DNA of 64,000 nucleotides from an uncultured Aquimarina sp. (GTDB lineage: Bacteria > Bacteroidota > Bacteroidia > Flavobacteriales > Flavobacteriaceae), in NCBI GenBank assembly GCA_947496555.1, contig CANMDH010000027.1:261-64260 (forward strand), given 5' to 3'. The notes beneath the pieces are model-generated. The model had not been told where the DNA came from. It saw nothing but the letters and a program-made list of their open reading frames with translations, and ran no database searches. Shown here in pieces: positions 1-64,000 of the stretch. Within the stretch, counting starts at the first letter, position 1; each line of letters starts with the position of its first letter. The translations under genes were made by a program, and so were the position numbers.

Positions 1-128
1 GGGCCCATTATCTTTTCCCAAACATCACGCACCGCAACTTTGTCTAATCCCATCTGTAACTTGTTATCGGTTACAAAATCCTTTAGAACTTCACTCAAAC
101 TTTGATGCTCCTGGTGACGCTTTGCCAT
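1..128 (-). CDS. DUF721-like protein, N-terminal fragment (gene continues past the window start)
   Basis: Not in the ORF track because it runs off the edge. The reverse complement of 1-128 starts at ATG (126-128) and reads [42 protein letters not shown], open to the edge. The ATG overlaps the upstream gene's stop by 1 nt. DUF721 genes usually sit just downstream of recF. Confidence 0.5.
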   Translation of the reverse strand, partial: MAKRHQEHQSLSEVLKDFVTDNKLQMGLDKVAVRDVWEKIMG

Positions 129-541
129 TATAAAGAAATCTTTTTGTAAGGTTTATAAAAGTACATATTTCCATCCTCATTTTTGATGATAATCTGATTT
201 TCTTTTGCAGAAATTACCGTCTCTTTCCATTCAGACAAAGGGGTTTTGTAATACATTCTCAAACTGTCATTTTGTACTTCTAATGTAAACAGTTCACTAT
301 CTTTTGTCACTATAAAACTTCCATCTAATTTTGGTTGTACTTTTTTTCGAATTCCAATCGAATCTTTAACTTCAAAGAAATCAACGCTCTGATTAAAATT
401 ATATTCTTTTTTGGTTCCGTCTGGTAAAACTACACGTTCAATTTCCCAATAACCATTTATATATTGCTTGTATTCTTCGGGATTGGCCCTATTACAAGAG
501 ATAAAGGACAATAATGCTATGATGTGAATTATTTTTCTCAT
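128..541 (-). CDS. small lipoprotein, function unknown
   Basis: 137-aa ORF with a signal peptide and lipobox (IALLSFISC). It overlaps the recF stop by 4 nt (538-541) and the next gene's start by 1 nt, so it is probably co-translated in the recF operon. Confidence 0.7.
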
Positions 542-1635
542 GTTCCATTATTATTTTCTAATTTAATGATCTTATAGGATTGAGAGATTTTTTTAACAAC
601 TTCTTCTGTGCGATCTGCATGTGTATCGCTTATAAAAAGTTGACCGAAGTTTTTATCATCTACCAATTTTACGATATGTTCAACACGTTTTTCGTCTAAT
701 TTGTCAAAAATATCATCCAGTAAAAGTATTGGGCTTACTTTGCTCTGTTTCTTTATAAAATCAAACTGTGCTAATTTCAAAGCAATTAGAAAAGATTTTT
801 GTTGTCCTTGACTACCAAACTTTTTAATTGGGTATCCATCGATTTCAAAAGATAAATCGTCTTTATGGACTCCTACACTTGTATACTGTAATATTCTATC
901 CTTGGCAAGATTTTGCTCTAATAGGCTTAATAAGTTGTTTTCTGCCAATTTACTTTGGTATGCCAGAGAAACTGTTTCTTCTCCAGAACTGATGGTCTGA
1001 TATCGGTCTAAAAATATTGGAATAAAAGTTTCTAAAAAGTCGGCTCTTCTTTTATAAATAATACTTCCATGTTCATACAGTTGTTCATCATAAATTTTTA
1101 GCTGGGCAGTATCAAAAGTGTTATTGACAGCAAAATATTTTAGTAAGGCGTTACGCTGTGCAACCAGTTTGGTATACTTTAATAAAGTAATAAGATAATT
1201 TTGATCACTTTGCGAAATGACGCCATCAATAAATTTACGACGTGTATCACTTCCTTCAGTAATTAAATCCCGGTCTGCAGGCGAGATAATTACCAATGGA
1301 AGAAAACCAATATGCTCACTAAGGGTGTCATATACTTTTCCATTACGTTTAATAACCTTTTTTTGCCCTCTTTTTGTACTTACAATTACTTTCTCATCGC
1401 GATCATCTTTTTCATAATGTCCGTCAATAACAAAAAAATCAGTACCGTGTCTTATGTTTTGACTAGTAAAAGGGTTGAAGTAACTTTTTCCGAAGGATAA
1501 ATGATAAATGGCATCAAGAATGTTCGTTTTTCCAACCCCATTGTTTCCTACTAAGCAATTTATCTTATCATCAAATTCGAAATTGATGGATTCAAAATTT
1601 TTATAATTGATTAGTGATAGGGATTTTAAAATCAT
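538..1635 (-). CDS. recF: DNA replication/repair protein RecF
   Basis: 365 aa. Walker [13 protein letters not shown]-type signature GSQGQQKS and Walker [13 protein letters not shown]. Length and N-terminus [14 protein letters not shown] are typical of RecF. Confidence 0.95.
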
Positions 1636-1743
1636 AAAACACTGATGATCAAGGGATCGTAACTTTAATAAAATTCGTAATTAATCTGTGCAAATTATTG
1701 AAAAATAATAAATAGTTGTGCTTTTAATTATGAATAAAAATTT

Positions 1744-1751
1744 TATTTTTG
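1744..1751 (+). promoter_or_regulatory. candidate Bacteroidota -7 promoter box (TATTTTTG = TAnnTTTG) for the TPR gene
   Basis: Exact match to the TAnnTTTG consensus, 20 nt upstream of the ATG at 1772. The -33 TTTG element is not clean. Confidence 0.35.
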
Positions 1752-1771
1752 CCCTTCATTAAAGAAAATTT

Positions 1772-2545
1772 ATGGCAACTTACAAGAAACGAGGATACAA
1801 ACCAAAAAATAAAGCTGAAGAAGGTGAGCAGATTGAAGACAGTTCAACAACAGCAGAGGTATTTAATACCTTAGACGAGGGAGCTTCCAGAACTGAAGAA
1901 TGGGTTGCGGCTAATCAAAAATATATACTTGGTGCGGTTGGATTGATCGCAATTGTAATATTAGGATACCTTGGATTCCAGAAATTCATTCAGGAACCAA
2001 AAGAGCAGGAAGCAGCAAATGAGATGTTCCAGGCTCAACAATATTTTGATAATGCAGTTAATGGCAATTCTGTTGTTCGTGATTCTTTATATACACTTGC
2101 CCTTAACGGAGGTGAAGGGAAATACGGATTTTTAGAGATTATAGAAAACTATGGTGGTACCAAAGCAGGTAATCTGGCTAACTACTATGCCGGTTTCTCT
2201 TATCTTAATATGAAGAAGTACCAAGAAGCAATTACATATCTTGATGATTTCAGGAGCGATGATGAAATGTTGGGTCCTTTGGCCTTAGGAGGTATTGGTG
2301 ATGCTTTTTCACAATTAAATCAAGTGGATGAAGCATTGGGATACTATGAAAAAGCTGTAAAAGCAAAAACCAACGAGTTTACGACACCGAAGTTTTTGCT
2401 TAAAGCCGCAATTACAGCATTATCACTAAACAAGCCCGAAACTGCCATACCATACCTAGAGCGTATTAAAGAAGAGTTTCCTAAAAGCGTAGAAGCGAAC
2501 CAGGTTGATGTACATTTAGGTCAAGCACAAGCTATGCAGAAATAA
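1772..2545 (+). CDS. membrane-anchored tetratricopeptide-repeat protein (YfgM-like)
   Basis: 257 aa. Charged N-terminus, one TM helix (ILGAVGLIAIVILGYLGF), then TPR-like helices (YYAGFSYLNMKKYQEAITYL, ALGYYEKAV). Confidence 0.8.
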   Translation: MATYKKRGYKPKNKAEEGEQIEDSSTTAEVFNTLDEGASRTEEWVAANQKYILGAVGLIAIVILGYLGFQKFIQEPKEQEAANEMFQAQQYFDNAVNGNSVVRDSLYTLALNGGEGKYGFLEIIENYGGTKAGNLANYYAGFSYLNMKKYQEAITYLDDFRSDDEMLGPLALGGIGDAFSQLNQVDEALGYYEKAVKAKTNEFTTPKFLLKAAITALSLNKPETAIPYLERIKEEFPKSVEANQVDVHLGQAQAMQK

Positions 2546-2550
2546 ATTCA

Positions 2551-2611
2551 GAGTTCGGAGTTAAGAGTTAAGGGCTTTTATTCATCACTCATAACTCAAA
2601 ACTCATAACTT
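2551..2611 (+). terminator. long imperfect hairpin after the TPR gene (three GAGTT blocks pairing with three AACTC blocks), followed by TTTG
   Basis: Hand pairing: G58-T62 with A600-C604, G65-A70 with T592-C597, and A52-T55 with A607-T610 (coordinates 25xx/26xx). The loop is about 2575-2587. It lies 6 nt after the stop at 2545. Confidence 0.4.
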
Positions 2612-2618
2612 TTGAAAG

Positions 2619-3125
2619 ATGGCAACAGAGAATAAAAATTTATCACAATACGATAAGACGACAATCCCAGACGCGAAGAATTTTCGGTTTGGGATTGTTG
2701 TTTCAGAATGGAATGAAACTATTACCCAAGGACTGTTTCAAGGAGCATTTGATGCGTTGATTGATTGTGGTGCGATTAAAGAAAATATTGTACGATGGAA
2801 TGTTCCAGGTAGTTTTGAGTTGATATATGGGTGTAAAAAGATGCTCGAATCTTTTGATATGCTTGATGCTGTTATCGTAGTGGGTTGCGTGATACAAGGA
2901 GAAACAAAACATTTTGATTTTGTCTGCGAAGGTGTGACTCAAGGGATAAAAGATTTGAATATCCAAAATGATATCCCAGTCATTTTTTGTGTGCTTACAG
3001 ATAATACCATGCAGCAATCGATAGATCGTTCTGGAGGGAAACATGGTAATAAGGGAACCGAAGCCGCCATTGCAGCAATAAAAATGGCGCAACTGCGCAA
3101 AGATGCTAAGTTTTATAAACCATAG
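2619..3125 (+). CDS. ribH: 6,7-dimethyl-8-ribityllumazine synthase
   Basis: 168 aa with lumazine synthase motifs VPGSFELIYG and GETKHFDFV. Size is typical. Confidence 0.95.
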   Translation: MATENKNLSQYDKTTIPDAKNFRFGIVVSEWNETITQGLFQGAFDALIDCGAIKENIVRWNVPGSFELIYGCKKMLESFDMLDAVIVVGCVIQGETKHFDFVCEGVTQGIKDLNIQNDIPVIFCVLTDNTMQQSIDRSGGKHGNKGTEAAIAAIKMAQLRKDAKFYKP

Positions 3126-3220
3126 GTTTACAGACAAAAAAATCCAAAAGCTATAAAACCCTGTTAATATTTTCATGTTATTGTAATGCTAAAAGCTTTA
3201 CATTGCAATACATTTTTAAG

Positions 3221-3228
3221 TACCTTTG
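3221..3228 (+). promoter_or_regulatory. candidate -7 promoter box (TACCTTTG) for the small-protein/mutL/rhomboid gene string
   Basis: Exact TAnnTTTG match 8 nt upstream of the ATG at 3237, with a TTTA 19-20 nt further upstream. This favours the 3237 start over the track's 3186 start. Confidence 0.35.
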
Positions 3229-3236
3229 GGTTAATT

Positions 3237-3527
3237 ATGGGAATTTTCAAGACAAGAAAAAATAAAAAGTTTAGTTATTCACCTCGTTATTGGGATGATA
3301 AGGGAGAAGGAAATCCCTATCAAATGGAACATAAGTTTGATAAGTTCCGTACAACGGTAGGAAAAAATAATGGTTTTAAAAACAAGTTTAATAAGGCTTG
3401 GGATGATTTAAAGCAGGGTGCTGATCGAAAAGTGAACCTGAGAATTTTATGGATTTTTCTAGTACTACTATTTATTTTTTTATATCTCATAGATTTTGAT
3501 TTATCCATATTCTTTACCCGTTCTTGA
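3237..3527 (+). CDS. small C-terminally membrane-anchored protein, function unknown
   Basis: The track ORF is 3186-3527. I prefer the internal ATG at 3237 (MGIFKTRKNKKFSY...) because the -7 box lies inside the longer ORF. One C-terminal TM helix (ILWIFLVLLFIFLYLI). Its stop TGA (3525-3527) overlaps the mutL ATG by 1 nt. Confidence 0.55.
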   Translation: MGIFKTRKNKKFSYSPRYWDDKGEGNPYQMEHKFDKFRTTVGKNNGFKNKFNKAWDDLKQGADRKVNLRILWIFLVLLFIFLYLIDFDLSIFFTRS

Positions 3528-5398
3528 TGTCTGATATTATACAGCTGTTACCCGATCATGTTGCTAATCAAATTGCTGCCGGAGAGGTTGTTCAAAGACC
3601 TGCTTCAGTAGTAAAAGAATTATTAGAAAATGCTATTGATGCAAAAGCAACAACCATAAAATTAGTAATTAAAGAAGCTGGTAAAACGCTTATTCAGGTA
3701 ACAGATGATGGTGTAGGCATGAGTGTTACCGACGCCAGACTAAGTTTTGAACGTCATGCTACTTCAAAAATAAAAAATGCAGAAGATCTTTTTGAGCTTA
3801 ATACCAAAGGTTTTAGAGGAGAGGCCTTGGCTTCTATCGCCGCAATTGCTCATGTAGAATTAAAAACCAAGCAAGAGAATGATGAAGTAGGTACCGAAAT
3901 TAAAATCGAGGGTAGTGAAGTGATTTCTCAAGAGGTCTGCGCCACCTCCAAAGGAACTTCTATTAGCGTAAAAAACCTATTCTATAATATTCCGGCGCGA
4001 CGTAATTTTTTAAAATCTAATGCAGTAGAATTACGACATATTATTGATGAGTTTCATCGCGTAGCTATGGCACATGCTAACATACGATTCGATATGTATC
4101 ACAATGGAAGTGAAGTTTTTAATCTACCTGTTTCTAATGATCGACAACGGATCGTTAATATTTTTGGTGGAAAAACCAATGAAAAACTTGTGCCGATCAA
4201 GGAAGAAACAGATTTAGTGACTGTGAATGGTTTTGTAGGGAAACCCGAATATGCTAAAAGAACACGGGGAGAACAATTTTTCTTTGTGAACAATAGATTT
4301 ATAAAGAGCCCTTACCTAAACCATGCGGTCAATGCTTCTTTTGAAGGGTTATTGAAGGATAAAGCACACCCTAGTTATTTTATTTATCTGCAGGTAGATC
4401 CTAAATCTATAGATATTAATATTCATCCAACTAAAACTGAAATTAAATTCGAAGATGAGCATGCACTGTATGCAATATTACGTTCTACTATAAAGCATAG
4501 TCTGGGGCAATTTAATGTAGCACCTGTCTTGGATTTTAACCGGGATGCTTCTATGGATACCCCCTATGAATATAAAAGTAAGCAAGCGCAGGCTCCTACA
4601 ATAGAGGTAGACCGAAGTTTTAACCCATTTAAAGAAGAAAAGAAGGGTTCTGGAAGTTCAGGTAAGAGTTATACTTCTTCATATAAAAAGGAATCTGCAG
4701 GAAGTTGGGAAAATCTATATGTTGGATTAGAATCAGAAATTAAGACTCCCAAACCAGAAGAAAATGAGTTTTCTACGGTTGAGTTTGAAAGTACAGAGGT
4801 AACAGGGTCGTTGTTTGAATCTGATGATAAAAAAGTTGCGCATCATACTACCTATCAACTGAAGAGAAAATATATAGTAACTACCATCAAAAGTGGAATG
4901 GTAATTATTAACCAACATAGAGCTCATCAAAGGATCTTGTACGAAGAACTACTGCGTAGTATCACCATGGCAAGTGCCGTAAGTCAACAGTTATTATTTC
5001 CATTAAAACTCTCATTTTCTAAAAAAGAATTAGCTTTGTTAGACACGGTAAAAGAGCAACTTCAAAATACAGGATTTGTGTTTGGAGAACAGCATGTAGG
5101 TGAGATTGAGATCACCGGAATACCTTCGGTAGTAGCAGAGAAAGAGGTTTCGACCTTGCTAGAACAGTTGCTTAGTGACCTTGAAAATGAGGTACCAGAC
5201 AGTGGGTTTTCTCAAACAGATCTTTTGGCAAAATCTATTTCCAAGAGCATAGCAATACGTACTGGAGTAGAACTGGCCCCAGAACAACAACAATATATGG
5301 CCAATAGTCTTTTTGCCTGTACAGAGCCTACCGTAACACCAGATAATAAGCCGACTTTCATCACGTTAACAGTAGATGAGATCGATAAGAAATTTTAA
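3527..5398 (+). CDS. mutL: DNA mismatch repair protein MutL
   Basis: GHKL ATPase motifs IAAGEVVQRPASVVKELLENAIDA, DDGVGM and GFRGEAL, plus a C-terminal dimerisation region. The track start at 3524 is a TTG. The ATG at 3527 is more likely. Confidence 0.95.
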   Translation: MSDIIQLLPDHVANQIAAGEVVQRPASVVKELLENAIDAKATTIKLVIKEAGKTLIQVTDDGVGMSVTDARLSFERHATSKIKNAEDLFELNTKGFRGEALASIAAIAHVELKTKQENDEVGTEIKIEGSEVISQEVCATSKGTSISVKNLFYNIPARRNFLKSNAVELRHIIDEFHRVAMAHANIRFDMYHNGSEVFNLPVSNDRQRIVNIFGGKTNEKLVPIKEETDLVTVNGFVGKPEYAKRTRGEQFFFVNNRFIKSPYLNHAVNASFEGLLKDKAHPSYFIYLQVDPKSIDINIHPTKTEIKFEDEHALYAILRSTIKHSLGQFNVAPVLDFNRDASMDTPYEYKSKQAQAPTIEVDRSFNPFKEEKKGSGSSGKSYTSSYKKESAGSWENLYVGLESEIKTPKPEENEFSTVEFESTEVTGSLFESDDKKVAHHTTYQLKRKYIVTTIKSGMVIINQHRAHQRILYEELLRSITMASAVSQQLLFPLKLSFSKKELALLDTVKEQLQNTGFVFGEQHVGEIEITGIPSVVAEKEVSTLLEQLLSDLENEVPDSGFSQTDLLAKSISKSIAIRTGVELAPEQQQYMANSLFACTEPTVTPDNKPTFITLTVDEIDKKF

Positions 5399-5406
5399 AA
5401 GTATAG

Positions 5407-6147
5407 ATGGGGAGAATTACAGAAACAGTTAAGGTTTTATTGATCATCAATGTTATATTCTTTATAGGAGCAACCTCATTAGGAGGTAAAGCCTTCGAGT
5501 GGTTTGCTTTATGGTTTCCTAAAAATGAAAATTTCCAGATATGGCAGATCGTTAGCCATATGTTTATGCATGGAGGTACAGGACATATCTTCTTTAATAT
5601 GTTTGCTTTATATATGTTTGGGAGTCATCTCGAAACCTCGATAGGGAAAAATAAATTTCTTTTTATTTACTTCTTCTCAGGTTTGGGAGCAGTTGGTTTT
5701 CAGATTTTATTTACATATTTTCAGTTTAATCCAGGATATCAGGCTTTACTGGAACAAGGATATACAGACTCCCAAATATTTTCTTTCATCAAAAATAGTT
5801 ATGCTACTGAACAATATTTGTCTTATCCGAAAGAGCTTTATAATTTGGTAGATTCTTATATTTCTCCAATGGTTGGAGCTTCGGGTGCTATCTTTGGTGT
5901 TTTAGCGGCTTTTGCTGTATTATTTCCAAACTTACCTTTGTATATTATATTTATTCCTATCCCGATTAAGGCAAAATATTTAATAGGAGGGTATTTCTTA
6001 TTAGATTTATATGGAGGTATTACAGGACAGGCAATTTTGGGACCATCCAATGTTGCGCATTGGGCACATATTGGTGGAGCTGTGATTGGCTTTATAACAA
6101 TGTGGTACTGGAAAAAGAATTCGTTTAATCAGCATCGTTGGTATTAA
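5407..6147 (+). CDS. rhomboid family intramembrane serine protease
   Basis: 246 aa, polytopic. HMFMHGG, catalytic GASGAIFG and HIGGAVIG motifs are present. Confidence 0.9.
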   Translation: MGRITETVKVLLIINVIFFIGATSLGGKAFEWFALWFPKNENFQIWQIVSHMFMHGGTGHIFFNMFALYMFGSHLETSIGKNKFLFIYFFSGLGAVGFQILFTYFQFNPGYQALLEQGYTDSQIFSFIKNSYATEQYLSYPKELYNLVDSYISPMVGASGAIFGVLAAFAVLFPNLPLYIIFIPIPIKAKYLIGGYFLLDLYGGITGQAILGPSNVAHWAHIGGAVIGFITMWYWKKNSFNQHRWY

Positions 6148-6148
6148 C

Positions 6149-7039
6149 ATGGCAACTAGTAATCTTACATATCAGTTTAAAACAGCTAATATTATTATTA
6201 AGCTTATTGTAGTTAATGTAGCGTTATTTCTATTCGCTACTTTGGGATCTTGGATATTTAAATCTAGCCCAGGAGCTTTGATGAGTTGGTTTGTATTGCC
6301 AGTTGATCTGGGATCATTGCTTGTACAGTTTTGGAGCGTACTTACCTACAGTTTTTTACATTTTGATTTCTGGCATATCTTCTGGAACATGCTAGTGCTA
6401 TATTGGTTTGGGCCTTATGTTTTAAATCTATTTACCGAAAAACGCTTTCTTACTATTTATTTATTAGGTGCTATTTGTGGCGGTTTACTTTTTGTATCAG
6501 CATACAATGTTTTTCCTGTATTGTCTGGATCTTTGGCTTATTTAATTGGTGCTTCGGCTGCTGTTAGAGCAATTATGATCTTTATTGCGGCATATACACC
6601 AAATGCCGAAGTGCGTATTATTTTCTTTAATGTCAAGTTGTGGCAAATAGGATTATTTGTAGTATTGTCTGATCTGATACAGATTCCTACTTCTGGTAAT
6701 GCTGGGGGACTAATTGCCCATATGGGTGGTGCGATTTTTGGATACTTTTATGCGATTCAACTTAAAAAGGGAAGCGATATTGGTGCCTGGTTCGAAAAAT
6801 TAATGGATGCTTTTGCAAATGTGTTTAAACCCAAAAAGAAGAGCCCTTTAAAAACAGTGCATAAATCCAAAACCTATAAAAAACCTCGAAGGAAAACAAC
6901 TACTTCAACAACCAAAAAAACTGTAAAGACACCTAACCAGGAACAAATTGATGCTATTCTAGATAAAATTAGTAAGAGTGGATATGATAGCTTAACCAAA
7001 GAAGAAAAAGACTTTTTGTTTAAAGCAGGTAAGGAATAG
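6149..7039 (+). CDS. rhomboid family intramembrane serine protease with a Lys-rich linker and a C-terminal helical tail
   Basis: 296 aa. SFLHFDFWH, GASAAVRA (Ser kept) and AHMGGAIFG (His kept). The tail is KPKKKSPLKTVHKSKTYKKPRRK followed by QEQIDAILDKISKSGYDSLTKEEKDFL. It starts 1 nt after the previous gene's stop. Confidence 0.85.
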   Translation: MATSNLTYQFKTANIIIKLIVVNVALFLFATLGSWIFKSSPGALMSWFVLPVDLGSLLVQFWSVLTYSFLHFDFWHIFWNMLVLYWFGPYVLNLFTEKRFLTIYLLGAICGGLLFVSAYNVFPVLSGSLAYLIGASAAVRAIMIFIAAYTPNAEVRIIFFNVKLWQIGLFVVLSDLIQIPTSGNAGGLIAHMGGAIFGYFYAIQLKKGSDIGAWFEKLMDAFANVFKPKKKSPLKTVHKSKTYKKPRRKTTTSTTKKTVKTPNQEQIDAILDKISKSGYDSLTKEEKDFLFKAGKE

Positions 7040-7047
7040 GTTTTGAT

Positions 7048-8067
7048 ATGGGTAAACTCGTTAATAAGATTATATTTTTGATAAATTCTGTAGTTGCTTT
7101 TGCACTATTGTTATCATATTTATTGCCTTATGTGTCTCCAAAAACGTTCCCTTTATTATCGGTTTTAAGTTTAACTGTACCTATTTTCATAATCATCAAC
7201 CTTATTTTTCTTGTTTATTGGATTATTTTATTGAATAAAAGATTAATTCTTTCCTTAGCAGTATTGATTCTAGGATTTTCTCATGTTTCTTCATTGTATA
7301 AGTTAGGAGGTAAATCATCTGATGAAAATGAGGATTCTCTAACATTATTCAGTTATAACGTACGTAGTTTTAATCGTTTTGACTGGATTGAACCTGGTAA
7401 TATCCCTAAGGATATATCGACTTTGATTAAAAAACAAAACCCTGATATATTTTGCGCCCAGGAGTATTATAATAATCCAGATACAGATTTTAGTCAGTAT
7501 CCTTATAAGTACGAAAAATTTAATAATAATAATGGAGAATTGGCATTGGTCATTTTTTCAAAGTTTCCTTTTATCAATAAAGGATCATTGGATTTTAAGA
7601 AAACAGCAAACAATATTATATTTTCAGATGTTGTTTTAAAAAATGATACAATTCGAGTATATAATGTGCACCTGCAATCCCATAAAATAAGTTCTATTAC
7701 CAATAATGGGCTGTCTGATGAAAATTCTGAGAAATTGCTGAAAAGAGTGCAAGTTTCGTTTGAAAGACAGCAGGAACAGGCAGAAATGTTGATAAAACAT
7801 ATGAATGCATCGCCTTATAAAAATATTCTTATGGGCGATTTTAATAATACTGCATATTCTTATGTATATAATAAGATTACTTCTGAAGATTTGCAGGACA
7901 CCTTTAAAAAAGCGGGTAGTGGATTCGGTAAGACTTTTGAATTTGACCTGTTTCCGTTGCGAATAGATTTTATTTTGGTACCTGAAGATTTTGAAGTTTT
8001 AGAGTTTAAGAACTTTGATTTAGAGCTATCAGATCACTATCCAATATTTTCAAAAGTAAAACTGTAA
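7048..8067 (+). CDS. membrane-anchored endonuclease/exonuclease/phosphatase (EEP) family protein
   Basis: 339 aa with three N-terminal TM helices. The EEP fold ends in the typical SDHYPIF motif, with NVHLQSH and MGDFNNT upstream. Confidence 0.85.
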   Translation: MGKLVNKIIFLINSVVAFALLLSYLLPYVSPKTFPLLSVLSLTVPIFIIINLIFLVYWIILLNKRLILSLAVLILGFSHVSSLYKLGGKSSDENEDSLTLFSYNVRSFNRFDWIEPGNIPKDISTLIKKQNPDIFCAQEYYNNPDTDFSQYPYKYEKFNNNNGELALVIFSKFPFINKGSLDFKKTANNIIFSDVVLKNDTIRVYNVHLQSHKISSITNNGLSDENSEKLLKRVQVSFERQQEQAEMLIKHMNASPYKNILMGDFNNTAYSYVYNKITSEDLQDTFKKAGSGFGKTFEFDLFPLRIDFILVPEDFEVLEFKNFDLELSDHYPIFSKVKL

Positions 8068-8091
8068 ATTGGTTATATAACAAGGGTATAT

Positions 8092-8124
8092 TTCGTTTTT
8101 ACTATTGCATGTAATTAGAACGAA
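8092..8124. terminator. weak AT-rich hairpin between convergent genes
   Basis: TTCGTT (8092-8097) pairs with AACGAA (8119-8124), and an imperfect inner stem extends it. It sits between the EEP stop (8067) and the lipoprotein stop (8152). Confidence 0.3.
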
Positions 8125-8151
8125 GTATCATTTTATATGATTTCTACAGTA

Positions 8152-8922
8152 TTACTCCTCTTCCAAACGGACAGCTTTGTTGGCCATTTTCTTTTCCCAA
8201 TCTTTGGAAAAAATGGCGTGACCGTTTTTTGTCATTAGCCGCATTTTTTCTTTTGTAGCTTCTTGTACCTTCATAGGTAAAGCATAAAACTTTTTGTTGA
8301 TTTTGGTAAGCCTTCCATCATCTATTTCGCTATTCTGGTGTTTGATCGAAACTCTTTTTCCTCGATAATATACCATAATTTTCACTCGGCTATCCAAATA
8401 CAAATTCTGACCCGTAGCCCCATAAACTAATATAGGATCTACCATGCCGTCATTATCAAGGTCTGATAATTCTGAATATCTGTTCCAAAAACCAATAGAG
8501 GTTTCCCAATCTTTATCTATTTCGTCTGTAACAGTAGATTTCTTTTTTAATTGATTATTCTTGTTGGTAATATTTAATGCGTATATGTTATCGTATAGGG
8601 TGTCTTTTTCTTCATTTATTGCTTTCATGTGATCGGTTAGTACCAGATAATTTTCTCCGGATTCATCCTTATAAGAATATACTTGATAAACAGTATTTGA
8701 AATACCTAATTGATTTTGTTTTCTTCTTGTAAAAATTGATGCAATCTCTTTTTTAGAAAGCCTACTTACAAATTGTGAATCTATAGGTATAGGATAGTGT
8801 TTTTGTATAGGTACTACTGGGATAGAATCCTGTTTGGTTGCCTGTTGATCAGTATTGTTTTTTGATTGTTTTCCACAAGAAATTAAGGTGAAAAGGACGA
8901 TTAAAAGTAGAAATCTATTCAT
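8152..8922 (-). CDS. lipoprotein, function unknown (one FG-GAP/Ca-loop-like DLDNDGMVD motif)
   Basis: 256 aa with a signal peptide and lipobox (LFTLISC). I recognise no catalytic motifs. Confidence 0.7.
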   Translation of the reverse strand: MNRFLLLIVLFTLISCGKQSKNNTDQQATKQDSIPVVPIQKHYPIPIDSQFVSRLSKKEIASIFTRRKQNQLGISNTVYQVYSYKDESGENYLVLTDHMKAINEEKDTLYDNIYALNITNKNNQLKKKSTVTDEIDKDWETSIGFWNRYSELSDLDNDGMVDPILVYGATGQNLYLDSRVKIMVYYRGKRVSIKHQNSEIDDGRLTKINKKFYALPMKVQEATKEKMRLMTKNGHAIFSKDWEKKMANKAVRLEEE

Positions 8923-9001
8923 AGTATTACGGGGTTGAAAATTAAGTGTATAAGCACTGGTTTTGTAATAAATGTAAAAAATATTTTATTAATGAGTAGA
9001 T

Positions 9002-9310
9002 TTACATCATCCAACAGTCTAGTTGATCGGTAATAATATGCCATAATAACGCTATGCCAACAACTCTAAACTTTGGAAAGAATAGTAGAACAACATACCC
9101 TACAATAGCATAATTACTGTGTAATGGATGAAAGTTAATGCTGCAGCGATTAGCATCAAAAATTGGGGTAGTGAGTAGGTGGTCTAAATCAATGAACATT
9201 GCTGCCAAAAAAATGAGGTATACTTTTTTCCACTGCTTTGGAAAGAAAATAAAGGCAATACATAAAGGAATTATAAGATGGAGCCCATAATGAATACTAG
9301 GTCGAATCAT
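9002..9310 (-). CDS. small integral membrane protein (DUF6122-like; family name from memory, unverified)
   Basis: 102 aa with 3 predicted TM helices and conserved-looking His/Asp residues (IDLDHLL, HIITDQLDC). Its start overlaps the WbqC stop by 1 nt. Confidence 0.6.
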   Translation of the reverse strand: MIRPSIHYGLHLIIPLCIAFIFFPKQWKKVYLIFLAAMFIDLDHLLTTPIFDANRCSINFHPLHSNYAIVGYVVLLFFPKFRVVGIALLWHIITDQLDCWMM

Positions 9311-9933
9311 TAGAAAATTGATTGATTTTCAAGATACGTCAATGCATTGGTGCCTTCATTAAATAATAAATCAAGAATAGAAAGATTGGGAATAAAACCA
9401 TGTTTTTCTGTAAATACCTGGGTATAAGATTCCAGATCATGGTTTTTTTCCTTTTTGGCATTGATCAACGCCCTTAGGTCAATTACATCTTCTGGTTCTT
9501 TGATAAACTCTTTAGTTTTAGAAAAAGATAGATCCAATTGAAGACAATCATTGATAGCTTGCATACATTCATAATTGAAGTCTAGTAGGAATTCTCTCTT
9601 TTTTTCAAATAAATGTATAAGTTCATCTTCATAATACTCAAAAAAAGGAGAGGTCCTATAGGCAGTTTCTAACGATCTCCAGTGCAAGGTTTGCCACTCA
9701 AAGTCATTTTCTATACGAACATCTTTATAAAGTTGTCTTCCCTTTTTACCGGTATGTTTTATTGGGATAGTAAGCAATAGCTTACCGTTGGCACCATAAA
9801 TATAGGTACGGTTTCTATAGGTTTGTTTTTGATAATTGTCTTCGTTTTCAAAAATAATGATCTCAGATTGAGCTATAGCTACATATTGTGCTATAGATCC
9901 AAAATACATGGGATGTAATAAAGTAGATTTCAA
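9310..9933 (-). CDS. WbqC family protein
   Basis: 207 aa. The N-terminus LLHPMYFGSIAQYVAIAQ...QKQTYRNRTYIYGANG is characteristic of WbqC-like proteins. It lies directly downstream of lepB, as in other Flavobacteriia. Confidence 0.8.
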   Translation of the reverse strand: MKSTLLHPMYFGSIAQYVAIAQSEIIIFENEDNYQKQTYRNRTYIYGANGKLLLTIPIKHTGKKGRQLYKDVRIENDFEWQTLHWRSLETAYRTSPFFEYYEDELIHLFEKKREFLLDFNYECMQAINDCLQLDLSFSKTKEFIKEPEDVIDLRALINAKKEKNHDLESYTQVFTEKHGFIPNLSILDLLFNEGTNALTYLENQSIF

Positions 9934-9947
9934 TGTGAAATTTGATA

Positions 9948-11516
9948 TTATGCTCCCTTCTTTCTCTTACGGTATTGGTTGTAGATAATCCAACCAAATA
10001 ATACGATTAAGAAATATTTGAAATAAGAAATCGGTTTTCCGCTACCACCTACGGTGGTAAACATTCGATCCCAGCGTATTTTATTAAACAAACCTTTGGC
10101 ATTGGTGTCCCAGCTAAACCATACAAAAACTGGTTTCCCTACTATATGATTGGCAGGTACATATCCCCAGGCGCGACTATCCTCACTGTTATGGCGATTG
10201 TCCCCCATCATCCAATAATAATCTTGTTTGAATGTGTAACTATCGATAGGTTTGCCATTAAGCAGTATTTGCGTACCATTAACAGAGAGTTTATTGTCGA
10301 TACCAAGTTCAGAGCCTTCATATACTTCGATAATTCTTCGGTACAAAGAGAAGCTTTTAAGATCCATTTTCACCGTTTTTCCCGCCTCAGGAATGTAGAT
10401 AGACCCAAAATTATCCGGATTCCAGTTCACCTTACCATTATTGGGAAAGATACCTGGGTCTTTTCGACCCTTTGGAGCAACAATGCGCTGTATACTAGCT
10501 ACATTGGGGTGATTCCTGAATCGGATAGCAGCATCTTCGGTCATCCCGGCAGATTGAAATTGTTGCGTATTATACCCAAATTCATCTGGTTTTATTTTAT
10601 AACGATTATATAAATTTTGAGGGCTAAAATTGTTTCCTTTGGTAGTCCCCCTATAAGAAAATTGTAGTTGTGCACGATCTGGTAGCTCATTCTTTTTGCC
10701 ATTAATATGAACGTACCCATCTACAACCGATAGCGAATCACCGGGAACACCTACACAACGCTTTACGTAGTTTGATTTTTTGTCTATAGGCTTGTAATAC
10801 CCAAGGTTGGACTGGTCTCTAAACTTACTTACTGTATCTACTGGCCAACTGAAAACTACAATATCATTACGTTTTATGTTTTGAAAGCCTGGTAACCTGA
10901 AATAGGGATATTGAGGTTTGCTCGTATAGGATTTTGTTCTTACCAGTGGGATAGTGTCATGCACCATAGGAAAGGATACTGCGGTCATAGGTGTGCGGGC
11001 ACCATAATGAAATTTACTTACAAACAAGAAGTCACCTACCAATAAGGTTCTTTCTAAAGATCCTGTTGGGATGGTATATGGTTGCATAAAATAAGTATGG
11101 ACTATGGTGGCTGCAACAACAGCAAATAAGATCGAACTAATCCATTCTCCTGTAGCAGTTTTTGGTTTTAGATCACGATTTTCTATGTGCGATACATCAA
11201 GCATGTAGTTTACATAAAAAATATAGAATCCAAGAGTTACAATGACCAGAACAGTATCCTGGGTCGAATTTCTTCCGAAACTTCTTATGGTCTCTACCCA
11301 AATTACTGGTAACATAATAACATTGATCACAGGGACAAACAGTAGTATCACCCACCACCAAGGTCTATTTATGATTTTCATCAAGACCACAGCATTGTAT
11401 ACAGGAACGACTGCTTCCCAAGCTTTTCTACCAGCTTTTACATACAGTTTCCATGTTCCTAAAAAGTGAATAACCTGTAGTATCAGGAAAAAAATAAACC
11501 ATTCTGTAAGTATCAT
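9948..11516 (-). CDS. lepB: signal peptidase I (S26)
   Basis: 522 aa. N-terminal TM helices, then S26 boxes IPTGSLERTLLVGDFLFVSK, YVKRCVGVPGD and GDNRHNSEDSRAWG. Confidence 0.92.
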   Translation of the reverse strand: MILTEWFIFFLILQVIHFLGTWKLYVKAGRKAWEAVVPVYNAVVLMKIINRPWWWVILLFVPVINVIMLPVIWVETIRSFGRNSTQDTVLVIVTLGFYIFYVNYMLDVSHIENRDLKPKTATGEWISSILFAVVAATIVHTYFMQPYTIPTGSLERTLLVGDFLFVSKFHYGARTPMTAVSFPMVHDTIPLVRTKSYTSKPQYPYFRLPGFQNIKRNDIVVFSWPVDTVSKFRDQSNLGYYKPIDKKSNYVKRCVGVPGDSLSVVDGYVHINGKKNELPDRAQLQFSYRGTTKGNNFSPQNLYNRYKIKPDEFGYNTQQFQSAGMTEDAAIRFRNHPNVASIQRIVAPKGRKDPGIFPNNGKVNWNPDNFGSIYIPEAGKTVKMDLKSFSLYRRIIEVYEGSELGIDNKLSVNGTQILLNGKPIDSYTFKQDYYWMMGDNRHNSEDSRAWGYVPANHIVGKPVFVWFSWDTNAKGLFNKIRWDRMFTTVGGSGKPISYFKYFLIVLFGWIIYNQYRKRKKGA

Positions 11517-11569
11517 CTCTAATATATTTTGTAGTATAAGTACTTCTTATCTGTAAAGCGTTACACTTT

Positions 11570-12268
11570 TTATAGTCCTAAAACATCTTTCATAGTAAAA
11601 ACTCCTGTTTTACCTTTTAACCATTCTGCAGCGATTACAGCTCCCAATGCAAATCCACTTCGATTATGAGCAGTATGCGTAATCTCTATGTCGTCTACTT
11701 TTGAAGAGTAGGTAACCGTATGGGTTCCTGGAACCTTATCAATTCTTTTTGCGGTAATTGCAATTGTATCTTGATTGCCATTATCAAGTTTCCAGGCATT
11801 CTTATTGGTGTTTTCGATAATTCCTTCTGCGAGGGTAATAGCTGTTCCACTTGGAGCATCCAGCTTTTGGTTATGATGGATTTCTTCCATGGCAATATCA
11901 TACCCTTCTACAGCGCTCATCATTTTTGCTAATTTCTTATTAAGTTCGAAGAAAAGGTTGACTCCAAGACTATAGTTTGAAGCATAAATAAAGGAGCCTT
12001 TTTTCTCTTCGCATACATCTACCATCGTTTCGTACTGATCTAACCATCCTGTGGTACCCGAGACAACCGGAACATTTGCATCAAAACAGTTGGTGATATT
12101 ATCGACTGCCGCTGTGGGAATACTAAAGTCTATGGCTACATCTGCTTGAGAAACATCATAATTGGTATCGCCTTTATCTACTTTAAGTATGATGGTATGA
12201 CCTCTTTCTATGGCAATTTTCTCTATGGTTTGACCCATTTTACCATATCCTAGTAGTGCAATTTTCAT
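11570..12268 (-). CDS. dapB: 4-hydroxy-tetrahydrodipicolinate reductase
   Basis: 232 aa. NAD(P) fold KIALLGYGKMGQ and DapB signature EEIHHNQKLDAPSGTA. Confidence 0.95.
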   Translation of the reverse strand: MKIALLGYGKMGQTIEKIAIERGHTIILKVDKGDTNYDVSQADVAIDFSIPTAAVDNITNCFDANVPVVSGTTGWLDQYETMVDVCEEKKGSFIYASNYSLGVNLFFELNKKLAKMMSAVEGYDIAMEEIHHNQKLDAPSGTAITLAEGIIENTNKNAWKLDNGNQDTIAITAKRIDKVPGTHTVTYSSKVDDIEITHTAHNRSGFALGAVIAAEWLKGKTGVFTMKDVLGL

Positions 12269-12308
12269 GTTTTGGTTGATTGTTTATAAAAGTATTCTGT
12301 TTTCTTTT

Positions 12309-12899
12309 TCAAAAACTATAGTTGAATGAAACCCCATAATTAAGACCAGTATTAAACTCATTAAAGTTCACTTTTGGTTTGAAAGATAGGTCTTCGGTGA
12401 TGTTATATTGTTGTAAATGAGCTGTTACATTGGCATCCACAATGTTTAAAAGATATGCAGCTGCCGTCAATAGCAATGATAATTCCTGATCACGACGAAA
12501 ACGATCTTGTAAATCGATTAATTGGTCTTCAGAGAATTGAGGGAACTCATCATCGGTAAACCCCGCTAGCCTACGTTTGTATGCATCTCGCAGATCATTA
12601 TATCGTCCATTATTCTCTAAATAGAAATATATTCCGGTTCCTATGGCTGCATATACGATAGGTATTTTCCAATATTTTTTGGTGTATGCCTGTCCTAATC
12701 CGGGAAGCACAGCAGAATAAAATGCAGCACGAGCAGGAGCCAATGGCTCATAAGGTCTGATTTTTTTCTCTTTCCTTTTCTTTTTCTTTTTTACTGCAAC
12801 CTCTTCTGTGGTAACTTTTAACTCCTCATTCTCTTGAGCAATTATACTTTGAACAGAAAAAATCAGGATAAAAACAATATAGCAGCATTTAATTCTCAC
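12309..12899 (-). CDS. DUF5683 domain-containing protein
   Basis: 196 aa with a signal peptide, a Lys-rich stretch, and LPGLGQAYTKKYWKIPIVYAAIG, which is typical of DUF5683. It overlaps the parB stop by 11 nt. Confidence 0.8.
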   Translation of the reverse strand: MRIKCCYIVFILIFSVQSIIAQENEELKVTTEEVAVKKKKKRKEKKIRPYEPLAPARAAFYSAVLPGLGQAYTKKYWKIPIVYAAIGTGIYFYLENNGRYNDLRDAYKRRLAGFTDDEFPQFSEDQLIDLQDRFRRDQELSLLLTAAAYLLNIVDANVTAHLQQYNITEDLSFKPKVNFNEFNTGLNYGVSFNYSF

Positions 12900-13794
12900 T
12901 ATTGATAAGTTTCTTTAAACGGTTAAAATCTTCTTCAGAAGAAAACGGGATAATTAATTTACCACTTCCTTTGCTGGAAACTTTTACATCAATTTTTGCG
13001 CCAAAATACTCAGAAAAATCTTTTACTCCTTTTGCAATGTGTTTTGGTAAACCTCCGGGAGAAGATACTCCTGTAGATTTTTCTGTTTTGTTGTTTAAAG
13101 ATCTTACCAAGTTCTCTGTATCGCGTACAGATAAGGATTTACCTATTATCTTTTCGTAAATATCTAGTTGCTGCTGCTGATCATCTATATTTATAAGAGC
13201 ACGACCATGACCCATCGAGATAAACCCATCTCGCATACCAGTCTGCACGATTGGATCTAATTTTAATAATCTAAGGTAATTGGCAATTGTAGATCTTTTT
13301 TTTCCAACTCTATCACTCAATTGCTCTTGCGTAAGGCTGATTTCATCAATAAGACGTTGGTATGACAATGCTATTTCGATAGGATCAAGATCTTGTCGTT
13401 GGATATTTTCTACCAACGCCATGGTCAACGATTCTTGATCATTTGCTATACGAATGTAGGCGGGAATTGTTTTTAATCCAGCCAGTTTTGAGGCACGAAA
13501 ACGGCGCTCACCACTTACCAGTTGAAAGGTGTTGAAATCAAGTTTACGAACAGTAATAGGCTGTATAACACCCACTTCTTTAATGGATGTGGCCAGTTCA
13601 CGCAATGTTTCATCATTAAAACTAGTACGCGGCTGAAATGGGTTAACATCGATACTTTCTAGTTCTAATTCTATAATATTGCCAACTACTTTATCTGCAT
13701 TTTTATCATTAACTGACTTTATATCATTATCGGGATCCTTCAGTAATGCTGAAAGTCCTCTACCTAAAGCTTGTTTTTTCGTTGCCTTCGCCAT
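12889..13794 (-). CDS. parB: chromosome partitioning protein ParB
   Basis: 301 aa. ParB box GERRFRASKLAG and HTH LTQEQLSDRVGKKRSTIANYLRLL. Confidence 0.95.
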   Translation of the reverse strand: MAKATKKQALGRGLSALLKDPDNDIKSVNDKNADKVVGNIIELELESIDVNPFQPRTSFNDETLRELATSIKEVGVIQPITVRKLDFNTFQLVSGERRFRASKLAGLKTIPAYIRIANDQESLTMALVENIQRQDLDPIEIALSYQRLIDEISLTQEQLSDRVGKKRSTIANYLRLLKLDPIVQTGMRDGFISMGHGRALINIDDQQQQLDIYEKIIGKSLSVRDTENLVRSLNNKTEKSTGVSSPGGLPKHIAKGVKDFSEYFGAKIDVKVSSKGSGKLIIPFSSEEDFNRLKKLINSEN

Positions 13795-13800
13795 GAATCC

Positions 13801-14565
13801 TTAACTATTTTTCTTAATTATTTCGTGAGCCAAACTTAAGTAATTGCTAGCTCCTTTACTAGAAGCATCATAATTTATTATACTTTCACCATAACTAGGT
13901 GCTTCACTTAAACGTATATTTCTTTGAATGATTGTTTTAAACACCATCTCGTTAAAGTGTTTTTGCACTTCTTCAACTACTTGGTTCGATAATCTTAATC
14001 TAGAATCATACATTGTAAGTAATAATCCTTCTATATCAAGTTTTTCATTATGTACTTTTTGCACACTTTTTATCGTATTTAAAAGCTTACCTAATCCTTC
14101 TAATGCAAAATATTCACATTGAATAGGGATCATAACCGAATCTGCCGCTGTCAATGCATTAAGGGTTAATAATCCAAGAGACGGCGCACAATCTATAAGT
14201 ATATAATCATATTGTGACTTAAGTCCTTGAATTGCTTTTTTTAGCATATACTCTCGTTCATCTTTGTCAACCAACTCAATCTCTATAGCTACTAAGTCGA
14301 TATGTGCCGGAATGATATGCACATTAGGAGAACTGGTTTCCATAATGGCATCCTCAGGCCTTAGGGTGTGCTCCAAAATCTGATAAGTGCCTTTTTCAAT
14401 AGTATCTACATCCAACCCGAGTCCAGAAGTCGCATTTGCTTGTGGATCTGCATCGATAAGTAATACTTTTTTCTCTAGTACTCCAAGAGAAGCTGCTAAA
14501 TTTACTGAGGTAGTCGTTTTACCTACACCACCTTTTTGATTGGCAATCGCTATTATTTTACCCAT
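13801..14565 (-). CDS. parA: chromosome partitioning ATPase ParA/Soj
   Basis: Deviant Walker A NQKGGVGKTT. The track start at 14601 adds 12 atypical residues, so I prefer the ATG at 14565 (MGKIIAIANQKGG). Confidence 0.93.
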   Translation of the reverse strand: MGKIIAIANQKGGVGKTTTSVNLAASLGVLEKKVLLIDADPQANATSGLGLDVDTIEKGTYQILEHTLRPEDAIMETSSPNVHIIPAHIDLVAIEIELVDKDEREYMLKKAIQGLKSQYDYILIDCAPSLGLLTLNALTAADSVMIPIQCEYFALEGLGKLLNTIKSVQKVHNEKLDIEGLLLTMYDSRLRLSNQVVEEVQKHFNEMVFKTIIQRNIRLSEAPSYGESIINYDASSKGASNYLSLAHEIIKKNS

Positions 14566-14645
14566 AAGGGGAGATTTGGATTTTAGGAGGTAAAAATACA
14601 ATTTATTATATATTATAAAAATGAAAAATGTTAACAGGAGGTAAC

Positions 14646-14677
14646 AAAAAAGACCATCCCCCTTTGAGAATGGTCTT
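14646..14677 (-). terminator. rho-independent terminator after the SDR gene
   Basis: On the minus strand: AAGACCAT (14677-14670), a 12-nt loop, ATGGTCTT (14657-14650), then TTTT (14649-14646). It begins 29 nt downstream of the stop at 14706. Confidence 0.7.
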
Positions 14678-14705
14678 ATGAACTTTCGTTATTGTTAATA
14701 ACTAG

Positions 14706-15587
14706 CTATTTATTTTTTTTTGAACGAATCATTGCTTCCAATTGATCCCACATTTCTTCGGGAATTTGTTCTAGCATATTAAATTGACCTGCACCTTTAA
14801 GCCATTCGCCACCATCCAGGGTAACCACCTCGCCATTTACATAAGCAGAGAAATCTGATACCAAATAAGCCGCCAGATTAGCGAGCTCTTGATGATCACC
14901 TACACGCCCCAATGGAACCTGTTTTTTCATGTCGATTTTATCTTTTAAATCACCAGGTAATAATCTATCCCAAGCTCCTTTAGTTGGAAAGGGGCCAGGG
15001 GCAATAGCATTAAAACGCATTCCGTATTTTGCCCATTCTACGGCTAGTGACCTGGTCATGGCTAGAACACCTGCCTTTGCAGTAGCACTTGGTACGACAT
15101 ATGCAGAACCAGTCCAGGCATACGTAGTAACAATGTTAAGTACTGCAGTGTTTTTGTATTCGGTATCGATCCAGTGTTTTCCAAAACTAAGCGTACAGTT
15201 TTTAGTTCCTTTTAAGACAATATCAATGATGGTATCAAAGGCATTGGCAGAAAGCCGTTCTGTTGGTGAAATAAAATTTCCAGCAGCATTATTCAAAAGC
15301 ACGTCTACAGAACCAAATTCTTTCAGCACTTGATCTTTCATAGCTTCTACTTGGTCATAATAACGCACGTCACATTGTAAAGCCAAACAAGTACCACCTG
15401 TTTCAGCTTCTAGCTCTTTGGCGGTGTTTTGTAGTCTTTCTAGATTACGTGAAGTAATAGCTACCTTGGCTCCAAGTTCTAGGAAATACTTGGTCATCGC
15501 TTTTCCTAAACCACTACCTCCTCCGGTAACAACTATATTTTTTCCTTTTAGAGCTCCGTCACGAAGCATTTTGTCTGTATAACTCAT
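14706..15587 (-). CDS. SDR family oxidoreductase, 2,4-dienoyl-CoA reductase (DECR/FadH)-like
   Basis: 293 aa. TGGGSGLG cofactor motif, NNAAGNF, and a DECR-like active-site region SATAKAG. Confidence 0.85.
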   Translation of the reverse strand: MSYTDKMLRDGALKGKNIVVTGGGSGLGKAMTKYFLELGAKVAITSRNLERLQNTAKELEAETGGTCLALQCDVRYYDQVEAMKDQVLKEFGSVDVLLNNAAGNFISPTERLSANAFDTIIDIVLKGTKNCTLSFGKHWIDTEYKNTAVLNIVTTYAWTGSAYVVPSATAKAGVLAMTRSLAVEWAKYGMRFNAIAPGPFPTKGAWDRLLPGDLKDKIDMKKQVPLGRVGDHQELANLAAYLVSDFSAYVNGEVVTLDGGEWLKGAGQFNMLEQIPEEMWDQLEAMIRSKKNK

Positions 15588-15632
15588 ATGCGTTTGATTG
15601 TCAATATTTGGTGAAAGTTACAACTTATACTT

Positions 15633-15662
15633 CAAAAATACTATGCGCGCATAGTATTTTTG
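15633..15662. promoter_or_regulatory. 30-bp perfect palindrome CAAAAATACTATGCG/CGCATAGTATTTTTG in a divergent intergenic region
   Basis: Verified base by base. Each arm ends in TATTTTTG, a TAnnTTTG -7 box, facing outward (15655-15662 on plus, 15640-15633 on minus). This fits back-to-back promoters, an operator, or both. Confidence 0.5.
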
Positions 15663-15837
15663 TTAACTACTTAGAACGTTTGACTAAAATACTACTATTT
15701 ACAAAGCTTTGTGAGAGTATTACTAAAATATTTTATTAAGGAGTATAAAACTTTCTTAAAATGTTTAATAATTATGATTTTTTATTGTGAATAACACTAA
15801 ATTTAAGCTGAAGAAAGTAAAACATTGTTCTTTTTTC

Positions 15838-17550
15838 ATGACACCTCTAAAAAAATGGCCATTCTTTAAATTAAAACTTAATATCGCATTGATATTAAGT
15901 CTCTCATCCCTTTTTGGCCAAGTGAACAAAACTAACAATCAAATTTTTGGCTATGTTACTTTCGATAACCGACCTATTAAGGATGTAAATGTTTCTTTGG
16001 AAGGTAATAAAGTGAGTACAGTTACAGATGAAAGAGGGTATTATTCTATAGAAGCTACAACAGGAGAAATCATTGTATTTTCTTATGTTGGAATGAAAGA
16101 TATTGAAATTGTAATCGAGGATATCACTGAAATTTTAAATATAAGAATGACCGAAGAAGTTAATGTTTTAGAAGAGGCATTAATCGAAGGGAAAAGAAAT
16201 GATAAAAATATTGAAAGCAACCCAGAAAGAATTACCAAGATAAAAACCATGTATGGAGAAATTGATAAAAGAAAAACGCCTTATTCTGTACAGAGTCTAA
16301 AAAGAGAAGATCTAAATTTAAATGCTATCAATCTTATTGATGCTATTAGGGGGCGAGTAGTGTTTTATGGAGAGGAGGGAGAGCGAGTTAAGATTGTTCC
16401 CTATGGAAAATTTCTAAGAGCAGGCCCTTTTGCTATGTGGGATATTGATGGGATGATTTTCGAAGAACCGCCTTATATTCATTTAAATGATATTGAAAGT
16501 GTTACAGTTATTAAACATAATGGCGCAACAGCACTTCTTGGTAATAGGGGAGCCGGAGGAATTATTGTAGTGAGAACAAAAAAAGAATCGTATCCTAACA
16601 AAACTGATCAGTTTGTAAATACAAATAGGAAATTATATCAAAATGACGCTCTACCATATCATAAAAACACCTTTAATATAAGTTTACTTGATACGATTTC
16701 CAATAAAACCGAATTAGTAGCTTCTTATGAAGCTTTAGAGATCAATTATGGAGCATCAATAGGTTTTTATTTAGATGCTTCTAGTTTTTTTAAAAATAAA
16801 AAAGGACATAGAGAATTCTCTTTACGTATTTTAGAAGATATGGAAAGAGCATTTCCATCAAATCCCGAAGTTTTAAAGGTTCTGGCGTATAGATATCAAG
16901 AGATTGGTGAGAGATCAAAAGCAATTGAAGTTTATGAAAAGGTCCTAACATTAAGATCTTCGTATGCTCAATCATTTCGTGATTTAGCGAATGCTTATGT
17001 TGAAAATAGGCAATACGAAGAAGCCTGGGAAATATATATTCGATATTTACGAAGGGGATTTAAATTACAAGCTGAAGGTATAGAAAGAATGGTTTATAAC
17101 GAAATGAAATATTTATACACGAGGAAAAAAGTTGAAGCAAATATTAAAGAAACTTTTTTTACAAGAAATTATTCAGAATTACCAGATAGCGATGTCCGTA
17201 TTGTTTTTGAATGGAATACTTCTGAAGCAGAGTTTTCTCTGGAATTTGTGCATCCAAAGAGCGATTACTTTGTTTTTGAGCATTCTTTTGAAAAAAATAA
17301 GAATCGTATTAAAGATGAAAAAATGAAGGGATATTCTTCTGAAGAATTTTTTATTTATGAATTAGAGCCTAAGGATTGGCAAATAAATATTACTTATTTA
17401 GGTAATAAAAAATATGATCCTACCTATCTAAAAGCGACAATATATAAAAATTGGGGAAGAACAAATCAATCTGCTGAAATAAAGTTATTTCAGTTAGATC
17501 AATATAATCACAAAATGGAATTGTTTAAATTTAATTCGATATCTTGGTAA
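15838..17550 (+). CDS. secreted multidomain protein: CarboxypepD_reg-like, TonB-plug-like, TPR, and a DUF2135-like C-terminus
   Basis: The track start at 15787 is a GTG. The ATG at 15838 gives a clean signal peptide (MTPLKKWPFFKLKLNIALILSLSSLFGQ). Plug-like IESVTVIKHNGATALLGNRGAGGIIVVRTKK and TPR AIEVYEKVLTLRSSYAQSFRDLANAY. The C-terminus DVRIVFEWNTSEAEFSLEFVHP...GYSSEEFFIY resembles DUF2135 (from memory). Confidence 0.75.
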   Translation: MTPLKKWPFFKLKLNIALILSLSSLFGQVNKTNNQIFGYVTFDNRPIKDVNVSLEGNKVSTVTDERGYYSIEATTGEIIVFSYVGMKDIEIVIEDITEILNIRMTEEVNVLEEALIEGKRNDKNIESNPERITKIKTMYGEIDKRKTPYSVQSLKREDLNLNAINLIDAIRGRVVFYGEEGERVKIVPYGKFLRAGPFAMWDIDGMIFEEPPYIHLNDIESVTVIKHNGATALLGNRGAGGIIVVRTKKESYPNKTDQFVNTNRKLYQNDALPYHKNTFNISLLDTISNKTELVASYEALEINYGASIGFYLDASSFFKNKKGHREFSLRILEDMERAFPSNPEVLKVLAYRYQEIGERSKAIEVYEKVLTLRSSYAQSFRDLANAYVENRQYEEAWEIYIRYLRRGFKLQAEGIERMVYNEMKYLYTRKKVEANIKETFFTRNYSELPDSDVRIVFEWNTSEAEFSLEFVHPKSDYFVFEHSFEKNKNRIKDEKMKGYSSEEFFIYELEPKDWQINITYLGNKKYDPTYLKATIYKNWGRTNQSAEIKLFQLDQYNHKMELFKFNSISW

Positions 17551-17562
17551 TAGCATAGTATT

Positions 17563-19695
17563 TTATTCAAATGCAGAAATCAAAATTTCTAAAATAGTGA
17601 TGGCAGCATCACTAATCTTGGTTCCAGGCCCGAAAATAGCAACTGCACCGGCTTCGAACAAGAAATCATAATCATCTGGCGGAATAACACCCCCAACAAT
17701 AATCATAATATCTTCACGGCCATATTTTTTGAGTTCTTCCACGATTTGAGGAACCAGCGTTTTATGGCCCCCAGCAAGAGAAGAAACTCCCACAATATGT
17801 ACATCGTTTTCTACGGCTTGTTTTGCGGCTTCGGCCGGGGTCTGGAATAATGGGCCAATATCTACATCAAAGCCAACATCGGCATAACTGGTGGCTACCA
17901 CTTTTGCCCCTCGATCATGACCATCTTGCCCCATTTTGGCAATCATAATTCTTGGCCTACGACCTTCTAATTCGGCAAACTGATTGGCAAGTTCTCTAGC
18001 CTTATCAAAAGATTCGTCGTTTTTTATTTCCTTGGCATACACCCCTGTAAATGTTTTTATTTGCGCTTTGTATCTTCCAAATTCTTTTTCTAGTGCGTCA
18101 CTTATTTCTCCTAATGTGGCTCTTAATCTAGCAGCTTCAACAGCTAAAGCTAGTAAATTTTGATCAGTATCTGCAGCCGCAATGGATAGATTTTTTAGAG
18201 CTTTTTGTACCGCTTGCTCGTCTCTGGATGCTTTTACTTTTTGTAAACCTTCTATTTGTTGGGAACGTACAGCCTGATTATCTACTTTTAAAGTGCTTAT
18301 GGCTTCTTCTTCCTCTAATTTGAATTTATTAACCCCTATAATTATATCTTGTTCACTATCGATTCTGGCTTGTTTTCGAGCGGCAGCTTCTTCAATCCTC
18401 ATTTTAGGGATTCCAGCTTCGATAGCCTTGGTCATTCCTCCTAATTCTTCAACTTCTTCAAGTAATTCCCAAGCTTTTTTGGCGATATCATCTGTAAGCG
18501 ATTCTACATAATAGCTTCCTGCCCATGGATCTACAGTGCGTGTTATATTGGTTTCTTCCTGCAGGTAAATCTGTGTATTTCTGGCGATTCTGGCCGAAAA
18601 ATCGGTTGGAAGCGCTATGGCTTCATCTAAGGCATTGGTGTGTAAACTTTGGGTTCCGCCAAAAGCAGCGGCACTGGCTTCGATACATGTTCGAGCTACA
18701 TTATTGAAAGGGTCTTGCGCAGTTAAGCTCCATCCGCTGGTTTGACAATGAGTGCGCAGCATTAAAGATTTTGGATTCTTTGGATTAAATTGCTTGATCA
18801 ATTTTGCCCATAACATTCTGGCGGCTCTCATTTTGGCAATTTCCATAAAATGATTCATCCCAATTGCCCAGAAGAAGGATAGGCGAGGGGCAAATGAATC
18901 GACATCTAATCCAGCTTCGATACCTTTTCGTATATATTCTAATCCATCGGCAAGGGTATATGCTAATTCTATATCGCATGTAGCTCCGGCCTCCTGCATA
19001 TGGTATCCTGAGATGCTGATGGGATTAAATTTGGGCATATTTTTAGAACAATACTTAAATATGTCACTTATAATTCGCATTGACGGAGTAGGAGGATATA
19101 TATAGGTATTGCGTACCATGAACTCCTTTAGGATGTCATTTTGTATAGTGCCGGCCAATAAATTTTTATCCACACCCTGTTCTTCAGCGGCCACAATGTA
19201 AAATGCCATAATGGGTAATACGGCCCCATTCATAGTCATAGAGACTGACATCTTATCGAGTGGAATTTGATCAAAAAGTATCTTCATGTCTTCGACAGTG
19301 TCGATAGCAACTCCAGCCATCCCTACATCTCCGACTACTCTTTCGTGATCACTGTCATACCCCCGATGCGTAGCAAGGTCAAACGCCACCGATAGACCTT
19401 TTTGACCAGCTGCAAGATTTCTTCGGTAAAAGGCGTTACTTTCTTCTGCTGTTGAAAAACCTGCATATTGCCTAATGGTCCATGGCCTGCGCACATACAT
19501 TGTAGAGTAGGGACCTCTTAAATATGGCGGAGTACCCGCAGAAAAATTAAGATGATCTAGGTCTTTAATGTCATCTTCAACGTAGTGCGATTTAATATCA
19601 ATCCCTTCAGAGGTTCTAAAGGCAGAGCTTTGTGATGTACTTTTGGATATTATTTGTTTAGGTAACTCAATACCTTGTATATCTTTTCTACTCAT
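17563..19695 (-). CDS. mutB: methylmalonyl-CoA mutase, large (catalytic, B12-binding) subunit
   Basis: 710 aa. Typical [15 protein letters not shown] and [12 protein letters not shown] motifs, and a C-terminal B12 domain with GQDGHDRG (DxHxxG). Confidence 0.95.
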
Positions 19696-19807
19696 TACTT
19701 AAAGAGGCATTTTTAGAATGCTAAATTAAAAGCACTGTAAAATTAAGCTTTTAGAAATGATTTTTATTCAAAAAAAACACTCTTTAGTGCGAATATTTCA
19801 AAAAAGA

Positions 19808-20437
19808 CTATTGAAATGCTTTTTCGATAACCATAAGTATTGAATAGTAAATATCAAAGGCTATAAACTTTTTGATCTGACCGGTTTTAAATTCTCTGTC
19901 GGTTATGTAATAAATTTTTTGAGAAATAAGTGAAGTACTTACATTGCCATCACCTTCTAGTGTAGTGATGATTTCTTTAAAATCGTCACTACTACTTGTA
20001 TTTTTAAGGCATTGTATAAGTCCGCCGCGATAGTTGAAAATCATGATCTCTTCTTGATTTTTACCACCAGTAGAAGGATAAGATTTCTTTACGGCCTCTT
20101 GATTTTCATAATCGCTTAGTTTTATCCAGAGTGAGTTTTTACCTGTAGCAGCTTTTTTAAACTCTCGGGTTAATTGTATAGAATTACTGGATGGCAACTT
20201 TCTAAGATCTAAAGAAAGACTCGCTACTTCTGCCAAAAAGGTTCTATACGTTTTGATGGAGTCATTTCCGAACTTATAATAAGTAAATAAATCGTTTTCA
20301 AAAGATTCGAATGCTCTTTTGGATAAACCACTCGCATCAATACTCAGACAATCAATATTTGTCTGTGCATATGAAGTACATGTTGACGATAAGAACAATA
20401 CCAGTAGTATCGTTCTGAATCTAATCTTAAGGGGCAT
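19808..20437 (-). CDS. secreted hypothetical protein inserted between mutA and mutB
   Basis: 209 aa with a signal peptide (ILLVLFLSSTCTSYAQ). I recognise no motif. Confidence 0.6.
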   Translation of the reverse strand: MPLKIRFRTILLVLFLSSTCTSYAQTNIDCLSIDASGLSKRAFESFENDLFTYYKFGNDSIKTYRTFLAEVASLSLDLRKLPSSNSIQLTREFKKAATGKNSLWIKLSDYENQEAVKKSYPSTGGKNQEEIMIFNYRGGLIQCLKNTSSSDDFKEIITTLEGDGNVSTSLISQKIYYITDREFKTGQIKKFIAFDIYYSILMVIEKAFQ

Positions 20438-20526
20438 TGATTTAGATTTAGTAATGTTAGTGTATAGGCTGATTTTTGTTATTAATTAATTTGCAAGTTA
20501 ACAATAAGTTGGCAAATATTAACGTT

Positions 20527-21891
20527 TTATTGTGTGTTTTTCTCTATAACCTCACTTAATCTTCTTTTTATAACAGGTTCAAGAAGGGTTTTTCTTACAT
20601 TTTTATTTAAAAAAACTGGCTTCTCAAATTCTGGAATTATTTCTTTATCGTTCCTATATTTGTTAGCACCGGTTAGGACAATTTTTTCTTTATTAAACAA
20701 TTCTTGCTCCTTTTTGGCGCTCTCTTTTATTTTTCGTTGAATGTTTCCAGACTTAAGTTGATTTAAGAATCCACCTCCTTGTTCAATATTTTTAAATAAT
20801 GCTAGCGAATCTTCTGCTAATTGACTGGTAAGACTCTCTATGTAATAAGAGCCAGAAGCTGGATTTTCGACTAGGTCAAGGTAACTTTCGTTTTTTAAGA
20901 TCAATAATTGATTTAACGAAATCCTGGTTCCAAAATCATTTTCGAGATGGTAAATATCGTCGTAAGGTAAATTATAAATTGTATCTGCTCCTCCCAATAT
21001 GGTACTCATACACTCTGTTGTTGTACGAAGCATATTCACATTATAATCCAAAATAGTTTTATTTCGATGTGAAGGATAGGCAATGATATGGCACTCATTA
21101 ATAACATTATATTGAGATGCTAATGCCTGCCATAATATTCTAAGAGCACGCAGTTTGGCAATTTCAAAAAAGTAATTCCCTCCTACGGCCACTTTAAAGA
21201 TGATTTTGTTTCTCTTAAAAGGGTTATAGTCCTTATCATCAAAATGATTTAAATATTCATTGGCATGAGCCAGTGCATATGCCAATTGCTGAATCATGGT
21301 AGCTCCGGCATTTTGATAAAGACTTATATCAATGCTCAGGGTGCTTTTTAGTGAAGTACATTTAGTAATTTCTTCCAGGGCTTGATGATCTTCCTTTAGG
21401 TTTGCAAACCAATTACCCGTTGCAGCAAGAAGATTAATGATATCGGTTAAAAGATAAATATGCTGTTTGCTAGTTTTGGCAATATCATTTAATATATTGA
21501 CATATGAAGCCGAGAGAAATTTAGTTTCAATAAAAATAGAAGTTTCCGAGGGAATATCTTGTAGAAGAACTTTTGGATCCACCTCTTCTTTTTGGATGAC
21601 AAGAAAGATAGTTTCTGCTCCTTTTTTAATAGCTTGAATGCCTTTCTTATTCCCTATAGTAGCATCACTTACTTCTATTTTGATCGAGTTTTTCCATTCT
21701 GAAGGATGCGAAACGGGATTGTCAATTTCAGAGAGATCCTCTTGATGATAAAAAGGTTTAATATCAATACCCTCTAGGGATTTGTATATCAAGGCTTCAT
21801 TATAATCTGCTCCTTTAAGATCAAATTGAATTTTTTGTTTCCACTGTTTTGCAGAAACCTGGTCAAAACTATCAAATAAGGATTTAGTCAT
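20527..21891 (-). CDS. mutA: methylmalonyl-CoA mutase, small subunit
   Basis: Mutase fold without a B12 motif. FDSFDQVSAKQWKQKIQFDLKG and EGIDIKPFY are typical of MutA. The track start at 21951 adds an odd N-terminus. The ATG at 21891 (MTKSLFDSF) overlaps the upstream gene by 8 nt. Confidence 0.88.
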   Translation of the reverse strand: MTKSLFDSFDQVSAKQWKQKIQFDLKGADYNEALIYKSLEGIDIKPFYHQEDLSEIDNPVSHPSEWKNSIKIEVSDATIGNKKGIQAIKKGAETIFLVIQKEEVDPKVLLQDIPSETSIFIETKFLSASYVNILNDIAKTSKQHIYLLTDIINLLAATGNWFANLKEDHQALEEITKCTSLKSTLSIDISLYQNAGATMIQQLAYALAHANEYLNHFDDKDYNPFKRNKIIFKVAVGGNYFFEIAKLRALRILWQALASQYNVINECHIIAYPSHRNKTILDYNVNMLRTTTECMSTILGGADTIYNLPYDDIYHLENDFGTRISLNQLLILKNESYLDLVENPASGSYYIESLTSQLAEDSLALFKNIEQGGGFLNQLKSGNIQRKIKESAKKEQELFNKEKIVLTGANKYRNDKEIIPEFEKPVFLNKNVRKTLLEPVIKRRLSEVIEKNTQ

Positions 21892-22243
21892 TTTTCTTTG
21901 TTTTAGGAACGCTGTCTTCATATTCGATGATATAGATCTCTTCATCATCACGTTTCATAAAATATTCTTCTCGTGCAAATTTTTCTAACTCGCTACTGTC
22001 TTTTAATACTTTGATATCTTTTTGATCCTTAACGATCTCTTGGATATAATACTCTTTATTATCTTCAAGCTCTTTAATTTCTTGATCGAGTTCTTGATGA
22101 ATGAGCCAAGAATTGGTATCAAGAAACAACATCCAGATCACAAATAACAATACAATTAGCACATATTTATTTAAAAATATGGCAAATATCGGTATCAATG
22201 CCGGTTTGTTTTTTAGTTTCTGAAAATAACTTTTAAGCTTCAA
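21884..22243 (-). CDS. septum formation initiator (FtsB/DivIC-like) family protein
   Basis: 119 aa with one TM helix followed by a coiled coil (QELDQEIKELEDNKEYYIQEI) and an EKFAREEYFMK motif. Confidence 0.8.
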   Translation of the reverse strand: MKLKSYFQKLKNKPALIPIFAIFLNKYVLIVLLFVIWMLFLDTNSWLIHQELDQEIKELEDNKEYYIQEIVKDQKDIKVLKDSSELEKFAREEYFMKRDDEEIYIIEYEDSVPKTKKND

Positions 22244-22280
22244 TCTAAGTAGGGTAATGTTTGGTGTAAAGGTACAAAAG

Positions 22281-22889
22281 TTAATTCAAGCGCTCTTTGA
22301 TAATTGTGCGCACGATATCAACCGCCACATTATTATAATGATTGTTGGGGATGATAAGATCGGCAAACTCTTTTGTAGGATCGATGAATTGCTGATGCAT
22401 CGGTTTTAAGGTGTTTTGATAACGATCCAAAACTTCATCCATATCCCTGCCGCGCTCTGCAATGTCTCTTTTTAATCGTCTTATTAACCGTTCGTCACTA
22501 TCGGTATGTACGTATATTTTGATATCAAACATATCTCTTATTTCTGGATTCGTAAGGATTAGGATTCCTTCTACAATCATAACCTTACTTGGTTTTGTTT
22601 TGATTGTTTCTTTGGTACGGTTATGTTCTACAAATGAGTATACAGGCTGATCTATCGTTTCTCCTTTCCTCAATGCAGTAAGATGTTTGCCAAGTAGTTC
22701 GAAATCTATCGATTGTGGGTGGTCAAAATTTATTTTTACTCTTTCTTCGTAAGTAAGGTGGCTGGTGTCTTTATAATATGCATCCTGCGAAATTACGCAT
22801 ACTTCATTCTCTGGTAACTCATTTACAATTTGATTCACAACAGTGGTTTTTCCACAACCTGTTCCTCCGGCTATACCGATAATTAGCAT
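22281..22889 (-). CDS. udk: uridine kinase
   Basis: 202 aa. P-loop GIAGGTGCGKTT and a typical Udk body (DAYYKD, FDHPQSIDFELL). Confidence 0.93.
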   Translation of the reverse strand: MLIIGIAGGTGCGKTTVVNQIVNELPENEVCVISQDAYYKDTSHLTYEERVKINFDHPQSIDFELLGKHLTALRKGETIDQPVYSFVEHNRTKETIKTKPSKVMIVEGILILTNPEIRDMFDIKIYVHTDSDERLIRRLKRDIAERGRDMDEVLDRYQNTLKPMHQQFIDPTKEFADLIIPNNHYNNVAVDIVRTIIKERLN

Positions 22890-22992
22890 TTCGATTTGTT
22901 TTTCGGCAAATTTAGAAATAGTTATTGAGTTTTTGAATAGGGGAGTGAATGAGTTTTTGGGTTTTTATTAAGAAATAAACCTTAGGTGGTTT

Positions 22993-24075
22993 CTAATTAG
23001 GGTAATAAATTACCCCCGAAGAGGAGTCTTTAATAGCACCCGTAACCGATTTCAGGCAATTGATTTCATTGATATCTCGTAATACCCCCATAAAGGCAAA
23101 AATCATCGCCTCTTTAAAATCTATAATTTCTTCTGATGGAATGATGATTTCGGCAAAATCTTTTACTTTATCCTGAAGGGTTTCAATCAAAAAATCATTT
23201 TTTGCACCGCCGCCAGTAACTAAAATCTTAGCATTCTTCTTTTGAGTATTCTTGATAACAGTGGCTATTTGTGTAGCAATGTGATGCACCGATGTATGTA
23301 ATAGGTTTTTTACTGAATCTTCAGAATTATCAATGATCGGAATTACTTTTTTTTCAAACCACTCATATCCCAAAGATTTTGGAAAGGGTAATTGATAGTA
23401 TGTTAAAGCATTTAGTTGATCTAATATATCATTATTTATGGCTCCGGTAGCAGCAATTTTACCTCCTTTATCATAGTCAAGATCGATTTTTTTACAAATA
23501 TGATTAAGAAGCATATTCACCGGAGAGATGTCATAGGCAATTCTTTTTTCTGTATTTTCAAAAGAAATATTGCTGATTCCCCCCAGGTTTAAGCAAAAAT
23601 CATATTCTCCAAATAACAATTGATCTCCAATAGGAACTAGGGGCGCGCCTTGGCCTCCCAAAGCCACATCGTTGGTTCTAAAGTCACAAATCACTTTTTG
23701 ACCACTGGCATTTGCAAGATGCTGTCCGGATCCTATCTGATAGGTAAGACCAATTTCGGGTTGATGAAAAACGGTATGCCCATGACTGGCTATAAAATCT
23801 ACTTCAATGTTGTTTTTATCTACAAAATCTTTCACTTTTCCTCCAAGCCAACTACCATATTCGTTATGGAATGCCAATAATTTTGAAGCCTCAATATGCA
23901 CCGTGTTTTTTAGTTTTTCTTTAAATTCGGGAGTGTAGTCAATGCTTTCGGTTTTTTCTATCGAAAAAGACCAGGTTTCATTTTTCTTTTCAAAATAACA
24001 ATAGGCAATATCCAAACCATCAAGAGAGGTTCCAGACATTAAACCGATAACTTTATATAGTTGCGTTTTCGACAT
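22993..24075 (-). CDS. anmK: anhydro-N-acetylmuramic acid kinase
   Basis: 360 aa. N-terminus GLMSGTSLDGLDIA, with GGQGAPLVP and VTGGGAKN motifs as in AnmK. It overlaps the upstream methyltransferase gene by 23 nt. Confidence 0.9.
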   Translation of the reverse strand: MSKTQLYKVIGLMSGTSLDGLDIAYCYFEKKNETWSFSIEKTESIDYTPEFKEKLKNTVHIEASKLLAFHNEYGSWLGGKVKDFVDKNNIEVDFIASHGHTVFHQPEIGLTYQIGSGQHLANASGQKVICDFRTNDVALGGQGAPLVPIGDQLLFGEYDFCLNLGGISNISFENTEKRIAYDISPVNMLLNHICKKIDLDYDKGGKIAATGAINNDILDQLNALTYYQLPFPKSLGYEWFEKKVIPIIDNSEDSVKNLLHTSVHHIATQIATVIKNTQKKNAKILVTGGGAKNDFLIETLQDKVKDFAEIIIPSEEIIDFKEAMIFAFMGVLRDINEINCLKSVTGAIKDSSSGVIYYPN

Positions 24076-24745
24076 AGTGCAAGGTAAAAATTATTGATAA
24101 CAACTCGTCCTGATCATTGGTAACTTCCGCAATATCCTCAATCGATAAATTACAATTGGTAAATACTTCAATCCAGTCTTCAAGAGTTCTGGCATACCAT
24201 CGATGAGGATTTTTAAAATTACCCGGAAGCCCTTTCCATGAATCTTTAATCCATTGACTTTGGTAGGCTACCTTTTGATATTTTAAAAAGTGTGGATGTA
24301 ACGTTTGGATTATTATTTTGCCATCTGGGGCAAGTATTCTTTTTAGGGCGTTCAACAAATTTTGAACTTCATCCTTTTGATATAAACTAAAGTTACAAAC
24401 TATGCCGTCATACGGAGACTTTGGAATTGGAACTCCTCTTATAATTTCTTCATAGGTTAAGGTATAAAAGTATTGTGGTCCTTTTTGCTGTGCATTTTTG
24501 ATGAGTGTATCAATCGCATCGATTCCCACAATTTCTGTAAATTGGTTGGATAATGAGCGGGTAAGCCAACCCTCACCACAACCAACATCAAGGATTTTTG
24601 TAAAAGCATGTTTTCTAATATGATTTACAATCGCCGGATTGGTGTACATTCTAGAAGGGATGATATTGTCGTCGATAACACGAATCCATTCCTTTGCATT
24701 AGTTGACCAAGATTCAAAAATTGATGTGTTTGTCATTTTTACCAA
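24053..24745 (-). CDS. class I SAM-dependent methyltransferase
   Basis: 230 aa. Motif I ILDVGCGEGWLT and post-I VGIDA. It is embedded in the muropeptide operon, 2 nt after the GH3 stop. The start could instead be M4. Confidence 0.8.
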   Translation of the reverse strand: MVKMTNTSIFESWSTNAKEWIRVIDDNIIPSRMYTNPAIVNHIRKHAFTKILDVGCGEGWLTRSLSNQFTEIVGIDAIDTLIKNAQQKGPQYFYTLTYEEIIRGVPIPKSPYDGIVCNFSLYQKDEVQNLLNALKRILAPDGKIIIQTLHPHFLKYQKVAYQSQWIKDSWKGLPGNFKNPHRWYARTLEDWIEVFTNCNLSIEDIAEVTNDQDELLSIIFTLHYVENATI

Positions 24746-24747
24746 TT

Positions 24748-26319
24748 TTAGGGTGTTACGGGAATATTTCCAGCGGTATTATGTTTACCCAAAAAATGCT
24801 GCCCTGCTACTTGTTGAAATTCTGTGAAGTCCTGATAGGCAAGAATAATATTTTCAATATGATCCGTATTAAAAACCCTTAGTACATATGGATTACCAAA
24901 CAAGTACAAAGTTACCCGGTTTAATTTACTTAGATTTTGGATGTATTCGATGGTTTTCTGATCAAGTCCGAAATTATGTATAGGTTTCACTGAAGGAGGG
25001 AATAGTGCGATAAGTATATTCTTTGCATTATGTTCTACTATATCTTCTTCAGAATATGAATACTTTTTGAAGTTTATATTATCTGCAATATGATCAAAGA
25101 AAGTGCAGCTTGGTTTTCCAATACAAATTGCTTCAAATGTTTCTGTTTTAAATTTCTCCAGTGTTTCAGATGCGCCTTTGATCATGGTAATGGTCTGTTG
25201 TGCAATTTTTTGATTTAAAACTGAATGTGTATCTGGTTTTGGAGGTAATATACTTGATTTTTGAACTGAAAATGCTTTTTGTTTCATTTTCCATATTCTA
25301 TTGAAACTATCTTCAATCTGTTGATCCGAAGCGTTTTTTTCAATCATGCGAATCCCTTCCTCTACATTTTCTGAAAAACATAAAATATCATTACCGGCAT
25401 CAAAGGCTTTCCATTCCAACAATCCTTTTTCTTGGTATAACTTAGATACACTGTGCATGTTCAGCGCATCAGAGATTACAACGCTCCCAAATCCTAATCT
25501 CTCTCTAAGTACACCTTTTATAATGTCTTTTGATAAAGTAGCAGAAATATGTTGTGCATTACTTAATTCGGGTACTACCAGATGCCCAATCATTATGCTA
25601 TCAATACCCGATTCGATGGCTTTTATAAATGGATATAACTCCTGGTCATGTATTTCGGCTTTGGATTTATTAATTACCGGAAGTCCAAGATGGGAATCTA
25701 CATTGGTATCTCCATGCCCTGGAAAATGCTTAAAACAGCCTAAAACTCCTGCTTCTTTTGTCCCTTTATAAAAAGATAATGCCTTTTCGGTAACTTTTTC
25801 TTTGTTTTCACCAAAAGAACGATACCCTATTACTGGATTATTCGGATTCATATTAATATCAGCCACAGGGGCCAAATTCATATGTATACCTATGTTGGCA
25901 AGATCGTTTCCTATTTGTTTTCCGGTCTGAAAAATAAGCTCATTTTGATTGTCTGGTAAGGCTCCTAAAGTAAGTGCATACGGATATTGGGGTGTGTTTT
26001 CTACGCGCATTGCCAAACCCCATTCGGCATCAATACTTATTAATAATGGAGTAGGGGCAATACTTTGATAATGATCTATTAATTCTTCAAGTCTTTGAAA
26101 ACTGTTTTCATTTCGTGTTATTTTTTTCTTCCCTTCAAAATTGGTGGCAGCACTTGCACGGCTGTGAAAAAAAGTGAGTCCGCCAATATTGAAATTTTTA
26201 ATAAGTGTTTCTAAACGTCGAATTTCTTCTTGAGAGTCATTTATAAAAGCTGCCGGAAAGAAAAACTGTCCGATTTTTTCTCTTTTAGAAAGGTTTTTTA
26301 AGTTGTCTACTGGCATCAT
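24748..26319 (-). CDS. glycoside hydrolase family 3, NagZ-like beta-N-acetylhexosaminidase with an extra C-terminal domain
   Basis: 523 aa with no signal peptide. KHFPGHGDTNVDSH is the NagZ-type GH3 motif, and IDAEWG, RSFG and SDALNM are present. Confidence 0.88.
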   Translation of the reverse strand: MMPVDNLKNLSKREKIGQFFFPAAFINDSQEEIRRLETLIKNFNIGGLTFFHSRASAATNFEGKKKITRNENSFQRLEELIDHYQSIAPTPLLISIDAEWGLAMRVENTPQYPYALTLGALPDNQNELIFQTGKQIGNDLANIGIHMNLAPVADINMNPNNPVIGYRSFGENKEKVTEKALSFYKGTKEAGVLGCFKHFPGHGDTNVDSHLGLPVINKSKAEIHDQELYPFIKAIESGIDSIMIGHLVVPELSNAQHISATLSKDIIKGVLRERLGFGSVVISDALNMHSVSKLYQEKGLLEWKAFDAGNDILCFSENVEEGIRMIEKNASDQQIEDSFNRIWKMKQKAFSVQKSSILPPKPDTHSVLNQKIAQQTITMIKGASETLEKFKTETFEAICIGKPSCTFFDHIADNINFKKYSYSEEDIVEHNAKNILIALFPPSVKPIHNFGLDQKTIEYIQNLSKLNRVTLYLFGNPYVLRVFNTDHIENIILAYQDFTEFQQVAGQHFLGKHNTAGNIPVTP

Positions 26320-26322
26320 CGT

Positions 26323-27594
26323 TTAGGCTTTATCTTTTTTTCCATAATCAGTAGGATATTTAATGAACCAGGTTAGTAGAATTCCGGGTATTGCTGAAAG
26401 GGCTACCCAAAAAAAGAAGCCTGTATATCCCAGGAATTCTTGTATGATCCCGCTTAGCATACCAGGCAACATCATTCCCAATGCCATAAAACCTGTTGCG
26501 ATGGCATAGTGAGAAGTTTTTGAAACACCTTCGGCTACATAAATCAAAAACATTAAATAGGCAGCAAATCCAAATCCATATCCAAATTGTTCTATAATCA
26601 CTACCGATGTAGCAAAAACTACCGAAGATGGTTGCCAAAATGCCAATAATGCATATAAAAGGTTGGGAAGGTTTAACGCTAGGATCATTGGGAGCATCCA
26701 CTTTTTTAATCCGTGCATCGAAATGACAATGCCTCCTAAAATTCCACCAATAGTTAGTGCAATAATACCAAATGTACCATAAATAGTCCCTACTTCTGCT
26801 GTGGATAATGCTAATCCACCGGTTTCTGTACTGTCTAATAAAAAAGGAGAGGCCATTTTTACCAGTTGCGATTCTCCCAAGCGATATACTAAGATAAAAG
26901 CCAACGAGATCCAGATGTATTTCTTTTGAAAGAAAGTTATAAATACATCGATAAAGCTAATTTTTTCTTTTTGGATCGTGTTTATATCACTTTCTACTTT
27001 TGGTGTAGTGAATAAATTAACCAGAGTAAGTACAATCATTAAGACGGCTATAATGATCATGGTAAACGACCATGCTTTTTGATTATCACCATAATAACTT
27101 TCAAGAAAGCCAGCTACCACAACAAGCAAGCCTTGTCCGGTGACCATGGCCAATCGATAAAATGTACTACGTACTCCTAAGAAAAAGGATTGTTTTTTTT
27201 CTGAAAGAGCAATAAGATAGTATCCATCTGATGCAATGTCGTTTGTCGCTGAGGCAAATGCTGCTATCCAAAAACAAGCAATACTTAGGATAAAGAAATT
27301 ATTGGTGGGTATCATTAGCCCAACACCCAAAAAAGCAATAGCTACAAGTAATTGCATTCCCAGAAACCACTTACGTTTGGTGCTTTTAAGATCTACTATG
27401 GGGCTCCATAACGGTTTTATTACCCAAGGTAGATATAACCAACTTGTATAAATGCCAATATCGGCATTACTAATTCCCAATTTTTTATACATAATAACGG
27501 AAAGAGATATAATAATCACATAAGGTAATCCTTCGGTAAAATATAAGGAGGGCACCCATGCCCATGGTCTTTTGTCTATCTGTTGTTTCGTCAT
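26323..27594 (-). CDS. ampG: AmpG family muropeptide MFS permease
   Basis: 423 aa, about 12 TM helices. The N-terminus WAWVPSLYFTEGLPYVII is typical of AmpG. It overlaps the GNAT stop by 4 nt (ATGA). Confidence 0.88.
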   Translation of the reverse strand: MTKQQIDKRPWAWVPSLYFTEGLPYVIIISLSVIMYKKLGISNADIGIYTSWLYLPWVIKPLWSPIVDLKSTKRKWFLGMQLLVAIAFLGVGLMIPTNNFFILSIACFWIAAFASATNDIASDGYYLIALSEKKQSFFLGVRSTFYRLAMVTGQGLLVVVAGFLESYYGDNQKAWSFTMIIIAVLMIVLTLVNLFTTPKVESDINTIQKEKISFIDVFITFFQKKYIWISLAFILVYRLGESQLVKMASPFLLDSTETGGLALSTAEVGTIYGTFGIIALTIGGILGGIVISMHGLKKWMLPMILALNLPNLLYALLAFWQPSSVVFATSVVIIEQFGYGFGFAAYLMFLIYVAEGVSKTSHYAIATGFMALGMMLPGMLSGIIQEFLGYTGFFFWVALSAIPGILLTWFIKYPTDYGKKDKA

Positions 27595-28085
27595 GAATTG
27601 TTTTTTAGCATATGTTGATAGATACTGATTTCTGATCCATCGATTACTGTCGCATTAACGGTCTTTTGATAATATTCAACGGGGCCTACACCTCCTATGA
27701 TGGCATATGCATATCCTAGTTGCTTTAACCCAAGTAGGGCTTTGATTAATAATACTTTCCCAATGCTTTTACCTCTTTCTCTTTCAACAATACCGGTTGG
27801 GCCAAAGAAATTTTTGGCTGTACATTCATAGCAGGAGAAACCTATTATTTCTTGTTCTCTCTGCGCTATGAAACAGCTTATCGGAATTCTGGAAAATGCG
27901 ACATCAACTTCATCTGCCCAATTACTGCTAAAATGGTCGCCAACCCATTGCGTGATTACGGATTTTTCTGGGGCAATAGGTCTTCTGAAGATCACCTGTT
28001 CTTTTTCCTTTAAAACCTTTTCCGTTTGGGTGATGTCCGGAAGTGAAACCAACCTTACTAGCATATCATTCATCGGCTTTGACAT
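27591..28085 (-). CDS. GNAT family N-acetyltransferase
   Basis: 164 aa. The acetyl-CoA-binding region RERGKSIGKVLLIKAL fits the Q/RxxGxG/A pattern. The start is uncertain: 28085 overlaps the GHL10 gene by 20 nt, and 28073 and 28064 are alternatives. Confidence 0.75.
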   Translation of the reverse strand: MSKPMNDMLVRLVSLPDITQTEKVLKEKEQVIFRRPIAPEKSVITQWVGDHFSSNWADEVDVAFSRIPISCFIAQREQEIIGFSCYECTAKNFFGPTGIVERERGKSIGKVLLIKALLGLKQLGYAYAIIGGVGPVEYYQKTVNATVIDGSEISIYQHMLKNNS

Positions 28086-29583
28086 TAGAGATTAGTATAT
28101 TTTTAAATTTATAAGGCTTGCTTTCCCTTCGATAAACATCCAAATAAGTAATGGTAATTGGTTTCTTATTTTTTGTGATGGATATCGGGATTGTTATTGC
28201 AATATGATTATTAATGATTTTGGGATGGAATATACTCATATTATTTTTTGAATGATAAACTATCACAGCTCGTAAGGTTGTAGTTGTATCGTTTTTGAAG
28301 AAAAATGTTACAGAATCTTTATAGACTTTTCTCGAGGACAACTCTGGCGTAATGTCGATTCTTTTTTCTTTGATGTGAGAAGGAGTTAGGGATGGCTGTT
28401 GATACGTGCTTTTTGATAATTGCTCTGTAATATCATTGTGTTTATTAAGTAATGATTTGGCACTAAAAAATACATTTCCAGTAATGTTATCGGCTTTTCT
28501 TGCCAGTTTTACCTGCTTTGACAATTGTTTTTTCTTATTCCAGGCTTTATCAGAGTTATTTCTCACTTTATAAGCTCCATTACCAATATAGATATTAGTG
28601 TTGTTATTGTTTTTATTCCACCAATATACCAGCTTTCGATGTGAAGCTTTTGGATGATTGAGGCTCCAGTAAAGTTGCGGAGCCAAATAATCGATCCACC
28701 CTTTCTGCATCCAGGTCAGTGGATCAGCATACAAATCATCATAGGTAGTTTGTCCAGCTTCGGTATCAGAACCTGCAGAATCTACTGACTTGTTACGCCA
28801 TACCCCAAACGGACTAATACCAAATTGTACCCAAGGTTTTTGAGCTTTTATATTTGTATGGATATCGCGAATTAAGGTATTTACATTTTCTCTTCGCCAA
28901 TCTTCTATAGATTGGTCAGACTTAGCATACTGCTGGTAAGACCCTTGGTCATCAAAAACTTCATCTTTGATCTTATATGGATAAAAATAATCATCAAAAT
29001 GAATAGCATCTACATCATAATTATTAACAACTTCATTGATCACAGAAACCAGATGTTGTTGAACTTCTGGTAATCCTGGATTGTAATAATATTTCTTTCC
29101 ATATTTGATCATCCATGCGGGATGTTGATGATAGTCATGTTTTTGATCGAGAATGCTGGTATCCAAATCAAAAGTAGCGCGATAGGGGTTAAGCCATGCA
29201 TGAAATTCGAATCCTCGTTGATGTGATTCAGTAATCATCCAGGCCAATGGATCGTAATAGGTGCGAGGAGGGTTACCTTCTTTTCCAGTTAAAAAACGAG
29301 ACCAAGGTGCTAATTTTGAAGGGTATAAAGCATCACCAGCCGTACGAATCTGAACAATAACAGCGTTGAAATGCAATTTTTTATAAAATTCTAAGATCTC
29401 AATAAAATCCTCTTGTTGCTTTTTTACAGTATCGCTTCCGCTTTTTGGCCAATCGATATTAACTACAGAAGCGATCCATACTCCTCTAAATTCTCTCTTA
29501 TAAGAAGATTTGTTTTTGATCAAACTTCCGCAAGAACAAAATAATAATACCAAGAAAACAAAGTGTATTTTATAGCTGCTCAT
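28066..29583 (-). CDS. glycosyl hydrolase-like family 10 (GHL10/YngK-type) lipoprotein
   Basis: 505 aa. Lipobox VLLFCSCG. FRGVWIASVVNIDWP and the following TIM-barrel-like region are typical of GHL10 (formerly DUF187). There is an extra C-terminal domain of about 100 aa. Confidence 0.8.
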   Translation of the reverse strand: MSSYKIHFVFLVLLFCSCGSLIKNKSSYKREFRGVWIASVVNIDWPKSGSDTVKKQQEDFIEILEFYKKLHFNAVIVQIRTAGDALYPSKLAPWSRFLTGKEGNPPRTYYDPLAWMITESHQRGFEFHAWLNPYRATFDLDTSILDQKHDYHQHPAWMIKYGKKYYYNPGLPEVQQHLVSVINEVVNNYDVDAIHFDDYFYPYKIKDEVFDDQGSYQQYAKSDQSIEDWRRENVNTLIRDIHTNIKAQKPWVQFGISPFGVWRNKSVDSAGSDTEAGQTTYDDLYADPLTWMQKGWIDYLAPQLYWSLNHPKASHRKLVYWWNKNNNNTNIYIGNGAYKVRNNSDKAWNKKKQLSKQVKLARKADNITGNVFFSAKSLLNKHNDITEQLSKSTYQQPSLTPSHIKEKRIDITPELSSRKVYKDSVTFFFKNDTTTTLRAVIVYHSKNNMSIFHPKIINNHIAITIPISITKNKKPITITYLDVYRRESKPYKFKNILISNVKADE

Positions 29584-29599
29584 ATATGACTTGAAAAGA

Positions 29600-29627
29600 C
29601 TTACTCAATATTTTTACTATGAGTAAG
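29600..29627 (-). terminator. hairpin between susD-like and GHL10 genes (partial terminator or processing site)
   Basis: Perfect 8-bp stem CTTACTCA (29600-29607) / TGAGTAAG (29620-29627) with a 12-nt loop. A- and T-rich runs flank it. Confidence 0.4.
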
Positions 29628-29658
29628 CCTTTTTGGATTATTTGCTGGAATTATACAT

Positions 29659-30975
29659 TTATATTGCTGGATCATCCGGAGTATTAGAGTTATTATCTCT
29701 TTCTGTATCTGGATAGGGATAGTAATTACGGTTTCTCTCTGGATTTGGATCATTTGGCCCTGGTCTACCAAACCTTCTACTATCTTCTAACGACATTCCG
29801 GACATGAAGAGTTCAATTCTTCTGTTTCTATAAATCTCTTCTAAAATATTTTGCTGTTCGTTAAGACCTGAATAGGCTGATAGATTGGCACCTAGATCAT
29901 AGATGTCTTCTGATGCCGTTTTGGTTAGTACTTCATTTAAGGCATCTATTGCTTGTGGGAGTTGATTAAGTCTGGCATATGCTTCCGCCTTAATTAGAAT
30001 TACTTCACCTGGTAAATAAACTGGTATCTCATCCAGGTTATCTTCAAAGAACCCTACTGCAAAATATGCATCATCTCCGGTAGAAGGATCTTGTGCCAGT
30101 GTTATATAAAAATCTATTCTTTCATCGTTATTATTTGGTAGTAAGTCGTCTGGTAGCCCAAATCTAGTATCTTTTGCTTCTACGACATTGTTAGTACTAT
30201 ATACATCTGCAATCGGATTTGGTATTGCCGAATCATATGCCCAAGTAGAAGTAGTATTAAAATCAATGTTATCTGCCGCCGTAATTGCACTATTATACTC
30301 TTGGTTCATTAGATAATACCTTGCTAATAGTGCTTGTATAGAATTAGCTAAATCCACCGAGTTGAAAATATTAGAAGTTACGGTTGTTGATAATCCATTT
30401 TGAATGATATTTTCTGCCATTTCCAAATCTTCTATTGAGGCTGTAAGCACTTCGGTTCTGGTATTAAATGCTGCATTTCGTTCAATAGATAATGGGATTT
30501 GTTCGAAGAATTGGATTAATGTACCATGAGCCAAAGCTCTGTAATAGTATCCGTAGGCTTTTAGGGTATTAGCGACTTGGGTATCTGTAGCGGCACCATC
30601 TGCAGCGTTTATCACTGTAGTAGCCTCTTTTCTTACGAGCATCAATTGTCCCCATAAATTACGTAAGATACCATTGTTTATAGTAAGTCCGGTACCCCCA
30701 TTAGTTAATTGAGCTTCGGCTTCGTTACCAGGGTTGATTAACCTAAGTTCTCCGGTAGTTAGCCCCGAAGCAGTTACTGTTGTATATTTTGCTCCGGCAC
30801 GATCGGTACTATATCGTTTTTGGATTCCATTGATAAGGGAAGTAAGATTGTCTACACTACTTTCAACCTCGGGATCAGATATATTAATAGGATCTATAAA
30901 TTCTTTATCGCAGGATGAAAATATAAACACGATTAATAGCATTGAATATATATTAAATAATTTCATAACATTCAT
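29659..30975 (-). CDS. RagB/SusD family nutrient-uptake outer membrane lipoprotein
   Basis: 438 aa. Lipobox FIFSSCD and SusD-like helices (LIKAEAYARLNQLPQAIDALNEV). It starts 3 nt after the SusC stop, the canonical susC-susD pairing. Confidence 0.88.
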   Translation of the reverse strand: MNVMKLFNIYSMLLIVFIFSSCDKEFIDPINISDPEVESSVDNLTSLINGIQKRYSTDRAGAKYTTVTASGLTTGELRLINPGNEAEAQLTNGGTGLTINNGILRNLWGQLMLVRKEATTVINAADGAATDTQVANTLKAYGYYYRALAHGTLIQFFEQIPLSIERNAAFNTRTEVLTASIEDLEMAENIIQNGLSTTVTSNIFNSVDLANSIQALLARYYLMNQEYNSAITAADNIDFNTTSTWAYDSAIPNPIADVYSTNNVVEAKDTRFGLPDDLLPNNNDERIDFYITLAQDPSTGDDAYFAVGFFEDNLDEIPVYLPGEVILIKAEAYARLNQLPQAIDALNEVLTKTASEDIYDLGANLSAYSGLNEQQNILEEIYRNRRIELFMSGMSLEDSRRFGRPGPNDPNPERNRNYYPYPDTERDNNSNTPDDPAI

Positions 30976-30978
30976 TTT

Positions 30979-33900
30979 TTAAAGGTTAGCACTTACAGAA
31001 AAAATAAAAGTCCTTGGAATAGGTACACTACCAAAGTTTACAGCTCTTAATAGGTTGGATTGCCCTCCTGCATTGGTTTCGGGATCATAACTAAAGAAAT
31101 TGTCAAAAGAAATCAGATTTCTTCCTTTAAAAGCAATAGTCATATCTTTAATACCTTTAATTAATTCAGGAAAGGAATAACTGATAGAGACTTCACGTAG
31201 TTTTACAAAAGATCCATCTTCCATTCTAAATTCTTGTATGGGATATATGGATGAGATATATCCTCTTGGTAATTCTCCGCTTAATTCTTGCTCTGCTAGT
31301 CGACCGACACCAACTCCTTGTCGGGTTCTTTTATCTGCGTCAAAAACATCAAAACCTTGTACTGCTTCCCATAACATAGAAAAAGAAAAGTTTTTATAGC
31401 TAAAATCTGTTCCTACCCCTAGAATAAAATCAGGATTAGGATCGCCAATCACTCGTCTTAAGTTGCTTCCCGTGGGTTGTCCATTGGCATCTCGTAGTAC
31501 TTCACCTGTGACTGGATCTCCTTTCTCAGGTTGAGGTAATCCATCTTCTGTCAAAAGCAAGCTTCCGTTAGTATTGCGAGCAAAGTAGGTGCCATAAAAT
31601 ACTCCTAGCGGTTCTCCTTCTCTTACTTGAGGTGGGGCACCAGATACTGTAGCAATTGATATGGGACCACCTATAGTTTTGGTCACTTCATTTTGATTCC
31701 GGCTAAAGTTGGCATTCAGGTTCCATTGCATTTTATCATTTTTAATCGGAGTAATCCTTAGATAGGCTTCTAAACCATTATTTTTCATGGTGCCAACATT
31801 TTCAAATCTGGTAGACCCCCCTTCAGACGGAGCTATCGTCCTCTGAACAATGAGGTCAGAAATTTCCTGGTTGTAATATGTGAAAAGAACTGAAATTCGG
31901 TTATTGAGAAAACTGAGGTCTGTTCCTATTTCAAATTCTTTAAGGCGTTCTACCTCCAGGCCTTCATTACCCAGAGAGCTGGATTGATTTAATGGGTCTG
32001 ATCCCAAAAATTCACTGGGCTGATATCTGCCAAATCGCGAATAAGGACCAACCGCAGTCAAATTACCTGCCTCACCAAATGAAGATCGAATACGAGCGGA
32101 GTTGATAACGTTACCTATTCCAGAATTTTTCCAGAAGTCCTCATTAGAAAGCACATAAGACCCTGATATTTTAGGATAGAAATTGGTCCTCTTATCCGGA
32201 TCAAAGTTGGTAGCGCCATCTATACGTCCGGCTAATGTGAGGAAGTATCTATCGCTAAAGGATAAGGTCTCTTGTAAAAAACCACCAAAAATTTCTATTT
32301 CGTCATCACTTAATTGTGTCTGAAGTGGTATCGTTGGAACTCCGCTTTCATCGAGACCTCTACCTTGGGTTCCTGTGTATTCTAATTTACTGGATTGAAA
32401 ATTATAACCAATAATGGTTTGAGAATTAATCGTTTCAGACAAATCAAAATCTAAAGTAGCATTGATATCGTAATTCCAGTTAAAAATATCTGCTTCTGCA
32501 TTTCCAAGGTATCCATTGTCAAAATAAGCTGAATTTACTGGCGAATATGGATATACAGGAATAGAAATATTTCCTTCTTGTTTATAAGTATCAACACCCA
32601 AAATCTGGTCTATAGTAAGGAATTTAAGTGGTTTTAAAGATACTTTCAGGCTAGGGACAAATCGATTTACTTCTTGAGTAATATCAAATTCTTCTATAAT
32701 GGTCAATGGATTGACTCGAGTAGGTTCTACACTTTGCAGGTTTCCATTTTCATCTCTTCGAGTGGCATCGTAAATATTATTGGTAATATTTACAGCATTT
32801 ATAGGACTCCAAAACACGTTTCCATCAGGTTTCTCGTCGGATTGACTGTTTACATAATAAAAGCCCAGGTCATAGGACAACCAATCTGTAACCTTGTGAT
32901 TGAGTGATAATCTTGTGGATAATCTTTCGTACTTTGTATTTTTAATGATCCCTTCGTTTGAGGTATATCCTATAGAACCTGCATAACTTAATTTTTCATT
33001 CCCATCTCGATAGGAAATATAATGATCACTACCTATCCCAGTTCTGAATATTAGGTCCTGATAGTCATATCGTTGTACTTCTACCTTGTTTGTCAATAAA
33101 TTTGCAAAGGGAGTCGTGTTTCCATCTGCATCTCTACCAAATATAGGCCATAATCGAACGTCTTCTCCTCCAAATTGTTCGCCACGAAGGTTGGTGTCTA
33201 CTTTTTTTCTAAGGTCATTGATATTTGTTGATGTTTTGATAAATATTTCTGGGCCATCACCAAAATTACGTCCACGTTTAGTAGTAATGATCACTACACC
33301 ATTAGATGCTCTTGATCCATAGATAGCTGCAGCAGCAGATCCGTTAAGAATGTTGATATCTGCAATATCATTGGGATTGAAATCTACTAAACGATTTTGT
33401 CCTGGGGATGCATCACCGGCACTTACATTGATATTAGTCACATTTGTAGTAAGGTTACTTGCAATTACTCCATCTATAATGTATAAGGTGTCAGATGATC
33501 CACTAATGGTACTAGGTCCTCGCAGGCGGATGGAAAAACCACCTGCCGGATCTCCTGAGTTTTGTGTAATTTGCGCTCCTGGAATCTTGCCTTGTAAGGC
33601 CGAAGTAACATCTACAGGGTTTGATTTTACTAAATCACCTGCTTTGATAGAAGTAACTGCATTTCCTAGTTTTTTCCTTTCCTGAACCACAGTAGAACCA
33701 GTAACAATGACTTCATCCAGACTTAATAAATCTTCTGTAATCTGAAAATCTTGTACAATTTCAGTTTCCGTGCCTAAAGTAATAGTAATTTTCTGTGTAG
33801 AATATCCTAAAGAACTTACTATCAATTGATAATCTCCTGATGCAGTTGAAGCAGTGAAAGTATATTTTCCGTCAAAGTCGGATACACCTCCAAAGGAAGA

Positions 33901-34080
33901 ACCTTCTATATATACTGATACTCCAGGGATCGGTACGCTGGTTGCTTGATCTGTAACGGTTCCTGAAATAGTATAAAAATTGTTCTGCGCATTTACTACA
34001 GAACAGAATGTCATAAATAGTAATAGACTTACTATTTTTTTTACGGGTATTCGCCGTAATAATTTGCCCCTATTTTTCAT
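30979..34080 (-). CDS. SusC/RagA family TonB-linked outer membrane protein
   Basis: 1033 aa. Signal peptide, CarboxypepD_reg domain (YTISGTVTDQATSVPIPGVSVYIEG), plug (ALQGKIPGAQITQNSGDPAGGFSIRLRG, IIDGV), then a large beta-barrel. Confidence 0.93.
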   Translation of the reverse strand: MKNRGKLLRRIPVKKIVSLLLFMTFCSVVNAQNNFYTISGTVTDQATSVPIPGVSVYIEGSSFGGVSDFDGKYTFTASTASGDYQLIVSSLGYSTQKITITLGTETEIVQDFQITEDLLSLDEVIVTGSTVVQERKKLGNAVTSIKAGDLVKSNPVDVTSALQGKIPGAQITQNSGDPAGGFSIRLRGPSTISGSSDTLYIIDGVIASNLTTNVTNINVSAGDASPGQNRLVDFNPNDIADINILNGSAAAAIYGSRASNGVVIITTKRGRNFGDGPEIFIKTSTNINDLRKKVDTNLRGEQFGGEDVRLWPIFGRDADGNTTPFANLLTNKVEVQRYDYQDLIFRTGIGSDHYISYRDGNEKLSYAGSIGYTSNEGIIKNTKYERLSTRLSLNHKVTDWLSYDLGFYYVNSQSDEKPDGNVFWSPINAVNITNNIYDATRRDENGNLQSVEPTRVNPLTIIEEFDITQEVNRFVPSLKVSLKPLKFLTIDQILGVDTYKQEGNISIPVYPYSPVNSAYFDNGYLGNAEADIFNWNYDINATLDFDLSETINSQTIIGYNFQSSKLEYTGTQGRGLDESGVPTIPLQTQLSDDEIEIFGGFLQETLSFSDRYFLTLAGRIDGATNFDPDKRTNFYPKISGSYVLSNEDFWKNSGIGNVINSARIRSSFGEAGNLTAVGPYSRFGRYQPSEFLGSDPLNQSSSLGNEGLEVERLKEFEIGTDLSFLNNRISVLFTYYNQEISDLIVQRTIAPSEGGSTRFENVGTMKNNGLEAYLRITPIKNDKMQWNLNANFSRNQNEVTKTIGGPISIATVSGAPPQVREGEPLGVFYGTYFARNTNGSLLLTEDGLPQPEKGDPVTGEVLRDANGQPTGSNLRRVIGDPNPDFILGVGTDFSYKNFSFSMLWEAVQGFDVFDADKRTRQGVGVGRLAEQELSGELPRGYISSIYPIQEFRMEDGSFVKLREVSISYSFPELIKGIKDMTIAFKGRNLISFDNFFSYDPETNAGGQSNLLRAVNFGSVPIPRTFIFSVSANL

Positions 34081-34129
34081 ATAATTGTGTTTAGAATTAG
34101 CTCACATTTTTGGAACCCGAAACGAGTTC

Positions 34130-36076
34130 TTAGAATTTGTATCGCACAAATCCTTCTATGGCTTCATATTCAGGAAGCCCAAGTTTGTTATACTTTATGG
34201 CAGTAGATTTGTTTCGTTCTTCGGCACGCTGCCAAAATTCGCGGGCGTCATTGCCAGGAAACATAGCACTATCTTTTTGAGACTGGTGCTTAAAAATCGC
34301 ACTGCGTTTGCGGGCCATGTCTTTGGGACCAATGGGTACTGCCATCTCCATATCAGAGATATCCCATTCTTGCCAGGCGCCACGATATAACCATACATAC
34401 GTATTATTGATCCATGGAACATTTTCTTTAACAAGTCGATCAATAGCTTCGTAGATAATTTTGAGGCAAACTCTATGGGTGCCATGAGGATCTGAAAGAT
34501 CTCCCGCAGCAAAAATTTGATGAGGTTTTGTTTTTTGTAATAAGTCGTAGGTAATTTGTACATCTTCTTCACCTGGAGGTTTCTTTTTAATCGCTCCGGT
34601 TTCATAAAACGGAAGGTTTAAAAAATGCGCGTTTTCTTCTAATACATCACAATACCTGCAGGCAGATAATGCTTCCCCTTTTCTAATCAATCCTTTAAAA
34701 TTTTGAATTTCGGGAGTATCGATGTCTCCCGGGGATTTATTTTCAATAAAATGTCGTACTTGTTTTAAAAGTATAGAAAGTTCTTCACTGGCTTGTTGAT
34801 TTTTAACCACATCTCTGGTAAAATCCAGAAAGCGTATTACTTCATCATCAAATACTGCTATGTTACCCGAAGTTTGATATGCTACATGTACATCATGTCC
34901 CTGATCTACCAGTCGAAGTAACGTGCCTCCCATAGAGATCACATCATCATCGGGATGCGGACTAAATATCAAAGAAGTTTTTGGATACGGTTCTGCACGT
35001 TCTGGTCTATTGGAGTCATCAACTCTTGGCTTCCCTCCAGGCCAGCCTGTTATGGTACGTTGTAGTTGATTAAATACTCTTAGGTTAATTTCCTCGGCAG
35101 AACCTATCTCGGCAATTAGACTACCCATACCAAATTCATTGTAATCTTCATTGGTGAGTTTTAATAATGCCTTATCCAACTTTTCTGAAAGCCAGATGGC
35201 TGCTCTTTTAATTAAGGTATTATTCCAATGGCAATCAGAGACCAACCAAGGAGTTTTTACTCGGGTAAGTTCTGAAGCTGCAGCCTCATCAATAATAAAG
35301 GTGCAATTGTTATGTTTTTGAAGGAAAGTAGCTGGTATGAAGTCGGTAACTTCTCCTTCTATGGATTGATTGATAATATTGGCTTTTCCTTCTCCCCAAG
35401 CTAATAAAAATATCTTTTTGGCGGCCATTATAGTTCCTACACCCATAGTAATAGCTCTTGCGGGTACGCTTTCTTCTCCAAAAAAGTCACTGGCAGCATC
35501 AAGTCGGGTAACTTTATCCAAACGAATTAAACGAGTTTTGCTGTTTATAGAGGATCCAGGTTCATTAAATCCTACATGTCCGGTTCTACCGATACCTAGT
35601 ATTTGAATATCGATTCCTCCATAATGTTGAATTAGGTTTTCATAGGCTTCGCAAGCCTGTTTTATTTGATCAATAGGTAAAGTGCCATCCGGGATATGAA
35701 TATTTTTCTTCTCAATATCTATATGATCAAAGAGATGCTCATTCATAAATCGAACATAACTTTGCAATGATTTTGGTTGGATAGGGTAGTATTCGTCTAG
35801 ATTAAATGTGATTACATTTTTGAAACTTAGCCCTTCGTTTTTATGAAGTGCTACCAAATATTCATATACTTTGGTTGGACTAGAACCTGTAGCCAATCCT
35901 AAAACTGTATGCTTACCAAGTTCTGAATTTTCTTTAATAAGTTTTGCTATTTGGTGAGCAACATAACGCGATGCTTTTTCAGAACTTTCATAAATCGATG
36001 CTTCGATTTTTTCGTATTTTTTTGATTCTGGATCAAGAAGATACTCCAGTTTAGGGTCCTTAGAAAGCATTTCCAT
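34130..36076 (-). CDS. nagB: glucosamine-6-phosphate deaminase fused to a PIG-L/LmbE-type deacetylase domain (long Bacteroidota NagB)
   Basis: NagB motifs LGLATGSSP and ILGIGRTGHVGFNEPGS in the N-terminal half, and PIG-L motif SPHPDDDVISMGGTL in the C-terminal half. The track start at 36082 is a TTG. The ATG at 36076 (MEMLSKDPK) is preferred. Confidence 0.9.
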   Translation of the reverse strand: MEMLSKDPKLEYLLDPESKKYEKIEASIYESSEKASRYVAHQIAKLIKENSELGKHTVLGLATGSSPTKVYEYLVALHKNEGLSFKNVITFNLDEYYPIQPKSLQSYVRFMNEHLFDHIDIEKKNIHIPDGTLPIDQIKQACEAYENLIQHYGGIDIQILGIGRTGHVGFNEPGSSINSKTRLIRLDKVTRLDAASDFFGEESVPARAITMGVGTIMAAKKIFLLAWGEGKANIINQSIEGEVTDFIPATFLQKHNNCTFIIDEAAASELTRVKTPWLVSDCHWNNTLIKRAAIWLSEKLDKALLKLTNEDYNEFGMGSLIAEIGSAEEINLRVFNQLQRTITGWPGGKPRVDDSNRPERAEPYPKTSLIFSPHPDDDVISMGGTLLRLVDQGHDVHVAYQTSGNIAVFDDEVIRFLDFTRDVVKNQQASEELSILLKQVRHFIENKSPGDIDTPEIQNFKGLIRKGEALSACRYCDVLEENAHFLNLPFYETGAIKKKPPGEEDVQITYDLLQKTKPHQIFAAGDLSDPHGTHRVCLKIIYEAIDRLVKENVPWINNTYVWLYRGAWQEWDISDMEMAVPIGPKDMARKRSAIFKHQSQKDSAMFPGNDAREFWQRAEERNKSTAIKYNKLGLPEYEAIEGFVRYKF

Positions 36077-36146
36077 AAGCAATGTATTTTTGTGTGAATA
36101 CTATGTAACGAATAAGTCAGTACTAAATTAATGTATTAAATTCTAA

Positions 36147-36221
36147 TTTTTGCAATATTTTGCTGTTTTTATTAACAAAAGCGAGTTAATTACTATATTT
36201 GCTATTAAAATATTGCAAAAA
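36147..36221. promoter_or_regulatory. pair of perfect 15-bp inverted repeats in the nagB/deoR divergent region (candidate DeoR operator)
   Basis: TTTTTGCAATATTTT (36147-36161) and its exact reverse complement AAAATATTGCAAAAA (36207-36221) lie 45 nt apart. A TATATTTG -7 box at 36194-36201 would place the second repeat about at the deoR transcription start. Confidence 0.5.
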
Positions 36222-36240
36222 ACTGCAATTTATAAAATGT

Positions 36241-36990
36241 ATGCTTAAGGAAGAACGTCAACAAGTAATTATCAACGAGGTAAGAATTCATAGTAGGGTT
36301 TCATTATCTGAGTTATCTGATAAACTGGATGTATCTATAGATACTGTTAGAAGAGATGTTAAAGAATTAGATAAACTAGGAACTCTGAAAAAAGTGCACG
36401 GAGGGGCTGTATCTCTCGGTTTTGCACTTCATAATTATAAGGAGCAAAATATTTACCTGCATGAAAAAAAATCTAATATTGCAGAAAAGGCAATTTCATT
36501 GATTCCGAATCGAAGTGTAATTCTGATTAGTGGGGGTACAACCAATCTTGAGATGGCTAGATTGTTACCTTCTAAATTAAAAATAACAGTTTTTACCCCA
36601 AGCTTACCTATAGCAATGCAGCTTATCTTGCATCCCAATGCTGAAGTTATTTTTATCGGAGGAAAATTATCGAAAGAGGCAAAAATAACAACAGGAGGAA
36701 AGGCAATTTATGACTTATCGCAGATTACAGTTGATATAGGTTTTATAGGTACTGGGTATATAGATTCACAAAATGGACTTACCGAATTTGATTGGGATGT
36801 AGTACAAATGAAAAAAGCAATGATAGCGGCTTCAAAAAAAGTGATAGTACCAACAATATCAGAAAAATTAAATACATATCAGTGTTATAAGACTTGTGAT
36901 TTGAATACTGTTGATACTCTAATAACAGAGTTAGATCCCGATGCTCATCAATTAGATCCGTTCAGAAGTCATAATATCAAGATTTTGTAA
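36241..36990 (+). CDS. DeoR/GlpR family transcriptional regulator
   Basis: N-terminal HTH (LSELSDKLDVSIDTVRRDVKELD) and a DeoR C-terminal sugar-phosphate sensor domain. The track start at 36199 is a TTG and would bury the repeat. The ATG at 36241 (MLKEERQQVII) is typical. Confidence 0.88.
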   Translation: MLKEERQQVIINEVRIHSRVSLSELSDKLDVSIDTVRRDVKELDKLGTLKKVHGGAVSLGFALHNYKEQNIYLHEKKSNIAEKAISLIPNRSVILISGGTTNLEMARLLPSKLKITVFTPSLPIAMQLILHPNAEVIFIGGKLSKEAKITTGGKAIYDLSQITVDIGFIGTGYIDSQNGLTEFDWDVVQMKKAMIAASKKVIVPTISEKLNTYQCYKTCDLNTVDTLITELDPDAHQLDPFRSHNIKIL

Positions 36991-37036
36991 GTTACTTCTT
37001 CTAAAGAGTGGATAATAGTCTTAAAATATACGTTAG

Positions 37037-37051
37037 CAAAAGGCTTCCTTT
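37037..37051. terminator. small hairpin between convergent genes (AAAAGG-CTT-CCTTTT)
   Basis: 6-bp stem with a 3-nt loop, between the deoR stop (36990) and the stop of the 37059 gene. Weak. Confidence 0.2.
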
Positions 37052-37058
37052 TTAGGGA

Positions 37059-37841
37059 TTATATTTTAGTAATATACTGAAGATCGAGTATCTCTGTATT
37101 GATTTCGGGCAAGGATTTTTTATAATAAAAATCAATAATTTGATTCTCTAGGTAAGGTCTAATAGCTTCGATATTATTTTCATTATAAAGTCTGTAAACG
37201 TATACTCCTTCTGATTTTTTGAATGCTTTCATAAGCTCATCAGGGTTCTTAACAATATCGATATTTTTATATTTTTCAAATTTTTTCTTCATCCATCGAT
37301 GGCAGGACAATTTGGTCTGGCTATCAATAAGATCCTTTTTAAGTTGATCAAATTTCTCGATATTAGAAAAATCTTCATTTAATGCTCGATCCAGGGAGAC
37401 TTTGGCTTTTGTAAATTGTCGCTCAAATTTAAAATCGACAACGTACATATCCTTTTTTACTTTCTTTACTACTTCATAAAGAGCATTTTCATAAATATTG
37501 GCAAAATCTTCATAGCTATATAAGGCATTCAGGAATATAATAGCGTTTTTCTTGTAATATTTTGGAATAGGTTGTTTTTTGGCTTTTATGAAAAGGGTAT
37601 GAAGTTCTTGTTCAATCTCATCGGGAATATCTACAAATTTTGAGTCGTTCTTTAGTGCTCTTAATTGTGCGGTAATCTGAAGCCGTGTTCCTTTATATAG
37701 TTCGGACTTATGTTTAAACCTATATTTATTTGGAGAGATTTCTTCGTTTTGGGCAGTAATTTGGATTGAGGTTAAAAGCATTATAAAAAATGCCAAAAAC
37801 CTTGTAAATAATAGTTTGGTCGGTATTTGTTTGCCCCTCAT
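37059..37841 (-). CDS. secreted hypothetical protein
   Basis: 260 aa with a signal peptide (FLAFFIMLLTSIQITAQ). Lys/Glu-rich and helical-looking, with no recognised motif. It lies 48 nt downstream of the cytochrome c gene. Confidence 0.6.
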   Translation of the reverse strand: MRGKQIPTKLLFTRFLAFFIMLLTSIQITAQNEEISPNKYRFKHKSELYKGTRLQITAQLRALKNDSKFVDIPDEIEQELHTLFIKAKKQPIPKYYKKNAIIFLNALYSYEDFANIYENALYEVVKKVKKDMYVVDFKFERQFTKAKVSLDRALNEDFSNIEKFDQLKKDLIDSQTKLSCHRWMKKKFEKYKNIDIVKNPDELMKAFKKSEGVYVYRLYNENNIEAIRPYLENQIIDFYYKKSLPEINTEILDLQYITKI

Positions 37842-37889
37842 TTGTGTGTTAACGATAACATAGTATTAATAACGTATAATCACCGACGA

Positions 37890-38354
37890 TTATTTTTTAA
37901 TACTACTAACTTCTTCTAAAGTTACCATTTTTTTTTGAGTATTACCCCAGCTGTTCATAATGTAGTTCATTACATCGGCAATTTCTTCATCTTCTAGACC
38001 TAATGAGGTCATGGCACTGTTATAGGGCTTGCCATTTACTTCGATGGGTCCGTTTAGGCCATATTTTATGGAGTGAATACTTTCCTTGCGTTTATTGATT
38101 AACCAATCTGATCCTGCCAATGGCGGAAACACATTGGGAGTTCCTTTCCCATCGGGCAAATGACATTGCATACAGAAATCTGAATAAATCTCTTTTCCAC
38201 GAGCAATGCTTTCGTTTAATTTAGCATCTTGTAGATCAAAAGTGATATCCTTGGTGTATGATGCTTTAGAATTTCCGTTTTGGGTAATTATAAAGACTGT
38301 TGTAATAAAAACAGCGATTTCTAATGCACCTATTTTCTTAAGATGTTTTATCAT
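37890..38354 (-). CDS. membrane-anchored class I c-type cytochrome
   Basis: 154 aa. N-terminal TM anchor, heme motif CMQCH and a distal Met region (NSAMTSLG). Its start overlaps the dehydrogenase stop by 4 nt. Confidence 0.85.
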   Translation of the reverse strand: MIKHLKKIGALEIAVFITTVFIITQNGNSKASYTKDITFDLQDAKLNESIARGKEIYSDFCMQCHLPDGKGTPNVFPPLAGSDWLINKRKESIHSIKYGLNGPIEVNGKPYNSAMTSLGLEDEEIADVMNYIMNSWGNTQKKMVTLEEVSSIKK

Positions 38355-39472
38355 TTTACTTCTGGGATTATTTTAACAATGCCTTTATTTTCTATGGCTA
38401 CATATATAAAACCATCAGGCCCTTGTCGTACATTGCGAACTCGCCCCATATCATCTAGCAATTTTTTCCGACCTGTAACTTTGTCGTTGGTTAACTCCAC
38501 AAGTTCTAAATATTGAAATACCAAAGAACCTACCAATAGATCATTTTTCCAATCTGGGTATTTGTCACTAGTAACAAAATCCATTCCACTTGGTGCTATA
38601 GAGGGTACCCAATAGTAAAGGGGTTGCTCCATATCTTCTTTTTTGGTAATATCAGTAATTTTGGTACCGCTATAATTAATCCCATAGGTAATTACCGGCC
38701 AGCCATAATTTACACCCTTTTTTATAGGATTGATCTCATCACCACCTCTTGGACCATGTTCGTGTACCCAAATAGTTCCATCGGGATGTAGTGCCATGCC
38801 TTGTGGATTTCTATGACCATAGGAGTAAATGGCTTTTTTTGCTCCTTTTTCATTTACAAACGGATTGTCTTTTGGAATACTGCCATCGTCATTCAATCTA
38901 TAAATTTTTCCGCCATCTTTGGTAATGTCTTGTGGATTAACATCTCGGTTTCCACGATCTCCAATACAGAAATATAAGTAGCCATCATTATCAAATTCTA
39001 TACGAGATCCAAAATGATGTCCTCGTGTGGTATTGGGTGTTCCTTTGTATAGTTTTTCAATATTAGTTAATTGATCGTTTTCTAACTTAGCTCGTATCAG
39101 AGCCGTGTTTCCGCCTTTTTCTGTGCCTTCTTTTGAAGAATAGGTGATATAGATCCATCCATTTTCTTCGTAGTTAGGATGTAATTCTATATCTAATAAC
39201 CCTCCTTGATTTCGATTATATACTTCGGGAACATTGCCAATAGAAGTCTTTTTTCCTTCTTTGAAATGAATAAGTTCACCACTTTTTTCTGTGATCAACA
39301 TACTCCCATCTGGTAACCATGTCATGCCCCAGGGTATTTGTAATTCAGGTACAATTAATTCTGTAGTATAATTTTTCGGATCAGCTTCCAAAGGAACATC
39401 ATTTTCTTTGGTTTCTTGGGCACAAGCTGAAATAAAGGTGATCGAAAGGATCAGAAACGAAAGTAATTTCAT
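38351..39472 (-). CDS. PQQ-dependent sugar dehydrogenase (soluble aldose dehydrogenase, YliI/Asd type), lipoprotein
   Basis: 373 aa. Lipobox SITFISAC. PWGMTWLPDGSMLITEKSG and YGHRNPQGMALHP are typical of the sGDH/YliI beta-propeller family. Confidence 0.88.
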   Translation of the reverse strand: MKLLSFLILSITFISACAQETKENDVPLEADPKNYTTELIVPELQIPWGMTWLPDGSMLITEKSGELIHFKEGKKTSIGNVPEVYNRNQGGLLDIELHPNYEENGWIYITYSSKEGTEKGGNTALIRAKLENDQLTNIEKLYKGTPNTTRGHHFGSRIEFDNDGYLYFCIGDRGNRDVNPQDITKDGGKIYRLNDDGSIPKDNPFVNEKGAKKAIYSYGHRNPQGMALHPDGTIWVHEHGPRGGDEINPIKKGVNYGWPVITYGINYSGTKITDITKKEDMEQPLYYWVPSIAPSGMDFVTSDKYPDWKNDLLVGSLVFQYLELVELTNDKVTGRKKLLDDMGRVRNVRQGPDGFIYVAIENKGIVKIIPEVK

Positions 39473-39518
39473 CTATTGAGTTTTATATCTTTTTCGGAAA
39501 AGTACAAAGAAATTTATT

Positions 39519-41798
39519 TTATAATCTATAATTTATGTTAATCCCACCGTACATATTAAAAGGCAATCCTGAGTAAAAATATCTGGGAGCATTACCACCA
39601 AAACCTCTTGCGTTGATCTGAAGCTGAGATGCGTATTTGGCATCAAGTATATTGTTTGCTCCCAATGAGAGATCATAAAAGAAGTGGTTACCGATACTGT
39701 TTTTAAAACCAATTTTACCATGTAGCAACTCATAACGATCACTAAAAACGGTATTGGCGTCATTGGCAGGAATATTACCAACCGTTTGAAAGGTAAAATT
39801 GCCATAAAATCCTTTTATTGAAGTAAGATCCAGTCCCAGATTAATTACTTCTGATGGTACTCCTGTAAGATCGTTTCCAGAGAAATCATCATCTAGATCT
39901 ACGAATTCATCAAATGTATAATCGTTAATGGATGCATTAACAAAGAAGTTTAATTGATAGGGCGTTTTTCTTATAAGATTGTAGTTTAGCTCTGCTTCGA
40001 TACCATTATGAGTCGTTTTTCCTGCATTAATGGCAAAGAAGTTATCTTCAACTGTCCTTCTGGATACCAATAAGTCTCGAACTTTAAGCATATATAATGA
40101 TAAAGATCCATGAAGTTTTTCAAAAAACCAGAATCGTGTTCCCATTTCATAGTTCCAACCAATTTCGGGTTTGATGTCGGGATTAAAAATACCATCAGGC
40201 AAAAGTGTTTCAGAGGTAGTAGGAGTAGAGAACCCATGTGCCATATTTCCAAAAAGAATCAGATGGGGGTTTAGCTCATAATTAACTCCAAGTTTTGGTG
40301 AAAGTATGGGGTTAAAATCAAATGTTCCTGAACTATCATCGCCGTCAGACAAAAATCTATCTTCAATATCAAAAAACGTTTGATTGAGGTGTATCCCAAG
40401 ATTAAATTTCAACTTTTTGGAAACTCTATAATTTGCTTCAGCAAAAAGATTATAATAATATCGTTTTTCATCCAGATCAGAAAGTTGAATCCCTTGCACA
40501 CTTCCTGTTCCTATCGGGAAGTCTTCATAAAGGTTTTCGAATGTTTTTCCATTGTAAGTATCATAAAAAAGCTCACCACCAACCGTCCAACTCAGTTCTT
40601 TTTTTGCTAAAAGATGACGGCCTAAAACCCTGCTTCGTATCCCAAAACTATTTGACTTTTCTTCAAGAATGTTAAAAGGCCTGGGTTCGTAATTATTCCT
40701 AAAAGAACTAAAAATACTAGTATTATGAGTGAGTTTCGGATTGTAGATGTGTTTCCAAGTAATTCCCAGAATTCCGTAATCCACGTCTTCAAAAGCTTTA
40801 GAACGCCCCCAGGTAAAAGCCGCTTGTCTTGGTGTATTTTCAAAAGCCGATTGATCTAACGAACTAGGGATTCCTGCTTTCAAATTAATATAGCTCCCAA
40901 GTATCGTAAAGTTATTCTTCTTTCCGGCATCAATAGCAGAAGTAATAGTTACAGTATTTCGATCATATTCATTATTATCTCTGTATCCATCGGTATGATT
41001 GTTACTGTACAGAATATTAAGATTGTAATTCTCTTTTCCCAATGAAGCGTTGGCTAGTACTCTTTGTAATCCATAGCTTCCAAAAATAGATGAGATCGTA
41101 CCTTCTGTTATTTTGGAGCGTGTAAATTCTGGTTGTAATAATATGGTGCCACCAAGCCCTACACCATAGCTGCTAGAAGACGGGCCTTTATGTATTTCTA
41201 TACGAGATAAAGCCCCAAGTTCAAGGTCTTCGATAGAAGATTCTCCATTGCCATCGGTTAGCGGGATATCTCCAAAATATGCTCTAATGTTGGCCGTGCC
41301 AAATAGATTGCGAGCACCAATACCTCTTATAGAAATTCTATTGGTGTTAAGAGTTGCGTTTTGCATAAAAACACCGGGAATTCGGTTTAGAATTGGATGT
41401 AGCGCTATAGGGTTTCCTCTGTTTATATCTTGTGAAGAAATTACAGAAACGGCTTCAGTCGCTTCTTTATGTAGAATTGGAATGGCAATATTATTGATGA
41501 TTACTTCTTCGAGATCGGTGATTTTTTGGATGAGGGTTACCCTAATTTGTGTGCTAGTCGTAATCTCTTGTAGGGTATTGAAATATCCCTCCTTCGAAAC
41601 TTCAATTGTGCCATTAGCTACTATTGTAAAAGAGCCATTTGCATCGGTAAATACTTCTTTGCCTGATTTTTTATCTAGAATTTTAGCATTTTCAATTGGG
41701 GTATTGGTAGCATCGTCCAAAACTATTCCTGTGATATTATATTGTGAAAAAACAGGAAAGGTCGAAACAAGAATTAGGAGTACAAGTATTTTTTTCAA
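39519..41798 (-). CDS. TonB-dependent receptor with an N-terminal CarboxypepD_reg domain
   Basis: 759 aa. Signal peptide MKKILVLLILVSTFPVFSQ, with TTG as the start codon at 41798 and no in-frame ATG upstream. Plug region (VSVISSQDINRGN, LNRIPGVF) and a 22-strand-type barrel. Confidence 0.88.
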   Translation of the reverse strand: MKKILVLLILVSTFPVFSQYNITGIVLDDATNTPIENAKILDKKSGKEVFTDANGSFTIVANGTIEVSKEGYFNTLQEITTSTQIRVTLIQKITDLEEVIINNIAIPILHKEATEAVSVISSQDINRGNPIALHPILNRIPGVFMQNATLNTNRISIRGIGARNLFGTANIRAYFGDIPLTDGNGESSIEDLELGALSRIEIHKGPSSSSYGVGLGGTILLQPEFTRSKITEGTISSIFGSYGLQRVLANASLGKENYNLNILYSNNHTDGYRDNNEYDRNTVTITSAIDAGKKNNFTILGSYINLKAGIPSSLDQSAFENTPRQAAFTWGRSKAFEDVDYGILGITWKHIYNPKLTHNTSIFSSFRNNYEPRPFNILEEKSNSFGIRSRVLGRHLLAKKELSWTVGGELFYDTYNGKTFENLYEDFPIGTGSVQGIQLSDLDEKRYYYNLFAEANYRVSKKLKFNLGIHLNQTFFDIEDRFLSDGDDSSGTFDFNPILSPKLGVNYELNPHLILFGNMAHGFSTPTTSETLLPDGIFNPDIKPEIGWNYEMGTRFWFFEKLHGSLSLYMLKVRDLLVSRRTVEDNFFAINAGKTTHNGIEAELNYNLIRKTPYQLNFFVNASINDYTFDEFVDLDDDFSGNDLTGVPSEVINLGLDLTSIKGFYGNFTFQTVGNIPANDANTVFSDRYELLHGKIGFKNSIGNHFFYDLSLGANNILDAKYASQLQINARGFGGNAPRYFYSGLPFNMYGGININYRL

Positions 41799-41873
41799 GA
41801 TTTGTTTTTCTTCAAATATCGGAAACTAAAGGTAATCAGATTTAAAAATCATGATTGTGTTAACGAAAATGTA

Positions 41874-41896
41874 CCAGTTTCAGAAAATGAAACTGG
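41874..41896. promoter_or_regulatory. perfect 8-bp hairpin CCAGTTTC-AGAAAAT-GAAACTGG upstream of the TonB receptor gene
   Basis: Seen directly in the sequence, 76 nt upstream of the TTG start. Function unknown. Confidence 0.25.
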
Positions 41897-41999
41897 AATC
41901 TATTATCATTGCATGGAAAAAAAATAGATATCAATAGCTAAAGTATAATTGATAGAGTATTATAAAGAAGAGGATTGAAGCTACTTTTAAGGATCTACC

Positions 42000-42030
42000 T
42001 TTGTGGTTTGATAGTTTTGTTTTAAGTTTG
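42000..42030 (+). promoter_or_regulatory. candidate Bacteroidota sigma-A promoter: TTTG-N19-TAAGTTTG
   Basis: -33 TTTG at 42000-42003, a 19-nt spacer, then -7 TAAGTTTG at 42023-42030. It lies about 90 nt upstream of the 42120 ATG. Confidence 0.45.
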
Positions 42031-42049
42031 TGTAATCACAAATTTAATG

Positions 42050-42085
42050 CAGAAACGTAATGGGGGAATAAAAATATCGTTTCTG
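42050..42085 (+). promoter_or_regulatory. hairpin in the predicted 5' leader of the TPR/MORN operon
   Basis: CAGAAACG (42050-42057) pairs with CGTTTCTG (42078-42085) around a 20-nt loop. Confidence 0.3.
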
Positions 42086-42119
42086 TTCGCATTTCATCTA
42101 CTCTATTTTAGTCAAATTT

Positions 42120-45100
42120 ATGAAGAAAACAATGTTATTTGTGACGTTACTTACGTCTACGCTTTTTTATGCCCAAGAAAAAATTGAGTTTATAGATTAC
42201 TATGATATTATAGATGAAATATCTGAATTCAAGGAAAAACAAGACTATTCTAAGATGATAGAATATCTTGATAAAATTAGTCCAAATGATTCATTATATG
42301 AATCAGTTCTGGTAACAAAATCGTATTACCTTCTTCAGGACGAAAAATATGACGAGGCCATAAAAATAGCGGACACCGGATTAAAAATGCTCGATGGAGA
42401 AGAAAGATATTCTTTTTTGTTAAACAAAGGAGTAGCATTTCTTCGATCAGAAAGCTTTGAAGAAGCTCTAAAGGTGTATAATGATGCGATTAAAGAATTT
42501 CCTAAAAATCATATGTTGTTTTACAATCGTGCAATTGTATATGAAAAATTGGAAAAGCCGGATAAAGCGCTAAAGAATTATATACAATCTATTACCTTAA
42601 ATCCATTTTATGCAGATAGCCATTTACAGCTAGGCAAAATATGCTTTACCGAGAATAAGACCAGCCAGGCATTAATGGCACTTAATATGTACCTTTTATT
42701 GAATCCAGACGGAGAAAACTCTTTTGATATTCTTAATTCGGTCAACACATTAGTTTCAAAACAAAATGACGCGAAACCTACAGGGATTATGATATCTGAA
42801 GATGATGAAACGTTTGAAGATATCGATTTAATAATCAATAATAGAATAGCCCTTAATGCCAATTATAAAATAAAAAACAAAGTTAATATAGCGTTGACAA
42901 AACAAAATCATGCTCTTTTTGAACAGTTAGAAGAGTATGAAGGTAATGAAGGGTTTTGGGATAAGAAATATGTGCCATTTTATAAATGGGTTTTTGAAAA
43001 TAATCACTTCGATAATTTTACCTACACCATTTCTTATTCTATAAAGAACCCTGTTTTCAAAAAAGTGGTGGATAAGAATACTTCTGAAATAAAAACATTC
43101 ATCGATCTGGCATATGTCAAGTGGAAAGAGATTCTGAGTGATGACAATGAACAAATGTTCGAGGGGAAAAAACAAAAAATTGCTCAGGTATTTGAAGGGT
43201 TTAACCTTCAGGCAGTTGGTATAAGTAAAGAAGGTAAAAAAGTGGGGAATTGGGAGATGTATAACGAGCAAGGAAAACTTACCGGTAGAGGTAAATTTAA
43301 TGAAGAAGGAAAAAGAACAGGTGAATGGACCTGGTATGATGATCACGGAAGGGTTTCTGACAAGGAAAGCTATAAAGACGGATTGGTAGATGGAAAATAC
43401 ACTTCTTTTTATGATAATGGTAATGTTAATATAGCATGTAATTATAAAGAAGGAAACCTTGATGGAGAGTACAGAACGTATAATCAAAATGGAGCTTTGA
43501 TCGAGAAAAAAATATTCTCAAAAGATAAGCTGGATGGAGAGTATCGTTCTTTCCATGCAATTGGCGAATTGGCAAAGAACTATATAGTAAATTATAAAGA
43601 AGGTAATCCCGAAGGAGAACTAGAACAATATTACGCAAATGGAGAGCTTTTTAAGAAAAGAAGTTACAAAAATGGTAAGATTATTGGAAAAGAACAACTG
43701 TATTTTAACAATGGTACACTAAAAGCAGAATATACCTATATCGATGGGATATCTGAAGGACCCTACAGCACCTATCATAAAAATGGTACAAAATCTGAGG
43801 TAGGTACGACAAGTAAAGGATATTATAACGGCGAATGGAAGTTGTATTATCCCGATGGAACCATTATGAATGAATTTACATACAATGAAGGAGAATTAAA
43901 TGGTCCATATAAAGAATATGATATCGATGGTAAATTGCACTATGAATTTGTGTATCGAAATGACGAGTTTATAGAGCATAAACATTTTAATAAAACCGGA
44001 GAAATAATTAACGAAGCCAAGAAGAAAAAAGGAGCGTTTTATTATCAAGGATACTCTCCATTAGGCGATTTGGTAACCGAAGGTATGTACGATGTAAAAG
44101 GAGGAAAAAAGGGCGAATGGAAATATTATCAAAGTGGGGTCTTGGTCGACAAAGGGATCTATGATGATAATATGTTACAAGATAAGTACTTGGAGTTTTA
44201 TAAATCTGGGCAAAAAAAGGCGATTACAGAGTATAAAAATGATTCTTTGTCTGGGTATTATGTTAGCTATCATAAAAACGGTAACATTTCAAGGCAGGGT
44301 TGGCACAAAGATGGTACGAGTCACGGAACCTGGATCTCTTATTATTATGATGGTAAAATAAAAGAGAAGAAATTTTATCATAAAGGACAGCTACATGGGA
44401 TTCAGGAATATTATGGGGTCGAAGGAAAACTATATTCCAAAAGTAAATACAAGTTTGGAGATTTGGTTTTGGAAATCTTTTATGCTCCTAATGGAAATAT
44501 GTTACAAGAAGTAGTATATGATCAGAAACAGAAGAATCATACCTTATCAATAAAACAATATAATGGCAGTGTATATTCTACCACCGACTATTTGTATGGT
44601 GTGAAACATGGTAATTATGTGAGGTATAATTATGATGGAAAAAAGGCCATTGAAGGAGCATATTTTAATGGAAAGTTTCACGGTACCTGGAAATGGTACT
44701 ACGACAATGGGCAAATTAGCTTGCAGGGAGATTACTATCATGGAGAAACTATTGGAGAATGGAAAGAGTTTTATGAAGATGGTGAATTGGAAGAAAAGTA
44801 TACCTATGTTTCTGGGAAACTTGATGGAGTAGCTGAAGTTTACAGCGATGAAGGCGTACTTACCAGAACCACCCAATATAAAAATGGTAAACTTCATGGC
44901 GAAAGAAGGTTTTATAGCCCAGAAGGTAAATTGCAGTTAGTACGATATTACCATAATGATAAAATTATTGGATATAGCTATAATGATACTAGCGGAAAGC
45001 TTAAACCTATGATTCCGATTGAGAATTTTACCGGAGAGATTAAAGCCTTTTTTGATAATGGAAAACCATCTATCCAAATGGAATTCAAAAACGGAATGTT

Positions 45101-45398
45101 TGTAAATGAGTTTAGAGCGTATTATTATAATGGACAGCTAGAACGTAGTGCTGTATACAAAGACGGGGATAATCATGGGGCATATGTCTTTTACTATAAA
45201 GATGGTTCTGTTAAAAAAGAAATGAATTATCTTCATGATTTATTACAAGGCAAATACAAGAAATATTATCCAAACGGTAAAATAAAAGAAGAAAGAAACT
45301 ATTTAAATGATAGTCGTAGTGGTATAACTAAATATTTTGATGAGAACGGAAAACTAATTAAAGAACGCTCTTATTTCAATGATATTCAAGAAAAATAA
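42120..45398 (+). CDS. secreted TPR plus MORN-variant (YwqK-type) repeat protein
   Basis: 1092 aa. Signal peptide MKKTMLFVTLLTSTLFYAQ and TPR helices from about aa 40 to 200. From aa 376 to the C-terminus there are about 30 tandem copies of a roughly 23-aa G-x-W-x-x-Y-Y-x-N-G-x-(x)-K-x-E-x-x-Y-x-x-G-x-x-x-G repeat. Confidence 0.85.
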   Translation: MKKTMLFVTLLTSTLFYAQEKIEFIDYYDIIDEISEFKEKQDYSKMIEYLDKISPNDSLYESVLVTKSYYLLQDEKYDEAIKIADTGLKMLDGEERYSFLLNKGVAFLRSESFEEALKVYNDAIKEFPKNHMLFYNRAIVYEKLEKPDKALKNYIQSITLNPFYADSHLQLGKICFTENKTSQALMALNMYLLLNPDGENSFDILNSVNTLVSKQNDAKPTGIMISEDDETFEDIDLIINNRIALNANYKIKNKVNIALTKQNHALFEQLEEYEGNEGFWDKKYVPFYKWVFENNHFDNFTYTISYSIKNPVFKKVVDKNTSEIKTFIDLAYVKWKEILSDDNEQMFEGKKQKIAQVFEGFNLQAVGISKEGKKVGNWEMYNEQGKLTGRGKFNEEGKRTGEWTWYDDHGRVSDKESYKDGLVDGKYTSFYDNGNVNIACNYKEGNLDGEYRTYNQNGALIEKKIFSKDKLDGEYRSFHAIGELAKNYIVNYKEGNPEGELEQYYANGELFKKRSYKNGKIIGKEQLYFNNGTLKAEYTYIDGISEGPYSTYHKNGTKSEVGTTSKGYYNGEWKLYYPDGTIMNEFTYNEGELNGPYKEYDIDGKLHYEFVYRNDEFIEHKHFNKTGEIINEAKKKKGAFYYQGYSPLGDLVTEGMYDVKGGKKGEWKYYQSGVLVDKGIYDDNMLQDKYLEFYKSGQKKAITEYKNDSLSGYYVSYHKNGNISRQGWHKDGTSHGTWISYYYDGKIKEKKFYHKGQLHGIQEYYGVEGKLYSKSKYKFGDLVLEIFYAPNGNMLQEVVYDQKQKNHTLSIKQYNGSVYSTTDYLYGVKHGNYVRYNYDGKKAIEGAYFNGKFHGTWKWYYDNGQISLQGDYYHGETIGEWKEFYEDGELEEKYTYVSGKLDGVAEVYSDEGVLTRTTQYKNGKLHGERRFYSPEGKLQLVRYYHNDKIIGYSYNDTSGKLKPMIPIENFTGEIKAFFDNGKPSIQMEFKNGMFVNEFRAYYYNGQLERSAVYKDGDNHGAYVFYYKDGSVKKEMNYLHDLLQGKYKKYYPNGKIKEERNYLNDSRSGITKYFDENGKLIKERSYFNDIQEK

Positions 45399-45407
45399 TT
45401 GTTGATT

Positions 45408-47336
45408 ATGAAGAAGATTTTATTTTTTGCAGGAATGATCATGTTACTTCCTTTGCAGGCAAAGGCACAGAAATCTCCTGTTTATGAATTGTACAAGCAA
45501 AAATATCCAGATGCGCATGCGGTCAGGTTGCTAGAAGAAAGAAAAATAGACATTAGTCTTGAAGACAATGAGATATTGATCACGCAAGATATTTTCGAAG
45601 AAGATTTATATCTAGATAAAGCAGCAACCTATGGTTCTAAAAGATCTATAAATTATTCTTCATTTTTTGATATAGAATCTGTAGAAGCTTCTTCGCTTTT
45701 ATATGAGAACGGAAAGTATAATGAACTTGAGGTAAAAGATTTTATCGAAAAAGATGAAATGGATGGATCTTTTTATGATGATAGTAGATCTATTAATTTT
45801 ATTTACCCAAGTCTTCAACCAGGAGCAAAATCCAAGCTTAAGTATAGAGAAAAAATCAAAAACCCTAGATTTTTGAACTCATTTTATTTTGCAGATTTCA
45901 AACCTATTGTCAAAAGTAAAGTAACCATTAGTGTTGATAAAGAGATATCTCTAAAGTTTAAAGAATTTAATACAGATAGTGTAAATATTAGTTTCACTGA
46001 AAAAGAAAAAAGAGGGAAAAAGATTTATACCTGGGAAGCTAATGATATTGATGAATATGACCTGGATAGAGGAGCTCCTAATTTCAGAAATACTTTTCCT
46101 CATATCATACCGATAATAACCGAATATGATTCAGGTGATAAAAAGGTAAAGCTTCTCGATAACGTTTCAGATTTGTATGGATGGTATTATTCACTTGTGA
46201 AAGATGTAAATACTGAAGAAGCAGACGAAGAGCTTAAGAAAATTGTAACCATTCTTACACAGAACAAAAAAACAGATCTTGAGAAGGTAAAGGCAATTTA
46301 TTATTGGGTACAAGAAAATATTAAATACATTGCTTTTGAGTATGCACTTGGAGGATTTATACCCAGAGAGGCAAATGATGTATTCAACAAAAAGTATGGT
46401 GATTGTAAAGATAATTCCAGCATTCTGTATAAAATGTTAGATATAGCCGGTCTCAAAGGTAATCTTACCTGGATAGGAACACGCAGTATTCCTTACAAGT
46501 ATAAAGAGGTACCAACACCTGCCGTAGATAATCATATGATATTGTCCTATATAGAAGGAGATGAGGTTTATTTTCTGGATGCTACCGGTCGATATATCCC
46601 TATTGATATGCCATCTTCATTCATTCAGGGTAAGGAGGCGTTGATTTCAATTAATGAAAAAGAATTTAAGATTAAGGAAGTCCCCATAATGGACTCCAAA
46701 AGAAATACTATTGTAGATTCTACCTTTATCAGAATCGAAGACAAAGTGATTAAGGGAACGGGAAATTTTAAGTTATCTGGATACCCAAAAATCGATTTCT
46801 TCAATGCATTAGAGACAGAAAAAAATGAAAAAGAACTAAAGGACCTGTATACACGAGAACTTAGAAAAGGAAACAACAAGTTTTTAATCGATGGCTTTAA
46901 AGAAACGAATAAGTACGATTATGATAAGGATTTTCTGGTTGAGTACACATTCAATATCAAGGATTATGTAAATGGACTTGAGGATGAAACTTTTATTAAC
47001 CTTAACCTTGATAGAAAACTTAGTGGATTAAAATCCAAAAAGGATCGTAAAAATGATAGGGAATATCGTTACAAGTCGAACGAAAAGTTTATTACTACGC
47101 TGGAGGTTCCCAAGGGTAAAATTGCAGATTATATTCCCGAAAATTTCAAGGTATCTAATAATTTTTTCAGTTGCTCTATAACATATACTCAAAAAGATAA
47201 CACTATCATATATAAACTGGAAACAAATCTTGATTTTATATTGCTTACACTTGATCAGCAAAAAGAATTAAATAAACTTATTAAGAAGGTTGAAAAAAAC
47301 TTTAAAGAAGTCATTATTTTAAAAGATAAAAAATAA
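45408..47336 (+). CDS. DUF3857 domain plus transglutaminase-like cysteine protease domain protein
   Basis: The track start at 45399 is a TTG. The ATG at 45408 gives the signal peptide MKKILFFAGMIMLLPLQAKAQ. Transglutaminase-core triad candidates: Cys in YGDCKD (46404-46406), His in DNHMIL (46533-46535) and Asp in FLDAT (46578-46580). Confidence 0.85.
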   Translation: MKKILFFAGMIMLLPLQAKAQKSPVYELYKQKYPDAHAVRLLEERKIDISLEDNEILITQDIFEEDLYLDKAATYGSKRSINYSSFFDIESVEASSLLYENGKYNELEVKDFIEKDEMDGSFYDDSRSINFIYPSLQPGAKSKLKYREKIKNPRFLNSFYFADFKPIVKSKVTISVDKEISLKFKEFNTDSVNISFTEKEKRGKKIYTWEANDIDEYDLDRGAPNFRNTFPHIIPIITEYDSGDKKVKLLDNVSDLYGWYYSLVKDVNTEEADEELKKIVTILTQNKKTDLEKVKAIYYWVQENIKYIAFEYALGGFIPREANDVFNKKYGDCKDNSSILYKMLDIAGLKGNLTWIGTRSIPYKYKEVPTPAVDNHMILSYIEGDEVYFLDATGRYIPIDMPSSFIQGKEALISINEKEFKIKEVPIMDSKRNTIVDSTFIRIEDKVIKGTGNFKLSGYPKIDFFNALETEKNEKELKDLYTRELRKGNNKFLIDGFKETNKYDYDKDFLVEYTFNIKDYVNGLEDETFINLNLDRKLSGLKSKKDRKNDREYRYKSNEKFITTLEVPKGKIADYIPENFKVSNNFFSCSITYTQKDNTIIYKLETNLDFILLTLDQQKELNKLIKKVEKNFKEVIILKDKK

Positions 47337-47349
47337 CAAAAAGTAGAAA

Positions 47350-49326
47350 ATGAAGATATTAAAACTAATAGTAATTGTATTAGGCTTACTTACTACCAAT
47401 ATGTTTGCTCAAAAATCACCTTTTTATGAAGTGTATACTTGGCAAGAAAAACCTATTGAAAATATTGAATTAGATAAATTTAAGGATAAGGATATTGTAG
47501 CATTCAAGGATAAGACTGTAAATGAGTTCTTTTTTATAAATGAAAATGCTTTGGTTGAGTATTCTTTAGTGCATAAGATGTATTGGTTAAACTCTAATGA
47601 TAAGATTGAGGAATATAATAAAGTGTATCTTCCGTATTCGGCAGGGTCTGAAGTTGTTAAAAATAAGGCACGTGTAATAACAGCTGACGGAAAAATACAA
47701 GAACTAGATGATTCAAAAATTTTAACGGCCAAAGATGACGAAACTCAAAGGACCTATAAGTATTATGCCCTCGAAGGGGTAGAAAAGGGAAGTTTTATAG
47801 AGTATTATTATGTGGTTAAAAAGTATCCTGATTATACTGGAAACAGGATAACATTACAATCGGATATTGATAAACAAAATATCGAGTTTGATCTAATTGC
47901 ACCCGTAAATTTGATCTTTAAATCAAAGAGCTATAATGACTTGCCACAAATGGTTAGGGATACCACAAATACCGAAAAAAATCATTGGAAATTACATTTG
48001 GAGGAGCTTGAAGGGTTAGAAGATGAAGAACAGGCTCCATATAAGGCAATGGCCAAATATTTGATCTATAAATTAAAAAATAATTCAGCAAACCCTTCAA
48101 ATGATATTGTTACATATGGTATTGTTTCTCAAAATATTTATGGTTCTATATATGCCGAAAATGATAATAAGATAAATAGTAAACTCAATAAGTTTGTAGC
48201 ATCAATAGATGGAGCAAAAGATGAGGATTTGGCTCAAAAAATTAGAGCCATCGAAAATTACATAAAAACTAATGTATTTGTAACAGAGGTAAAACGAGAG
48301 GACCTTGAAGATTTGTCCAGTATTATAGATAATAAAGTTGCCAGCGAGTCTGGAGTGGTTAAGCTATACGGTGCTATTTTTAATGCATTAGATATTAAAC
48401 ATCAAATTGTTTTAACTAGTGATCGTAGAGAGCTTAAATTTGATAAATCGTTTGAAGCGTATAACTTTTTACAAGAATATTTGATTTATTTTCCTAAAAT
48501 CAAATTGTATATGGCACCCACAAAGTTAGAATCCAGACTTGGTTATCCACCTGGTTATCTAACAGATAATTATGGCCTGTTTATAAAACAAGTTACTTTG
48601 GGCGGTTTTACATCGGGTGTGGGAAGTGTAAAGTACATCAAACCCGTAAATTATGATAAGACCAATTACAACTTGGTGATGAATGTAAACTTTGATAGCG
48701 AAGACCTTACTATTACAAACCTAAAAATGGATCGTACTATGGATGGGTATTATGCTGTTTTTGTACAACCTTTTATGGATATTGCAAAGCAAGAGGATAA
48801 AGACGAAATGGCAGACGGAATTATCAAATCTATCAATGAGAATGTAGAAATAGTTGAAAAGAAAATGTTTAATGACTCCTCCAAAGATTTTGGTAACAAA
48901 CCTCTACAAATAATTGCAGATATAAAGTCTGAAGAGTTTGTTGAGAAGGCGGGTAATAAATATCTTTTCAAAGTAGGAGAGTTATTGGGTCCTCAGCAGG
49001 AAATGTATCAGGAGAAAGCTCGAATTCTGCCTGTAGAAAATGAATTTGAAAGAAGTTACGATAGAAAAATAATCGTTGAAATTCCTGAAGGATACCAGTT
49101 CAAGAATTTAGATAATATTAATATGGATGAATCTTATAAGGAAGATGATGAGGAATTATTCATGTTTAAATCTTCTTATGAAATAAAAGATAATCAACTT
49201 GTTATAGCCATTAAAGAATACTATAATAAAAATATTATAGGCGTTCCGATTTATGAAGAATATAGGACCGTTATTAATAGTGCTGCTAATTTTAATAAAG
49301 TAACATTAGTATTAGAGAAGAATTAA
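47350..49326 (+). CDS. DUF3857/DUF3858-type paralog lacking the transglutaminase catalytic triad
   Basis: 658 aa with a signal peptide. By eye it is collinear with the preceding protein, but the triad positions read Ser (ASESG), Leu (NFLQEY) and Ala (YMAPT). Confidence 0.8.
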   Translation: MKILKLIVIVLGLLTTNMFAQKSPFYEVYTWQEKPIENIELDKFKDKDIVAFKDKTVNEFFFINENALVEYSLVHKMYWLNSNDKIEEYNKVYLPYSAGSEVVKNKARVITADGKIQELDDSKILTAKDDETQRTYKYYALEGVEKGSFIEYYYVVKKYPDYTGNRITLQSDIDKQNIEFDLIAPVNLIFKSKSYNDLPQMVRDTTNTEKNHWKLHLEELEGLEDEEQAPYKAMAKYLIYKLKNNSANPSNDIVTYGIVSQNIYGSIYAENDNKINSKLNKFVASIDGAKDEDLAQKIRAIENYIKTNVFVTEVKREDLEDLSSIIDNKVASESGVVKLYGAIFNALDIKHQIVLTSDRRELKFDKSFEAYNFLQEYLIYFPKIKLYMAPTKLESRLGYPPGYLTDNYGLFIKQVTLGGFTSGVGSVKYIKPVNYDKTNYNLVMNVNFDSEDLTITNLKMDRTMDGYYAVFVQPFMDIAKQEDKDEMADGIIKSINENVEIVEKKMFNDSSKDFGNKPLQIIADIKSEEFVEKAGNKYLFKVGELLGPQQEMYQEKARILPVENEFERSYDRKIIVEIPEGYQFKNLDNINMDESYKEDDEELFMFKSSYEIKDNQLVIAIKEYYNKNIIGVPIYEEYRTVINSAANFNKVTLVLEKN

Positions 49327-49358
49327 AATGATTTAGGATATTTAAGATGTATATATTT

Positions 49359-49391
49359 AAAAAAGGTGGAACTATAGCTTCCATCTTTTTT
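49359..49391 (+). terminator. rho-independent (bidirectional-type) terminator after the three-gene operon
   Basis: AAAAAAGGTGGAA, a 7-nt loop (CTATAGC), then TTCCATCTTTTTT. The stem has one G:U pair. An A-tract precedes it and a T-tract follows. It begins 33 nt after the stop at 49326. Confidence 0.7.
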
Positions 49392-49558
49392 ATTTTCAAT
49401 TATGAAAACTTCGATTTGAAGTTTCAATGAATAAGAAAAACCGACCATAATAACACAAAGCAACTATATTGGTATGCTTCACTTTAAAAAATTGGAATGC
49501 TACATTTTAGAAGATCTTAAATAGCTTTGTTCATTAGGCTATTCATAATATATGTAAT

Positions 49559-49566
49559 TATATTTG
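49559..49566 (+). promoter_or_regulatory. candidate -7 box (TATATTTG) for the acylase gene
   Basis: Exact TAnnTTTG match 18 nt before the ATG at 49585. A second match, TAGCTTTG, lies at 49522-49529. Confidence 0.3.
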
Positions 49567-49584
49567 ATTAAACTTCTGATACCT

Positions 49585-51762
49585 ATGAAATACATTTATT
49601 TTATTTTAATACTTGTAGCGACTGCTTGTACTAAAGAACCACAAACAGAATTATCCCGTTGGGAAACTCATAGTGCCAATACCGAGATCATTAGAGATAA
49701 TTTCGGAGTCCCGCATATTTATGGAAAAACTGATGCAGATGCTGTATTTGGTTTATTATATGCTCAATGTGAAGATGATTTTAATCGTGTTGAAAGAAAT
49801 TATATTTGGGCCATCGGTCGACTTGCCGAGGTGGAAGGAGAAGAAGCAATTTATAGCGACCTCAGAGCAAGATTATTTATGACCAAAGAGGAAGCTATAC
49901 AGCGCTATGAGACTAGTCCCGAATGGTTAAAAAAACTTTGCGTAGCCTTTGCAGACGGAATTAATTATTACTTGTATAAACATCCAGAGGTTAAACCAAA
50001 ATTATTGACACATTTTGAGCCCTGGATGCCGATGTATTTTAGTGAAGGATCTATAGGAGGAGACATCGAACGTATATCCACAAAAGATATCGAAAAATTT
50101 TATGAAAAAGAACCCTCATCGGTTTTAGCAAGTAAAATTAATGATGGGCTCATACGCCTTGCAGATAATGAGCCAAGAGGTTCTAATGGATTTGCTATTT
50201 CAGGAAAATTAACAACATCAGGCAATGCTATGCTACTTATTAATCCACATACATCATTTTTCTTTCGTGGAGAAGTACATATGGTAAGTGAAGAAGGCTT
50301 AAATGCCTATGGAGCTGTTACCTGGGGACAATTTTTTGTCTATCAAGGATTCAACGAAAAAACGGGGTGGATGCATACTTCAACATATACCGATGTCATA
50401 GATAGTTTTATCGAAACTATTGTAAAGAATGAAAATGGATTGAAATATAAATATGGTGATGAACTTCGACCTGTTGAGACATTGGATGTTACCCTTAAAT
50501 ATAAAGAAGATGGAGTAATTAAAGAACGTAACTTTCCGGTGTACCGAACCCATCACGGTCCAATCACTCATGCAATTGATAAGAAATGGGTAGCAACAGC
50601 GATGATGTGGGATCCTGTAAAAGCCTTAACCCAGTCTTTTACTAGGACAAAATTAAATGGACATAAAGAGTTCAAAGAAATGATGAATATACGAACAAAC
50701 TCTTCCAATAATACGGTATACGCTGATGCAGAAGGAAATATAGCCTATTACCATGGTAACTTTATTCCGATAAGAAATGTAAAATATGACTATACGATGC
50801 CAGTAGATGGTAGTGACCCATCTACAGATTGGAAAGGATTACATACGGTAGATGAATCTATCACGGTGTTTAATCCTGCTAATGGATGGATACAAAACTG
50901 TAATTCTACACCTTTTACAAGCGCTGCAGAATACAGTCCAAAAGCTGAAGATTACCCCAGATATATGTCACGAAATCATGAAAATTTTCGAGGTGTGCAT
51001 GCAATACGATTATTAGAAAAAACTAAGGGATTAACGTTGGATAAATTGATTGAAATGGCATACGATCCCCATTTACCGGCTTTTGAAGTATTAATTCCAG
51101 GACTGATAGCTGCATATGATACATCTTCGGATCCTGATAAATCTTTAAATGAACCTATTGAAGTATTAAGAAACTGGGATTTTGCCGTGTCCAAAGAATC
51201 GGTGGCTATGTCATTGGCTCATTATTATGGCACTCATTATTTACAGGAGGGGAAAGCTCCTGAAAAGCTGAGTTTTATGGAACGGGTAAACTACTTTAGT
51301 GTAGCATCTCCAAAAGAAGAGCGAATTGCTATTTTTAAAAAAGCAGTAACCAAACTAACTGAAGACTTTGGTAGCTGGAATACTCAATGGGGCGATATTA
51401 ACCGTTATCAAAGACTTAATGGAGCGATCAGGCAACCTTTTGATGATAATAAACCTAGCATTGGCGTAGGTTTGGCTTCAGGCAGATGGGGAGCGCTGGC
51501 TTCATTTGGTGCTAGAGCTTATGAAGGTACCAAACGCATGTATGGGACATCGGGTAATAGCTTTGTTGCTGTGGTAGAATTTGGTGATAAGATAAAGGCA
51601 AAAAGTTTGCTCGCTGGTGGTCAAAGCGGACATCCTGATTCTCCGCATTTTGACGATCAGGTTCAACGGTATGTGGATGTAAATTTTAAAGATGTCGCTT
51701 ATTACCGAGAAGACGTAGAAAAAAGATCAAAAGCCGTATATCATCCAGGAAAGGAGAAGTAA
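49585..51762 (+). CDS. penicillin acylase family Ntn-hydrolase (AHL-acylase-like), lipoprotein
   Basis: The ATG at 49585 gives the lipobox LILVATAC, whereas the track start at 49564 is a TTG. The N-terminal FGVPHIYG motif and the autoproteolytic site RGSNGFAISG (Ser nucleophile) are typical of the family. Confidence 0.88.
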   Translation: MKYIYFILILVATACTKEPQTELSRWETHSANTEIIRDNFGVPHIYGKTDADAVFGLLYAQCEDDFNRVERNYIWAIGRLAEVEGEEAIYSDLRARLFMTKEEAIQRYETSPEWLKKLCVAFADGINYYLYKHPEVKPKLLTHFEPWMPMYFSEGSIGGDIERISTKDIEKFYEKEPSSVLASKINDGLIRLADNEPRGSNGFAISGKLTTSGNAMLLINPHTSFFFRGEVHMVSEEGLNAYGAVTWGQFFVYQGFNEKTGWMHTSTYTDVIDSFIETIVKNENGLKYKYGDELRPVETLDVTLKYKEDGVIKERNFPVYRTHHGPITHAIDKKWVATAMMWDPVKALTQSFTRTKLNGHKEFKEMMNIRTNSSNNTVYADAEGNIAYYHGNFIPIRNVKYDYTMPVDGSDPSTDWKGLHTVDESITVFNPANGWIQNCNSTPFTSAAEYSPKAEDYPRYMSRNHENFRGVHAIRLLEKTKGLTLDKLIEMAYDPHLPAFEVLIPGLIAAYDTSSDPDKSLNEPIEVLRNWDFAVSKESVAMSLAHYYGTHYLQEGKAPEKLSFMERVNYFSVASPKEERIAIFKKAVTKLTEDFGSWNTQWGDINRYQRLNGAIRQPFDDNKPSIGVGLASGRWGALASFGARAYEGTKRMYGTSGNSFVAVVEFGDKIKAKSLLAGGQSGHPDSPHFDDQVQRYVDVNFKDVAYYREDVEKRSKAVYHPGKEK

Positions 51763-51774
51763 TTCTTGTGTTAA

Positions 51775-51796
51775 TAATAAGTTTGAAAACTTGTTA
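51775..51796. terminator. weak AT-rich hairpin between convergent genes
   Basis: TAATAAGTT, TGAA loop, AACTTGTTA (one G:U pair). It lies between the acylase stop (51762) and the M1 stop (51857). Confidence 0.25.
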
Positions 51797-51856
51797 TGGA
51801 AAGCTAAACAATTCTCTACTTAATAAATACCACCTGATAAATGATCGATACAAACA

Positions 51857-53722
51857 TTATTTGATTGTAAAGAGGATATTATCTCTTGGATTTGTATCAG
51901 GGATGTAATCATTCCCTAATTGTATTTTTTCAATTCCCTTCGTTGTCTTGACTGTGAGGATCATGTTGTCTTTTTCTTGCCAAACCTTAGCAGAGTGATG
52001 AATACTTTGTGTTGTTTGATCTTTAAAAGTTATGGTTACGTCCAAAGGCACAGGAAGATCTCCTATTTTTTTTACAGTAATTTCATATACATTATTTCTT
52101 TCTTCTACTTGGGCAATACCCAAATCGGGATATCCGTTTTCAAAAAACCACTTTTTCCAAAACCAGTTTAAGTTTTGCTGAGATGTTTCATTTACATTGT
52201 AAAAAAAATCTAATGGAGTAGGATGTTTTCCTTTCCATGTTTCTATATAAGTGGCCAAACATTGCTTGAATAATTCTTTCCCCAGTATATCTTGCAAAAC
52301 ATATAATCCTACAGCTGGTTTCATATAGAAATTGAAATAGGAAGTTCTGCCTTTTAGCATGGTAGATTTGGTAGTAGATGCAATATTCGTATTAGTGTTT
52401 GCATAGGAGCTCATATTTCTGGCGTAACGTGTTAACCGATTTAATGAAGGTTCTTGTTTTTGCTGATACTCGTATGGGATCATTGCTGCAAATGCTTCAT
52501 CCATCCAGGCATGTTCTGTTTCATTGGTCAATACGTAAAATGGAAAATAATTATGAGCAATTTCATGGGCAGTGACATCTACGGTTCGGCCTCTGTTATC
52601 GGCCGAGGGATCATTTGCAATCATAGGATACTCCATACCACTGGCTCCGTTGGTACCATTAAATATGGTCATCGTTGGAAAGGGGAAAGGGTATGGAAGT
52701 TCATTTGAAAAGTAACGAATAGATTTTTTTGCTAAAAGCGCTACTTCGGTAAAATCTTTAGAATCAATCGGATAGGCGGTTTCTATAAAAATATTATTTC
52801 CGGAAACACCCTTTAATGATGTTCCATCCCAAAGGAAATGATCGCTCACACCAAAAGCCACATCAGAAACATTATTCGCTTTAAACACCCATTTATTATG
52901 AGACGTTATATGTTTTTCTGACGTGTAATCATCTTGATGTACTATCGAAATAATATCATCGCTTTTCTGAGCTAGTTTATAGTTATTATATATGTTTGGT
53001 GATAATACTTTTTCTGCATTTTGCAGCAGTCCAGAACCCCAAACCAGGTAGTCATCAGGTACTGTAACCGTATACTCATAATCACCGAGATCATAATAAA
53101 ATTCCTGTCCTCCGGTATGTATATTTTCGTCCCAGCCATTGATATCATCGTACACTGCAATTTTTGGGTACCACTGTCCCAGAAAGAAAGAAGTTTCATC
53201 TTTTGCCCCCATTCGGATATTACTTTTGGTAGGAATTGAAAAAACCCAGCTTAATTCAATATTAATCAATTCTGAAGGGAATATAGGTTGAGTAGGTTTT
53301 GCTATAATAAGAGTTCCTTCTGTACTATAATCCTTAATAAGTTCATCGCCAATTTTAAGCCGTTTGATCAAAACCCCAGAGTGAACATCATCTGGATGGA
53401 CTGGGTCATCTCGACGACTTCCTTTTTTATACAAATTTTGAAAAACGTGAAAAACGATCTGATGGAGTGTATCTGGACTATTGTTTTGGTACTTTATTAT
53501 TTCGGTACCAATTAGTTCTTTTTTTTGAGGGATAACTTCTGCATTAATCGTGTATGAAGCCGTGTTTTGCCAGTATTGTGTGCCTGGTATTCCTTTGGCT
53601 GTTCGAGTTCCTCTTTTAATGGCATCAGAAAAACTCTTGCTCATCGGTAATTTTTGCTGACTTACACCAACAAAAATTAAAAGAAACATAAAACTACAAC
53701 ATAGTACCTTTTTATAGAACAT
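51857..53722 (-). CDS. secreted M1 family (gluzincin) metallopeptidase
   Basis: 621 aa with a signal peptide. HEIAH, then exactly 18 residues, then E (WMDEAF), which is the HExxH-X18-E motif. Confidence 0.88.
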   Translation of the reverse strand: MFYKKVLCCSFMFLLIFVGVSQQKLPMSKSFSDAIKRGTRTAKGIPGTQYWQNTASYTINAEVIPQKKELIGTEIIKYQNNSPDTLHQIVFHVFQNLYKKGSRRDDPVHPDDVHSGVLIKRLKIGDELIKDYSTEGTLIIAKPTQPIFPSELINIELSWVFSIPTKSNIRMGAKDETSFFLGQWYPKIAVYDDINGWDENIHTGGQEFYYDLGDYEYTVTVPDDYLVWGSGLLQNAEKVLSPNIYNNYKLAQKSDDIISIVHQDDYTSEKHITSHNKWVFKANNVSDVAFGVSDHFLWDGTSLKGVSGNNIFIETAYPIDSKDFTEVALLAKKSIRYFSNELPYPFPFPTMTIFNGTNGASGMEYPMIANDPSADNRGRTVDVTAHEIAHNYFPFYVLTNETEHAWMDEAFAAMIPYEYQQKQEPSLNRLTRYARNMSSYANTNTNIASTTKSTMLKGRTSYFNFYMKPAVGLYVLQDILGKELFKQCLATYIETWKGKHPTPLDFFYNVNETSQQNLNWFWKKWFFENGYPDLGIAQVEERNNVYEITVKKIGDLPVPLDVTITFKDQTTQSIHHSAKVWQEKDNMILTVKTTKGIEKIQLGNDYIPDTNPRDNILFTIK

Positions 53723-53819
53723 TTTTAAATTTTTTAATCATTTAAGATTCATATACCTGATTCTAGGTGTATTTTTCATGAGCATTGTCCCTGTAAATCT
53801 TAGTGCTGACAACGCAATA

Positions 53820-56800
53820 TTATTCTAAATTCTTTTTGACCTTCGCAAATTCAACTTTTAAATGTTCAAAACGCATTTCGGCTTCTTTTCCAGGTAACTG
53901 ATCTGCATTACTGATCATATGATACAAATACATAATCTGATCAACCAGCATTGGCTTTGGGTAAGCGCCATCATCATTTTTTAATTGTTTAAGTACTTTT
54001 TCTACTTTTTTTAATCTTTCTGATGATTGGTTCTTTTCTTTCAACTTAATCACTTCGGTTTCCAGAGTGTCTTGAAACTTACGTGCTGCTGTAAGAAGTT
54101 CGCTAATTTCTTGTTGCTTTTCAATTTGCAAAACTATATCTTCTTTGGATACCCCATTGGCTTTTACCCTGGGATCGATTAAAAGTTCAAATGTTTGTTC
54201 TATAACGTTAGTATTCGTGCTTAATCTAACGGTGTAAATTCCCGGAGCTGCAATGGGTCCATTTTGAAATCTTCTAGAAACCTCTTTTGCCCATGGGCCG
54301 GAATGTCTTAAGTTCCAATTAAAACGATTTAAACCAGGTGTGTTGCTCAACGATTTGTCGACTAGATAAATGGTTTCATTAGTACTCATTGTACTTACAA
54401 CATTTTCAATTAATTTTGGTTTGGTTGTATCACTAACGTATGTCGCAATAATTATTTTATTAGCATTAAGAATATCTAGTTTTACACTAGTTTTATGATC
54501 TTTTGGTATATAATAATCAATAGCAACATTAGCTTGTGGATACACAGGAAATGTAGTTTGGCCATTACGTATCTTCGGATAACGATATCTTATCGTATTA
54601 TCCGGTTTAAATAACCAGGGAGAACTTCCTAGTTTATTGATTTCGGCTTGTCTTAACGAAGTGATATTATCCAATATCCAAAAAGAACGACCCATAGTAC
54701 TTACAATAAGGTCACCACGATAGATTTTAATATCGGTTACCGGCGTAACCGGCAAATTTTGCTGAAATGATTGCCATTTTTTACCATCATCGAATGAAAT
54801 AAACAATCCAAATTCTGTGCCCGCATACAATAGGCCTTCTCTTATAGGGTCTTCTCTTATTACCCGCGTTGGAAAATCAGCAGGAATACCATTACTGTCA
54901 GTGGTAATTAATTCCCAGGTTTTCCCATAATTCTCAGTTTTGTAAATATAAGGCTTTTCATCTCCCAATTGATATCGTAATATAGATACGTAGGCTTTTG
55001 CCGAATTATGAGAAGACGGCTCAACAGCATCAACCCGACCACCTTCTGGTAATTTAGATGGGGTAACGTTTGTCCATGTTTTTCCTCCATCTTTAGTAAG
55101 TTGAACTAGACCATCATTCGACCCTGTCCAAATTAATCCTTCTTTAATTTTAGATTCTCTGATAGAGTACAAGGTGCTATAATATTCTTCACCAGTAATG
55201 TCTCGGGTTATGGGGCTACCAGAAATAACTTGTTTGTCTTCCTCGAACGCTGTTAAATCTGGTGAAATTGTTTGCCAGGTTAATCCATCATCGGTCGTTT
55301 TGTGTAGATACTGGGAACCGTGATAGACGGTATTGGGATTATGTGGTGATATATGAATAGGAGCTACTCGCTGAAAGCGATATCGTAAATCTTTTGGATT
55401 ATGGCCATAGATATTGCTTGCACCAACATAGTATCCTTTTTCAACACTTGTTCGTTTATCAAAAACATTAAAACGTCCCTTACAGTTTGAATATACTATA
55501 GAATGATTTCCAGGTTTGGGTACTGCAGGTCCAGTTTCGCATCCTCCGGTATTTATAATCCAGCCAACTCCGGTATTTTGGATGGCACTTGGCGCAAAAC
55601 TTGGTACTGCGATAGTAGTATAATTATCCTGTTGACCGGCATACAACCAATAAGGGTACTGGTCATCAACTTCTACTTGGTAAAGTTCTGCTGTAGGTTG
55701 GTTAAACTGGCTTGACCATGTTTTACCCCCATTGTGAGTTACATTGGCACCCCCATCATTGGATTGAATAAATAACTCAGGATTATCTGGATTGATCCAG
55801 ATATCATGATTATCCCCATGTGGAGGCTTCATCTTAGTCCATGTTTTACCCCCATCGATAGATTTTAACATTGGGTTTGCCATTGAATATACTATTTCAG
55901 GGTTTTTAGGATCGACTTCAACGTTGGTATAATAAAAAGGTCTATTTACTAAACCTGCTTCATTTGATACCTGTTCGAAAGATTTGCCTTGATTTTCAGA
56001 TTTATACAGGCCCCCTTCTTTTCCCGGAGCCTCAATAATAGCATATAGGATACTTGAATCGACTGGTGACACTGCCAAATCTATCTTTCCTATTAATCCT
56101 TGAGGCAGGCCTTGACTTAGTTTTTTCCAGGTTTTTCCACCGTTTACTGATTTATAGATACCTCCTTCGCTCGTATCACCCCCAGAAACGATAGTCCATG
56201 GTTTGCGCTGAGCTTTCCATGCTGCTGCATAAACCACCTCAGGATTACCTGGCAACAATTCTAAATCAGCAAAGCCAACTTCATCAGAAATAAAAAGAAC
56301 TTTTTCCCAGGAGACTCCACCGTCTATAGTTTTGTAAATACCACGTTCAGAGTTGGATTTAAATGCATTACCAATAGCTGCAACCCACACAATGTTATGA
56401 TTTGTAGGATCTATTTCTACTGCACCTATATGTCCAGTATTCTTTAAACCTATATGCTGCCATGTTTTTCCTGCGTCAATTGATTTATACATTCCTTTAC
56501 CGGTAATAACGTTACTTCTAAGACCGTCAGAACCAGTACCCACATAAACAATATTAGCATCATGATGTGCTACGCCAATATCACCTATCGATGGCGTTGC
56601 GAAGTACCCATCAGAAACATTCTTCCATGAGGTGCCATAGTCTTCGGTTTTCCAAACTCCGCCACCTGAAGCTCCAAGATAAAAAGTTGAAGGTGTGGTT
56701 GGAGCCCCAGTAACTGCTGTTACACGACCACCTCTTCCGGGACCAACAGTTCTGTATTTCAATGCGCTAAAATTCTGTGCTATTATCTCTTGGGCACCTA

Positions 56801-56843
56801 AAAAGAGTAATAAACAAAAAATAATGTCATTTGTTATCCTCAT
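53820..56843 (-). CDS. secreted BNR/Asp-box repeat protein (sortilin/VPS10-like double propeller)
   Basis: About 11 Asp-boxes (SxDxGxTW-like): TEDYGTSW, SIDAGKTW, TIDGGVSW, SVNGGKTW, SIDGGKTW, HNGGKTW, TTDDGLTW, TKDGGKTW, TENYGKTW and SFDDGKKW, among others. The ATG at 56843 gives a signal peptide (MRITNDIIFCLLLFLGAQEIIAQ). The track start is 56894. Confidence 0.85.
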   Translation of the reverse strand: MRITNDIIFCLLLFLGAQEIIAQNFSALKYRTVGPGRGGRVTAVTGAPTTPSTFYLGASGGGVWKTEDYGTSWKNVSDGYFATPSIGDIGVAHHDANIVYVGTGSDGLRSNVITGKGMYKSIDAGKTWQHIGLKNTGHIGAVEIDPTNHNIVWVAAIGNAFKSNSERGIYKTIDGGVSWEKVLFISDEVGFADLELLPGNPEVVYAAAWKAQRKPWTIVSGGDTSEGGIYKSVNGGKTWKKLSQGLPQGLIGKIDLAVSPVDSSILYAIIEAPGKEGGLYKSENQGKSFEQVSNEAGLVNRPFYYTNVEVDPKNPEIVYSMANPMLKSIDGGKTWTKMKPPHGDNHDIWINPDNPELFIQSNDGGANVTHNGGKTWSSQFNQPTAELYQVEVDDQYPYWLYAGQQDNYTTIAVPSFAPSAIQNTGVGWIINTGGCETGPAVPKPGNHSIVYSNCKGRFNVFDKRTSVEKGYYVGASNIYGHNPKDLRYRFQRVAPIHISPHNPNTVYHGSQYLHKTTDDGLTWQTISPDLTAFEEDKQVISGSPITRDITGEEYYSTLYSIRESKIKEGLIWTGSNDGLVQLTKDGGKTWTNVTPSKLPEGGRVDAVEPSSHNSAKAYVSILRYQLGDEKPYIYKTENYGKTWELITTDSNGIPADFPTRVIREDPIREGLLYAGTEFGLFISFDDGKKWQSFQQNLPVTPVTDIKIYRGDLIVSTMGRSFWILDNITSLRQAEINKLGSSPWLFKPDNTIRYRYPKIRNGQTTFPVYPQANVAIDYYIPKDHKTSVKLDILNANKIIIATYVSDTTKPKLIENVVSTMSTNETIYLVDKSLSNTPGLNRFNWNLRHSGPWAKEVSRRFQNGPIAAPGIYTVRLSTNTNVIEQTFELLIDPRVKANGVSKEDIVLQIEKQQEISELLTAARKFQDTLETEVIKLKEKNQSSERLKKVEKVLKQLKNDDGAYPKPMLVDQIMYLYHMISNADQLPGKEAEMRFEHLKVEFAKVKKNLE

Positions 56844-56906
56844 AAATTTGTTTTTATGCTCGAGTTTAGCATTAAATGGAATTGTTTTATTCATTACTTT
56901 ATAGAA

Positions 56907-58517
56907 CTAATTATTTTTTTTAAGAGTAGGATAGCTAATTCCTAATTGTTCCAAATATGAATCGTATTTATTTTCATCGTAATAAAATTGCTCTAACTTC
57001 TCTCTGTATTGGTTCATGATGTTTTTATTCAAGTAAATTGGCGGCTTATCATCAGCCGAAATCATGGGTTTATACTTTGTTTCTTTACTTTGTACATCAT
57101 TAAAATAATTCCATGCTTGTTCTACCAGAATTGGTTTTAGTAACAGGTCAAGTATAGTCATTGCATCTACTTTTGCTCCTGAGGTGGCACCTTTGTGAGC
57201 AATAGGGGTGGCCATTGCAATTGCATTGCTCCAATGATGCCCTTGCAAACCTGGTATATTTGAAGGGTATCTGAGTGTCACTGTCGGAACTTTCCATGAC
57301 ACGTCTCCAATATCATCAGACCCCCCGCTTACAGGTCTTTTAAGGGGAATTCCTATTGGTGAAAGTTTTGTATTTAGGCCATCTGTTTTTTTTGAATTTA
57401 CTTCCTTTTGAACTGCTTTTGCAAGCATCTGGTCTTCGTTTGACCATTGTGGCAAGCCTATTTGCTGTATGTTTTCATACATTTGCTCAGCAATAATCTT
57501 ATTAAAATGTCGTGGCCATGCCGCTCCAACAATTTTAGAGGTCATTGCAGTATCAGTCATTAGGGCTGCTCCTTTAGCTATATTGTTTGCGTCATTATAC
57601 ATTTCAATAATTCCTTCATAGGTAATATCCCGAAAGTAATACCATATAGAGGCTTTTGACGGGACAACATTAGGTTGGTCTCCTGCATCGGTAAAAATAG
57701 AATGTGACCTTTTCAAAGGGTGCAAATGTTCTCGTTTATAATTCCATCCCACATTCATGAGTTCGGCAGCGTCAAGTGCGCTTCTCCCTCTCCAGGGTGA
57801 ACCTGCAGAATGTGCAGCTTCTCCATCAAAGGTATACTCCACAGATATTAGCCCAGTACCTCTTGCCTGACCCCACGAGACGCTTAAGTTACTGCTCACA
57901 TGAGTAAAGATGCAAACATCAATATCATCAAAAAAACCATCTCGAGTGTACCATGCTTTAGAAGCAAGCAATTCTTCGGCTATACCAGGCCAAAGTACTA
58001 AAGTACCTTTGATATCTTCTCGTTCCATTAGTTGTTTTACGGCCAGGGCAGCAGTAATATTTAGTGGTATTCCCGAGTTATGTCCCTCGCCATGCCCTGG
58101 CGCTCCATCGACCATTGGTTTGTGGTAAGCAACCCCAGGGTATTGAGAAGCTTTCGGAATACAATCAACATCACTGCCCAATGCGATAACTGGACCTTTA
58201 CCATTACTCCATCTAGCAAACCATGCTGTGGGTATGCCAGCGACCCCCTTTTCAATTTGAAATCCGTTTTTCTCTAATATTTGGCTTAAGTATTTTGAAG
58301 ATTCAGTTTCTTGAAACCCTAATTCTGAAAAACTGAATATTTTATCTATCATAACTTGTGTTTGCTTATGATTAGATTCAACTAAGTCCGCAACTTCAGA
58401 TTTCAATTTTGTAATTTGTTTTTTTGAGTATTTTTTTTGAGCGACTATTTGATTAAAACTACTTAATAATAGTAGCACGCAAAAAAACAGAGTTGATTTT
58501 TTTAGAGGTGCTTTCAT
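56907..58517 (-). CDS. exported M20 family amidohydrolase/peptidase (AbgB-like)
   Basis: 536 aa. Signal peptide (LFFCVLLLLSSFNQIVAQ) and M20D-like metal-ligand regions (ALGSDVDCIP, GHGEGHNSG). Confidence 0.8.
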   Translation of the reverse strand: MKAPLKKSTLFFCVLLLLSSFNQIVAQKKYSKKQITKLKSEVADLVESNHKQTQVMIDKIFSFSELGFQETESSKYLSQILEKNGFQIEKGVAGIPTAWFARWSNGKGPVIALGSDVDCIPKASQYPGVAYHKPMVDGAPGHGEGHNSGIPLNITAALAVKQLMEREDIKGTLVLWPGIAEELLASKAWYTRDGFFDDIDVCIFTHVSSNLSVSWGQARGTGLISVEYTFDGEAAHSAGSPWRGRSALDAAELMNVGWNYKREHLHPLKRSHSIFTDAGDQPNVVPSKASIWYYFRDITYEGIIEMYNDANNIAKGAALMTDTAMTSKIVGAAWPRHFNKIIAEQMYENIQQIGLPQWSNEDQMLAKAVQKEVNSKKTDGLNTKLSPIGIPLKRPVSGGSDDIGDVSWKVPTVTLRYPSNIPGLQGHHWSNAIAMATPIAHKGATSGAKVDAMTILDLLLKPILVEQAWNYFNDVQSKETKYKPMISADDKPPIYLNKNIMNQYREKLEQFYYDENKYDSYLEQLGISYPTLKKNN

Positions 58518-58606
58518 AAATATTGATAATTAAGATGTTAATTTTTTTTTGACTTTTTTTTAAATAGTAATAGTTTTTAAAACACGTTGACTTATAGTTA
58601 ACCTAT

Positions 58607-59764
58607 TTATTTTTTACGAGCATTATATTTATCTAATATTTTAAGTGTTTTTTCGATAGGTAATGCGTTCATCATTCTTCCTTTTTGTCCTTTCATATCG
58701 GTTGCCATAAAAAGAGAATTATAAATCGCTTCTTCGGTAGCTTCAACTACTGCCAGAAAAAGAGGAGACATGTGGTCATTGGAAACTTCTAAAACAGGTT
58801 TTTCTATTTTTTTTGAATCATACGGGATACGAAGTTGAGGGTGAGTACTAAAGGCTATGCTATAATCACCACTACCATTAGATGAAAAAGACCCTACTTT
58901 ACCAAATGCCAGAAAAGAACGTTTTGCCAGACGTTTTAAATTTCTGGCTGATAATGGAGCATCAGTAGCAATAATAATCATACACGAACCATCAACCACA
59001 TAAGGAACATCCTGCGCCATATAAAAATTATTGAGTTCTTCTCCTACAGGAGCACCATTGATGGTAAGAATGCCTCCAAAATTGGTTTGAACGAGGACAC
59101 CAATCGTATAACCTCCTTTATCTTTTGGGAGTACTCGGGATGAAGTCCCAATACCTCCTTTAAAGCCCAAACATCTAGTTCCTGTTCCTGCACCTACATT
59201 TCCCTCGGCGACAATTTTTGTAGTTGCTGCATGTATAGCTTCGATAACGTGATTATCTTTTACGTTCCGTCCTCTAATATCATTCAGCCATCCATCGTTG
59301 GTTTCCCCTACCACCGGATTAACTGACCTGATGTTGGAATTTTCATGGGTCGATAGCGTGTAATTTACAATGCTATTGGCAACAAGAAAAGCATTGAGTG
59401 TGTTAGTTAAGGCTATTGGTGTTTCGAGATTACCTAGCTCTTCGATTTGTGTAAAACCAAGTGCTTTACCAAAACCGTTACCTACAAATACTGCTGCGGG
59501 TACTTTTTCCCTGAAAATGTTTCCCTGATGAGGTATGATTACTGTGACACCAGTACGTATCGAATCTCCAACTATCAATGTTTTTTGTCCTACCGAAACA
59601 CCATTTACATCGGTAATAGCATTCCATTTTCCCGGTGTAAGGATACCAGGTTCAATACCAAAATCCCTAGCTCTTTTCCTTTGATTTTGGGCTTGTAAAT
59701 TTAAAAAGAAACTAAAAACAAATATTAATAGTATTGACCAGTGTATCATTTTAGATAAAATCAT
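58607..59764 (-). CDS. exported P1/S58 (DmpA-type) aminopeptidase family protein
   Basis: 385 aa with a signal peptide. GTGTRCLGFKGGIGTSS and DGSCMIIIATDAPL are typical of DmpA/BapA-like Ntn peptidases. Confidence 0.82.
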   Translation of the reverse strand: MILSKMIHWSILLIFVFSFFLNLQAQNQRKRARDFGIEPGILTPGKWNAITDVNGVSVGQKTLIVGDSIRTGVTVIIPHQGNIFREKVPAAVFVGNGFGKALGFTQIEELGNLETPIALTNTLNAFLVANSIVNYTLSTHENSNIRSVNPVVGETNDGWLNDIRGRNVKDNHVIEAIHAATTKIVAEGNVGAGTGTRCLGFKGGIGTSSRVLPKDKGGYTIGVLVQTNFGGILTINGAPVGEELNNFYMAQDVPYVVDGSCMIIIATDAPLSARNLKRLAKRSFLAFGKVGSFSSNGSGDYSIAFSTHPQLRIPYDSKKIEKPVLEVSNDHMSPLFLAVVEATEEAIYNSLFMATDMKGQKGRMMNALPIEKTLKILDKYNARKK

Positions 59765-59776
59765 TGTTTGTTATTT

Positions 59777-61366
59777 TTATTGCTCATTTTTTGCCTTTCT
59801 TAAGACTTTTCCTGCCTTTAGATTTTGAAATACTTCGTTATCAATAGAAAGTTGTCCGTTGATCATCACATAATATATCCCCTCTGGGTACTGATGTGGT
59901 TTTTCAAATGTTGCTTTGTCAATAATTGTTTTTGGATCAAAGATTACTATATCGGCCTTCATTTTTTCTTTAATAACTCCCCTGTCGTTTAAACCAAGGG
60001 TTATCGACGGAAGTTTTGTCATTTTATATATTGCCTCTGATAAGGAGAGTACTGATTTTTCTCTAACATAATGCCCTAAAACTCTTGGAAAAGTACCGTA
60101 CCACCGTGGGTGCGGATGTCCCATTCCGGGTTTGACCAGTCTTCCATCAGAAGCGATCATGGTTTGCGGATGCTTCATAATTCGCTCTACATCACCTTCA
60201 TCCATGGCATGATAAACACACGAAGCACCTCCTTTTACCTGAGCTTCTATTACGAGATCTGCACCATTTTCTACAGTTGGTTTTAATCCTTTTAACTCGC
60301 ACCAATATTTCAAAGTCTTTCCCTCTAGTTCAGGCATCCATTTTACCTTGGCAAATTGTATTCTATTTAGGTCACTGCCTCCGCGATCATTTAAAATATT
60401 GAAAATAATTCCAGACTTGATACTATCTCTTAGTTTGGGGTTTAGCACTCTTTGTTTAAAGGCATCGTTGCCTCCGGCTCTTGCCCAACTTGGAATTAAT
60501 ACAGATATCCCTGTATAGCTGGCATTATATGGGTATTGATCCATTTTAATATCAAGTCCAGCGGCCCTGGCAGAATCTACCATGGCCAACGTCCTGGTAC
60601 TTTTACCCCACATGGGTTTTCCAATTACTTTATGATGTGTTAATATCACTGGGATATCTGCTTTTTCAGAAATGAAAATAGCTTCTTTTACCGCTTCGAA
60701 CAACCCTAATCCTTCTTCTCTTAAATGTGATGTATAAATTCCTTCTTCGGCTGATGCAGCTTTTGATAGTTCGATAACTTCGTCTACTTTAGAGAAAGCT
60801 CCCGGTAAATATTTTAAACCAGTAGAAATTCCATACGCTCCTTCTTGCATCGCCTGTTGTATTTGTTCCTTCATAAGATACAATTCTTGTTGAGTTGGAG
60901 CTCTGTTTTCTAACCCCATCACATTTTTCCTAACTGTATTATGGCCGATAAGGTATGCTACATTCATTCCGATGCCAACTTTTGTCAATGTATCCAGATA
61001 TTTTCCAAAGGGCCAGGGACTAGACCCATCCGGACCACCTAAAGCCGTAGTTACTCCTTGTCTAATATGGCTTTCACAGTTTGGAAGTTCAAGGATAGGA
61101 TCCAGGTGAGCATGCATGTCGATAAATCCGGGCGCAACTACCATATTACTGGCATCGATAATACGCATGGCCTTTGCTTTAGAAAGATCTCCTATTTTTT
61201 CGATAACATCATCCTTTATGCCTATATCCATAGGTATTGCATCACTTCCTGTACCATCATAGATAGTACCATTTTTTATAATAATTGTATATACTTCTTG
61301 CTTAGAACAACTACATAAAATAACTGTAATTAGGAAGAAACTAAATAAGATATTTGACTTAATCAT
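59777..61366 (-). CDS. N-acyl-D-amino-acid deacylase (D-aminoacylase) family amidohydrolase, lipoprotein
   Basis: 529 aa. Lipobox ITVILCSC, metal motif GFIDMHAHLD, and the size and C-terminal beta-domain typical of D-aminoacylases. Its start overlaps the DAAT stop by 4 nt (ATGA). Confidence 0.85.
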   Translation of the reverse strand: MIKSNILFSFFLITVILCSCSKQEVYTIIIKNGTIYDGTGSDAIPMDIGIKDDVIEKIGDLSKAKAMRIIDASNMVVAPGFIDMHAHLDPILELPNCESHIRQGVTTALGGPDGSSPWPFGKYLDTLTKVGIGMNVAYLIGHNTVRKNVMGLENRAPTQQELYLMKEQIQQAMQEGAYGISTGLKYLPGAFSKVDEVIELSKAASAEEGIYTSHLREEGLGLFEAVKEAIFISEKADIPVILTHHKVIGKPMWGKSTRTLAMVDSARAAGLDIKMDQYPYNASYTGISVLIPSWARAGGNDAFKQRVLNPKLRDSIKSGIIFNILNDRGGSDLNRIQFAKVKWMPELEGKTLKYWCELKGLKPTVENGADLVIEAQVKGGASCVYHAMDEGDVERIMKHPQTMIASDGRLVKPGMGHPHPRWYGTFPRVLGHYVREKSVLSLSEAIYKMTKLPSITLGLNDRGVIKEKMKADIVIFDPKTIIDKATFEKPHQYPEGIYYVMINGQLSIDNEVFQNLKAGKVLRKAKNEQ

Positions 61367-62214
61367 GTCTGTTTTTTTAGTGTTAAAAAGGCTTCCTGAA
61401 GCTTTTTAGTTATTGGACCTGTATTATTTCCTTTATAAAAAGAGTATTCATTTATTTGCTGCACAGAAACTATCTGTGTTGTTGTTCCTGTCAAAAAAAC
61501 TTCGTCCAATAGAAAGATATCTTGTTCTTTTATTGCCTCCTGTCTAATTTCTATACCTAAATCATGACAGAGCTGTATCACAATTTGTCGGGTAATACCG
61601 TCTAAAATGAAATTATTGGCAGGGTGGGTGTACACTATATTATTTTTTGTAAAGAAAACATTACAATGTGAAGCTTCGGTAATGATACCATCCCGTATTA
61701 GAATAGCTTCGTATGCTCCATGTTTCATTGCATACTCGTTTACCATAACATTGCCTAATAGAGAAGTCATTTTAATATCACAACGACCCCACCTATAATC
61801 TGATGTAGTGACTGCTTTTATGTGTTTTTGATTGATTTCTGGAAGTTCAAAAGGCATGATATACATCATTACTGTTGGTGTTACTTCTTTGGGATAAGCA
61901 TGTTTTCTTGGAGCGATACCGCGGGTAATCTGTATGTATATCAAACAATCTTGACCTTCTAAATCTGAAACTTTTCTTAACCTTTTAATATCATTTAAAA
62001 GAGAATTAGCATCAAAATCTATATTTACTTTTTGAAGGCAATCTGAGAGACGTTCCAAATGAGCATCTGCATAAAAAAAATCACCGTTCACTTGTGCCAT
62101 CACTTCATAGACACCATCGCCAAATATAAAACCTCTGTCAAATACAGATATTTTGGCATCTTTATGATCTAATATTTTGCCGTTTAGATACACTTTTTTC
62201 GGGTAGCCATTCAT
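61363..62214 (-). CDS. dat: D-amino-acid transaminase (class IV aminotransferase)
   Basis: 283 aa with no signal peptide. FIFGDGVYEV and WGRCDIKMTSLLGNV closely follow the Bacillus D-amino-acid aminotransferase catalytic-Lys region (RCDIKSLNLLG). Confidence 0.88.
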   Translation of the reverse strand: MNGYPKKVYLNGKILDHKDAKISVFDRGFIFGDGVYEVMAQVNGDFFYADAHLERLSDCLQKVNIDFDANSLLNDIKRLRKVSDLEGQDCLIYIQITRGIAPRKHAYPKEVTPTVMMYIMPFELPEINQKHIKAVTTSDYRWGRCDIKMTSLLGNVMVNEYAMKHGAYEAILIRDGIITEASHCNVFFTKNNIVYTHPANNFILDGITRQIVIQLCHDLGIEIRQEAIKEQDIFLLDEVFLTGTTTQIVSVQQINEYSFYKGNNTGPITKKLQEAFLTLKKQT

Positions 62215-62254
62215 TTGCTTTGAGTTAAGTTTTTATTTAATATAATGATAAGTA

Positions 62255-63237
62255 TTAATTAATATATCCCGGAACGGCGATTGTTGCCATTGTATGTAAT
62301 CCTGATGGTGCTTTTAAAATACTTTTTACACTATTTATAGTGATCGCACAAGTTGCAATATCACCGTTTATGCCCGTATCAATTTCTGAAACAAATGAAG
62401 GAACACCTTTTATTGTTACTCTATCAAAGGACCTTGGTTCACCGATTGCTGCTTTAAAATGCATTTCAATTTTGCTGGTTCCGTTGACATATCCGTGTGA
62501 TATTTGCTCTACGCCGCGAGCATTACCTTTCTTAATATTCATTGATGTAACATTTATGTTATCCTCTGCGATGACCGGTTTAAGATCTTCAGTAACTTCA
62601 TCTAGCTTTAAACCTATACTCTGCGCTAAGAAATAAACAGACTCTTTTAATCCGACATGCCTTAATGTGCCTGTGAGTTCTTTCTTTTTAAAAGCCTCTA
62701 AATCGAGTCCTGCTCCAATTTTTTGTTGAAAAGGGACTCTTCTGGGTGATGCATCCTGAATACGTTCTACCTTAATACTCTCAATGTTTTTACATACTGA
62801 ACTTAATACCGAGGGTAGATAATCCATTAAAAAACCAGGGTTTACCCCAGTTCCCAGGCAAGCAATATTGTATTTCTTGCAAATAGCATCTATTCTCTCG
62901 CTTATTTTAGGGTTTTCCTCCCAAGGATAAGATAACTCTTCACAAGTTGATACTATAGATATACCATGTTTGGCCACATCTTCTATTTGTGATTCTAATT
63001 TCTGGATATCGGATACTGTGGTTATGATAGCTAAATCAGGTTTTTTAGAGAGTTATCAACAGTATTTTCTATGAATACGTTAGAAGCTTTTCCGTTAATA
63101 AATTCCCCGAAATCCTTTCCTTTTAAATCTTTATTAATGTCCACAGCAGCAACAGTTTGTATTTCATTTTTCTCATCAATGTATCTACCTATTTGCCGAC
63201 CTAACGGACCCAATCCTATCTGAATTATAGTAATCAT
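62255..63237 (-). pseudogene. DapB-like NAD(P)-dependent amine dehydrogenase (2,4-diaminopentanoate dehydrogenase family), interrupted by a frameshift in an A6 run
   Basis: The N-terminal ORF 63031-63237 has the Rossmann start MITIIQIGLGPLGRQIG. The C-terminal ORF 62255-62977 stays open upstream to 63052. The two frames overlap at CTCTAAAAAACCTGAT (T6 on the plus strand, 63041-63046). One extra A would give ...DNSLKKPDLAIITTV... as a single protein of about 327 aa. Confidence 0.75.
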
Positions 63238-63260
63238 ATATGTTATCGTTTTTTAATAGT

Positions 63261-63323
63261 CAAGTTATTTTACAATATATTACCTTGCAAAGTATAACTT
63301 GCTCTATAGTTTAGAGCATACCA
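63261..63323. promoter_or_regulatory. inverted repeat plus ATACCA hexamer in the MocR/operon divergent region (candidate operator)
   Basis: CAAGTTAT (63261-63268) and ATAACTTG (63294-63301) are inverted copies. ATACCA at 63318-63323 matches the B. subtilis GabR half-site sequence. This is suggestive only. Confidence 0.25.
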
Positions 63324-63349
63324 ATTATTTTTTTTAACGCATAACAGTT

Positions 63350-64000
63350 TTGAACGAAAAATTAAATAGCATTCTCTTTTCTCATGGATTTAACTATCAA
63401 AATGATGAGCAGAGTCTTTATGAGAAATTGTTTAGTTCTATTGCAAAAGCAATTATTGAAAAGAAGTTAAATAAAGGGTATAAATTACCATCTACCAGAT
63501 TACTTGCTCAGGATTTAAATTTGTCCCGAAGTACCGTGCTTAAGGCATATGAAATACTTTGTATAGAAAAATATATTAGTGCCGTACATGGTTCAGGTTA
63601 TTTTGTCAATGATGTACAAGATAAAAAGATAAAATATAGTCTGAAAACACCTGTAAAGCATAATCCAAAAACTAATGGCAAGGTTCATGTCTATCCTGAA
63701 ATTTCGAAGAGGGCTAAACAGTTTCGTAGAAGTGTAAGCATAATGAACCGAAGTGAACATAGAGGTATTGCTTTTAGACCCGGTTTACCACCCCTTGATG
63801 CATTCCCAGTAAGACAGTGGCAGAACTTAATGAATAATTACTGGAAAGATGTCACCTATTCTGATTTATCGTATCGAGATGCGCTTGGTCTGGATGGGCT
63901 AAGAAAGAACATAGCTAATTATTTAAAGATTTATAGAAATATTCAGTGTGATTATAAACAGGTAATTATTGTAACAGGATCTTTACATTCCTTAGCTATT
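63350..64000 (+). CDS. MocR/GabR-type regulator (GntR wHTH fused to a PLP aminotransferase-like domain), N-terminal part; continues past the window end
   Basis: Not in the ORF track because it runs off the edge. The frame is open from 63338 to 64000, and TTG at 63350 is the only plausible start. It reads ...SLYEKLFSSIAKAIIEKKLNKGYKLPSTRLLAQDLNLSRSTVLKAYEILCIEKYISAVHGSGYFV (GntR HTH), then FRPGLPPLDAFPVRQWQ (start of a MocR aminotransferase domain). Confidence 0.8.
   Translation, partial: MNEKLNSILFSHGFNYQNDEQSLYEKLFSSIAKAIIEKKLNKGYKLPSTRLLAQDLNLSRSTVLKAYEILCIEKYISAVHGSGYFVNDVQDKKIKYSLKTPVKHNPKTNGKVHVYPEISKRAKQFRRSVSIMNRSEHRGIAFRPGLPPLDAFPVRQWQNLMNNYWKDVTYSDLSYRDALGLDGLRKNIANYLKIYRNIQCDYKQVIIVTGSLHSLAI

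Follow-up and report, generated by a model that had tools for sequence, protein, structure and literature searches.

The window analysed here, a 64,000-nt stretch of DNA from an uncultured Aquimarina sp., contains a locus of ten genes (Table 1). All ten open reading frames were recovered at the coordinates and on the strands given in the preliminary description of this DNA, whose gene order is borne out with slight corrections to start codons. Searches with Pfam and NCBIfam profiles bear out nine of the ten, the exception being a 164-aa GNAT for which neither profile set returned a match of its own. Measured between mechanical ORF ends, the junctions are +49 nt (nagB to susC), +3 (susC to susD), +75 (susD to GHL10), -20 (GHL10 to GNAT), -4 (GNAT to ampG), +3 (ampG to GH3), +2 (GH3 to methyltransferase) and -23 (methyltransferase to anmK), which agrees with the earlier statement that junctions from GHL10 to anmK range from a 23-nt overlap to a 3-nt gap. 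Start codons were then revised from homologues and some junctions shift slightly: with the GNAT starting at ATG 28073 its overlap with GHL10 becomes 8 nt, and with the methyltransferase starting at ATG 24736 the gap that follows GH3 becomes 11 nt. Homologues also support ATG starts for susD (30966), nagB (36076) and deoR (36241, where the mechanical ORF began at TTG 36199). The same gene order is repeated in Aquimarina, Flagellimonas/Allomuricauda, Ascidiimonas and Fulvivirga, indicating that the arrangement is not due to chance. MurQ, NagA and AmpD, already described as missing from the locus, are also absent from the whole 64-kb window, as is NagK.

Table 1. Genes and candidate regulatory sites of the locus, in window coordinates
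Feature	Position	Strand	Basis
AnmK	22993..24075	-	NF007144 equivalog, 527 bits (cutoff 436); PF03702, 224 bits
Class I SAM-dependent methyltransferase	24053..24736	-	generic methyltransferase Pfam matches
Cytoplasmic NagZ-type GH3 beta-N-acetylglucosaminidase with extra C-terminal ~170 aa	24748..26319	-	PF00933, 223 bits
AmpG-family inner-membrane muropeptide permease, MFS	26323..27594	-	TIGR00901; PDB AmpG
Small cytoplasmic GNAT, probably glucosamine/glucosaminide N-acetyltransferase	27591..28073	-	homologues and predicted fold
GHL10 lipoprotein, Cwp19-like probable lytic transglycosylase, predicted periplasm-facing	28066..29583	-	PF02638, 258 bits
SusD-like surface lipoprotein	29659..30966	-	PF07980; lipobox Cys
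SusC-like TonB-dependent outer-membrane transporter, type A allele	30979..34080	-	TIGR04056, 592 bits; TIGR04057 signature
NagB (GlcN-6-P deaminase) fused to PIG-L/LmbE-type N-deacetylase	34130..36076	-	NF002557, 1042 bits; PF01182 and PF02585
Candidate DeoR operator half-site, GCAAAATATTGCA	36151..36163	-	motif match
Second candidate DeoR operator site, GCAAAAAACTGCA, opposite in orientation to the half-site above	36215..36227	+	motif match
DeoR-family repressor, divergent from operon	36241..36990	+	PF08220 and PF00455; start set by 249-aa homologue in related locus L001

A Cwp19-like GHL10, an AmpG, a GH3 with the NagZ signature and an AnmK above its equivalog cutoff mark the module as peptidoglycan-specific. 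Cwp19, the founding member of its family, is a proven peptidoglycan lytic transglycosylase that yields 1,6-anhydromuropeptides (PMC6016235). The GHL10 lipoprotein shares 47% identity with it across 369 residues (5oq2, E 3.6e-107) and keeps all 13 of the proposed active-site residues (W36, Q77, W127, R132, D195, D196, Y197, S250, Q295, Y297, G328, F367 and S368). AmpG structures are the sole PDB matches of the permease (8zgz, E 3.6e-23, full length), and the GH3 protein bears the NagZ signature KHFPGHGDTNVDSH, with top PDB matches that are without exception GH3 N-acetylglucosaminidases; neither it nor the GH3 proteins of related loci carry a signal peptide. AnmK matches PDB AnmK 3cqy at E 7.7e-37; levoglucosan kinase, the other identity considered, is the weaker match (E 3e-28). 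Judged by sequence, AmpG, the NagZ-signature GH3 and AnmK are authentic members of the families to which they had first been assigned. Weighing against a peptidoglycan reading, AmpG scores 188 bits against a TIGR00901 cutoff of 350 and GH3 scores 157 bits against a NagZ equivalog cutoff of 207, and one GHL10 protein is reportedly active on starch (PMC9967864).

The 164-aa protein is recognised as a GNAT by the names of its homologues (1024, many bearing that name; mean column identity 73%) and by its predicted fold (AlphaFold pLDDT 87). Its top Foldseek matches are two independent glucosamine N-acetyltransferases, GlmA of Clostridium acetobutylicum (5KGH/5KF1, of the 5KF1 series) and, from Rhizomucor, the GNAT region of the GH3 enzyme 4ZM6, with E values of 2e-7 and 5e-7 and TM scores of 0.68-0.71 (0.68 for GlmA) at a sequence identity of 16%. 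Both acetylate glucosamine alongside N-acetylglucosaminidase chemistry, the fungal GNAT region being fused to a GH3 N-acetylglucosaminidase. GlmA has two domains in 328 aa whereas the locus protein is a single domain of 160 aa, and no GH3 fusion occurs among the few longer members of its family that were checked. The protein is thus probably a glucosamine/glucosaminide N-acetyltransferase; it had been put forward as a candidate for a non-canonical step, and the GlmA-type matches give such a step a precedent. The methyltransferase belongs to a narrow family (207 homologues), and its best structural match is the uncharacterised Pseudomonas putida protein 3E8S (TM 0.88). The NagB part of the fusion protein scores 264 bits with TIGR00502 (cutoff 237) and matches PDB NagB 2bkv at E 7.5e-54.

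The locus might instead serve chitin, chitosan or another GlcNAc/GlcN glycan, with SusCD importing chito-oligosaccharides for processing by the MFS permease, GH3, the GlmA-like acetyltransferase and NagB-PIG-L, and with AnmK as a passenger. GlmA-type acetyltransferases also acetylate chitosan oligomers, PIG-L/LmbE enzymes include diacetylchitobiose deacetylase, and chitobiose can be cleaved by GH3 enzymes of the NagZ type; the structural match of the GNAT to GlmA and the presence of NagB, common to GlcNAc catabolism, fit this scheme. However, profile searches found no chitinase (GH18, GH19 or GH20) at the locus, GHL10 is closely related to a peptidoglycan lytic transglycosylase, AnmK scores above its equivalog cutoff and in 36 loci is conserved at the operon's 3' end, and sister loci contain murein-specific Amidase_2, MurQ, NamZ, an L-Ala-D/L-Glu-epimerase-family enzyme and NlpC/P60. 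We consider a chitin-type substrate distinctly improbable.

The two lipoproteins appear to face different compartments. When the lipoprotein export signal rule (PMC6222051) is applied, SusD, with DKEFID directly after the lipobox Cys, fits the export signal, and the SusD proteins of the related loci likewise carry acidic residues after the lipid Cys. GHL10 (C-GSLIKNK) has none, nor do any of its orthologues; of the two locations first suggested for it, surface or periplasm, the prediction favours the periplasm. A recorded 435-aa protein is 100% identical to the SusD of the window, and SusC is 95% identical to that of L001, 76-78% to those of five Flagellimonas loci and 46% to that of Aquimarina celericrescens.

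The divergent DeoR regulator is confirmed on the plus strand by both of its Pfam domains, and in 59 related loci deoR likewise points away from the leading gene of the array. The motif GCAA[AT]A-N3-4-[TG]GCA has a density of 5.3 per kb in the intergenic regions next to deoR, compared with 0.034 per kb in the rest of the loci, an enrichment of ~150-fold, and the window holds just the two copies listed in Table 1. This candidate operator lies upstream of whichever gene leads the array, including susC in 8/8 loci in which susC is first. DeoR would probably sense a sugar phosphate produced by the pathway.

We surveyed 80 genomes (80 loci) for synteny. The GHL10-GNAT-AmpG-GH3 core is complete in 72, which are all the loci that no contig end truncates. 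The 40 Cyclobacteriaceae loci combine it with an AmiD-like lipoprotein Amidase_2 and have no SusCD, an arrangement that looks like ordinary recycling, whereas Flavobacteriaceae pair it with AnmK (36 loci, with susC in 32, susD in 29 and the methyltransferase in 29). Of the loci with SusCD of type A or B, 29/29 encode the methyltransferase, as against 0/7 of those without. Four Flagellimonas-group loci also hold the core without SusCD and, together with the Cyclobacteriaceae, indicate that SusCD is accessory; the core cassette could mainly serve turnover of the cell's own wall. On that explanation GHL10 would act on the cell's own sacculus, as do the outer-membrane-anchored Mlt lytic transglycosylases of E. 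coli, AmpG, NagZ and AnmK would salvage the products, and SusCD would import something unrelated or just GlcNAc-type sugars. Consistent with such housekeeping, GHL10 orthologues are all predicted to be periplasm-facing lipoproteins, those of Algoriphagus have a Pro/Thr/Ser linker long enough, perhaps, to extend to the sacculus, and the Algoriphagus partner, the AmiD-like amidase, is a classical recycling enzyme.

Several observations nevertheless make recycling of the cell's own wall unlikely as the full account. Where present, susC occupies the same slot (32/36 AnmK-type loci), and repressor control plus a fused catabolic NagB is more in keeping with a nutrient operon than with constitutive recycling. 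Moreover, in five further genera the neighbours of the same SusCD subfamily (SusD 52-57% identical in the first four) are MurQ, NamZ, an SSF transporter or only AnmK: Capnocytophaga (MurQ< deoR< susC susD anmK, a minimal susC-susD-anmK set with MurQ and DeoR), Cellulophaga baltica (MurQ< deoR< nagB-PIGL susC susD GHL10 ampG GH3 anmK), Zobellia (deoR< susC susD SSF MurQ), Galbibacter (susC susD NamZ SSF MurQ) and Gillisia (MurQ susC susD MT GHL10 SSF, dipeptide epimerase, NlpC/P60), the last with a type-B-like pair (SusC 39%, SusD 38% identical). Given the constant slot, these neighbours and the candidate operator directly before susC, the link between SusCD and the murein module is, on comparative sequence grounds, not incidental. 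Counting against this, a more distant SusCD relative (47%) in Calditrichia has no peptidoglycan genes nearby.

We judge it fairly probable that the locus is a DeoR-repressed PUL-like operon for uptake and catabolism of MurNAc-containing peptidoglycan fragments from other bacteria, in which an anhydromuropeptide module of the Bacteroidota type has gained a SusCD importer of its own. The scavenging of exogenous peptidoglycan proposed in the preliminary description is supported by the murein-specific enzymes and by the SusCD link that recurs across Flavobacteriaceae; uptake itself, which we infer, is probable. SusD and the TonB-dependent SusC would capture glycan fragments or muropeptides and deliver them to the periplasm, where GHL10, to judge from its family and active site, would cut MurNAc-beta-1,4-GlcNAc bonds, leaving 1,6-anhydroMurNAc ends and thus GlcNAc-anhMurNAc(-peptide). 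This disaccharide would enter via AmpG. Judging by its structural likeness to GlmA, the cytoplasmic GNAT may re-acetylate the glucosamine of de-N-acetylated fragments, enabling the NagZ-type GH3 to release GlcNAc, and AnmK would convert anhMurNAc to MurNAc-6-phosphate. NagB-PIG-L would channel amino sugar to fructose-6-phosphate, its PIG-L domain possibly replacing NagA. MurQ, required for the step that follows AnmK, would have to be encoded in another part of the genome; in all five genera listed above the corresponding locus contains it.

The proposed logic of lytic transglycosylase, AmpG, NagZ and AnmK is shared with E. coli/Pseudomonas recycling (Mlt/Slt, AmpG, NagZ, AmpD, AnmK, MurQ or MupP-AmgK-MurU). 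There, however, the genes are scattered, constitutive and devoted to the cell's own wall, the lytic transglycosylases are GH23, GH102, GH103 and GH104 rather than GHL10, and an outer-membrane importer, GNAT, methyltransferase and DeoR regulator are lacking. A cell-wall damage sensing circuit, in which AmpG, NagZ and AnmK would set an anhydromuropeptide signal pool as in AmpR/AmpC beta-lactamase induction of Proteobacteria, appears highly improbable: these proteins fix the inducer pool in AmpC systems, as outlined in PMC9880065, but ampR, ampC and ampD are absent from the 64-kb window, the regulator is of the DeoR sugar-phosphate type, and a catabolic NagB and an outer-membrane importer lie within the operon.

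Another member of the Bacteroidota, Tannerella forsythia, grows on exogenous peptidoglycan via AmpG (PMC7670621). Its salvage system consists of AmpG, NamZ1/2 and MurT-MurK-MurQ (PMC5388701, PMC7670621, bioRxiv 10.1101/2021.12.02.470905) and, as proposed here, processes exogenous peptidoglycan in the periplasm and takes up disaccharides through an AmpG homologue; its MurQ and NamZ also occur in sister loci that carry the SusCD subfamily described here. In contrast, its operon lacks SusCD and any other outer-membrane importer, none is named for the system in these papers, the regulator is the hybrid two-component GppX rather than DeoR, AnmK is lacking, and GHL10, GNAT and methyltransferase are absent from the operon. 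It serves wall synthesis in an auxotroph, whereas NagB implies catabolism here.

Another parallel is a murein-rich PUL in Urechidicola, a symbiont of Idas mussels (ISME Commun 2023, PMC10199937, Fig. 5), also from Flavobacteriaceae and with susCD pairs, deoR, ampG, nagB, GH3 and a 'GH10' that is probably GHL10. It differs in having two susCD pairs plus murQ, ampD, ycjG, dacA, GH18 and GH171, and its description makes no mention of AnmK, GNAT or methyltransferase. That PUL was described in passing rather than analysed, its authors keeping the substrate open (mucus or environment). A murein-type SusCD locus is therefore precedented by this one 2023 paper, and the present locus is a variant. NanOU of T. 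forsythia and Bacteroides, as outlined in PMC3969230, offers a precedent, being by description a SusC/SusD-type pair of a catabolic operon that imports a small acidic amino sugar, sialic acid, and not a polysaccharide. Bacterial wall fragments would be a substrate without experimental precedent for a SusCD-type importer and, if our reading is true, a marine flavobacterium could draw nutrients from wall fragments that other bacteria release.

Throughout, the analysis is based on sequences, predicted structures and gene neighbourhoods; together they make it fairly probable that the minus-strand array encodes SusCD-mediated uptake of peptidoglycan fragments together with their catabolism. All ten ORFs of the preliminary description were recovered where it had placed them, and Pfam and NCBIfam returned nine identities for the locus proteins; the 164-residue protein called GNAT has no match of its own in either. 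The window is low in G+C, at about 35%. The junctions first proposed agree with mechanically called ORFs, but some shift when starts are set from homologue alignments and from gene calls on near-identical contigs: GNAT then overlaps GHL10 by 8 nt and the methyltransferase (MT) gap becomes 11 nt. The susC-susD spacing is 3-12 nt. Co-transcription of the array is predicted from its layout. A terminator and promoter scan of 22200-37900 found sites no more common than in shuffled sequence, with the susD-GHL10 and nagB-susC gaps empty and nothing convincing inside the array; its promoter part used a sigma-70 model ill-suited to Bacteroidota, and the scan neither splits nor proves the operon. An Rfam scan of 1-64000 detected no RNA family at gathering score. 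The locus is flanked on one side by udk and methylmalonyl-CoA mutase genes and on the other by genes for a 260-residue unknown protein, a cytochrome c, a sorbosone dehydrogenase-type protein and a TonB receptor. MurQ, NagA and AmpD, noted earlier as missing from the locus, are also not encoded anywhere else in the 64-kb window.

Features of the window, with starts as revised
Feature	Position	Strand	Assignment or content
Array and divergent deoR	22993-36990
AnmK		-	NF007144, 527 bits, above the NCBIfam equivalog cutoff of 436
MT	24053-24736 (start ATG 24736)	-	generic class I SAM methyltransferase (Pfam/NCBIfam)
GH3		-	GH3 enzyme; PF00933, 223 bits
AmpG		-	AmpG-family MFS transporter (Pfam/NCBIfam)
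GNAT	start ATG 28073	-
GHL10		-	TIM-barrel; PF02638, 258 bits (cutoff 27.9)
SusCD pair	29659-34080	-
SusD	start 30966	-	PF07980
SusC		-	TIGR04056, 592 bits
NagB-PIG-L	start 36076	-	fusion protein; NF002557, 1042 bits
Candidate operator motifs	36151-36163 and 36215-36227		two inverted copies
DeoR	start 36241	+	divergent regulator; HTH_DeoR and DeoRC domains
Genes before the penicillin-amidase gene	42120-49326		TPR/MORN-repeat protein and two DUF3857/transglutaminase-like proteins
Penicillin-amidase-family gene	49564-51762	+	Ntn hydrolase, unrelated to the locus
Four-gene cluster	58607-62977	-	Peptidase_S58 (DmpA-type D-aminopeptidase family), Amidohydro_3, class IV (D-amino-acid-type) aminotransferase, 2,4-diaminopentanoate-dehydrogenase-like protein

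GHL10 is the most informative gene of the locus. Its product matches the catalytic domain of Cwp19, a Clostridioides difficile protein (5oq2); the E-value is 3.6e-107, and over 369 residues the two are 47% identical. Mass spectrometry has shown that Cwp19 releases 1,6-anhydromuropeptides and is hence a lytic transglycosylase (PMC6016235), and its proposed active site consists of W36, Q77, W127, R132, D195, D196, Y197, S250, Q295, Y297, G328 and F367-S368 (PMC5765458). All thirteen of these residues are identical in the window GHL10 in a HMMER alignment, and we infer from family and active site that it is a lytic transglycosylase of the Cwp19 type. Since the product of such an enzyme is an anhydro-disaccharide, its predicted activity matches exactly what AmpG, NagZ and AnmK consume. 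The lipoprotein had been described as surface or periplasmic, and the second placement is the one predicted here because acidic residues are missing after the lipid cysteine in every GHL10 orthologue (C-GSLIKNK, C-AVSKAPK, C-KSQKP and others). Such residues typify the signal for lipoprotein export in Bacteroidota (PMC6222051), and they stand straight after the lipid cysteine in all SusD orthologues (C-DKEFID or C-ETDFEN). The GHL10 proteins of Cyclobacteriaceae (related loci L022, L028, L029 and L033 and most Algoriphagus; about 8360-8520) carry a Pro/Thr/Ser-rich linker of 30-50 residues past the lipid cysteine, with which an enzyme anchored in the outer membrane could reach the sacculus; orthologues from Flavobacteriaceae are almost without it.

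The later steps of the presumed pathway are represented by three further families. AmpG falls under the NCBIfam cutoff (TIGR00901, 188 bits against 350), yet its sole PDB matches at E<=0.001 are AmpG structures, spanning residues 17-418, and the functional AmpG of T. forsythia is likewise diverged (24% identity to E. coli AmpG). For the GH3 enzyme the top PDB matches are all GH3 N-acetylglucosaminidases, although it lies under the NagZ equivalog cutoff (NF003740, 157 bits against 207) and bears about 170 additional residues at its C-terminus. Its residues 197-210, KHFPGHGDTNVDSH, fit the NagZ signature, KH(F/I)PG(H/L)GxxxxD(S/T)H with its Asp-His dyad. AnmK, for which a levoglucosan kinase had been the suggested alternative, scored 130 bits against the AnmK structure 3cqy and 102 bits against levoglucosan kinase, a modest margin in favour of AnmK. 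Signal peptides are absent from GH3, GNAT, MT and AnmK. An orthologous GH3 of Maribacter forsetii, P177_RS07335, was assigned as a periplasmic laminarin beta-glucosidase in a proteomic study in which laminarin did not significantly induce it (PMC11345257). Its gene adjoins one for AnmK and a 'GH10' gene that is probably GHL10; taken with this gene context, the NagZ signature and the lack of a signal peptide suggest that the laminarin assignment is wrong.

The GNAT family comprises 1024 homologues with 73% mean column identity, many of them annotated as GNAT, and conserves the acetyl-CoA-binding motif R-G-K-x-I-G. In a Foldseek search with the AlphaFold model (pLDDT 87) the leading matches are GNATs, and among 959 matches the first ranks go to GlmA, the glucosamine/glucosaminide N-acetyltransferase of Clostridium acetobutylicum, and 4ZM6, a fungal GH3 N-acetylglucosaminidase with a fused glucosamine N-acetyltransferase region (16% identity, TM 0.68-0.71). 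Because these are the closest structures, and because 4ZM6 also turns up as a sequence match of the locus's GH3, the resemblance, which is structural only, points tentatively to re-acetylation of glucosamine residues by the GNAT. A profile search of PDB sequences reached the CoA-binding motif of GlmA alone, with an E of 0.045 that carries no significance by itself. The same profile, run against 1.84 billion protein representatives in search of GNAT-GH3 fusions, found the family to consist almost wholly of stand-alone proteins of about 160 residues; the few longer members checked include no such fusion and carry unrelated Peripla_BP_2, sulfatase or Cys_rich_CWC regions. The small GNAT may repair lysozyme-resistant, de-N-acetylated wall fragments and so make them digestible.

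To place the locus among its relatives, we scanned 185,579 species genomes with GNAT as anchor, which gave 224 relatives, and then compared the 80 top-ranking loci with the window proteins by tblastn. The complete GHL10-GNAT-ampG-GH3 core is present in 72 of these 80, a count that, like the others from this survey, is not phylogenetically independent, the 80 being the top matches to one anchor protein and dominated by two groups of genera; the synteny survey proposed earlier thus bears out a conserved block. In the other eight the full core was not detected, mostly on a short contig or where a contig ends inside the array. Two architectures occur and are never mixed. Forty loci of Cyclobacteriaceae type (Algoriphagus and relatives) read Amidase_2, GHL10, GNAT, ampG, GH3, in some with a divergent deoR, and are without SusCD; their Amidase_2 is a lipoprotein, as is AmiD of E. 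coli. In the 36 loci of Flavobacteriaceae type the array ends in anmK, with susC immediately upstream of GHL10 in 32, nagB-PIG-L in 30, and a recognisable susD and MT in 29 each. In Fulvivirga (Cytophagia) the array is the same except that GHL10 is missing. The existence of two architectures, one of them free of SusCD, indicates that the core cassette is older than its link to SusCD, and the core alone looks like a recycling module. These SusCD-less loci, together with the predicted periplasmic location of GHL10, speak for the view that the organism recycles its own wall next to an unrelated SusCD pair. We consider that view unlikely, given that the SusCD subfamily recurs with MurQ, NamZ and AnmK and that the operator motif stands upstream of susC in other loci. 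Recycling of the cell's own wall and use of exogenous fragments are in any case compatible, and one does not exclude the other.

The regulator provides the second of these arguments. Whichever gene comes first in the array, be it Amidase_2, nagB, susC or GHL10, deoR is always divergent from it, and the motif GCAA[AT]A-N3-4-[TG]GCA has 71 copies within 13.3 kb of deoR-adjacent intergenic DNA, a density of 5.3 per kb, whereas the rest of the loci has 0.034 per kb. All eight loci in which susC comes first contain this candidate operator. The window holds exactly two copies, with none before susC or GHL10, and this fits a single DeoR-controlled promoter ahead of nagB. A 10-mer guessed as operator, TTGCAATATT, is not enriched in the window, and the comparative motif was used instead. 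In three loci of the Flagellimonas group (L021, L027 and L080; about 200-3900) two deoR paralogues are divergent from nagB-PIG-L and from susC, respectively, and both deoR intergenic regions of L021 hold GCAA-type repeats resembling the operator motif; by this arrangement nagB is a separate predicted unit and susC to anmK the regulated block. A signalling role like AmpC induction finds no support within the window and is highly improbable.

Relatives of the SusCD pair bear on what it imports. Compared with PDB sequences, SusD gave weak generic SusD matches and nothing more specific. A 100% identical SusD is present on GCA_947492565.1, and of the named species Aquimarina celericrescens comes closest. 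We searched with SusD and read the gene contexts of homologues with 52-57% identity, together with a Gillisia locus whose SusCD resembles the diverged type B allele (SusC 39% and SusD 38% identical to the window).

Gene order around members of the SusCD subfamily (< marks divergent genes)
Source	Locus	Gene order	Remark
Capnocytophaga	L089	MurQ< deoR< susC susD anmK	minimal locus
Cellulophaga baltica	L087	MurQ< deoR< nagB-PIGL susC susD GHL10 ampG GH3 anmK
Zobellia laminariae	L086	deoR< susC susD SSF MurQ-like
Galbibacter orientalis	L090	nagB-PIGL< deoR< susC susD NamZ SSF MurQ-like
Gillisia	L085	NagP-like MFS, GH20, MurQ, susC, susD, MT, GHL10, SSF, dipeptide epimerase, NlpC/P60	MurQ scores 324, over the cutoff of 302 for the TIGR00274 equivalog; epimerase of the L-Ala-D/L-Glu epimerase family

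The subfamily is thus linked to MurNAc chemistry in many differing arrangements, in which either an anhydro route (GHL10, AmpG, NagZ, AnmK) or a hydrolytic route (NamZ, SSF, MurQ) lies behind SusCD; the sole context read without MurNAc-type neighbours belongs to a more distant Calditrichia relative (47%). Since the pair is constant while the downstream route varies, its ligand most likely contains MurNAc, as far as gene context can tell. These neighbours also bear on the possibility of a chitin or chitosan locus, in which GNAT, NagB-PIG-L and GH3 would be at home; GHL10 and AnmK would not, nor would the amidase, MurQ, NamZ, epimerase and NlpC/P60 partners of related loci, and with no chitinase present we regard such a locus as very unlikely. 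A bolder proposal, which we put forward tentatively and with more doubt than belief, is that the subfamily is the missing outer-membrane peptidoglycan importer of Bacteroidota, forming the invariable entry stage of a modular 'murein utilisome' with two routes, where the anhydro route may be a catabolic use of GHL10 and the transporter of the hydrolytic route may be SSF/MurT-like.

Two deeply diverged SusCD alleles, type A as in the window and type B, alternate in one slot across genera, in both Aquimarina and Flagellimonas (comparison of the window with L001, L003, L008, L013, L023, L026 and L027). Relative to the window, A. celericrescens has 46% identity in SusC and 36% in SusD, against 85-96% in every other locus gene, whereas five Flagellimonas loci have 76-78% in SusC and 67-68% in SusD with core genes at just 50-71%. 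L005, L018 and L045 carry a third SusC type, which is distant (28%). The pattern suggests either that one cassette replaced another or that an ancestral tandem pair lost different members in different lineages, and the A and B alleles may recognise different peptidoglycan chemotypes. The methyltransferase follows the alleles: in the GNAT-anchored set MT is found in 29/29 loci with type A or B SusCD and in 0/7 without. Among the loci read for MT context (L083-L085), it lies directly after susD in Gillisia and also in Maribacter thermophilus, where a stand-alone divergent deoR, susC, susD and MT are followed by an LldD-like FMN dehydrogenase. A constant association of MT with the subfamily is ruled out by Cellulophaga, Zobellia, Capnocytophaga and Galbibacter, which have SusCD without it. 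The MT model is confident (pLDDT 93), and its sole close structural match is an uncharacterised Pseudomonas putida protein, 3E8S, the others being generic class I methyltransferases. The co-travelling enzyme may perform a yet-undescribed muropeptide modification.

The locus has the adjacent susC-like and susD-like genes of a PUL, co-oriented GHL10 and GH3 genes and a divergent DeoR with a conserved intergenic operator motif. It encodes no surface endo-enzyme, its only endo-type enzyme being the predicted periplasmic GHL10; the imported ligand is therefore probably already soluble, and would consist of material that other bacteria shed, either muropeptides or short glycan strands. In the proposed scheme, SusD and SusC would import peptidoglycan-derived glycans, which GHL10 would cleave in the periplasm to GlcNAc-anhMurNAc(-peptide) for transport inward by AmpG. 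The GNAT would put N-acetyl groups back on glucosamine residues, NagZ would remove GlcNAc and AnmK would yield MurNAc-6-P, with catabolism finished by a MurQ presumably encoded elsewhere and by NagB-PIG-L, and DeoR would sense a pathway sugar phosphate. Separately, the four-gene cluster at the far end of the window, 21 kb from the locus, may be a D-amino-acid or D-peptide catabolic set with the capacity to handle peptidoglycan stem peptides.

A full-text literature search, directed mostly at SusCD/PUL systems for peptidoglycan, returned no functional description of such a system. T. forsythia lives on exogenous peptidoglycan by means of AmpG, NamZ and MurTKQ (PMC5388701, PMC7670621, bioRxiv 10.1101/2021.12.02.470905); an outer-membrane importer is not named for it in the literature examined, and none was found in the search. 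Of earlier work, the legend to one figure in a 2023 mussel-symbiont study comes closest; it describes a PUL of Urechidicola that has two susCD pairs together with deoR, murQ, nagB, ampG, ampD, ycjG, dacA and GH3/18/171/'10' and remarks that most of the listed genes concern murein (PMC10199937). In the relevant passage of a survey of 13,537 PULs, peptidoglycan-targeting families are strongly and statistically under-represented and present in some, and GHL10 is not among the families listed there (PMC6499787). What is new is a PUL-type system of a known kind, with a substrate class that was suspected but not established and two components without an assigned role.

Marine bacterial necromass, like that of host-associated biofilms, contains a large, nitrogen-rich store of peptidoglycan. 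If the SusCD pair does import MurNAc fragments, it would allow bacteria that live on the walls of others to be recognised from their genomes and would explain how Flavobacteriia, oral Capnocytophaga included, acquire such fragments. GHL10 lytic transglycosylases would then gain a catabolic role, and the GlmA-like acetyltransferase and the orphan methyltransferase would become candidates for two unknown muropeptide steps.

Follow-up and report, generated by a model that had tools for sequence, protein, structure and literature searches.

The window analysed here, a stretch of 64,000 nucleotides from an uncultured Aquimarina sp., contains at positions 42120-49326 three consecutive open reading frames, all on the forward strand, whose products appear to be exported as judged by eye from their signal peptides. 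The first gene, g1 (42120-45398, +), encodes a protein of 1092 aa with a signal peptide (aa 1-18, followed by Q), a TPR region, a linker and MORN_2 repeats. It is followed by g2 (45408-47336, +), predicted to encode an exported protein of 642 aa composed of DUF3857, a transglutaminase-like core and a DUF3858-like domain, and by g3 (47350-49326, +), whose product of 658 aa, also predicted to be exported, combines DUF3857 with a degenerate transglutaminase-like core and a C-terminal domain. The gaps between the genes measure only 9 nt (g1-g2) and 13 nt (g2-g3), with g2 starting at the ATG at 45408 (an in-frame TTG is also found at 45399), and this layout agrees to the nucleotide with the original prediction.

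Upstream of g1 there is a promoter-like motif of the Bacteroidota type, TTTG-N19-TAAGTTTG (42000-42030, +), located 89 nt 5' of the ATG, a plausible candidate for the g1 promoter. The motif is present as predicted and its -7 box is kept in close Aquimarina relatives (L001, L002 with one change, and L068), but just 6 of the 73 loci have its strict form 5' of g1 and the -7 box alone showed no enrichment across the orthologous loci (20 vs. 22 in the reverse-complement control), therefore the promoter call is not generalisable across loci. Within the window the same pattern was observed six times vs. 3.9 expected. A leader hairpin had also been proposed, and this part of the prediction did not hold: the inverted repeat at 42049-42086 (+; 9-bp stem, 20-nt loop, dG -9.9 kcal/mol) is indistinguishable from shuffled sequence (z -0.3), although its arms (CAGAAAC/GTTTCTG) are kept in four Aquimarina, with zero compensatory changes. 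At the other end, an intrinsic-terminator-like hairpin with an A-tract, a 14-bp stem and a T-tract (49358-49392, +) lies 32 nt past the g3 stop codon. With a dG of -14 kcal/mol (z -3.8, none of 200 shuffles being as stable) it bears out the terminator expected after the unit, and a comparable hairpin plus T-run is found 3' of g3 in 35 of 79 related loci. No Rfam family matched in the window.

The product of g1 is a large repeat protein. Pfam TPR families cover approximately aa 37-200 (TPR_1, 51.7 bits, above cut-off), and MORN_2 (PF07661) is also matched above cut-off (E 8e-51, 164 bits) in a repeat region spanning approximately aa 370-1090 with a period of 23-24 aa, i.e., about 30 units, so that profile and repeat-period analyses both agree with the predicted architecture of TPR followed by some 30 MORN repeats. 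The length of the orthologues is nearly constant (q10 1090, median 1096, q90 1099 aa). The strong MORN_2 match is shared with known MORN_2/TPR envelope proteins (LIC20035 family, YwqK), but g1 reaches no equivalog cut-off; the model of the Leptospira LIC20035-family adhesin, for example, is matched partially (113 bits vs. a cut-off of 250). Likewise, the TPR part is at most generically similar to periplasmic TPR lipoproteins or assembly factors, and the sole match of the MORN region to PDB sequences was to the MORN repeats of SET7/9. Unlike in known MORN_2/TPR proteins, the joining of TPR to some 30 MORN_2 repeats, with a constant length of approximately 1095 aa, is peculiar to this operon family.

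The profile and the catalytic residues place g2 in the transglutaminase-like superfamily, with a predicted thiol activity. DUF3857 (PF12969; 66.7 bits vs. a cut-off of 24.6) and Transglut_core (PF01841; 30.7 vs. 23) were matched above the Pfam cut-offs, while DUF3858 (PF12970) scored 26.5 bits with a cut-off of 27. The Cys-His-Asp triad, which had been predicted to be intact, consists of Cys333 (46404-46406, +), His376 (46533-46535, +) and Asp391 (46578-46580, +); the three residues are invariant in all 18 aligned orthologues, and g2 carries the GDCKD motif in all 79 loci. In the secondary structure of the AlphaFold model the triad follows the canonical order, with the Cys at a helix N-terminus and the His and Asp on the following strands (pLDDT 81 overall, <50 for residues 307-336 around the catalytic Cys). 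[quoted passage not shown] With these g2 shares a Transglut_core score above the Pfam cut-off and the Cys-His-Asp triad, but it differs from the characterised members, which lack the DUF3857 and DUF3858-like flanks, and also in being paired with a dead paralogue. LapG is a periplasmic transglutaminase-like protease, and the same location is predicted for g2; however, the LapG/BTLCP family profile was not among the Pfam matches of g2. The NCBIfam search returned no model for either g2 or g3.

The third gene had been described as a catalytically dead paralogue of the second. The loss of the catalytic residues is evident: g3 has no Cys at all, the residues at the positions equivalent to the g2 triad are N/S, F/Y and S/A, and no conserved Cys, His or Asp was found at these positions, as matched by secondary-structure register. 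The triad is missing throughout the g3-type family, which comprises 794 clusters at 50% identity (E<=1e-30), all of approximately 650-690 aa. Pfam matched DUF3857 alone in g3 (38.7 bits, cut-off 24.6), with neither Transglut_core nor DUF3858. The relationship with g2 is much more remote than the original wording implied. By BLASTP nothing significant was found outside the N-terminus, and hhalign gave a full-length collinear alignment of the two profiles with an E of 4e-4 and a probability of 34%. Limited to the catalytic cores it produced no usable alignment (E 0.77), so the equivalence of the catalytic positions rests on the secondary-structure register and the absence of Cys. On the evidence of the profiles and the models (pLDDT 88 for g3), g3 is a paralogue of g2 at the profile and fold level only.

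No PDB sequence matched g3, but with Foldseek the best PDB fold match of both models was 3KD4 (E 6e-29 for g2 and 1e-23 for g3; TM normalised to the target 0.72 and 0.68; 619 and 648 alignment columns, respectively). The three-domain fold is apparently common to all of them, although 3KD4 is shorter (505 aa vs. approximately 650) and the identity is just 10-14%. This structure, BDI_1141 from Parabacteroides distasonis, was deposited by structural genomics as a 'putative protease' and is the basis of Pfam DUF3857 and DUF3858. It has a Pro at the position of the g2 catalytic Cys, and therefore 3KD4, the sole solved relative, is a g3-type dead partner and not the enzyme. Its relatives are found directly 3' of an active gene with DUF3857 and Transglut_core, matching the position of g3 relative to g2, but the 3KD4 locus, unlike g1-g2-g3, lacks the TPR-MORN gene.

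Signal peptides had been predicted for all three products, and we recognised them by eye as of the signal peptidase I type, conserved in the orthologues and each ending in A/S followed by Q (...FYA|QEK, ...AKA|QKS and ...MFA|QKS). Bacteroidota substrates of signal peptidase I have been described as carrying a Gln after the cleavage site (PMC5837995). No lipobox Cys was seen by eye at the cleavage site in the N-termini of g1, g2, g3 or their orthologues, and none of the three proteins matched the NCBIfam models of the T9SS C-terminal sorting domain (TIGR04183/TIGR04131). These features suggest that g1, g2 and g3 are probably periplasmic; a DUF3857 protein of Tannerella, also predicted to be periplasmic, was found in an outer-membrane-vesicle proteome (PMC10682907).

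The neighbourhoods were compared in the best 80 of 407 matching species genomes, covering about 25 genera of Flavobacteriaceae. Co-occurrence outside the source genome had been set beforehand as the point on which the prediction could fail; the complete triad was present, with non-conserved flanks, in 76 of these 80 best loci (of 407) and in 6 of the 9 distant lineages that were sampled, where identity falls to 31-34%. Among the best 80 of 407 genomes, g2 was found in 79 loci, g3 in 79 and g1 in 76, in the same order, while any other neighbour family appeared in at most 14. In distant loci stop and start codons even overlap (e.g., L083, L087 and L093). Membership of the unit was also considered for the TonB-dependent receptor and the penicillin amidase encoded on its flanks, but both were rejected, being conserved solely in the closest Aquimarina. 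All sampled relatives fall within Bacteroidota. The dN/dS values of 0.03-0.11 across the three genes point to strong purifying selection, and the constraint on g3 (0.03-0.06) is as strong as that on g2.

Judged by these neighbourhoods, the three genes are a self-contained unit conserved in many marine Bacteroidota, as had been proposed for the unit itself, with the qualification that only the g2-g3 tandem forms its obligatory part. The pair is found without g1 in two Flavobacterium MAG loci and in Bacteroidales, where 3KD4-type dead genes come immediately after active g2-type genes, and the tandem predates g1. Moreover, g3-type genes lack an adjacent g2 in 3 of the 9 distant loci (L081, L082 and L091), so that g3 may work on its own; in L081 it nevertheless adjoins a MORN_2 protein.

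The solitary g3-type genes of some lineages, alone or together with M16 peptidases, would also fit three independent periplasmic proteins with a common promoter, namely a nutrient-peptide or glycopeptide amidase (g2, PNGase-like or a peptidase), a binding protein (g3) and a generic TPR/MORN protein (g1). Peptidase genes abound around the unit in this window, together with a TonB-dependent receptor, and at their N-termini g2 and g3 each have a domain similar (Foldseek) to the beta-sandwich N-domain of M1 aminopeptidases. However, the peptidase and receptor genes on the flanks are not retained alongside the triad, and order, spacing and lengths remain constant across very large evolutionary distances, unusual for unrelated functions, and we regard this explanation as unlikely. 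A toxin-immunity or other conflict system is far less credible, and we have discarded it. Its sole point in favour is the MORN_2 domain of g1, since NCBI annotation names MORN_2 proteins 'YwqK family antitoxin'; some toxins do carry transglutaminase-like domains. Against it, all three proteins appear to be Sec-exported and lack delivery domains, the PADLOC anti-phage defence models gave zero matches, and architecture is invariable under strong purifying selection, whereas polymorphic toxin loci are typically variable.

The reading we prefer, tentatively and at somewhat less than an even chance, is a periplasmic enzyme-pseudoenzyme pair plus a TPR-MORN scaffold acting on protein or peptide amide bonds. 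Co-transcription, location, a physical complex and the substrate class are all parts that we infer. The genes would be transcribed as one unit because the gaps are short (9 and 13 nt), the order is constant, the codons overlap in relatives and a terminator is found only after g3; translation would probably be coupled. The catalytic subunit would be g2, a clan CA transglutaminase-like thiol enzyme whose triad would attack the amide bond and might catalyse hydrolysis, deamidation or transamidation. For its part, g3 would be an ancient dead paralogue that kept the fold and evolved invariant surface motifs of its own, most likely pairing with g2 to recognise the substrate or to regulate the enzyme, in the manner of other enzyme/pseudoenzyme paralogue pairs. 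Vasohibin, for instance, requires a non-catalytic partner, which would parallel g2 and g3, and the alpha/beta heterodimers of M16 peptidases are pairs of enzyme and pseudoenzyme paralogues. As in the latter, g2 and g3 are tandem active and inactive paralogues with a common fold and size under purifying selection, although the M16 fold is unrelated and the g2-g3 heterodimer is putative. Lastly, g1 would have been added in Flavobacteriia-type lineages as a scaffold of TPR and about 30 MORN_2 repeats recruiting or positioning the pair or its substrate.

A different role for g1 would be that of the substrate, a repeat protein cleaved or cross-linked by g2 under the regulation of g3. Such a role would resemble that of LapA, the repeat adhesin cleaved by the periplasmic LapG, or of the coat proteins cross-linked by Tgl of Bacillus. 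The gene of this large repeat protein lies directly 5' of that of the transglutaminase-like enzyme, Lys makes up a high share of g1 (12%) and Gln is also present, and both genes are kept together in 76 of the 80 best loci (of 407). Yet the g2-g3 pairs without g1 in Bacteroidales and the two Flavobacterium MAGs imply that g1 is not a universal substrate, g2 falls outside the LapG/BTLCP family by its Pfam matches, and the Sec signal peptide is the sole secretion or anchoring signal of g1, all of which leaves this role improbable.

Our literature search on DUF3857, DUF3858, 3KD4/BDI_1141 and transglutaminase-like proteins with Flavobacterium, Bacteroides or MORN retrieved passing mentions only and no functional study, in line with the earlier statement that the combination had no described function. 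Proteins with DUF3857 abound across Bacteroidota, in marine flavobacteria as well as in Bacteroidales of the gut and mouth. What is new here is that they occur as a conserved active/dead tandem, to which many lineages add a TPR-MORN protein of constant length, so that a three-component system can be defined from what were scattered 'domain of unknown function' annotations. A bolder extension of the scaffold reading, and a long shot, is that g2-g3 might be a widespread unrecognised periplasmic enzyme-pseudoenzyme machine for envelope-protein modification (e.g., proteolytic maturation, deamidation or isopeptide cross-linking), mounted in Flavobacteriia-type lineages on a TPR-MORN 'ruler' of constant length, possibly reaching across much of the periplasm. 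If g2-g3 does modify or process envelope proteins, it would represent a new element of Bacteroidota cell-envelope biology.

Three consecutive genes on the plus strand, here called g1 (42120–45398, 1092 aa), g2 (45408–47336) and g3 (47350–49326, 658 aa), are flanked by a divergent TonB-dependent receptor gene (39519–41798, minus strand) and a penicillin-amidase gene (49564–51762). The mechanical ORF of g2 begins at 45399, with a TTG immediately after the g1 stop (45399–45407), although the ATG at 45408 is the more likely start and would yield a conserved MKKILFF signal peptide. With this start the junctions are 9 nt (g1/g2) and 13 nt (g2/g3), as originally noted. The terminator predicted after g3 was recovered by the terminator scan as a hairpin with an A-tract, a 14-bp stem and a T-tract (49358–49392; -14 kcal/mol, z = -3.8). 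The promoter proposed at 42000–42030 is plausible: the motif TTTG-N19-TAAGTTTG is present, and its -7 box and the entire leader are kept in the three nearest Aquimarina genomes, the sequence just upstream being variable, but the pattern has six matches against 3.9 expected in this AT-rich window and alone is not rarer than chance. The proposed leader hairpin was not borne out, its stability showing no gain over shuffled sequence (z = -0.3), and Rfam gave no match within the window. A perfect 9-bp palindrome, CCAGTTTCA-GAAAA-TGAAACTGG (41874–41896, dG -12.6 kcal/mol, z = -4.5), sits between g1 and the divergent TonB-dependent receptor gene, in the wrong position for a terminator of either; it is kept in three of four Aquimarina (the window, locus L001 with changes, and locus L068) and may serve as a binding site for a regulator. 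Past the operon, exported hydrolases are encoded one after another (49564–58517: penicillin amidase, M1 peptidase, a 1024-aa protein with Sortilin/BNR repeats and an M20-like protein), a run that is not conserved with the three genes.

The g1 product matches several TPR families in Pfam (approximately aa 37–200) and MORN_2 (E = 8e-51). Its MORN region (approximately aa 370–1090) has a period of 23–24 aa, and therefore the 30 or so repeats originally predicted are a fair estimate. Orthologue length is nearly constant (q10 1090, median 1096, q90 1099 aa), which speaks for a structural protein with a set number of repeats and against a variable adhesin. The g2 product carries DUF3857 (66.7 bits) and Transglut_core (30.7 bits, cut-off 23), with DUF3858 scoring slightly below the Pfam cut-off, and DUF3857 is the sole Pfam match of g3. 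As predicted, all three N-termini resemble signal peptidase I (SPI) signal peptides, here followed by Gln (FYA|QEK, AKA|QKS and MFA|QKS), a pattern repeated in the orthologues and in agreement with the "Q-rule" published for SPI substrates of Bacteroidota (PMC5837995). Since these N-termini contain no lipobox Cys and none of the three proteins matches the T9SS C-terminal domain, the products are most likely soluble periplasmic proteins. In the full-text literature searched, DUF3857 and DUF3858 occur in table entries only; a Tannerella DUF3857 protein is present in vesicle proteomes and predicted to be periplasmic (PMC10682907).

The top named matches of g2 belong to Aquimarina, with A. gracilis at 86% identity, and orthologues with 52–60% identity are spread across many Flavobacteriaceae genera. 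A scan with the g2 alignment, using one genome per species, gave 407 confirmed stretches, and in the best 80 of these loci, for which tblastn and independent ORF clustering were concordant, we found g2 in 79, g3 in 79 and g1 in 76, invariably in the order g1-g2-g3 on a single strand; the co-occurrence on which the original prediction depended is thus clear. The next commonest neighbour family appears in 14 of these 80 loci, and the flanks of the window (TonB receptor, penicillin amidase, M1 peptidase) are shared with the three closest Aquimarina only, so the unit travels as a block between genomic surroundings. In two loci from Flavobacterium MAGs, g1 is missing beside g2-g3. Against close relatives dN/dS is 0.03–0.11 for the three genes (approximate values, dS being saturated), with g3 as constrained as g2. 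A toxin-immunity system is disfavoured by this strong purifying selection, by the fixed architecture, by the export of all three proteins and by the lack of any PADLOC match.

The catalytic residues of g2 are intact and invariant among orthologues, with Cys333 just ahead of helix 336–346, His376 on strand 375–383 and Asp391 past strand 386–390. In g3 orthologues the equivalent positions are occupied by N/S, F/Y and S/A, the g3 of the window contains no cysteine at all, and distant g3-type proteins likewise have no catalytic residues there, all as expected of the proposed dead paralogue. The paralogy itself is visible in structure and profiles more than in direct alignment. BLASTP detects similarity between g2 and g3 in the N-terminus only and a core-only profile comparison gave no significant match, but full-length profiles are collinear (E = 4e-4, probability only 34%), and the AlphaFold models (pLDDT 81 for g2, 88 for g3) have their secondary-structure elements in identical order and share one fold match far ahead of all others, PDB 3KD4, the Parabacteroides distasonis protein BDI_1141 (E = 6e-29 and 1e-23, respectively). 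Further Foldseek matches (M1 aminopeptidases/LTA4H, OST1/ribophorin, ITIH1) are to beta-sandwich domains only, limited to the N-terminal domain with very low TM-scores, and support no functional conclusion. Because g3 keeps invariant motifs of its own (e.g., LTSDR..FD, LYQEKxRxLPVEN and the C-terminal VINAAADFNK), a conserved binding surface is suggested.

Sequence alignment places a Pro of 3KD4 on the catalytic Cys of g2 (YGTPLE versus YGDCKDN). The relatives of 3KD4 in two gut-type metagenome loci, L088 (6603–8197) and L090 (7001–8696), lie directly downstream of a DUF3857 plus Transglut_core gene of 651–655 aa, whose product has 25% identity to g2 (E = 1e-13) and retains Cys, His and Asp; the active-plus-dead tandem therefore predates the Flavobacteriia/Bacteroidia split. 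In both loci the 3KD4-like gene is broken into two ORFs (frameshift or assembly error). 3KD4, a structural-genomics entry, corresponds to the non-catalytic partner of an active upstream paralogue, with Pro replacing the Cys, and for this reason its label "putative protease" is probably misleading. Its only trace in the full-text literature searched is an HHpred match given in a vasohibin paper (PMC4866520).

The g3-family profile retrieved 1992 cluster representatives (794 at E<=1e-30, the best 150 full length), some of them from Cytophagales and other Bacteroidia MAGs. Among nine distant representatives inspected for gene context (ca. 31–39% identity to g3), six have the full set (L083/84, L085, L086, L087, L092, and L093), namely a TPR plus MORN_2 protein of 1085–1115 aa, a DUF3857/transglutaminase protein of ca. 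640 aa and a g3-type protein, often with overlapping stop and start codons. The other three (L081, L082, and L091) have a solo g3-type gene. In L081, a Cytophagales MAG (3408–7403), it adjoins a divergent 633-aa MORN_2 protein that has no TPR, and g2 is not seen nearby; this suggests a g3-MORN link independent of g2. In L082, a Bacteroidia MAG (8001–12510), it shares 4 nt with the leading gene of a pair of M16 peptidases, a pair that is itself of active/inactive type. Two genes lacking annotation and a cluster of glycosyltransferases come next, and g3-type proteins may be linked in function to peptide processing in the periplasm. The neighbours in L091 are unrelated.

The simplest interpretation has g2 and g3 as a periplasmic enzyme-pseudoenzyme pair, in which g2 would be the catalytic member, acting on amide bonds in protein or peptide substrates, and g3 its partner for substrate recognition or regulation, joined in many lineages by the fixed-length TPR-MORN scaffold. 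In its favour are junctions that are tight and at times overlapping, joint inheritance across large distances, a constraint that is equal for the three genes, and a g3-MORN adjacency seen even where g2 is missing; the solo g3 genes weaken it, and the family offers no biochemical precedent. Rival readings are that g1 is itself the substrate, in a LapG/LapA-like or Tgl-like manner, or that these are three independent periplasmic proteins, one of them a nutrient amidase. We found no publication on the gene set in the open-access full-text literature. As far as can be seen, the three genes represent a transglutaminase-like variant and no new kind of chemistry. They make up a real, well bounded and uncharacterised module, conserved over great depth and assembled from domain families already known, and are a good experimental target.

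Follow-up and report, generated by a model that had tools for sequence, protein, structure and literature searches.

Our analysis of a 64,000-nt stretch of DNA from an uncultured Aquimarina sp. (GCA_947496555.1 CANMDH010000027.1:261-64260; hereafter the window) suggests that, on balance, an island in this DNA of a marine, Aquimarina-like flavobacterium is an accessory regulon under the control of MocR and serves the scavenging of D-amino-acid peptides and N-acyl amino acids. One transcription unit would comprise seven minus-strand genes and the other a single plus-strand gene for a glutaryl-acylase-like Ntn hydrolase. The first-pass annotation had proposed a MocR-controlled cluster of five genes for exported hydrolysis and cytoplasmic transamination of D-amino acids, an interpretation that our data support in part.

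MocR and its predicted operators

The regulator gene begins with a TTG codon on the plus strand (63350-64000) and runs 870 nt beyond the window end; on the contig it encodes 506 aa, and at the aligned position the orthologue in locus L007 begins with ATG. In keeping with the MocR/GabR type, the protein joins an N-terminal GntR wHTH to an Aminotran_1_2 domain (fold-type I aminotransferase-like) and matches the structures of PdxR and GabR (E 2e-52), its PLP lysine falling on theirs in the alignment (TFNK versus AFSK). Direct repeats spaced by about two helical turns are typical of MocR regulators (PMC5320631), and the operator that we predict consists of two direct AATTGGTATG boxes 23 nt apart. 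Site 1 (63317-63347, minus strand) is composed of box 1 CTGTTATG at 63347-63340 and box 2 TTGGTATG at 63324-63317, 23 nt from start to start. The end of box 2 is 80 nt ahead of the ATG of the first minus-strand gene, and 2 nt separate box 1 from the MocR start codon, so that MocR probably also regulates itself. Site 2 (49469-49499, plus strand), in front of the acylase gene, has box 1 TTGGTATG at 49469-49476 and box 2 TTGGAATG at 49492-49499, again 23 nt apart, and a -7-like element TAGCTTTG follows 22 nt downstream at 49522-49529. The TGGTAT core of the boxes is the reverse complement of the ATACCA repeat of GabR.

Within the 64-kb window the exact 9-mer ATTGGTATG is limited to two occurrences, one in each site, and the two sites are the sole matches with 23-nt spacing in the 5.77-Mb genome. 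Besides the operon and the acylase gene, a double box with 23-24 nt spacing stands in front of related loci of other Flavobacteriaceae, L003, L090, L091, L092, L093, L097, L098 and L100 (two such sites each in L003 and L093), and no further match was found elsewhere in 2.18 Mb of fetched loci. Every one of these operator-bearing loci holds a gene for a D-aminoacylase-like lipoprotein. Furthermore, in the genomes G050, G119, G200 and G206, all carriers of a SusCD-type locus, double boxes with zero mismatches are confined to those loci, while the four other relatives searched gave matches at one mismatch only, no more than the reversed-pattern control. The control by MocR postulated earlier is thus now supported by a conserved predicted operator.

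The island resembles GabR-gabTD of Bacillus subtilis and other MocR regulons in that a PLP-dependent MocR regulator is divergent from a catabolic operon (PMC5320631), and in an operator of direct repeats about two helical turns apart. It differs in its targets, exported hydrolases and Dat instead of GABA genes, and in the second operator, which serves an acylase gene on the unlinked strand. A text search of the 2016 MocR survey and its supplement (PMC5320631) returned no entries for aminoacylase, deacylase or SusC and no such regulon. As a PLP-dependent sensor, MocR would bind an amino compound and, in whichever direction it regulates, would act from the two boxes, which each unit has about 22 nt before its -7 promoter element.

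The gene string and its products

All ORFs of the first-pass annotation were found where it had placed them, and its family calls all stand. The five genes are present, but the string does not end at 56907: on the same strand a BNR/sortilin-like gene and an M1 peptidase gene follow, down to 51857. The order is therefore ord-like (broken), dat, D-aminoacylase-like, S58, M20D, BNR and M1. The dat stop and the deacylase start do overlap as ATGA, the deacylase-S58 gap does measure 12 nt, and another 12 nt separate the M20D stop from the BNR gene. Wider gaps of 89 nt and 97 nt, which could contain internal promoters, precede M20D and M1. No terminator-like site was found on the coding strand within the string, and we infer that its genes are co-transcribed. 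Unlike most relatives, the window locus has neither an inner-membrane transporter gene nor the SusC/SusD pair by which a PUL is defined; no neighbouring genes for a SusC-like TonB-dependent transporter and a SusD-like lipoprotein were found at 49.4-65.1 kb or in a further 12 kb. The N-termini of the exported proteins carry either a lipobox, its Cys conserved in the alignment, or signal-peptide-like hydrophobic segments.

The cytoplasmic D-amino-acid transaminase Dat (61363-62214, minus strand; Aminotran_4, 157 bits), a PLP enzyme of fold type IV, scores 264 bits with TIGR01121, below the curated equivalog cutoff of 277.45 bits, but this is still its best model by a wide margin (BCAT, 147-168 bits). 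Its best solved relatives are D-amino-acid transaminases of the Bacillus type, with E 3e-57 to 7e-53, whereas BCAT reaches 1e-34. The resemblance of the catalytic-Lys region to Bacillus Dat, noted before, is borne out by the Lys145 motif (RCDIKmtsLLG versus RCDIKslnLLG in Bacillus DAAT), and the equivalents of Tyr31, Arg98-x-His100 and Glu177 are present in GDGVYEV, PRKH and ITEAS (GDGVYEV, PRAH and VTEGS in Bacillus DAAT). Following the Bacillus YM-1 structure for residue roles, we take Tyr31 and Arg98-x-His100 to be the trap for the alpha-carboxylate. Since dat is present in only 22 of 301 family genera, it is an accessory gene and not a housekeeping source of D-Glu.

The following gene (59777-61366, minus strand) encodes a lipoprotein of the N-acyl-D-amino-acid deacylase family (type A; 1M7J at E 5e-84). 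It shares fold and length with known D-aminoacylases (E 5e-84 to 8e-71) but differs from them in being a lipoprotein and in one zinc ligand. Subtype V amidohydrolases hold the beta-site metal by Cys96, His220 and His250 (PMC12017989, PMC12149444); here both histidines are kept and Cys96 is replaced by Asp (GGPDG versus GNCG), a residue invariant in 8/8 flavobacterial type A and type B sequences. Conservation extends to His67/His69, to Asp366 as the catalytic residue and to Lys252, Tyr283 (YPY) and Arg377, which bind the carboxylate, and the aligned motifs read DMHAH, SDG, HHK, QYPY and HPRWYG. The protein scores 206 against an NCBIfam cutoff of 340, and OngB, a sugar-acid deacetylase, scores nearly as well (PMC12017989). 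Hence the family and the lipobox of the lipoprotein D-aminoacylase proposed earlier stand, but because the canonical Cys ligand is missing and the score is below cutoff, its substrate could differ.

The exported Ntn aminopeptidase of the S58 (DmpA/BapA) type, correctly recognised before, lies at 58607-59764 (minus strand) and matches PF03576 with 386 bits over profile positions 1-306 of 307. Its autoproteolytic Gly-Ser nucleophile motif DG-SCMIIIATDAPL aligns with KG-SIIMIIATDAPL of 2DRH, the Pyrococcus 'D-aminopeptidase' and its best solved relative (E 1e-85). Unlike DmpA, BapA and 2DRH, the island enzyme is exported and belongs to a Bacteroidota-wide clade that is usually racemase-paired. 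The call of an exported M20 amidohydrolase was likewise right (M20D, 56907-58517, minus strand; TIGR01891, 161.6 bits, cutoff 153.75); the D bias ascribed to it is not supported, as none is known and the solved relatives are HmrA, Xaa-Arg dipeptidase and AbgB. Profile matches identify an exported BNR/sortilin-like double-propeller protein (53820-56894, minus strand), whose orthologue in another genus (71%) is part of an operon BNR-EamA-dat, and an exported M1 family metallopeptidase (51857-53722, minus strand) as the last gene of the string. Relatives of M20D and M1 are L-specific. Convergent to the string and preceded by the same type of operator is the gene for a lipoprotein Ntn acylase of the penicillin-amidase family (49585-51762, plus strand; Penicil_amidase (Pfam), 413 bits; lipobox LVATAC), closest to glutaryl-7-ACA/cephalosporin acylases and with the solved relatives 3S8R (E 8e-46) and D-succinylase 7EA4 (E 7e-24).

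An orphan amine dehydrogenase gene

The first gene of the string is broken into an N-terminal Rossmann fragment (63031-63237, minus strand; DapB_N and NF040740) that ends at a premature TAG and a C-terminal DAP_DH_C fragment (62255-62977, minus strand) in the -1 frame relative to it, which score 30 and 186 bits, respectively, with NF040740 (cutoff 400). Compared with an Aquimarina contig of 97-99% identity, in which the gene is intact (331 aa), the break is a 13-bp deletion, its junction lying near 63055/63054 with the intact L003 and L007 genes as reference; a homopolymer slip is thereby ruled out. The interruption and the DapB_N/DAP_DH_C domains of the frameshifted DapB-like amine dehydrogenase described before are thus real, but not a role of the 2,4-diaminopentanoate/DapB type.

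In group G2, 2,4-diaminopentanoate dehydrogenase (Ord), positions P2, P10, P12, P13 and P14 are Ala, Asn, Phe/Tyr, Val and Gln and the gene lies among ornithine-fermentation genes. Here the residues are Cys, Gln, Arg, Phe and Ile, no ornithine-fermentation genes were found nearby, and the neighbours are peptidase, SusCD and deacylase-like genes; identity with Ord was therefore rejected. The protein does share the two-domain fold of Ord (7XDU at E 1e-52) and keeps the catalytic Glu (P3), Arg P9 and His P15. The P1-P17 pattern of group G1 is S C E G I/V N F/Y x R Q/V/I D/N R F/L I/V (-/H) V G (PMC11164908), with which the string SCEGVNFLRQDRFIHVG of the intact L003 orthologue, near-invariant among 80 metagenomic homologues, agrees; the active-site positions of the C-terminal fragment are also those of G1. 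Judged by these residues, the gene belongs to orphan group G1 of the native amine dehydrogenases, whose substrates are 'still not known' (PMC11164908). Its distribution is sparse and accessory (6/301 genera). The commonest neighbour is the D-aminoacylase-like lipoprotein gene (12 loci, same strand in 12 of 13 copies), and most relatives have the dehydrogenase gene within a locus of MocR, M14 carboxypeptidase, SusC-SusD and D-aminoacylase-like genes.

Sister loci and the function of the regulon

Gene content of the sister loci is highly variable. SusC/SusD pairs are present in them, and in L090-L093 and L096-L100 the same dehydrogenase and D-aminoacylase-like genes stand behind an operator-bearing SusC/SusD pair, as in PULs. 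From such PULs the window version differs in lacking the pair, in enzymes that are peptidases and amidases and not glycoside hydrolases, and in a MocR regulator rather than an HTCS, ECF sigma factor or SusR. The D-amino-acid theme of the first-pass annotation gains support from the pairing of racemase or dat with S58 and from the D-aminoacylase-like gene in all operator loci. Of 80 Bacteroidota loci, 39 have an Asp/Glu-family racemase gene no more than 5 kb from S58 and on its strand, and in 25 of these 39 it is the gene directly upstream. In L028 that upstream position is taken by dat, and the window, L003 and L007 have dat and S58 in one string. Operator-bearing loci without dat (L090, L092) have a glutamate-racemase-like gene, and L031, with a MocR of only 47% identity and no clean double box, has an aspartate-family racemase gene. 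In addition, S12 D-aminopeptidase-like genes are found in L007 and L031, and S58 adjoins M1 in L006, L007 and L017.

In the scavenging regulon that we favour, six exported hydrolases would take apart peptides or N-acyl amino acids whose breakdown ordinary L-specific peptidases cannot complete. Acyl or dicarboxylyl caps would be removed by the Ntn acylase and M20D, M1 would trim L-residues, S58 would remove N-terminal D- or otherwise unusual residues and the D-aminoacylase-like lipoprotein may cleave X-D-amino-acid bonds. Once released, the D-amino acids (D-Glu, D-Asp or D-Ala being the most likely) would be imported by a transporter not encoded here and transaminated by Dat to 2-oxo acids, with dat filling the converting role that a racemase would hold in other S58 loci. 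The G1 amine dehydrogenase, whose gene is a candidate hallmark of this family of loci, probably draws on the same pool; in this strain it would be inactive.

Peptidoglycan stem peptides were proposed earlier as the source, with a division of labour between this island and the murein-glycan locus 20 kb away. That the island dismantles such peptides (L-Ala-gamma-D-Glu-mDAP-D-Ala-D-Ala) jointly with the SusCD/AnmK locus seems unlikely to us. Dat takes D-Glu and D-Ala, sister loci contain M14 carboxypeptidases, DapE/ArgE-like M20 enzymes and glutamate-racemase-like genes, and the neighbouring locus is a genuine muropeptide-sugar salvage unit (AnmK, GH3, MFS, SusCD); Cummings and colleagues are said to have reported in 2009 that D-aminoacylase-family enzymes cleave L-Xaa-D-Glu-type bonds. 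Murein-peptide recycling (MpaA-YcjG-PepD in E. coli, YkfABCD in B. subtilis) also handles gamma-D-Glu- and D-Ala-containing peptides with an M14-type enzyme, for the island found in sister loci only; however, the recycling enzymes are cytoplasmic and the island hydrolases exported, the island lacks a YcjG/YkfB-type epimerase, and D-residues would go to Dat or a racemase after hydrolysis. Nor does the island hold a MurNAc-L-Ala amidase, LD-carboxypeptidase or NlpC/P60 gene, and the nearest relatives of the M14 enzyme in sister loci are carboxypeptidases of the M14D deglutamylase type, MpaA being absent among the matches. Those G1 dehydrogenases that have been assayed did not accept racemic diaminopimelate as a substrate (PMC11164908). 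A DeoR regulator of its own is encoded in the murein-glycan locus, which lacks a MocR box, and all six other genomes with a related locus have AnmK on a different contig or at a distance of 500 kb, which speaks against the division of labour; nothing in the evidence points specifically to stem peptides.

A general protein and peptide degradation island without stereochemical speciality, in which a regulator has accreted exported peptidases and dat and the dehydrogenase are unrelated passengers, would account for the absence of D bias in M1, M20D and BNR, the variable sister loci, the occurrence of S58 without a cluster in most Bacteroidota and the unrelated, varied contexts of most dat orthologues elsewhere. 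We nevertheless regard it as improbable: the operator connects the two units, and the recurrence in distant taxa of racemase or dat beside S58, and of the D-aminoacylase-like gene beside the dehydrogenase, is hard to explain without D-amino acids. Far less probable still is degradation or detoxification of secondary metabolites with D-residues (beta-lactams, non-ribosomal (lipo)peptides), with the penicillin-amidase-family acylase, the D-aminoacylase-like enzyme and the S12 beta-lactamase-like enzymes of relatives as key activities. The acylase is indeed nearest to cephalosporin/glutaryl-7-ACA acylases, and the S12 beta-lactamase-family genes of L007 and L031 and the sparse distribution of the ord-like gene would fit, but the S12 genes score best to D-aminopeptidase and not to beta-lactamases, the window has none, and no genes for efflux or for catabolism of released acyl groups were found nearby. 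For the scavenging regulon proposed here the enzyme families are already known; its wiring and its connection with an orphan dehydrogenase family are so far undescribed.

Gene layout and the predicted MocR operator

The window occupies positions C27:261-64260 of a 5.77-Mb Aquimarina genome assembled in 481 contigs. On its minus strand, divergent from the MocR gene, we confirmed the genes and the order of the five-gene string proposed in the first-pass annotation: an ord-like dehydrogenase gene in two pieces (63031-63237 and 62255-62977), dat for a D-amino-acid transaminase (61363-62214), a D-aminoacylase-family gene (59777-61366), an S58/DmpA gene (58607-59764) and an M20D gene (56907-58517). 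The ATGA overlap between dat and the deacylase gene and the 12-nt gap before the S58 gene are as claimed; the end of the string at M20D did not stand, since a gene for a 1024-aa BNR/sortilin-like protein (12 nt past the M20D gene) and an M1 peptidase gene (97 nt past the BNR gene) continue downstream on the same strand. Convergent with the M1 gene is a plus-strand gene for a penicillin-amidase-family lipoprotein (49585-51762), whose nearest solved relatives are glutaryl-7-ACA/cephalosporin acylases, with D-succinylase more distant. A scan for sigma-70 promoters and terminators was uninformative for this Bacteroidota genome, with counts at the level of shuffled sequence; it detected no terminator-like site on the coding strand within the string. 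A strong hairpin at 49358-49392 (14-bp stem followed by a T-run) closes the preceding DUF3857 operon and isolates the promoter/operator region of the acylase gene.

Alignment of the MocR-proximal intergenic regions of related loci revealed a conserved operator: a pair of direct AATTGGTATG boxes whose starts lie 23 nt, sometimes 24 nt, from each other, with a TAnnTTTG-like -7 element about 22 nt further on. A spacing of about two helical turns between direct repeats is usual for MocR proteins (PMC5320631). The first predicted site (63347-63317, minus strand) lies 80 nt upstream of the ord-like gene and 2 nt from the MocR start codon, and the second, on the plus strand at 49469-49499, precedes the acylase gene by 86 nt. 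These are the only two matches to the double box with 23-nt spacing in the whole genome, and the exact 9-mer ATTGGTATG likewise occurs in the window only at these two sites. Throughout 2.18 Mb of fetched loci the double box was confined to MocR-linked promoters (L003 and L093 with two sites each, L090, L091, L092, L097, L098 and L100). Within four genomes carrying a SusCD-type sister locus, zero-mismatch matches were found at those loci only; one-mismatch matches were at control level. The MocR gene itself is complete on the contig and its product keeps the PLP lysine. MocR control of the string, as originally suggested, is thus supported by the conserved operator, and the predicted sites also take in the neighbouring acylase gene. 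Since the operator stands before both units and the regulator is complete, the region 49.4-65.1 kb is best read as one putative regulon of two transcription units. A perfect 7-bp inverted repeat (TGCTCTA-AACTA-TAGAGCA, 63300-63318) overlaps the end of the second box at the first site and is not conserved in the other loci.

Predicted enzymes of D-amino-acid metabolism around the exported peptidase

The assignment of dat to a D-amino-acid transaminase held: among solved structures its product matches D-amino-acid transaminases best (E values of 3e-57 to 7e-53, against 1e-34 for a branched-chain aminotransferase), and the alignment preserves the catalytic-Lys stretch as well as the Tyr/Arg-x-His carboxylate trap; the score is 13 bits short of the NCBI equivalog cutoff. 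The gene is present in 22 of 301 Flavobacteriaceae genera and is an accessory gene in this family, a distribution that makes a housekeeping role as D-Glu source unlikely. N-terminal export signals were found on every hydrolase of the island, in agreement with their claimed export, and the lipobox Cys of the deacylase is kept in eight homologues; Dat and the dehydrogenase carry no leader, their catalytic folds beginning at the N-terminus. In another genus, a tight three-gene operon (L218:9933-14764, genome G103) joins a BNR/sortilin-like gene, whose product is 71% identical to that of the window, to genes for an EamA-family transporter and Dat, tying this BNR family to predicted D-amino-acid metabolism there.

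With 577 confirmed matches, the S58 gene is common across Bacteroidota; the best 80 of these matches, 58-98% identical, were examined as loci. In 39 of the 80, spread over many genera (L006, L008-L012, L020-L024 and L031 among them), the exported S58 gene has beside it, in the same orientation, a gene for a 250-aa Asp/Glu-family amino-acid racemase, which in 25 of these loci is directly upstream; a representative of these racemases passes the TIGR00035 cutoff. We found no published account of this pairing. In L028 the gene directly upstream is dat; in the window, L003 and L007 dat belongs to the same string as S58. Racemase and transaminase, which share only the conversion of free D-amino acids, alternate beside the exported aminopeptidase, and this alternation is the strongest indirect evidence that the S58 clade of the window may release D-residues.

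The claim of three D-biased hydrolases is unsupported. The deacylase homologue lacks the zinc-ligand Cys of its family. It keeps His67/His69, His220, His250, the catalytic Asp and the Lys/Tyr/Arg carboxylate binders; in contrast to AfDam, Bb3285, KleDacyl and OngB, where Cys ligates zinc (PMC12017989, PMC12149444), it has an Asp at this position, invariant in both flavobacterial types, that of the window (type A) and its paralogue in the sister loci (type B). Because of this replacement we refrain from classing it as a true D-aminoacylase; it probably works like one, with OngB-type deacetylation of sugar acids as a possible alternative. Genes of this kind are the commonest neighbours of ord-like genes (12 loci), on the same strand in 12 of 13 copies, three distant high-GC contigs included. 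The general reading as D-amino-acid scavenging is favoured by this comparative context and stands on sequence comparison.

The source of such peptides had been sought in peptidoglycan, with a division of labour between the island and a locus 20 kb upstream. That locus (AnmK, GH3, MFS, GHL10, SusCD and a NagB/PIG-L fusion) is a muropeptide-sugar salvage unit, which would fit a murein connection; it has a DeoR regulator of its own and lacks a MocR box, AnmK was linked to the ord/MocR locus in none of the six other genomes checked, and the island holds no stem-peptide-specific enzyme. With the regulators different and the arrangement not conserved among relatives, we reject the functional linkage and regard the stem-peptide proposal as unsupported. 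Peptidoglycan peptides are one possible substrate among several, beside poly-gamma-glutamate and other D- or iso-linked peptides.

The dehydrogenase and its sister loci

The frameshift reported in the first gene was borne out, and its cause is a 13-bp deletion near 63055, visible in alignment with the intact 331-aa genes of L003 and of L007, an Aequorivita MAG contig; a homopolymer error or single-base slip in the A6 run does not account for it. Programmed -1 frameshifting could be argued from the heptamer A_AAA_AAC (63046-63040, minus strand), which after the deletion is in phase as a slippery site where a -1 slip would rejoin the ord frame, but in the intact orthologue these letters do not stand in that phase, no stimulatory structure is evident, and the in-phase heptamer is taken as coincidence. 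In L007 an IS-type transposase gene (2834-3553, integrase-core-like) is inserted between the MocR and ord-like genes and parts regulator from operon.

Active-site positions of the intact orthologue were read with the P1-P21 map of AmDH4 (PMC11164908, supplement), giving S C E G V N F L R Q D R F I H V G for P1-P17. Cys at P2 and Arg at P12 are the pattern of group G1, an orphan group of native amine dehydrogenases, whereas the true 2,4-diaminopentanoate dehydrogenases (Ord, group G2) have Ala at P2, Asn at P10, Phe/Tyr at P12, Val at P13 and Gln at P14 (PMC11164908). The DapB/Ord reading of this gene consequently fails, and ornithine fermentation is ruled out by the active-site positions together with the gene context. 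Among 80 metagenomic homologues (L095-L174; 40-69% identical, with GC contents of 34-69% in the eight contigs measured) the active-site string SCEGVNFLRQDRFIHVG is nearly invariant, which at such divergence implies a single substrate shared across distant taxa. Substrates of G1 were described in 2024 as "still not known", genomic context having given no clear evidence, and racemic diaminopimelate, beta-lysine, glutamine and others were inactive (PMC11164908); 2-oxoglutarate and D-glutamate are not mentioned in the text or supplements searched.

Only 6 of 301 Flavobacteriaceae genera carry the ord-like gene, and neither it nor dat is present in a second genome of the same genus. Among the best 80 of the 577 S58 matches, the full string recurs only in L003, the closest public relative of the region ("uncultured Aquimarina sp."; ten proteins 96-99% identical, order kept), and in variant form in L007. 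The other genera, like the five closest metagenome contigs with gene context (60-68% identical), have the ord-like gene in a different, more regular locus: MocR divergent from an M14 carboxypeptidase, SusC, SusD, the ord-like gene and the type B deacylase (37% identical to type A), then variable extras such as dat, M20 enzymes, a glutamate-racemase-like 512-aa protein, a DASS transporter, an AstE/AspA-type deacylase and fn3 proteins. The G1 dehydrogenase is the conserved core of this locus family. The deacylase-A/S58/M1 module is also found in L004-L007, L017 and L031, the last (Gelidibacter) combining MocR, two S12 genes, type A deacylase, an aspartate-family racemase, S58, an M20 enzyme and an isoaspartyl peptidase. 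Since the regular loci and the module both occur elsewhere, the operon of the window looks like a SusCD-less mosaic of a MocR/ord head, this module, and dat, M20D and BNR. We found no published MocR/D-aminoacylase/SusCD system in the literature search. On another contig of the genome (C81:7810-12462), a SusC/SusD pair with 47% and 42% identity to that of the ord-type loci stops 82 nt before the contig end, the genes downstream being lost in an assembly gap. In L004 and L005, MAG contigs labelled Kangiella (Gammaproteobacteria) and Balneola, the type A deacylase and S58 are 85-88% identical to those of the window, which points to mis-binning or recent transfer.

Besides the deacylase-like genes, neighbours of ord-like genes include class III aminotransferases (6 loci), Asp/Glu racemase-like genes (5), dat (4), SDF dicarboxylate/amino-acid symporters (4) and D-serine-dehydratase-like genes (3), with single cases of glutamate mutase plus methylaspartase, a C26 gamma-glutamyl hydrolase and PGA_cap. 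The M14 enzyme heading the SusCD loci (L091:15305-16552; orthologues in L090, L092, L093, L098 and L100) is nearest to M14D cytosolic carboxypeptidases, namely a bacterial CCP and the tubulin deglutamylase CCP5, which hints that it may remove C-terminal acidic residues. By isosteric analogy with (2R,4S)-2,4-diaminopentanoate, the G1-specific Arg at P12 suggests that the methyl group could be replaced by a carboxylate; after such a swap the (4S)-amine centre would be that of an (R)-alpha-amino acid, and the distal carboxylate would lie equally far away. On this argument we advance, as an idea that is probably wrong in our own estimate, that G1 enzymes might be NAD(P)-dependent dehydrogenases of acidic D-amino acids, most plausibly D-glutamate, and that the SusCD-type loci and the window might be read in that light.

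Meaning for Bacteroidota

D-amino acids form a sizeable, slowly turned-over share of marine dissolved organic nitrogen, and Bacteroidota are the main polymer degraders; to our knowledge, their handling of D-containing peptides is poorly known. All components of the island belong to known superfamilies; new are the way the putative regulon is built, the clade of Cys-to-Asp deacylases, the coupling of S58 with a racemase and a context lead for the orphan G1 dehydrogenases. The locus family supplies a defined regulator, a predicted operator and an enzyme set open to testing, there is evidence for a genetic link between the S58 peptidase common in Bacteroidota and the racemisation or transamination of amino acids, and a Cys-to-Asp metal-site variant is added to the D-aminoacylase family. 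The G1 enzymes, whose context had been judged uninformative (PMC11164908), gain a lead from D-aminoacylase-like and racemase genes, dicarboxylate transporters and the deglutamylase-like M14. If the acidic D-amino-acid reading were true, the MocR/M14D/SusCD/D-aminoacylase-like loci would be the first outer-membrane utilisation loci for D-glutamyl/D-aspartyl peptides, for example poly-gamma-glutamate or wall peptides, and the window would hold a derivative that lacks SusCD and has Dat in place of the broken dehydrogenase.
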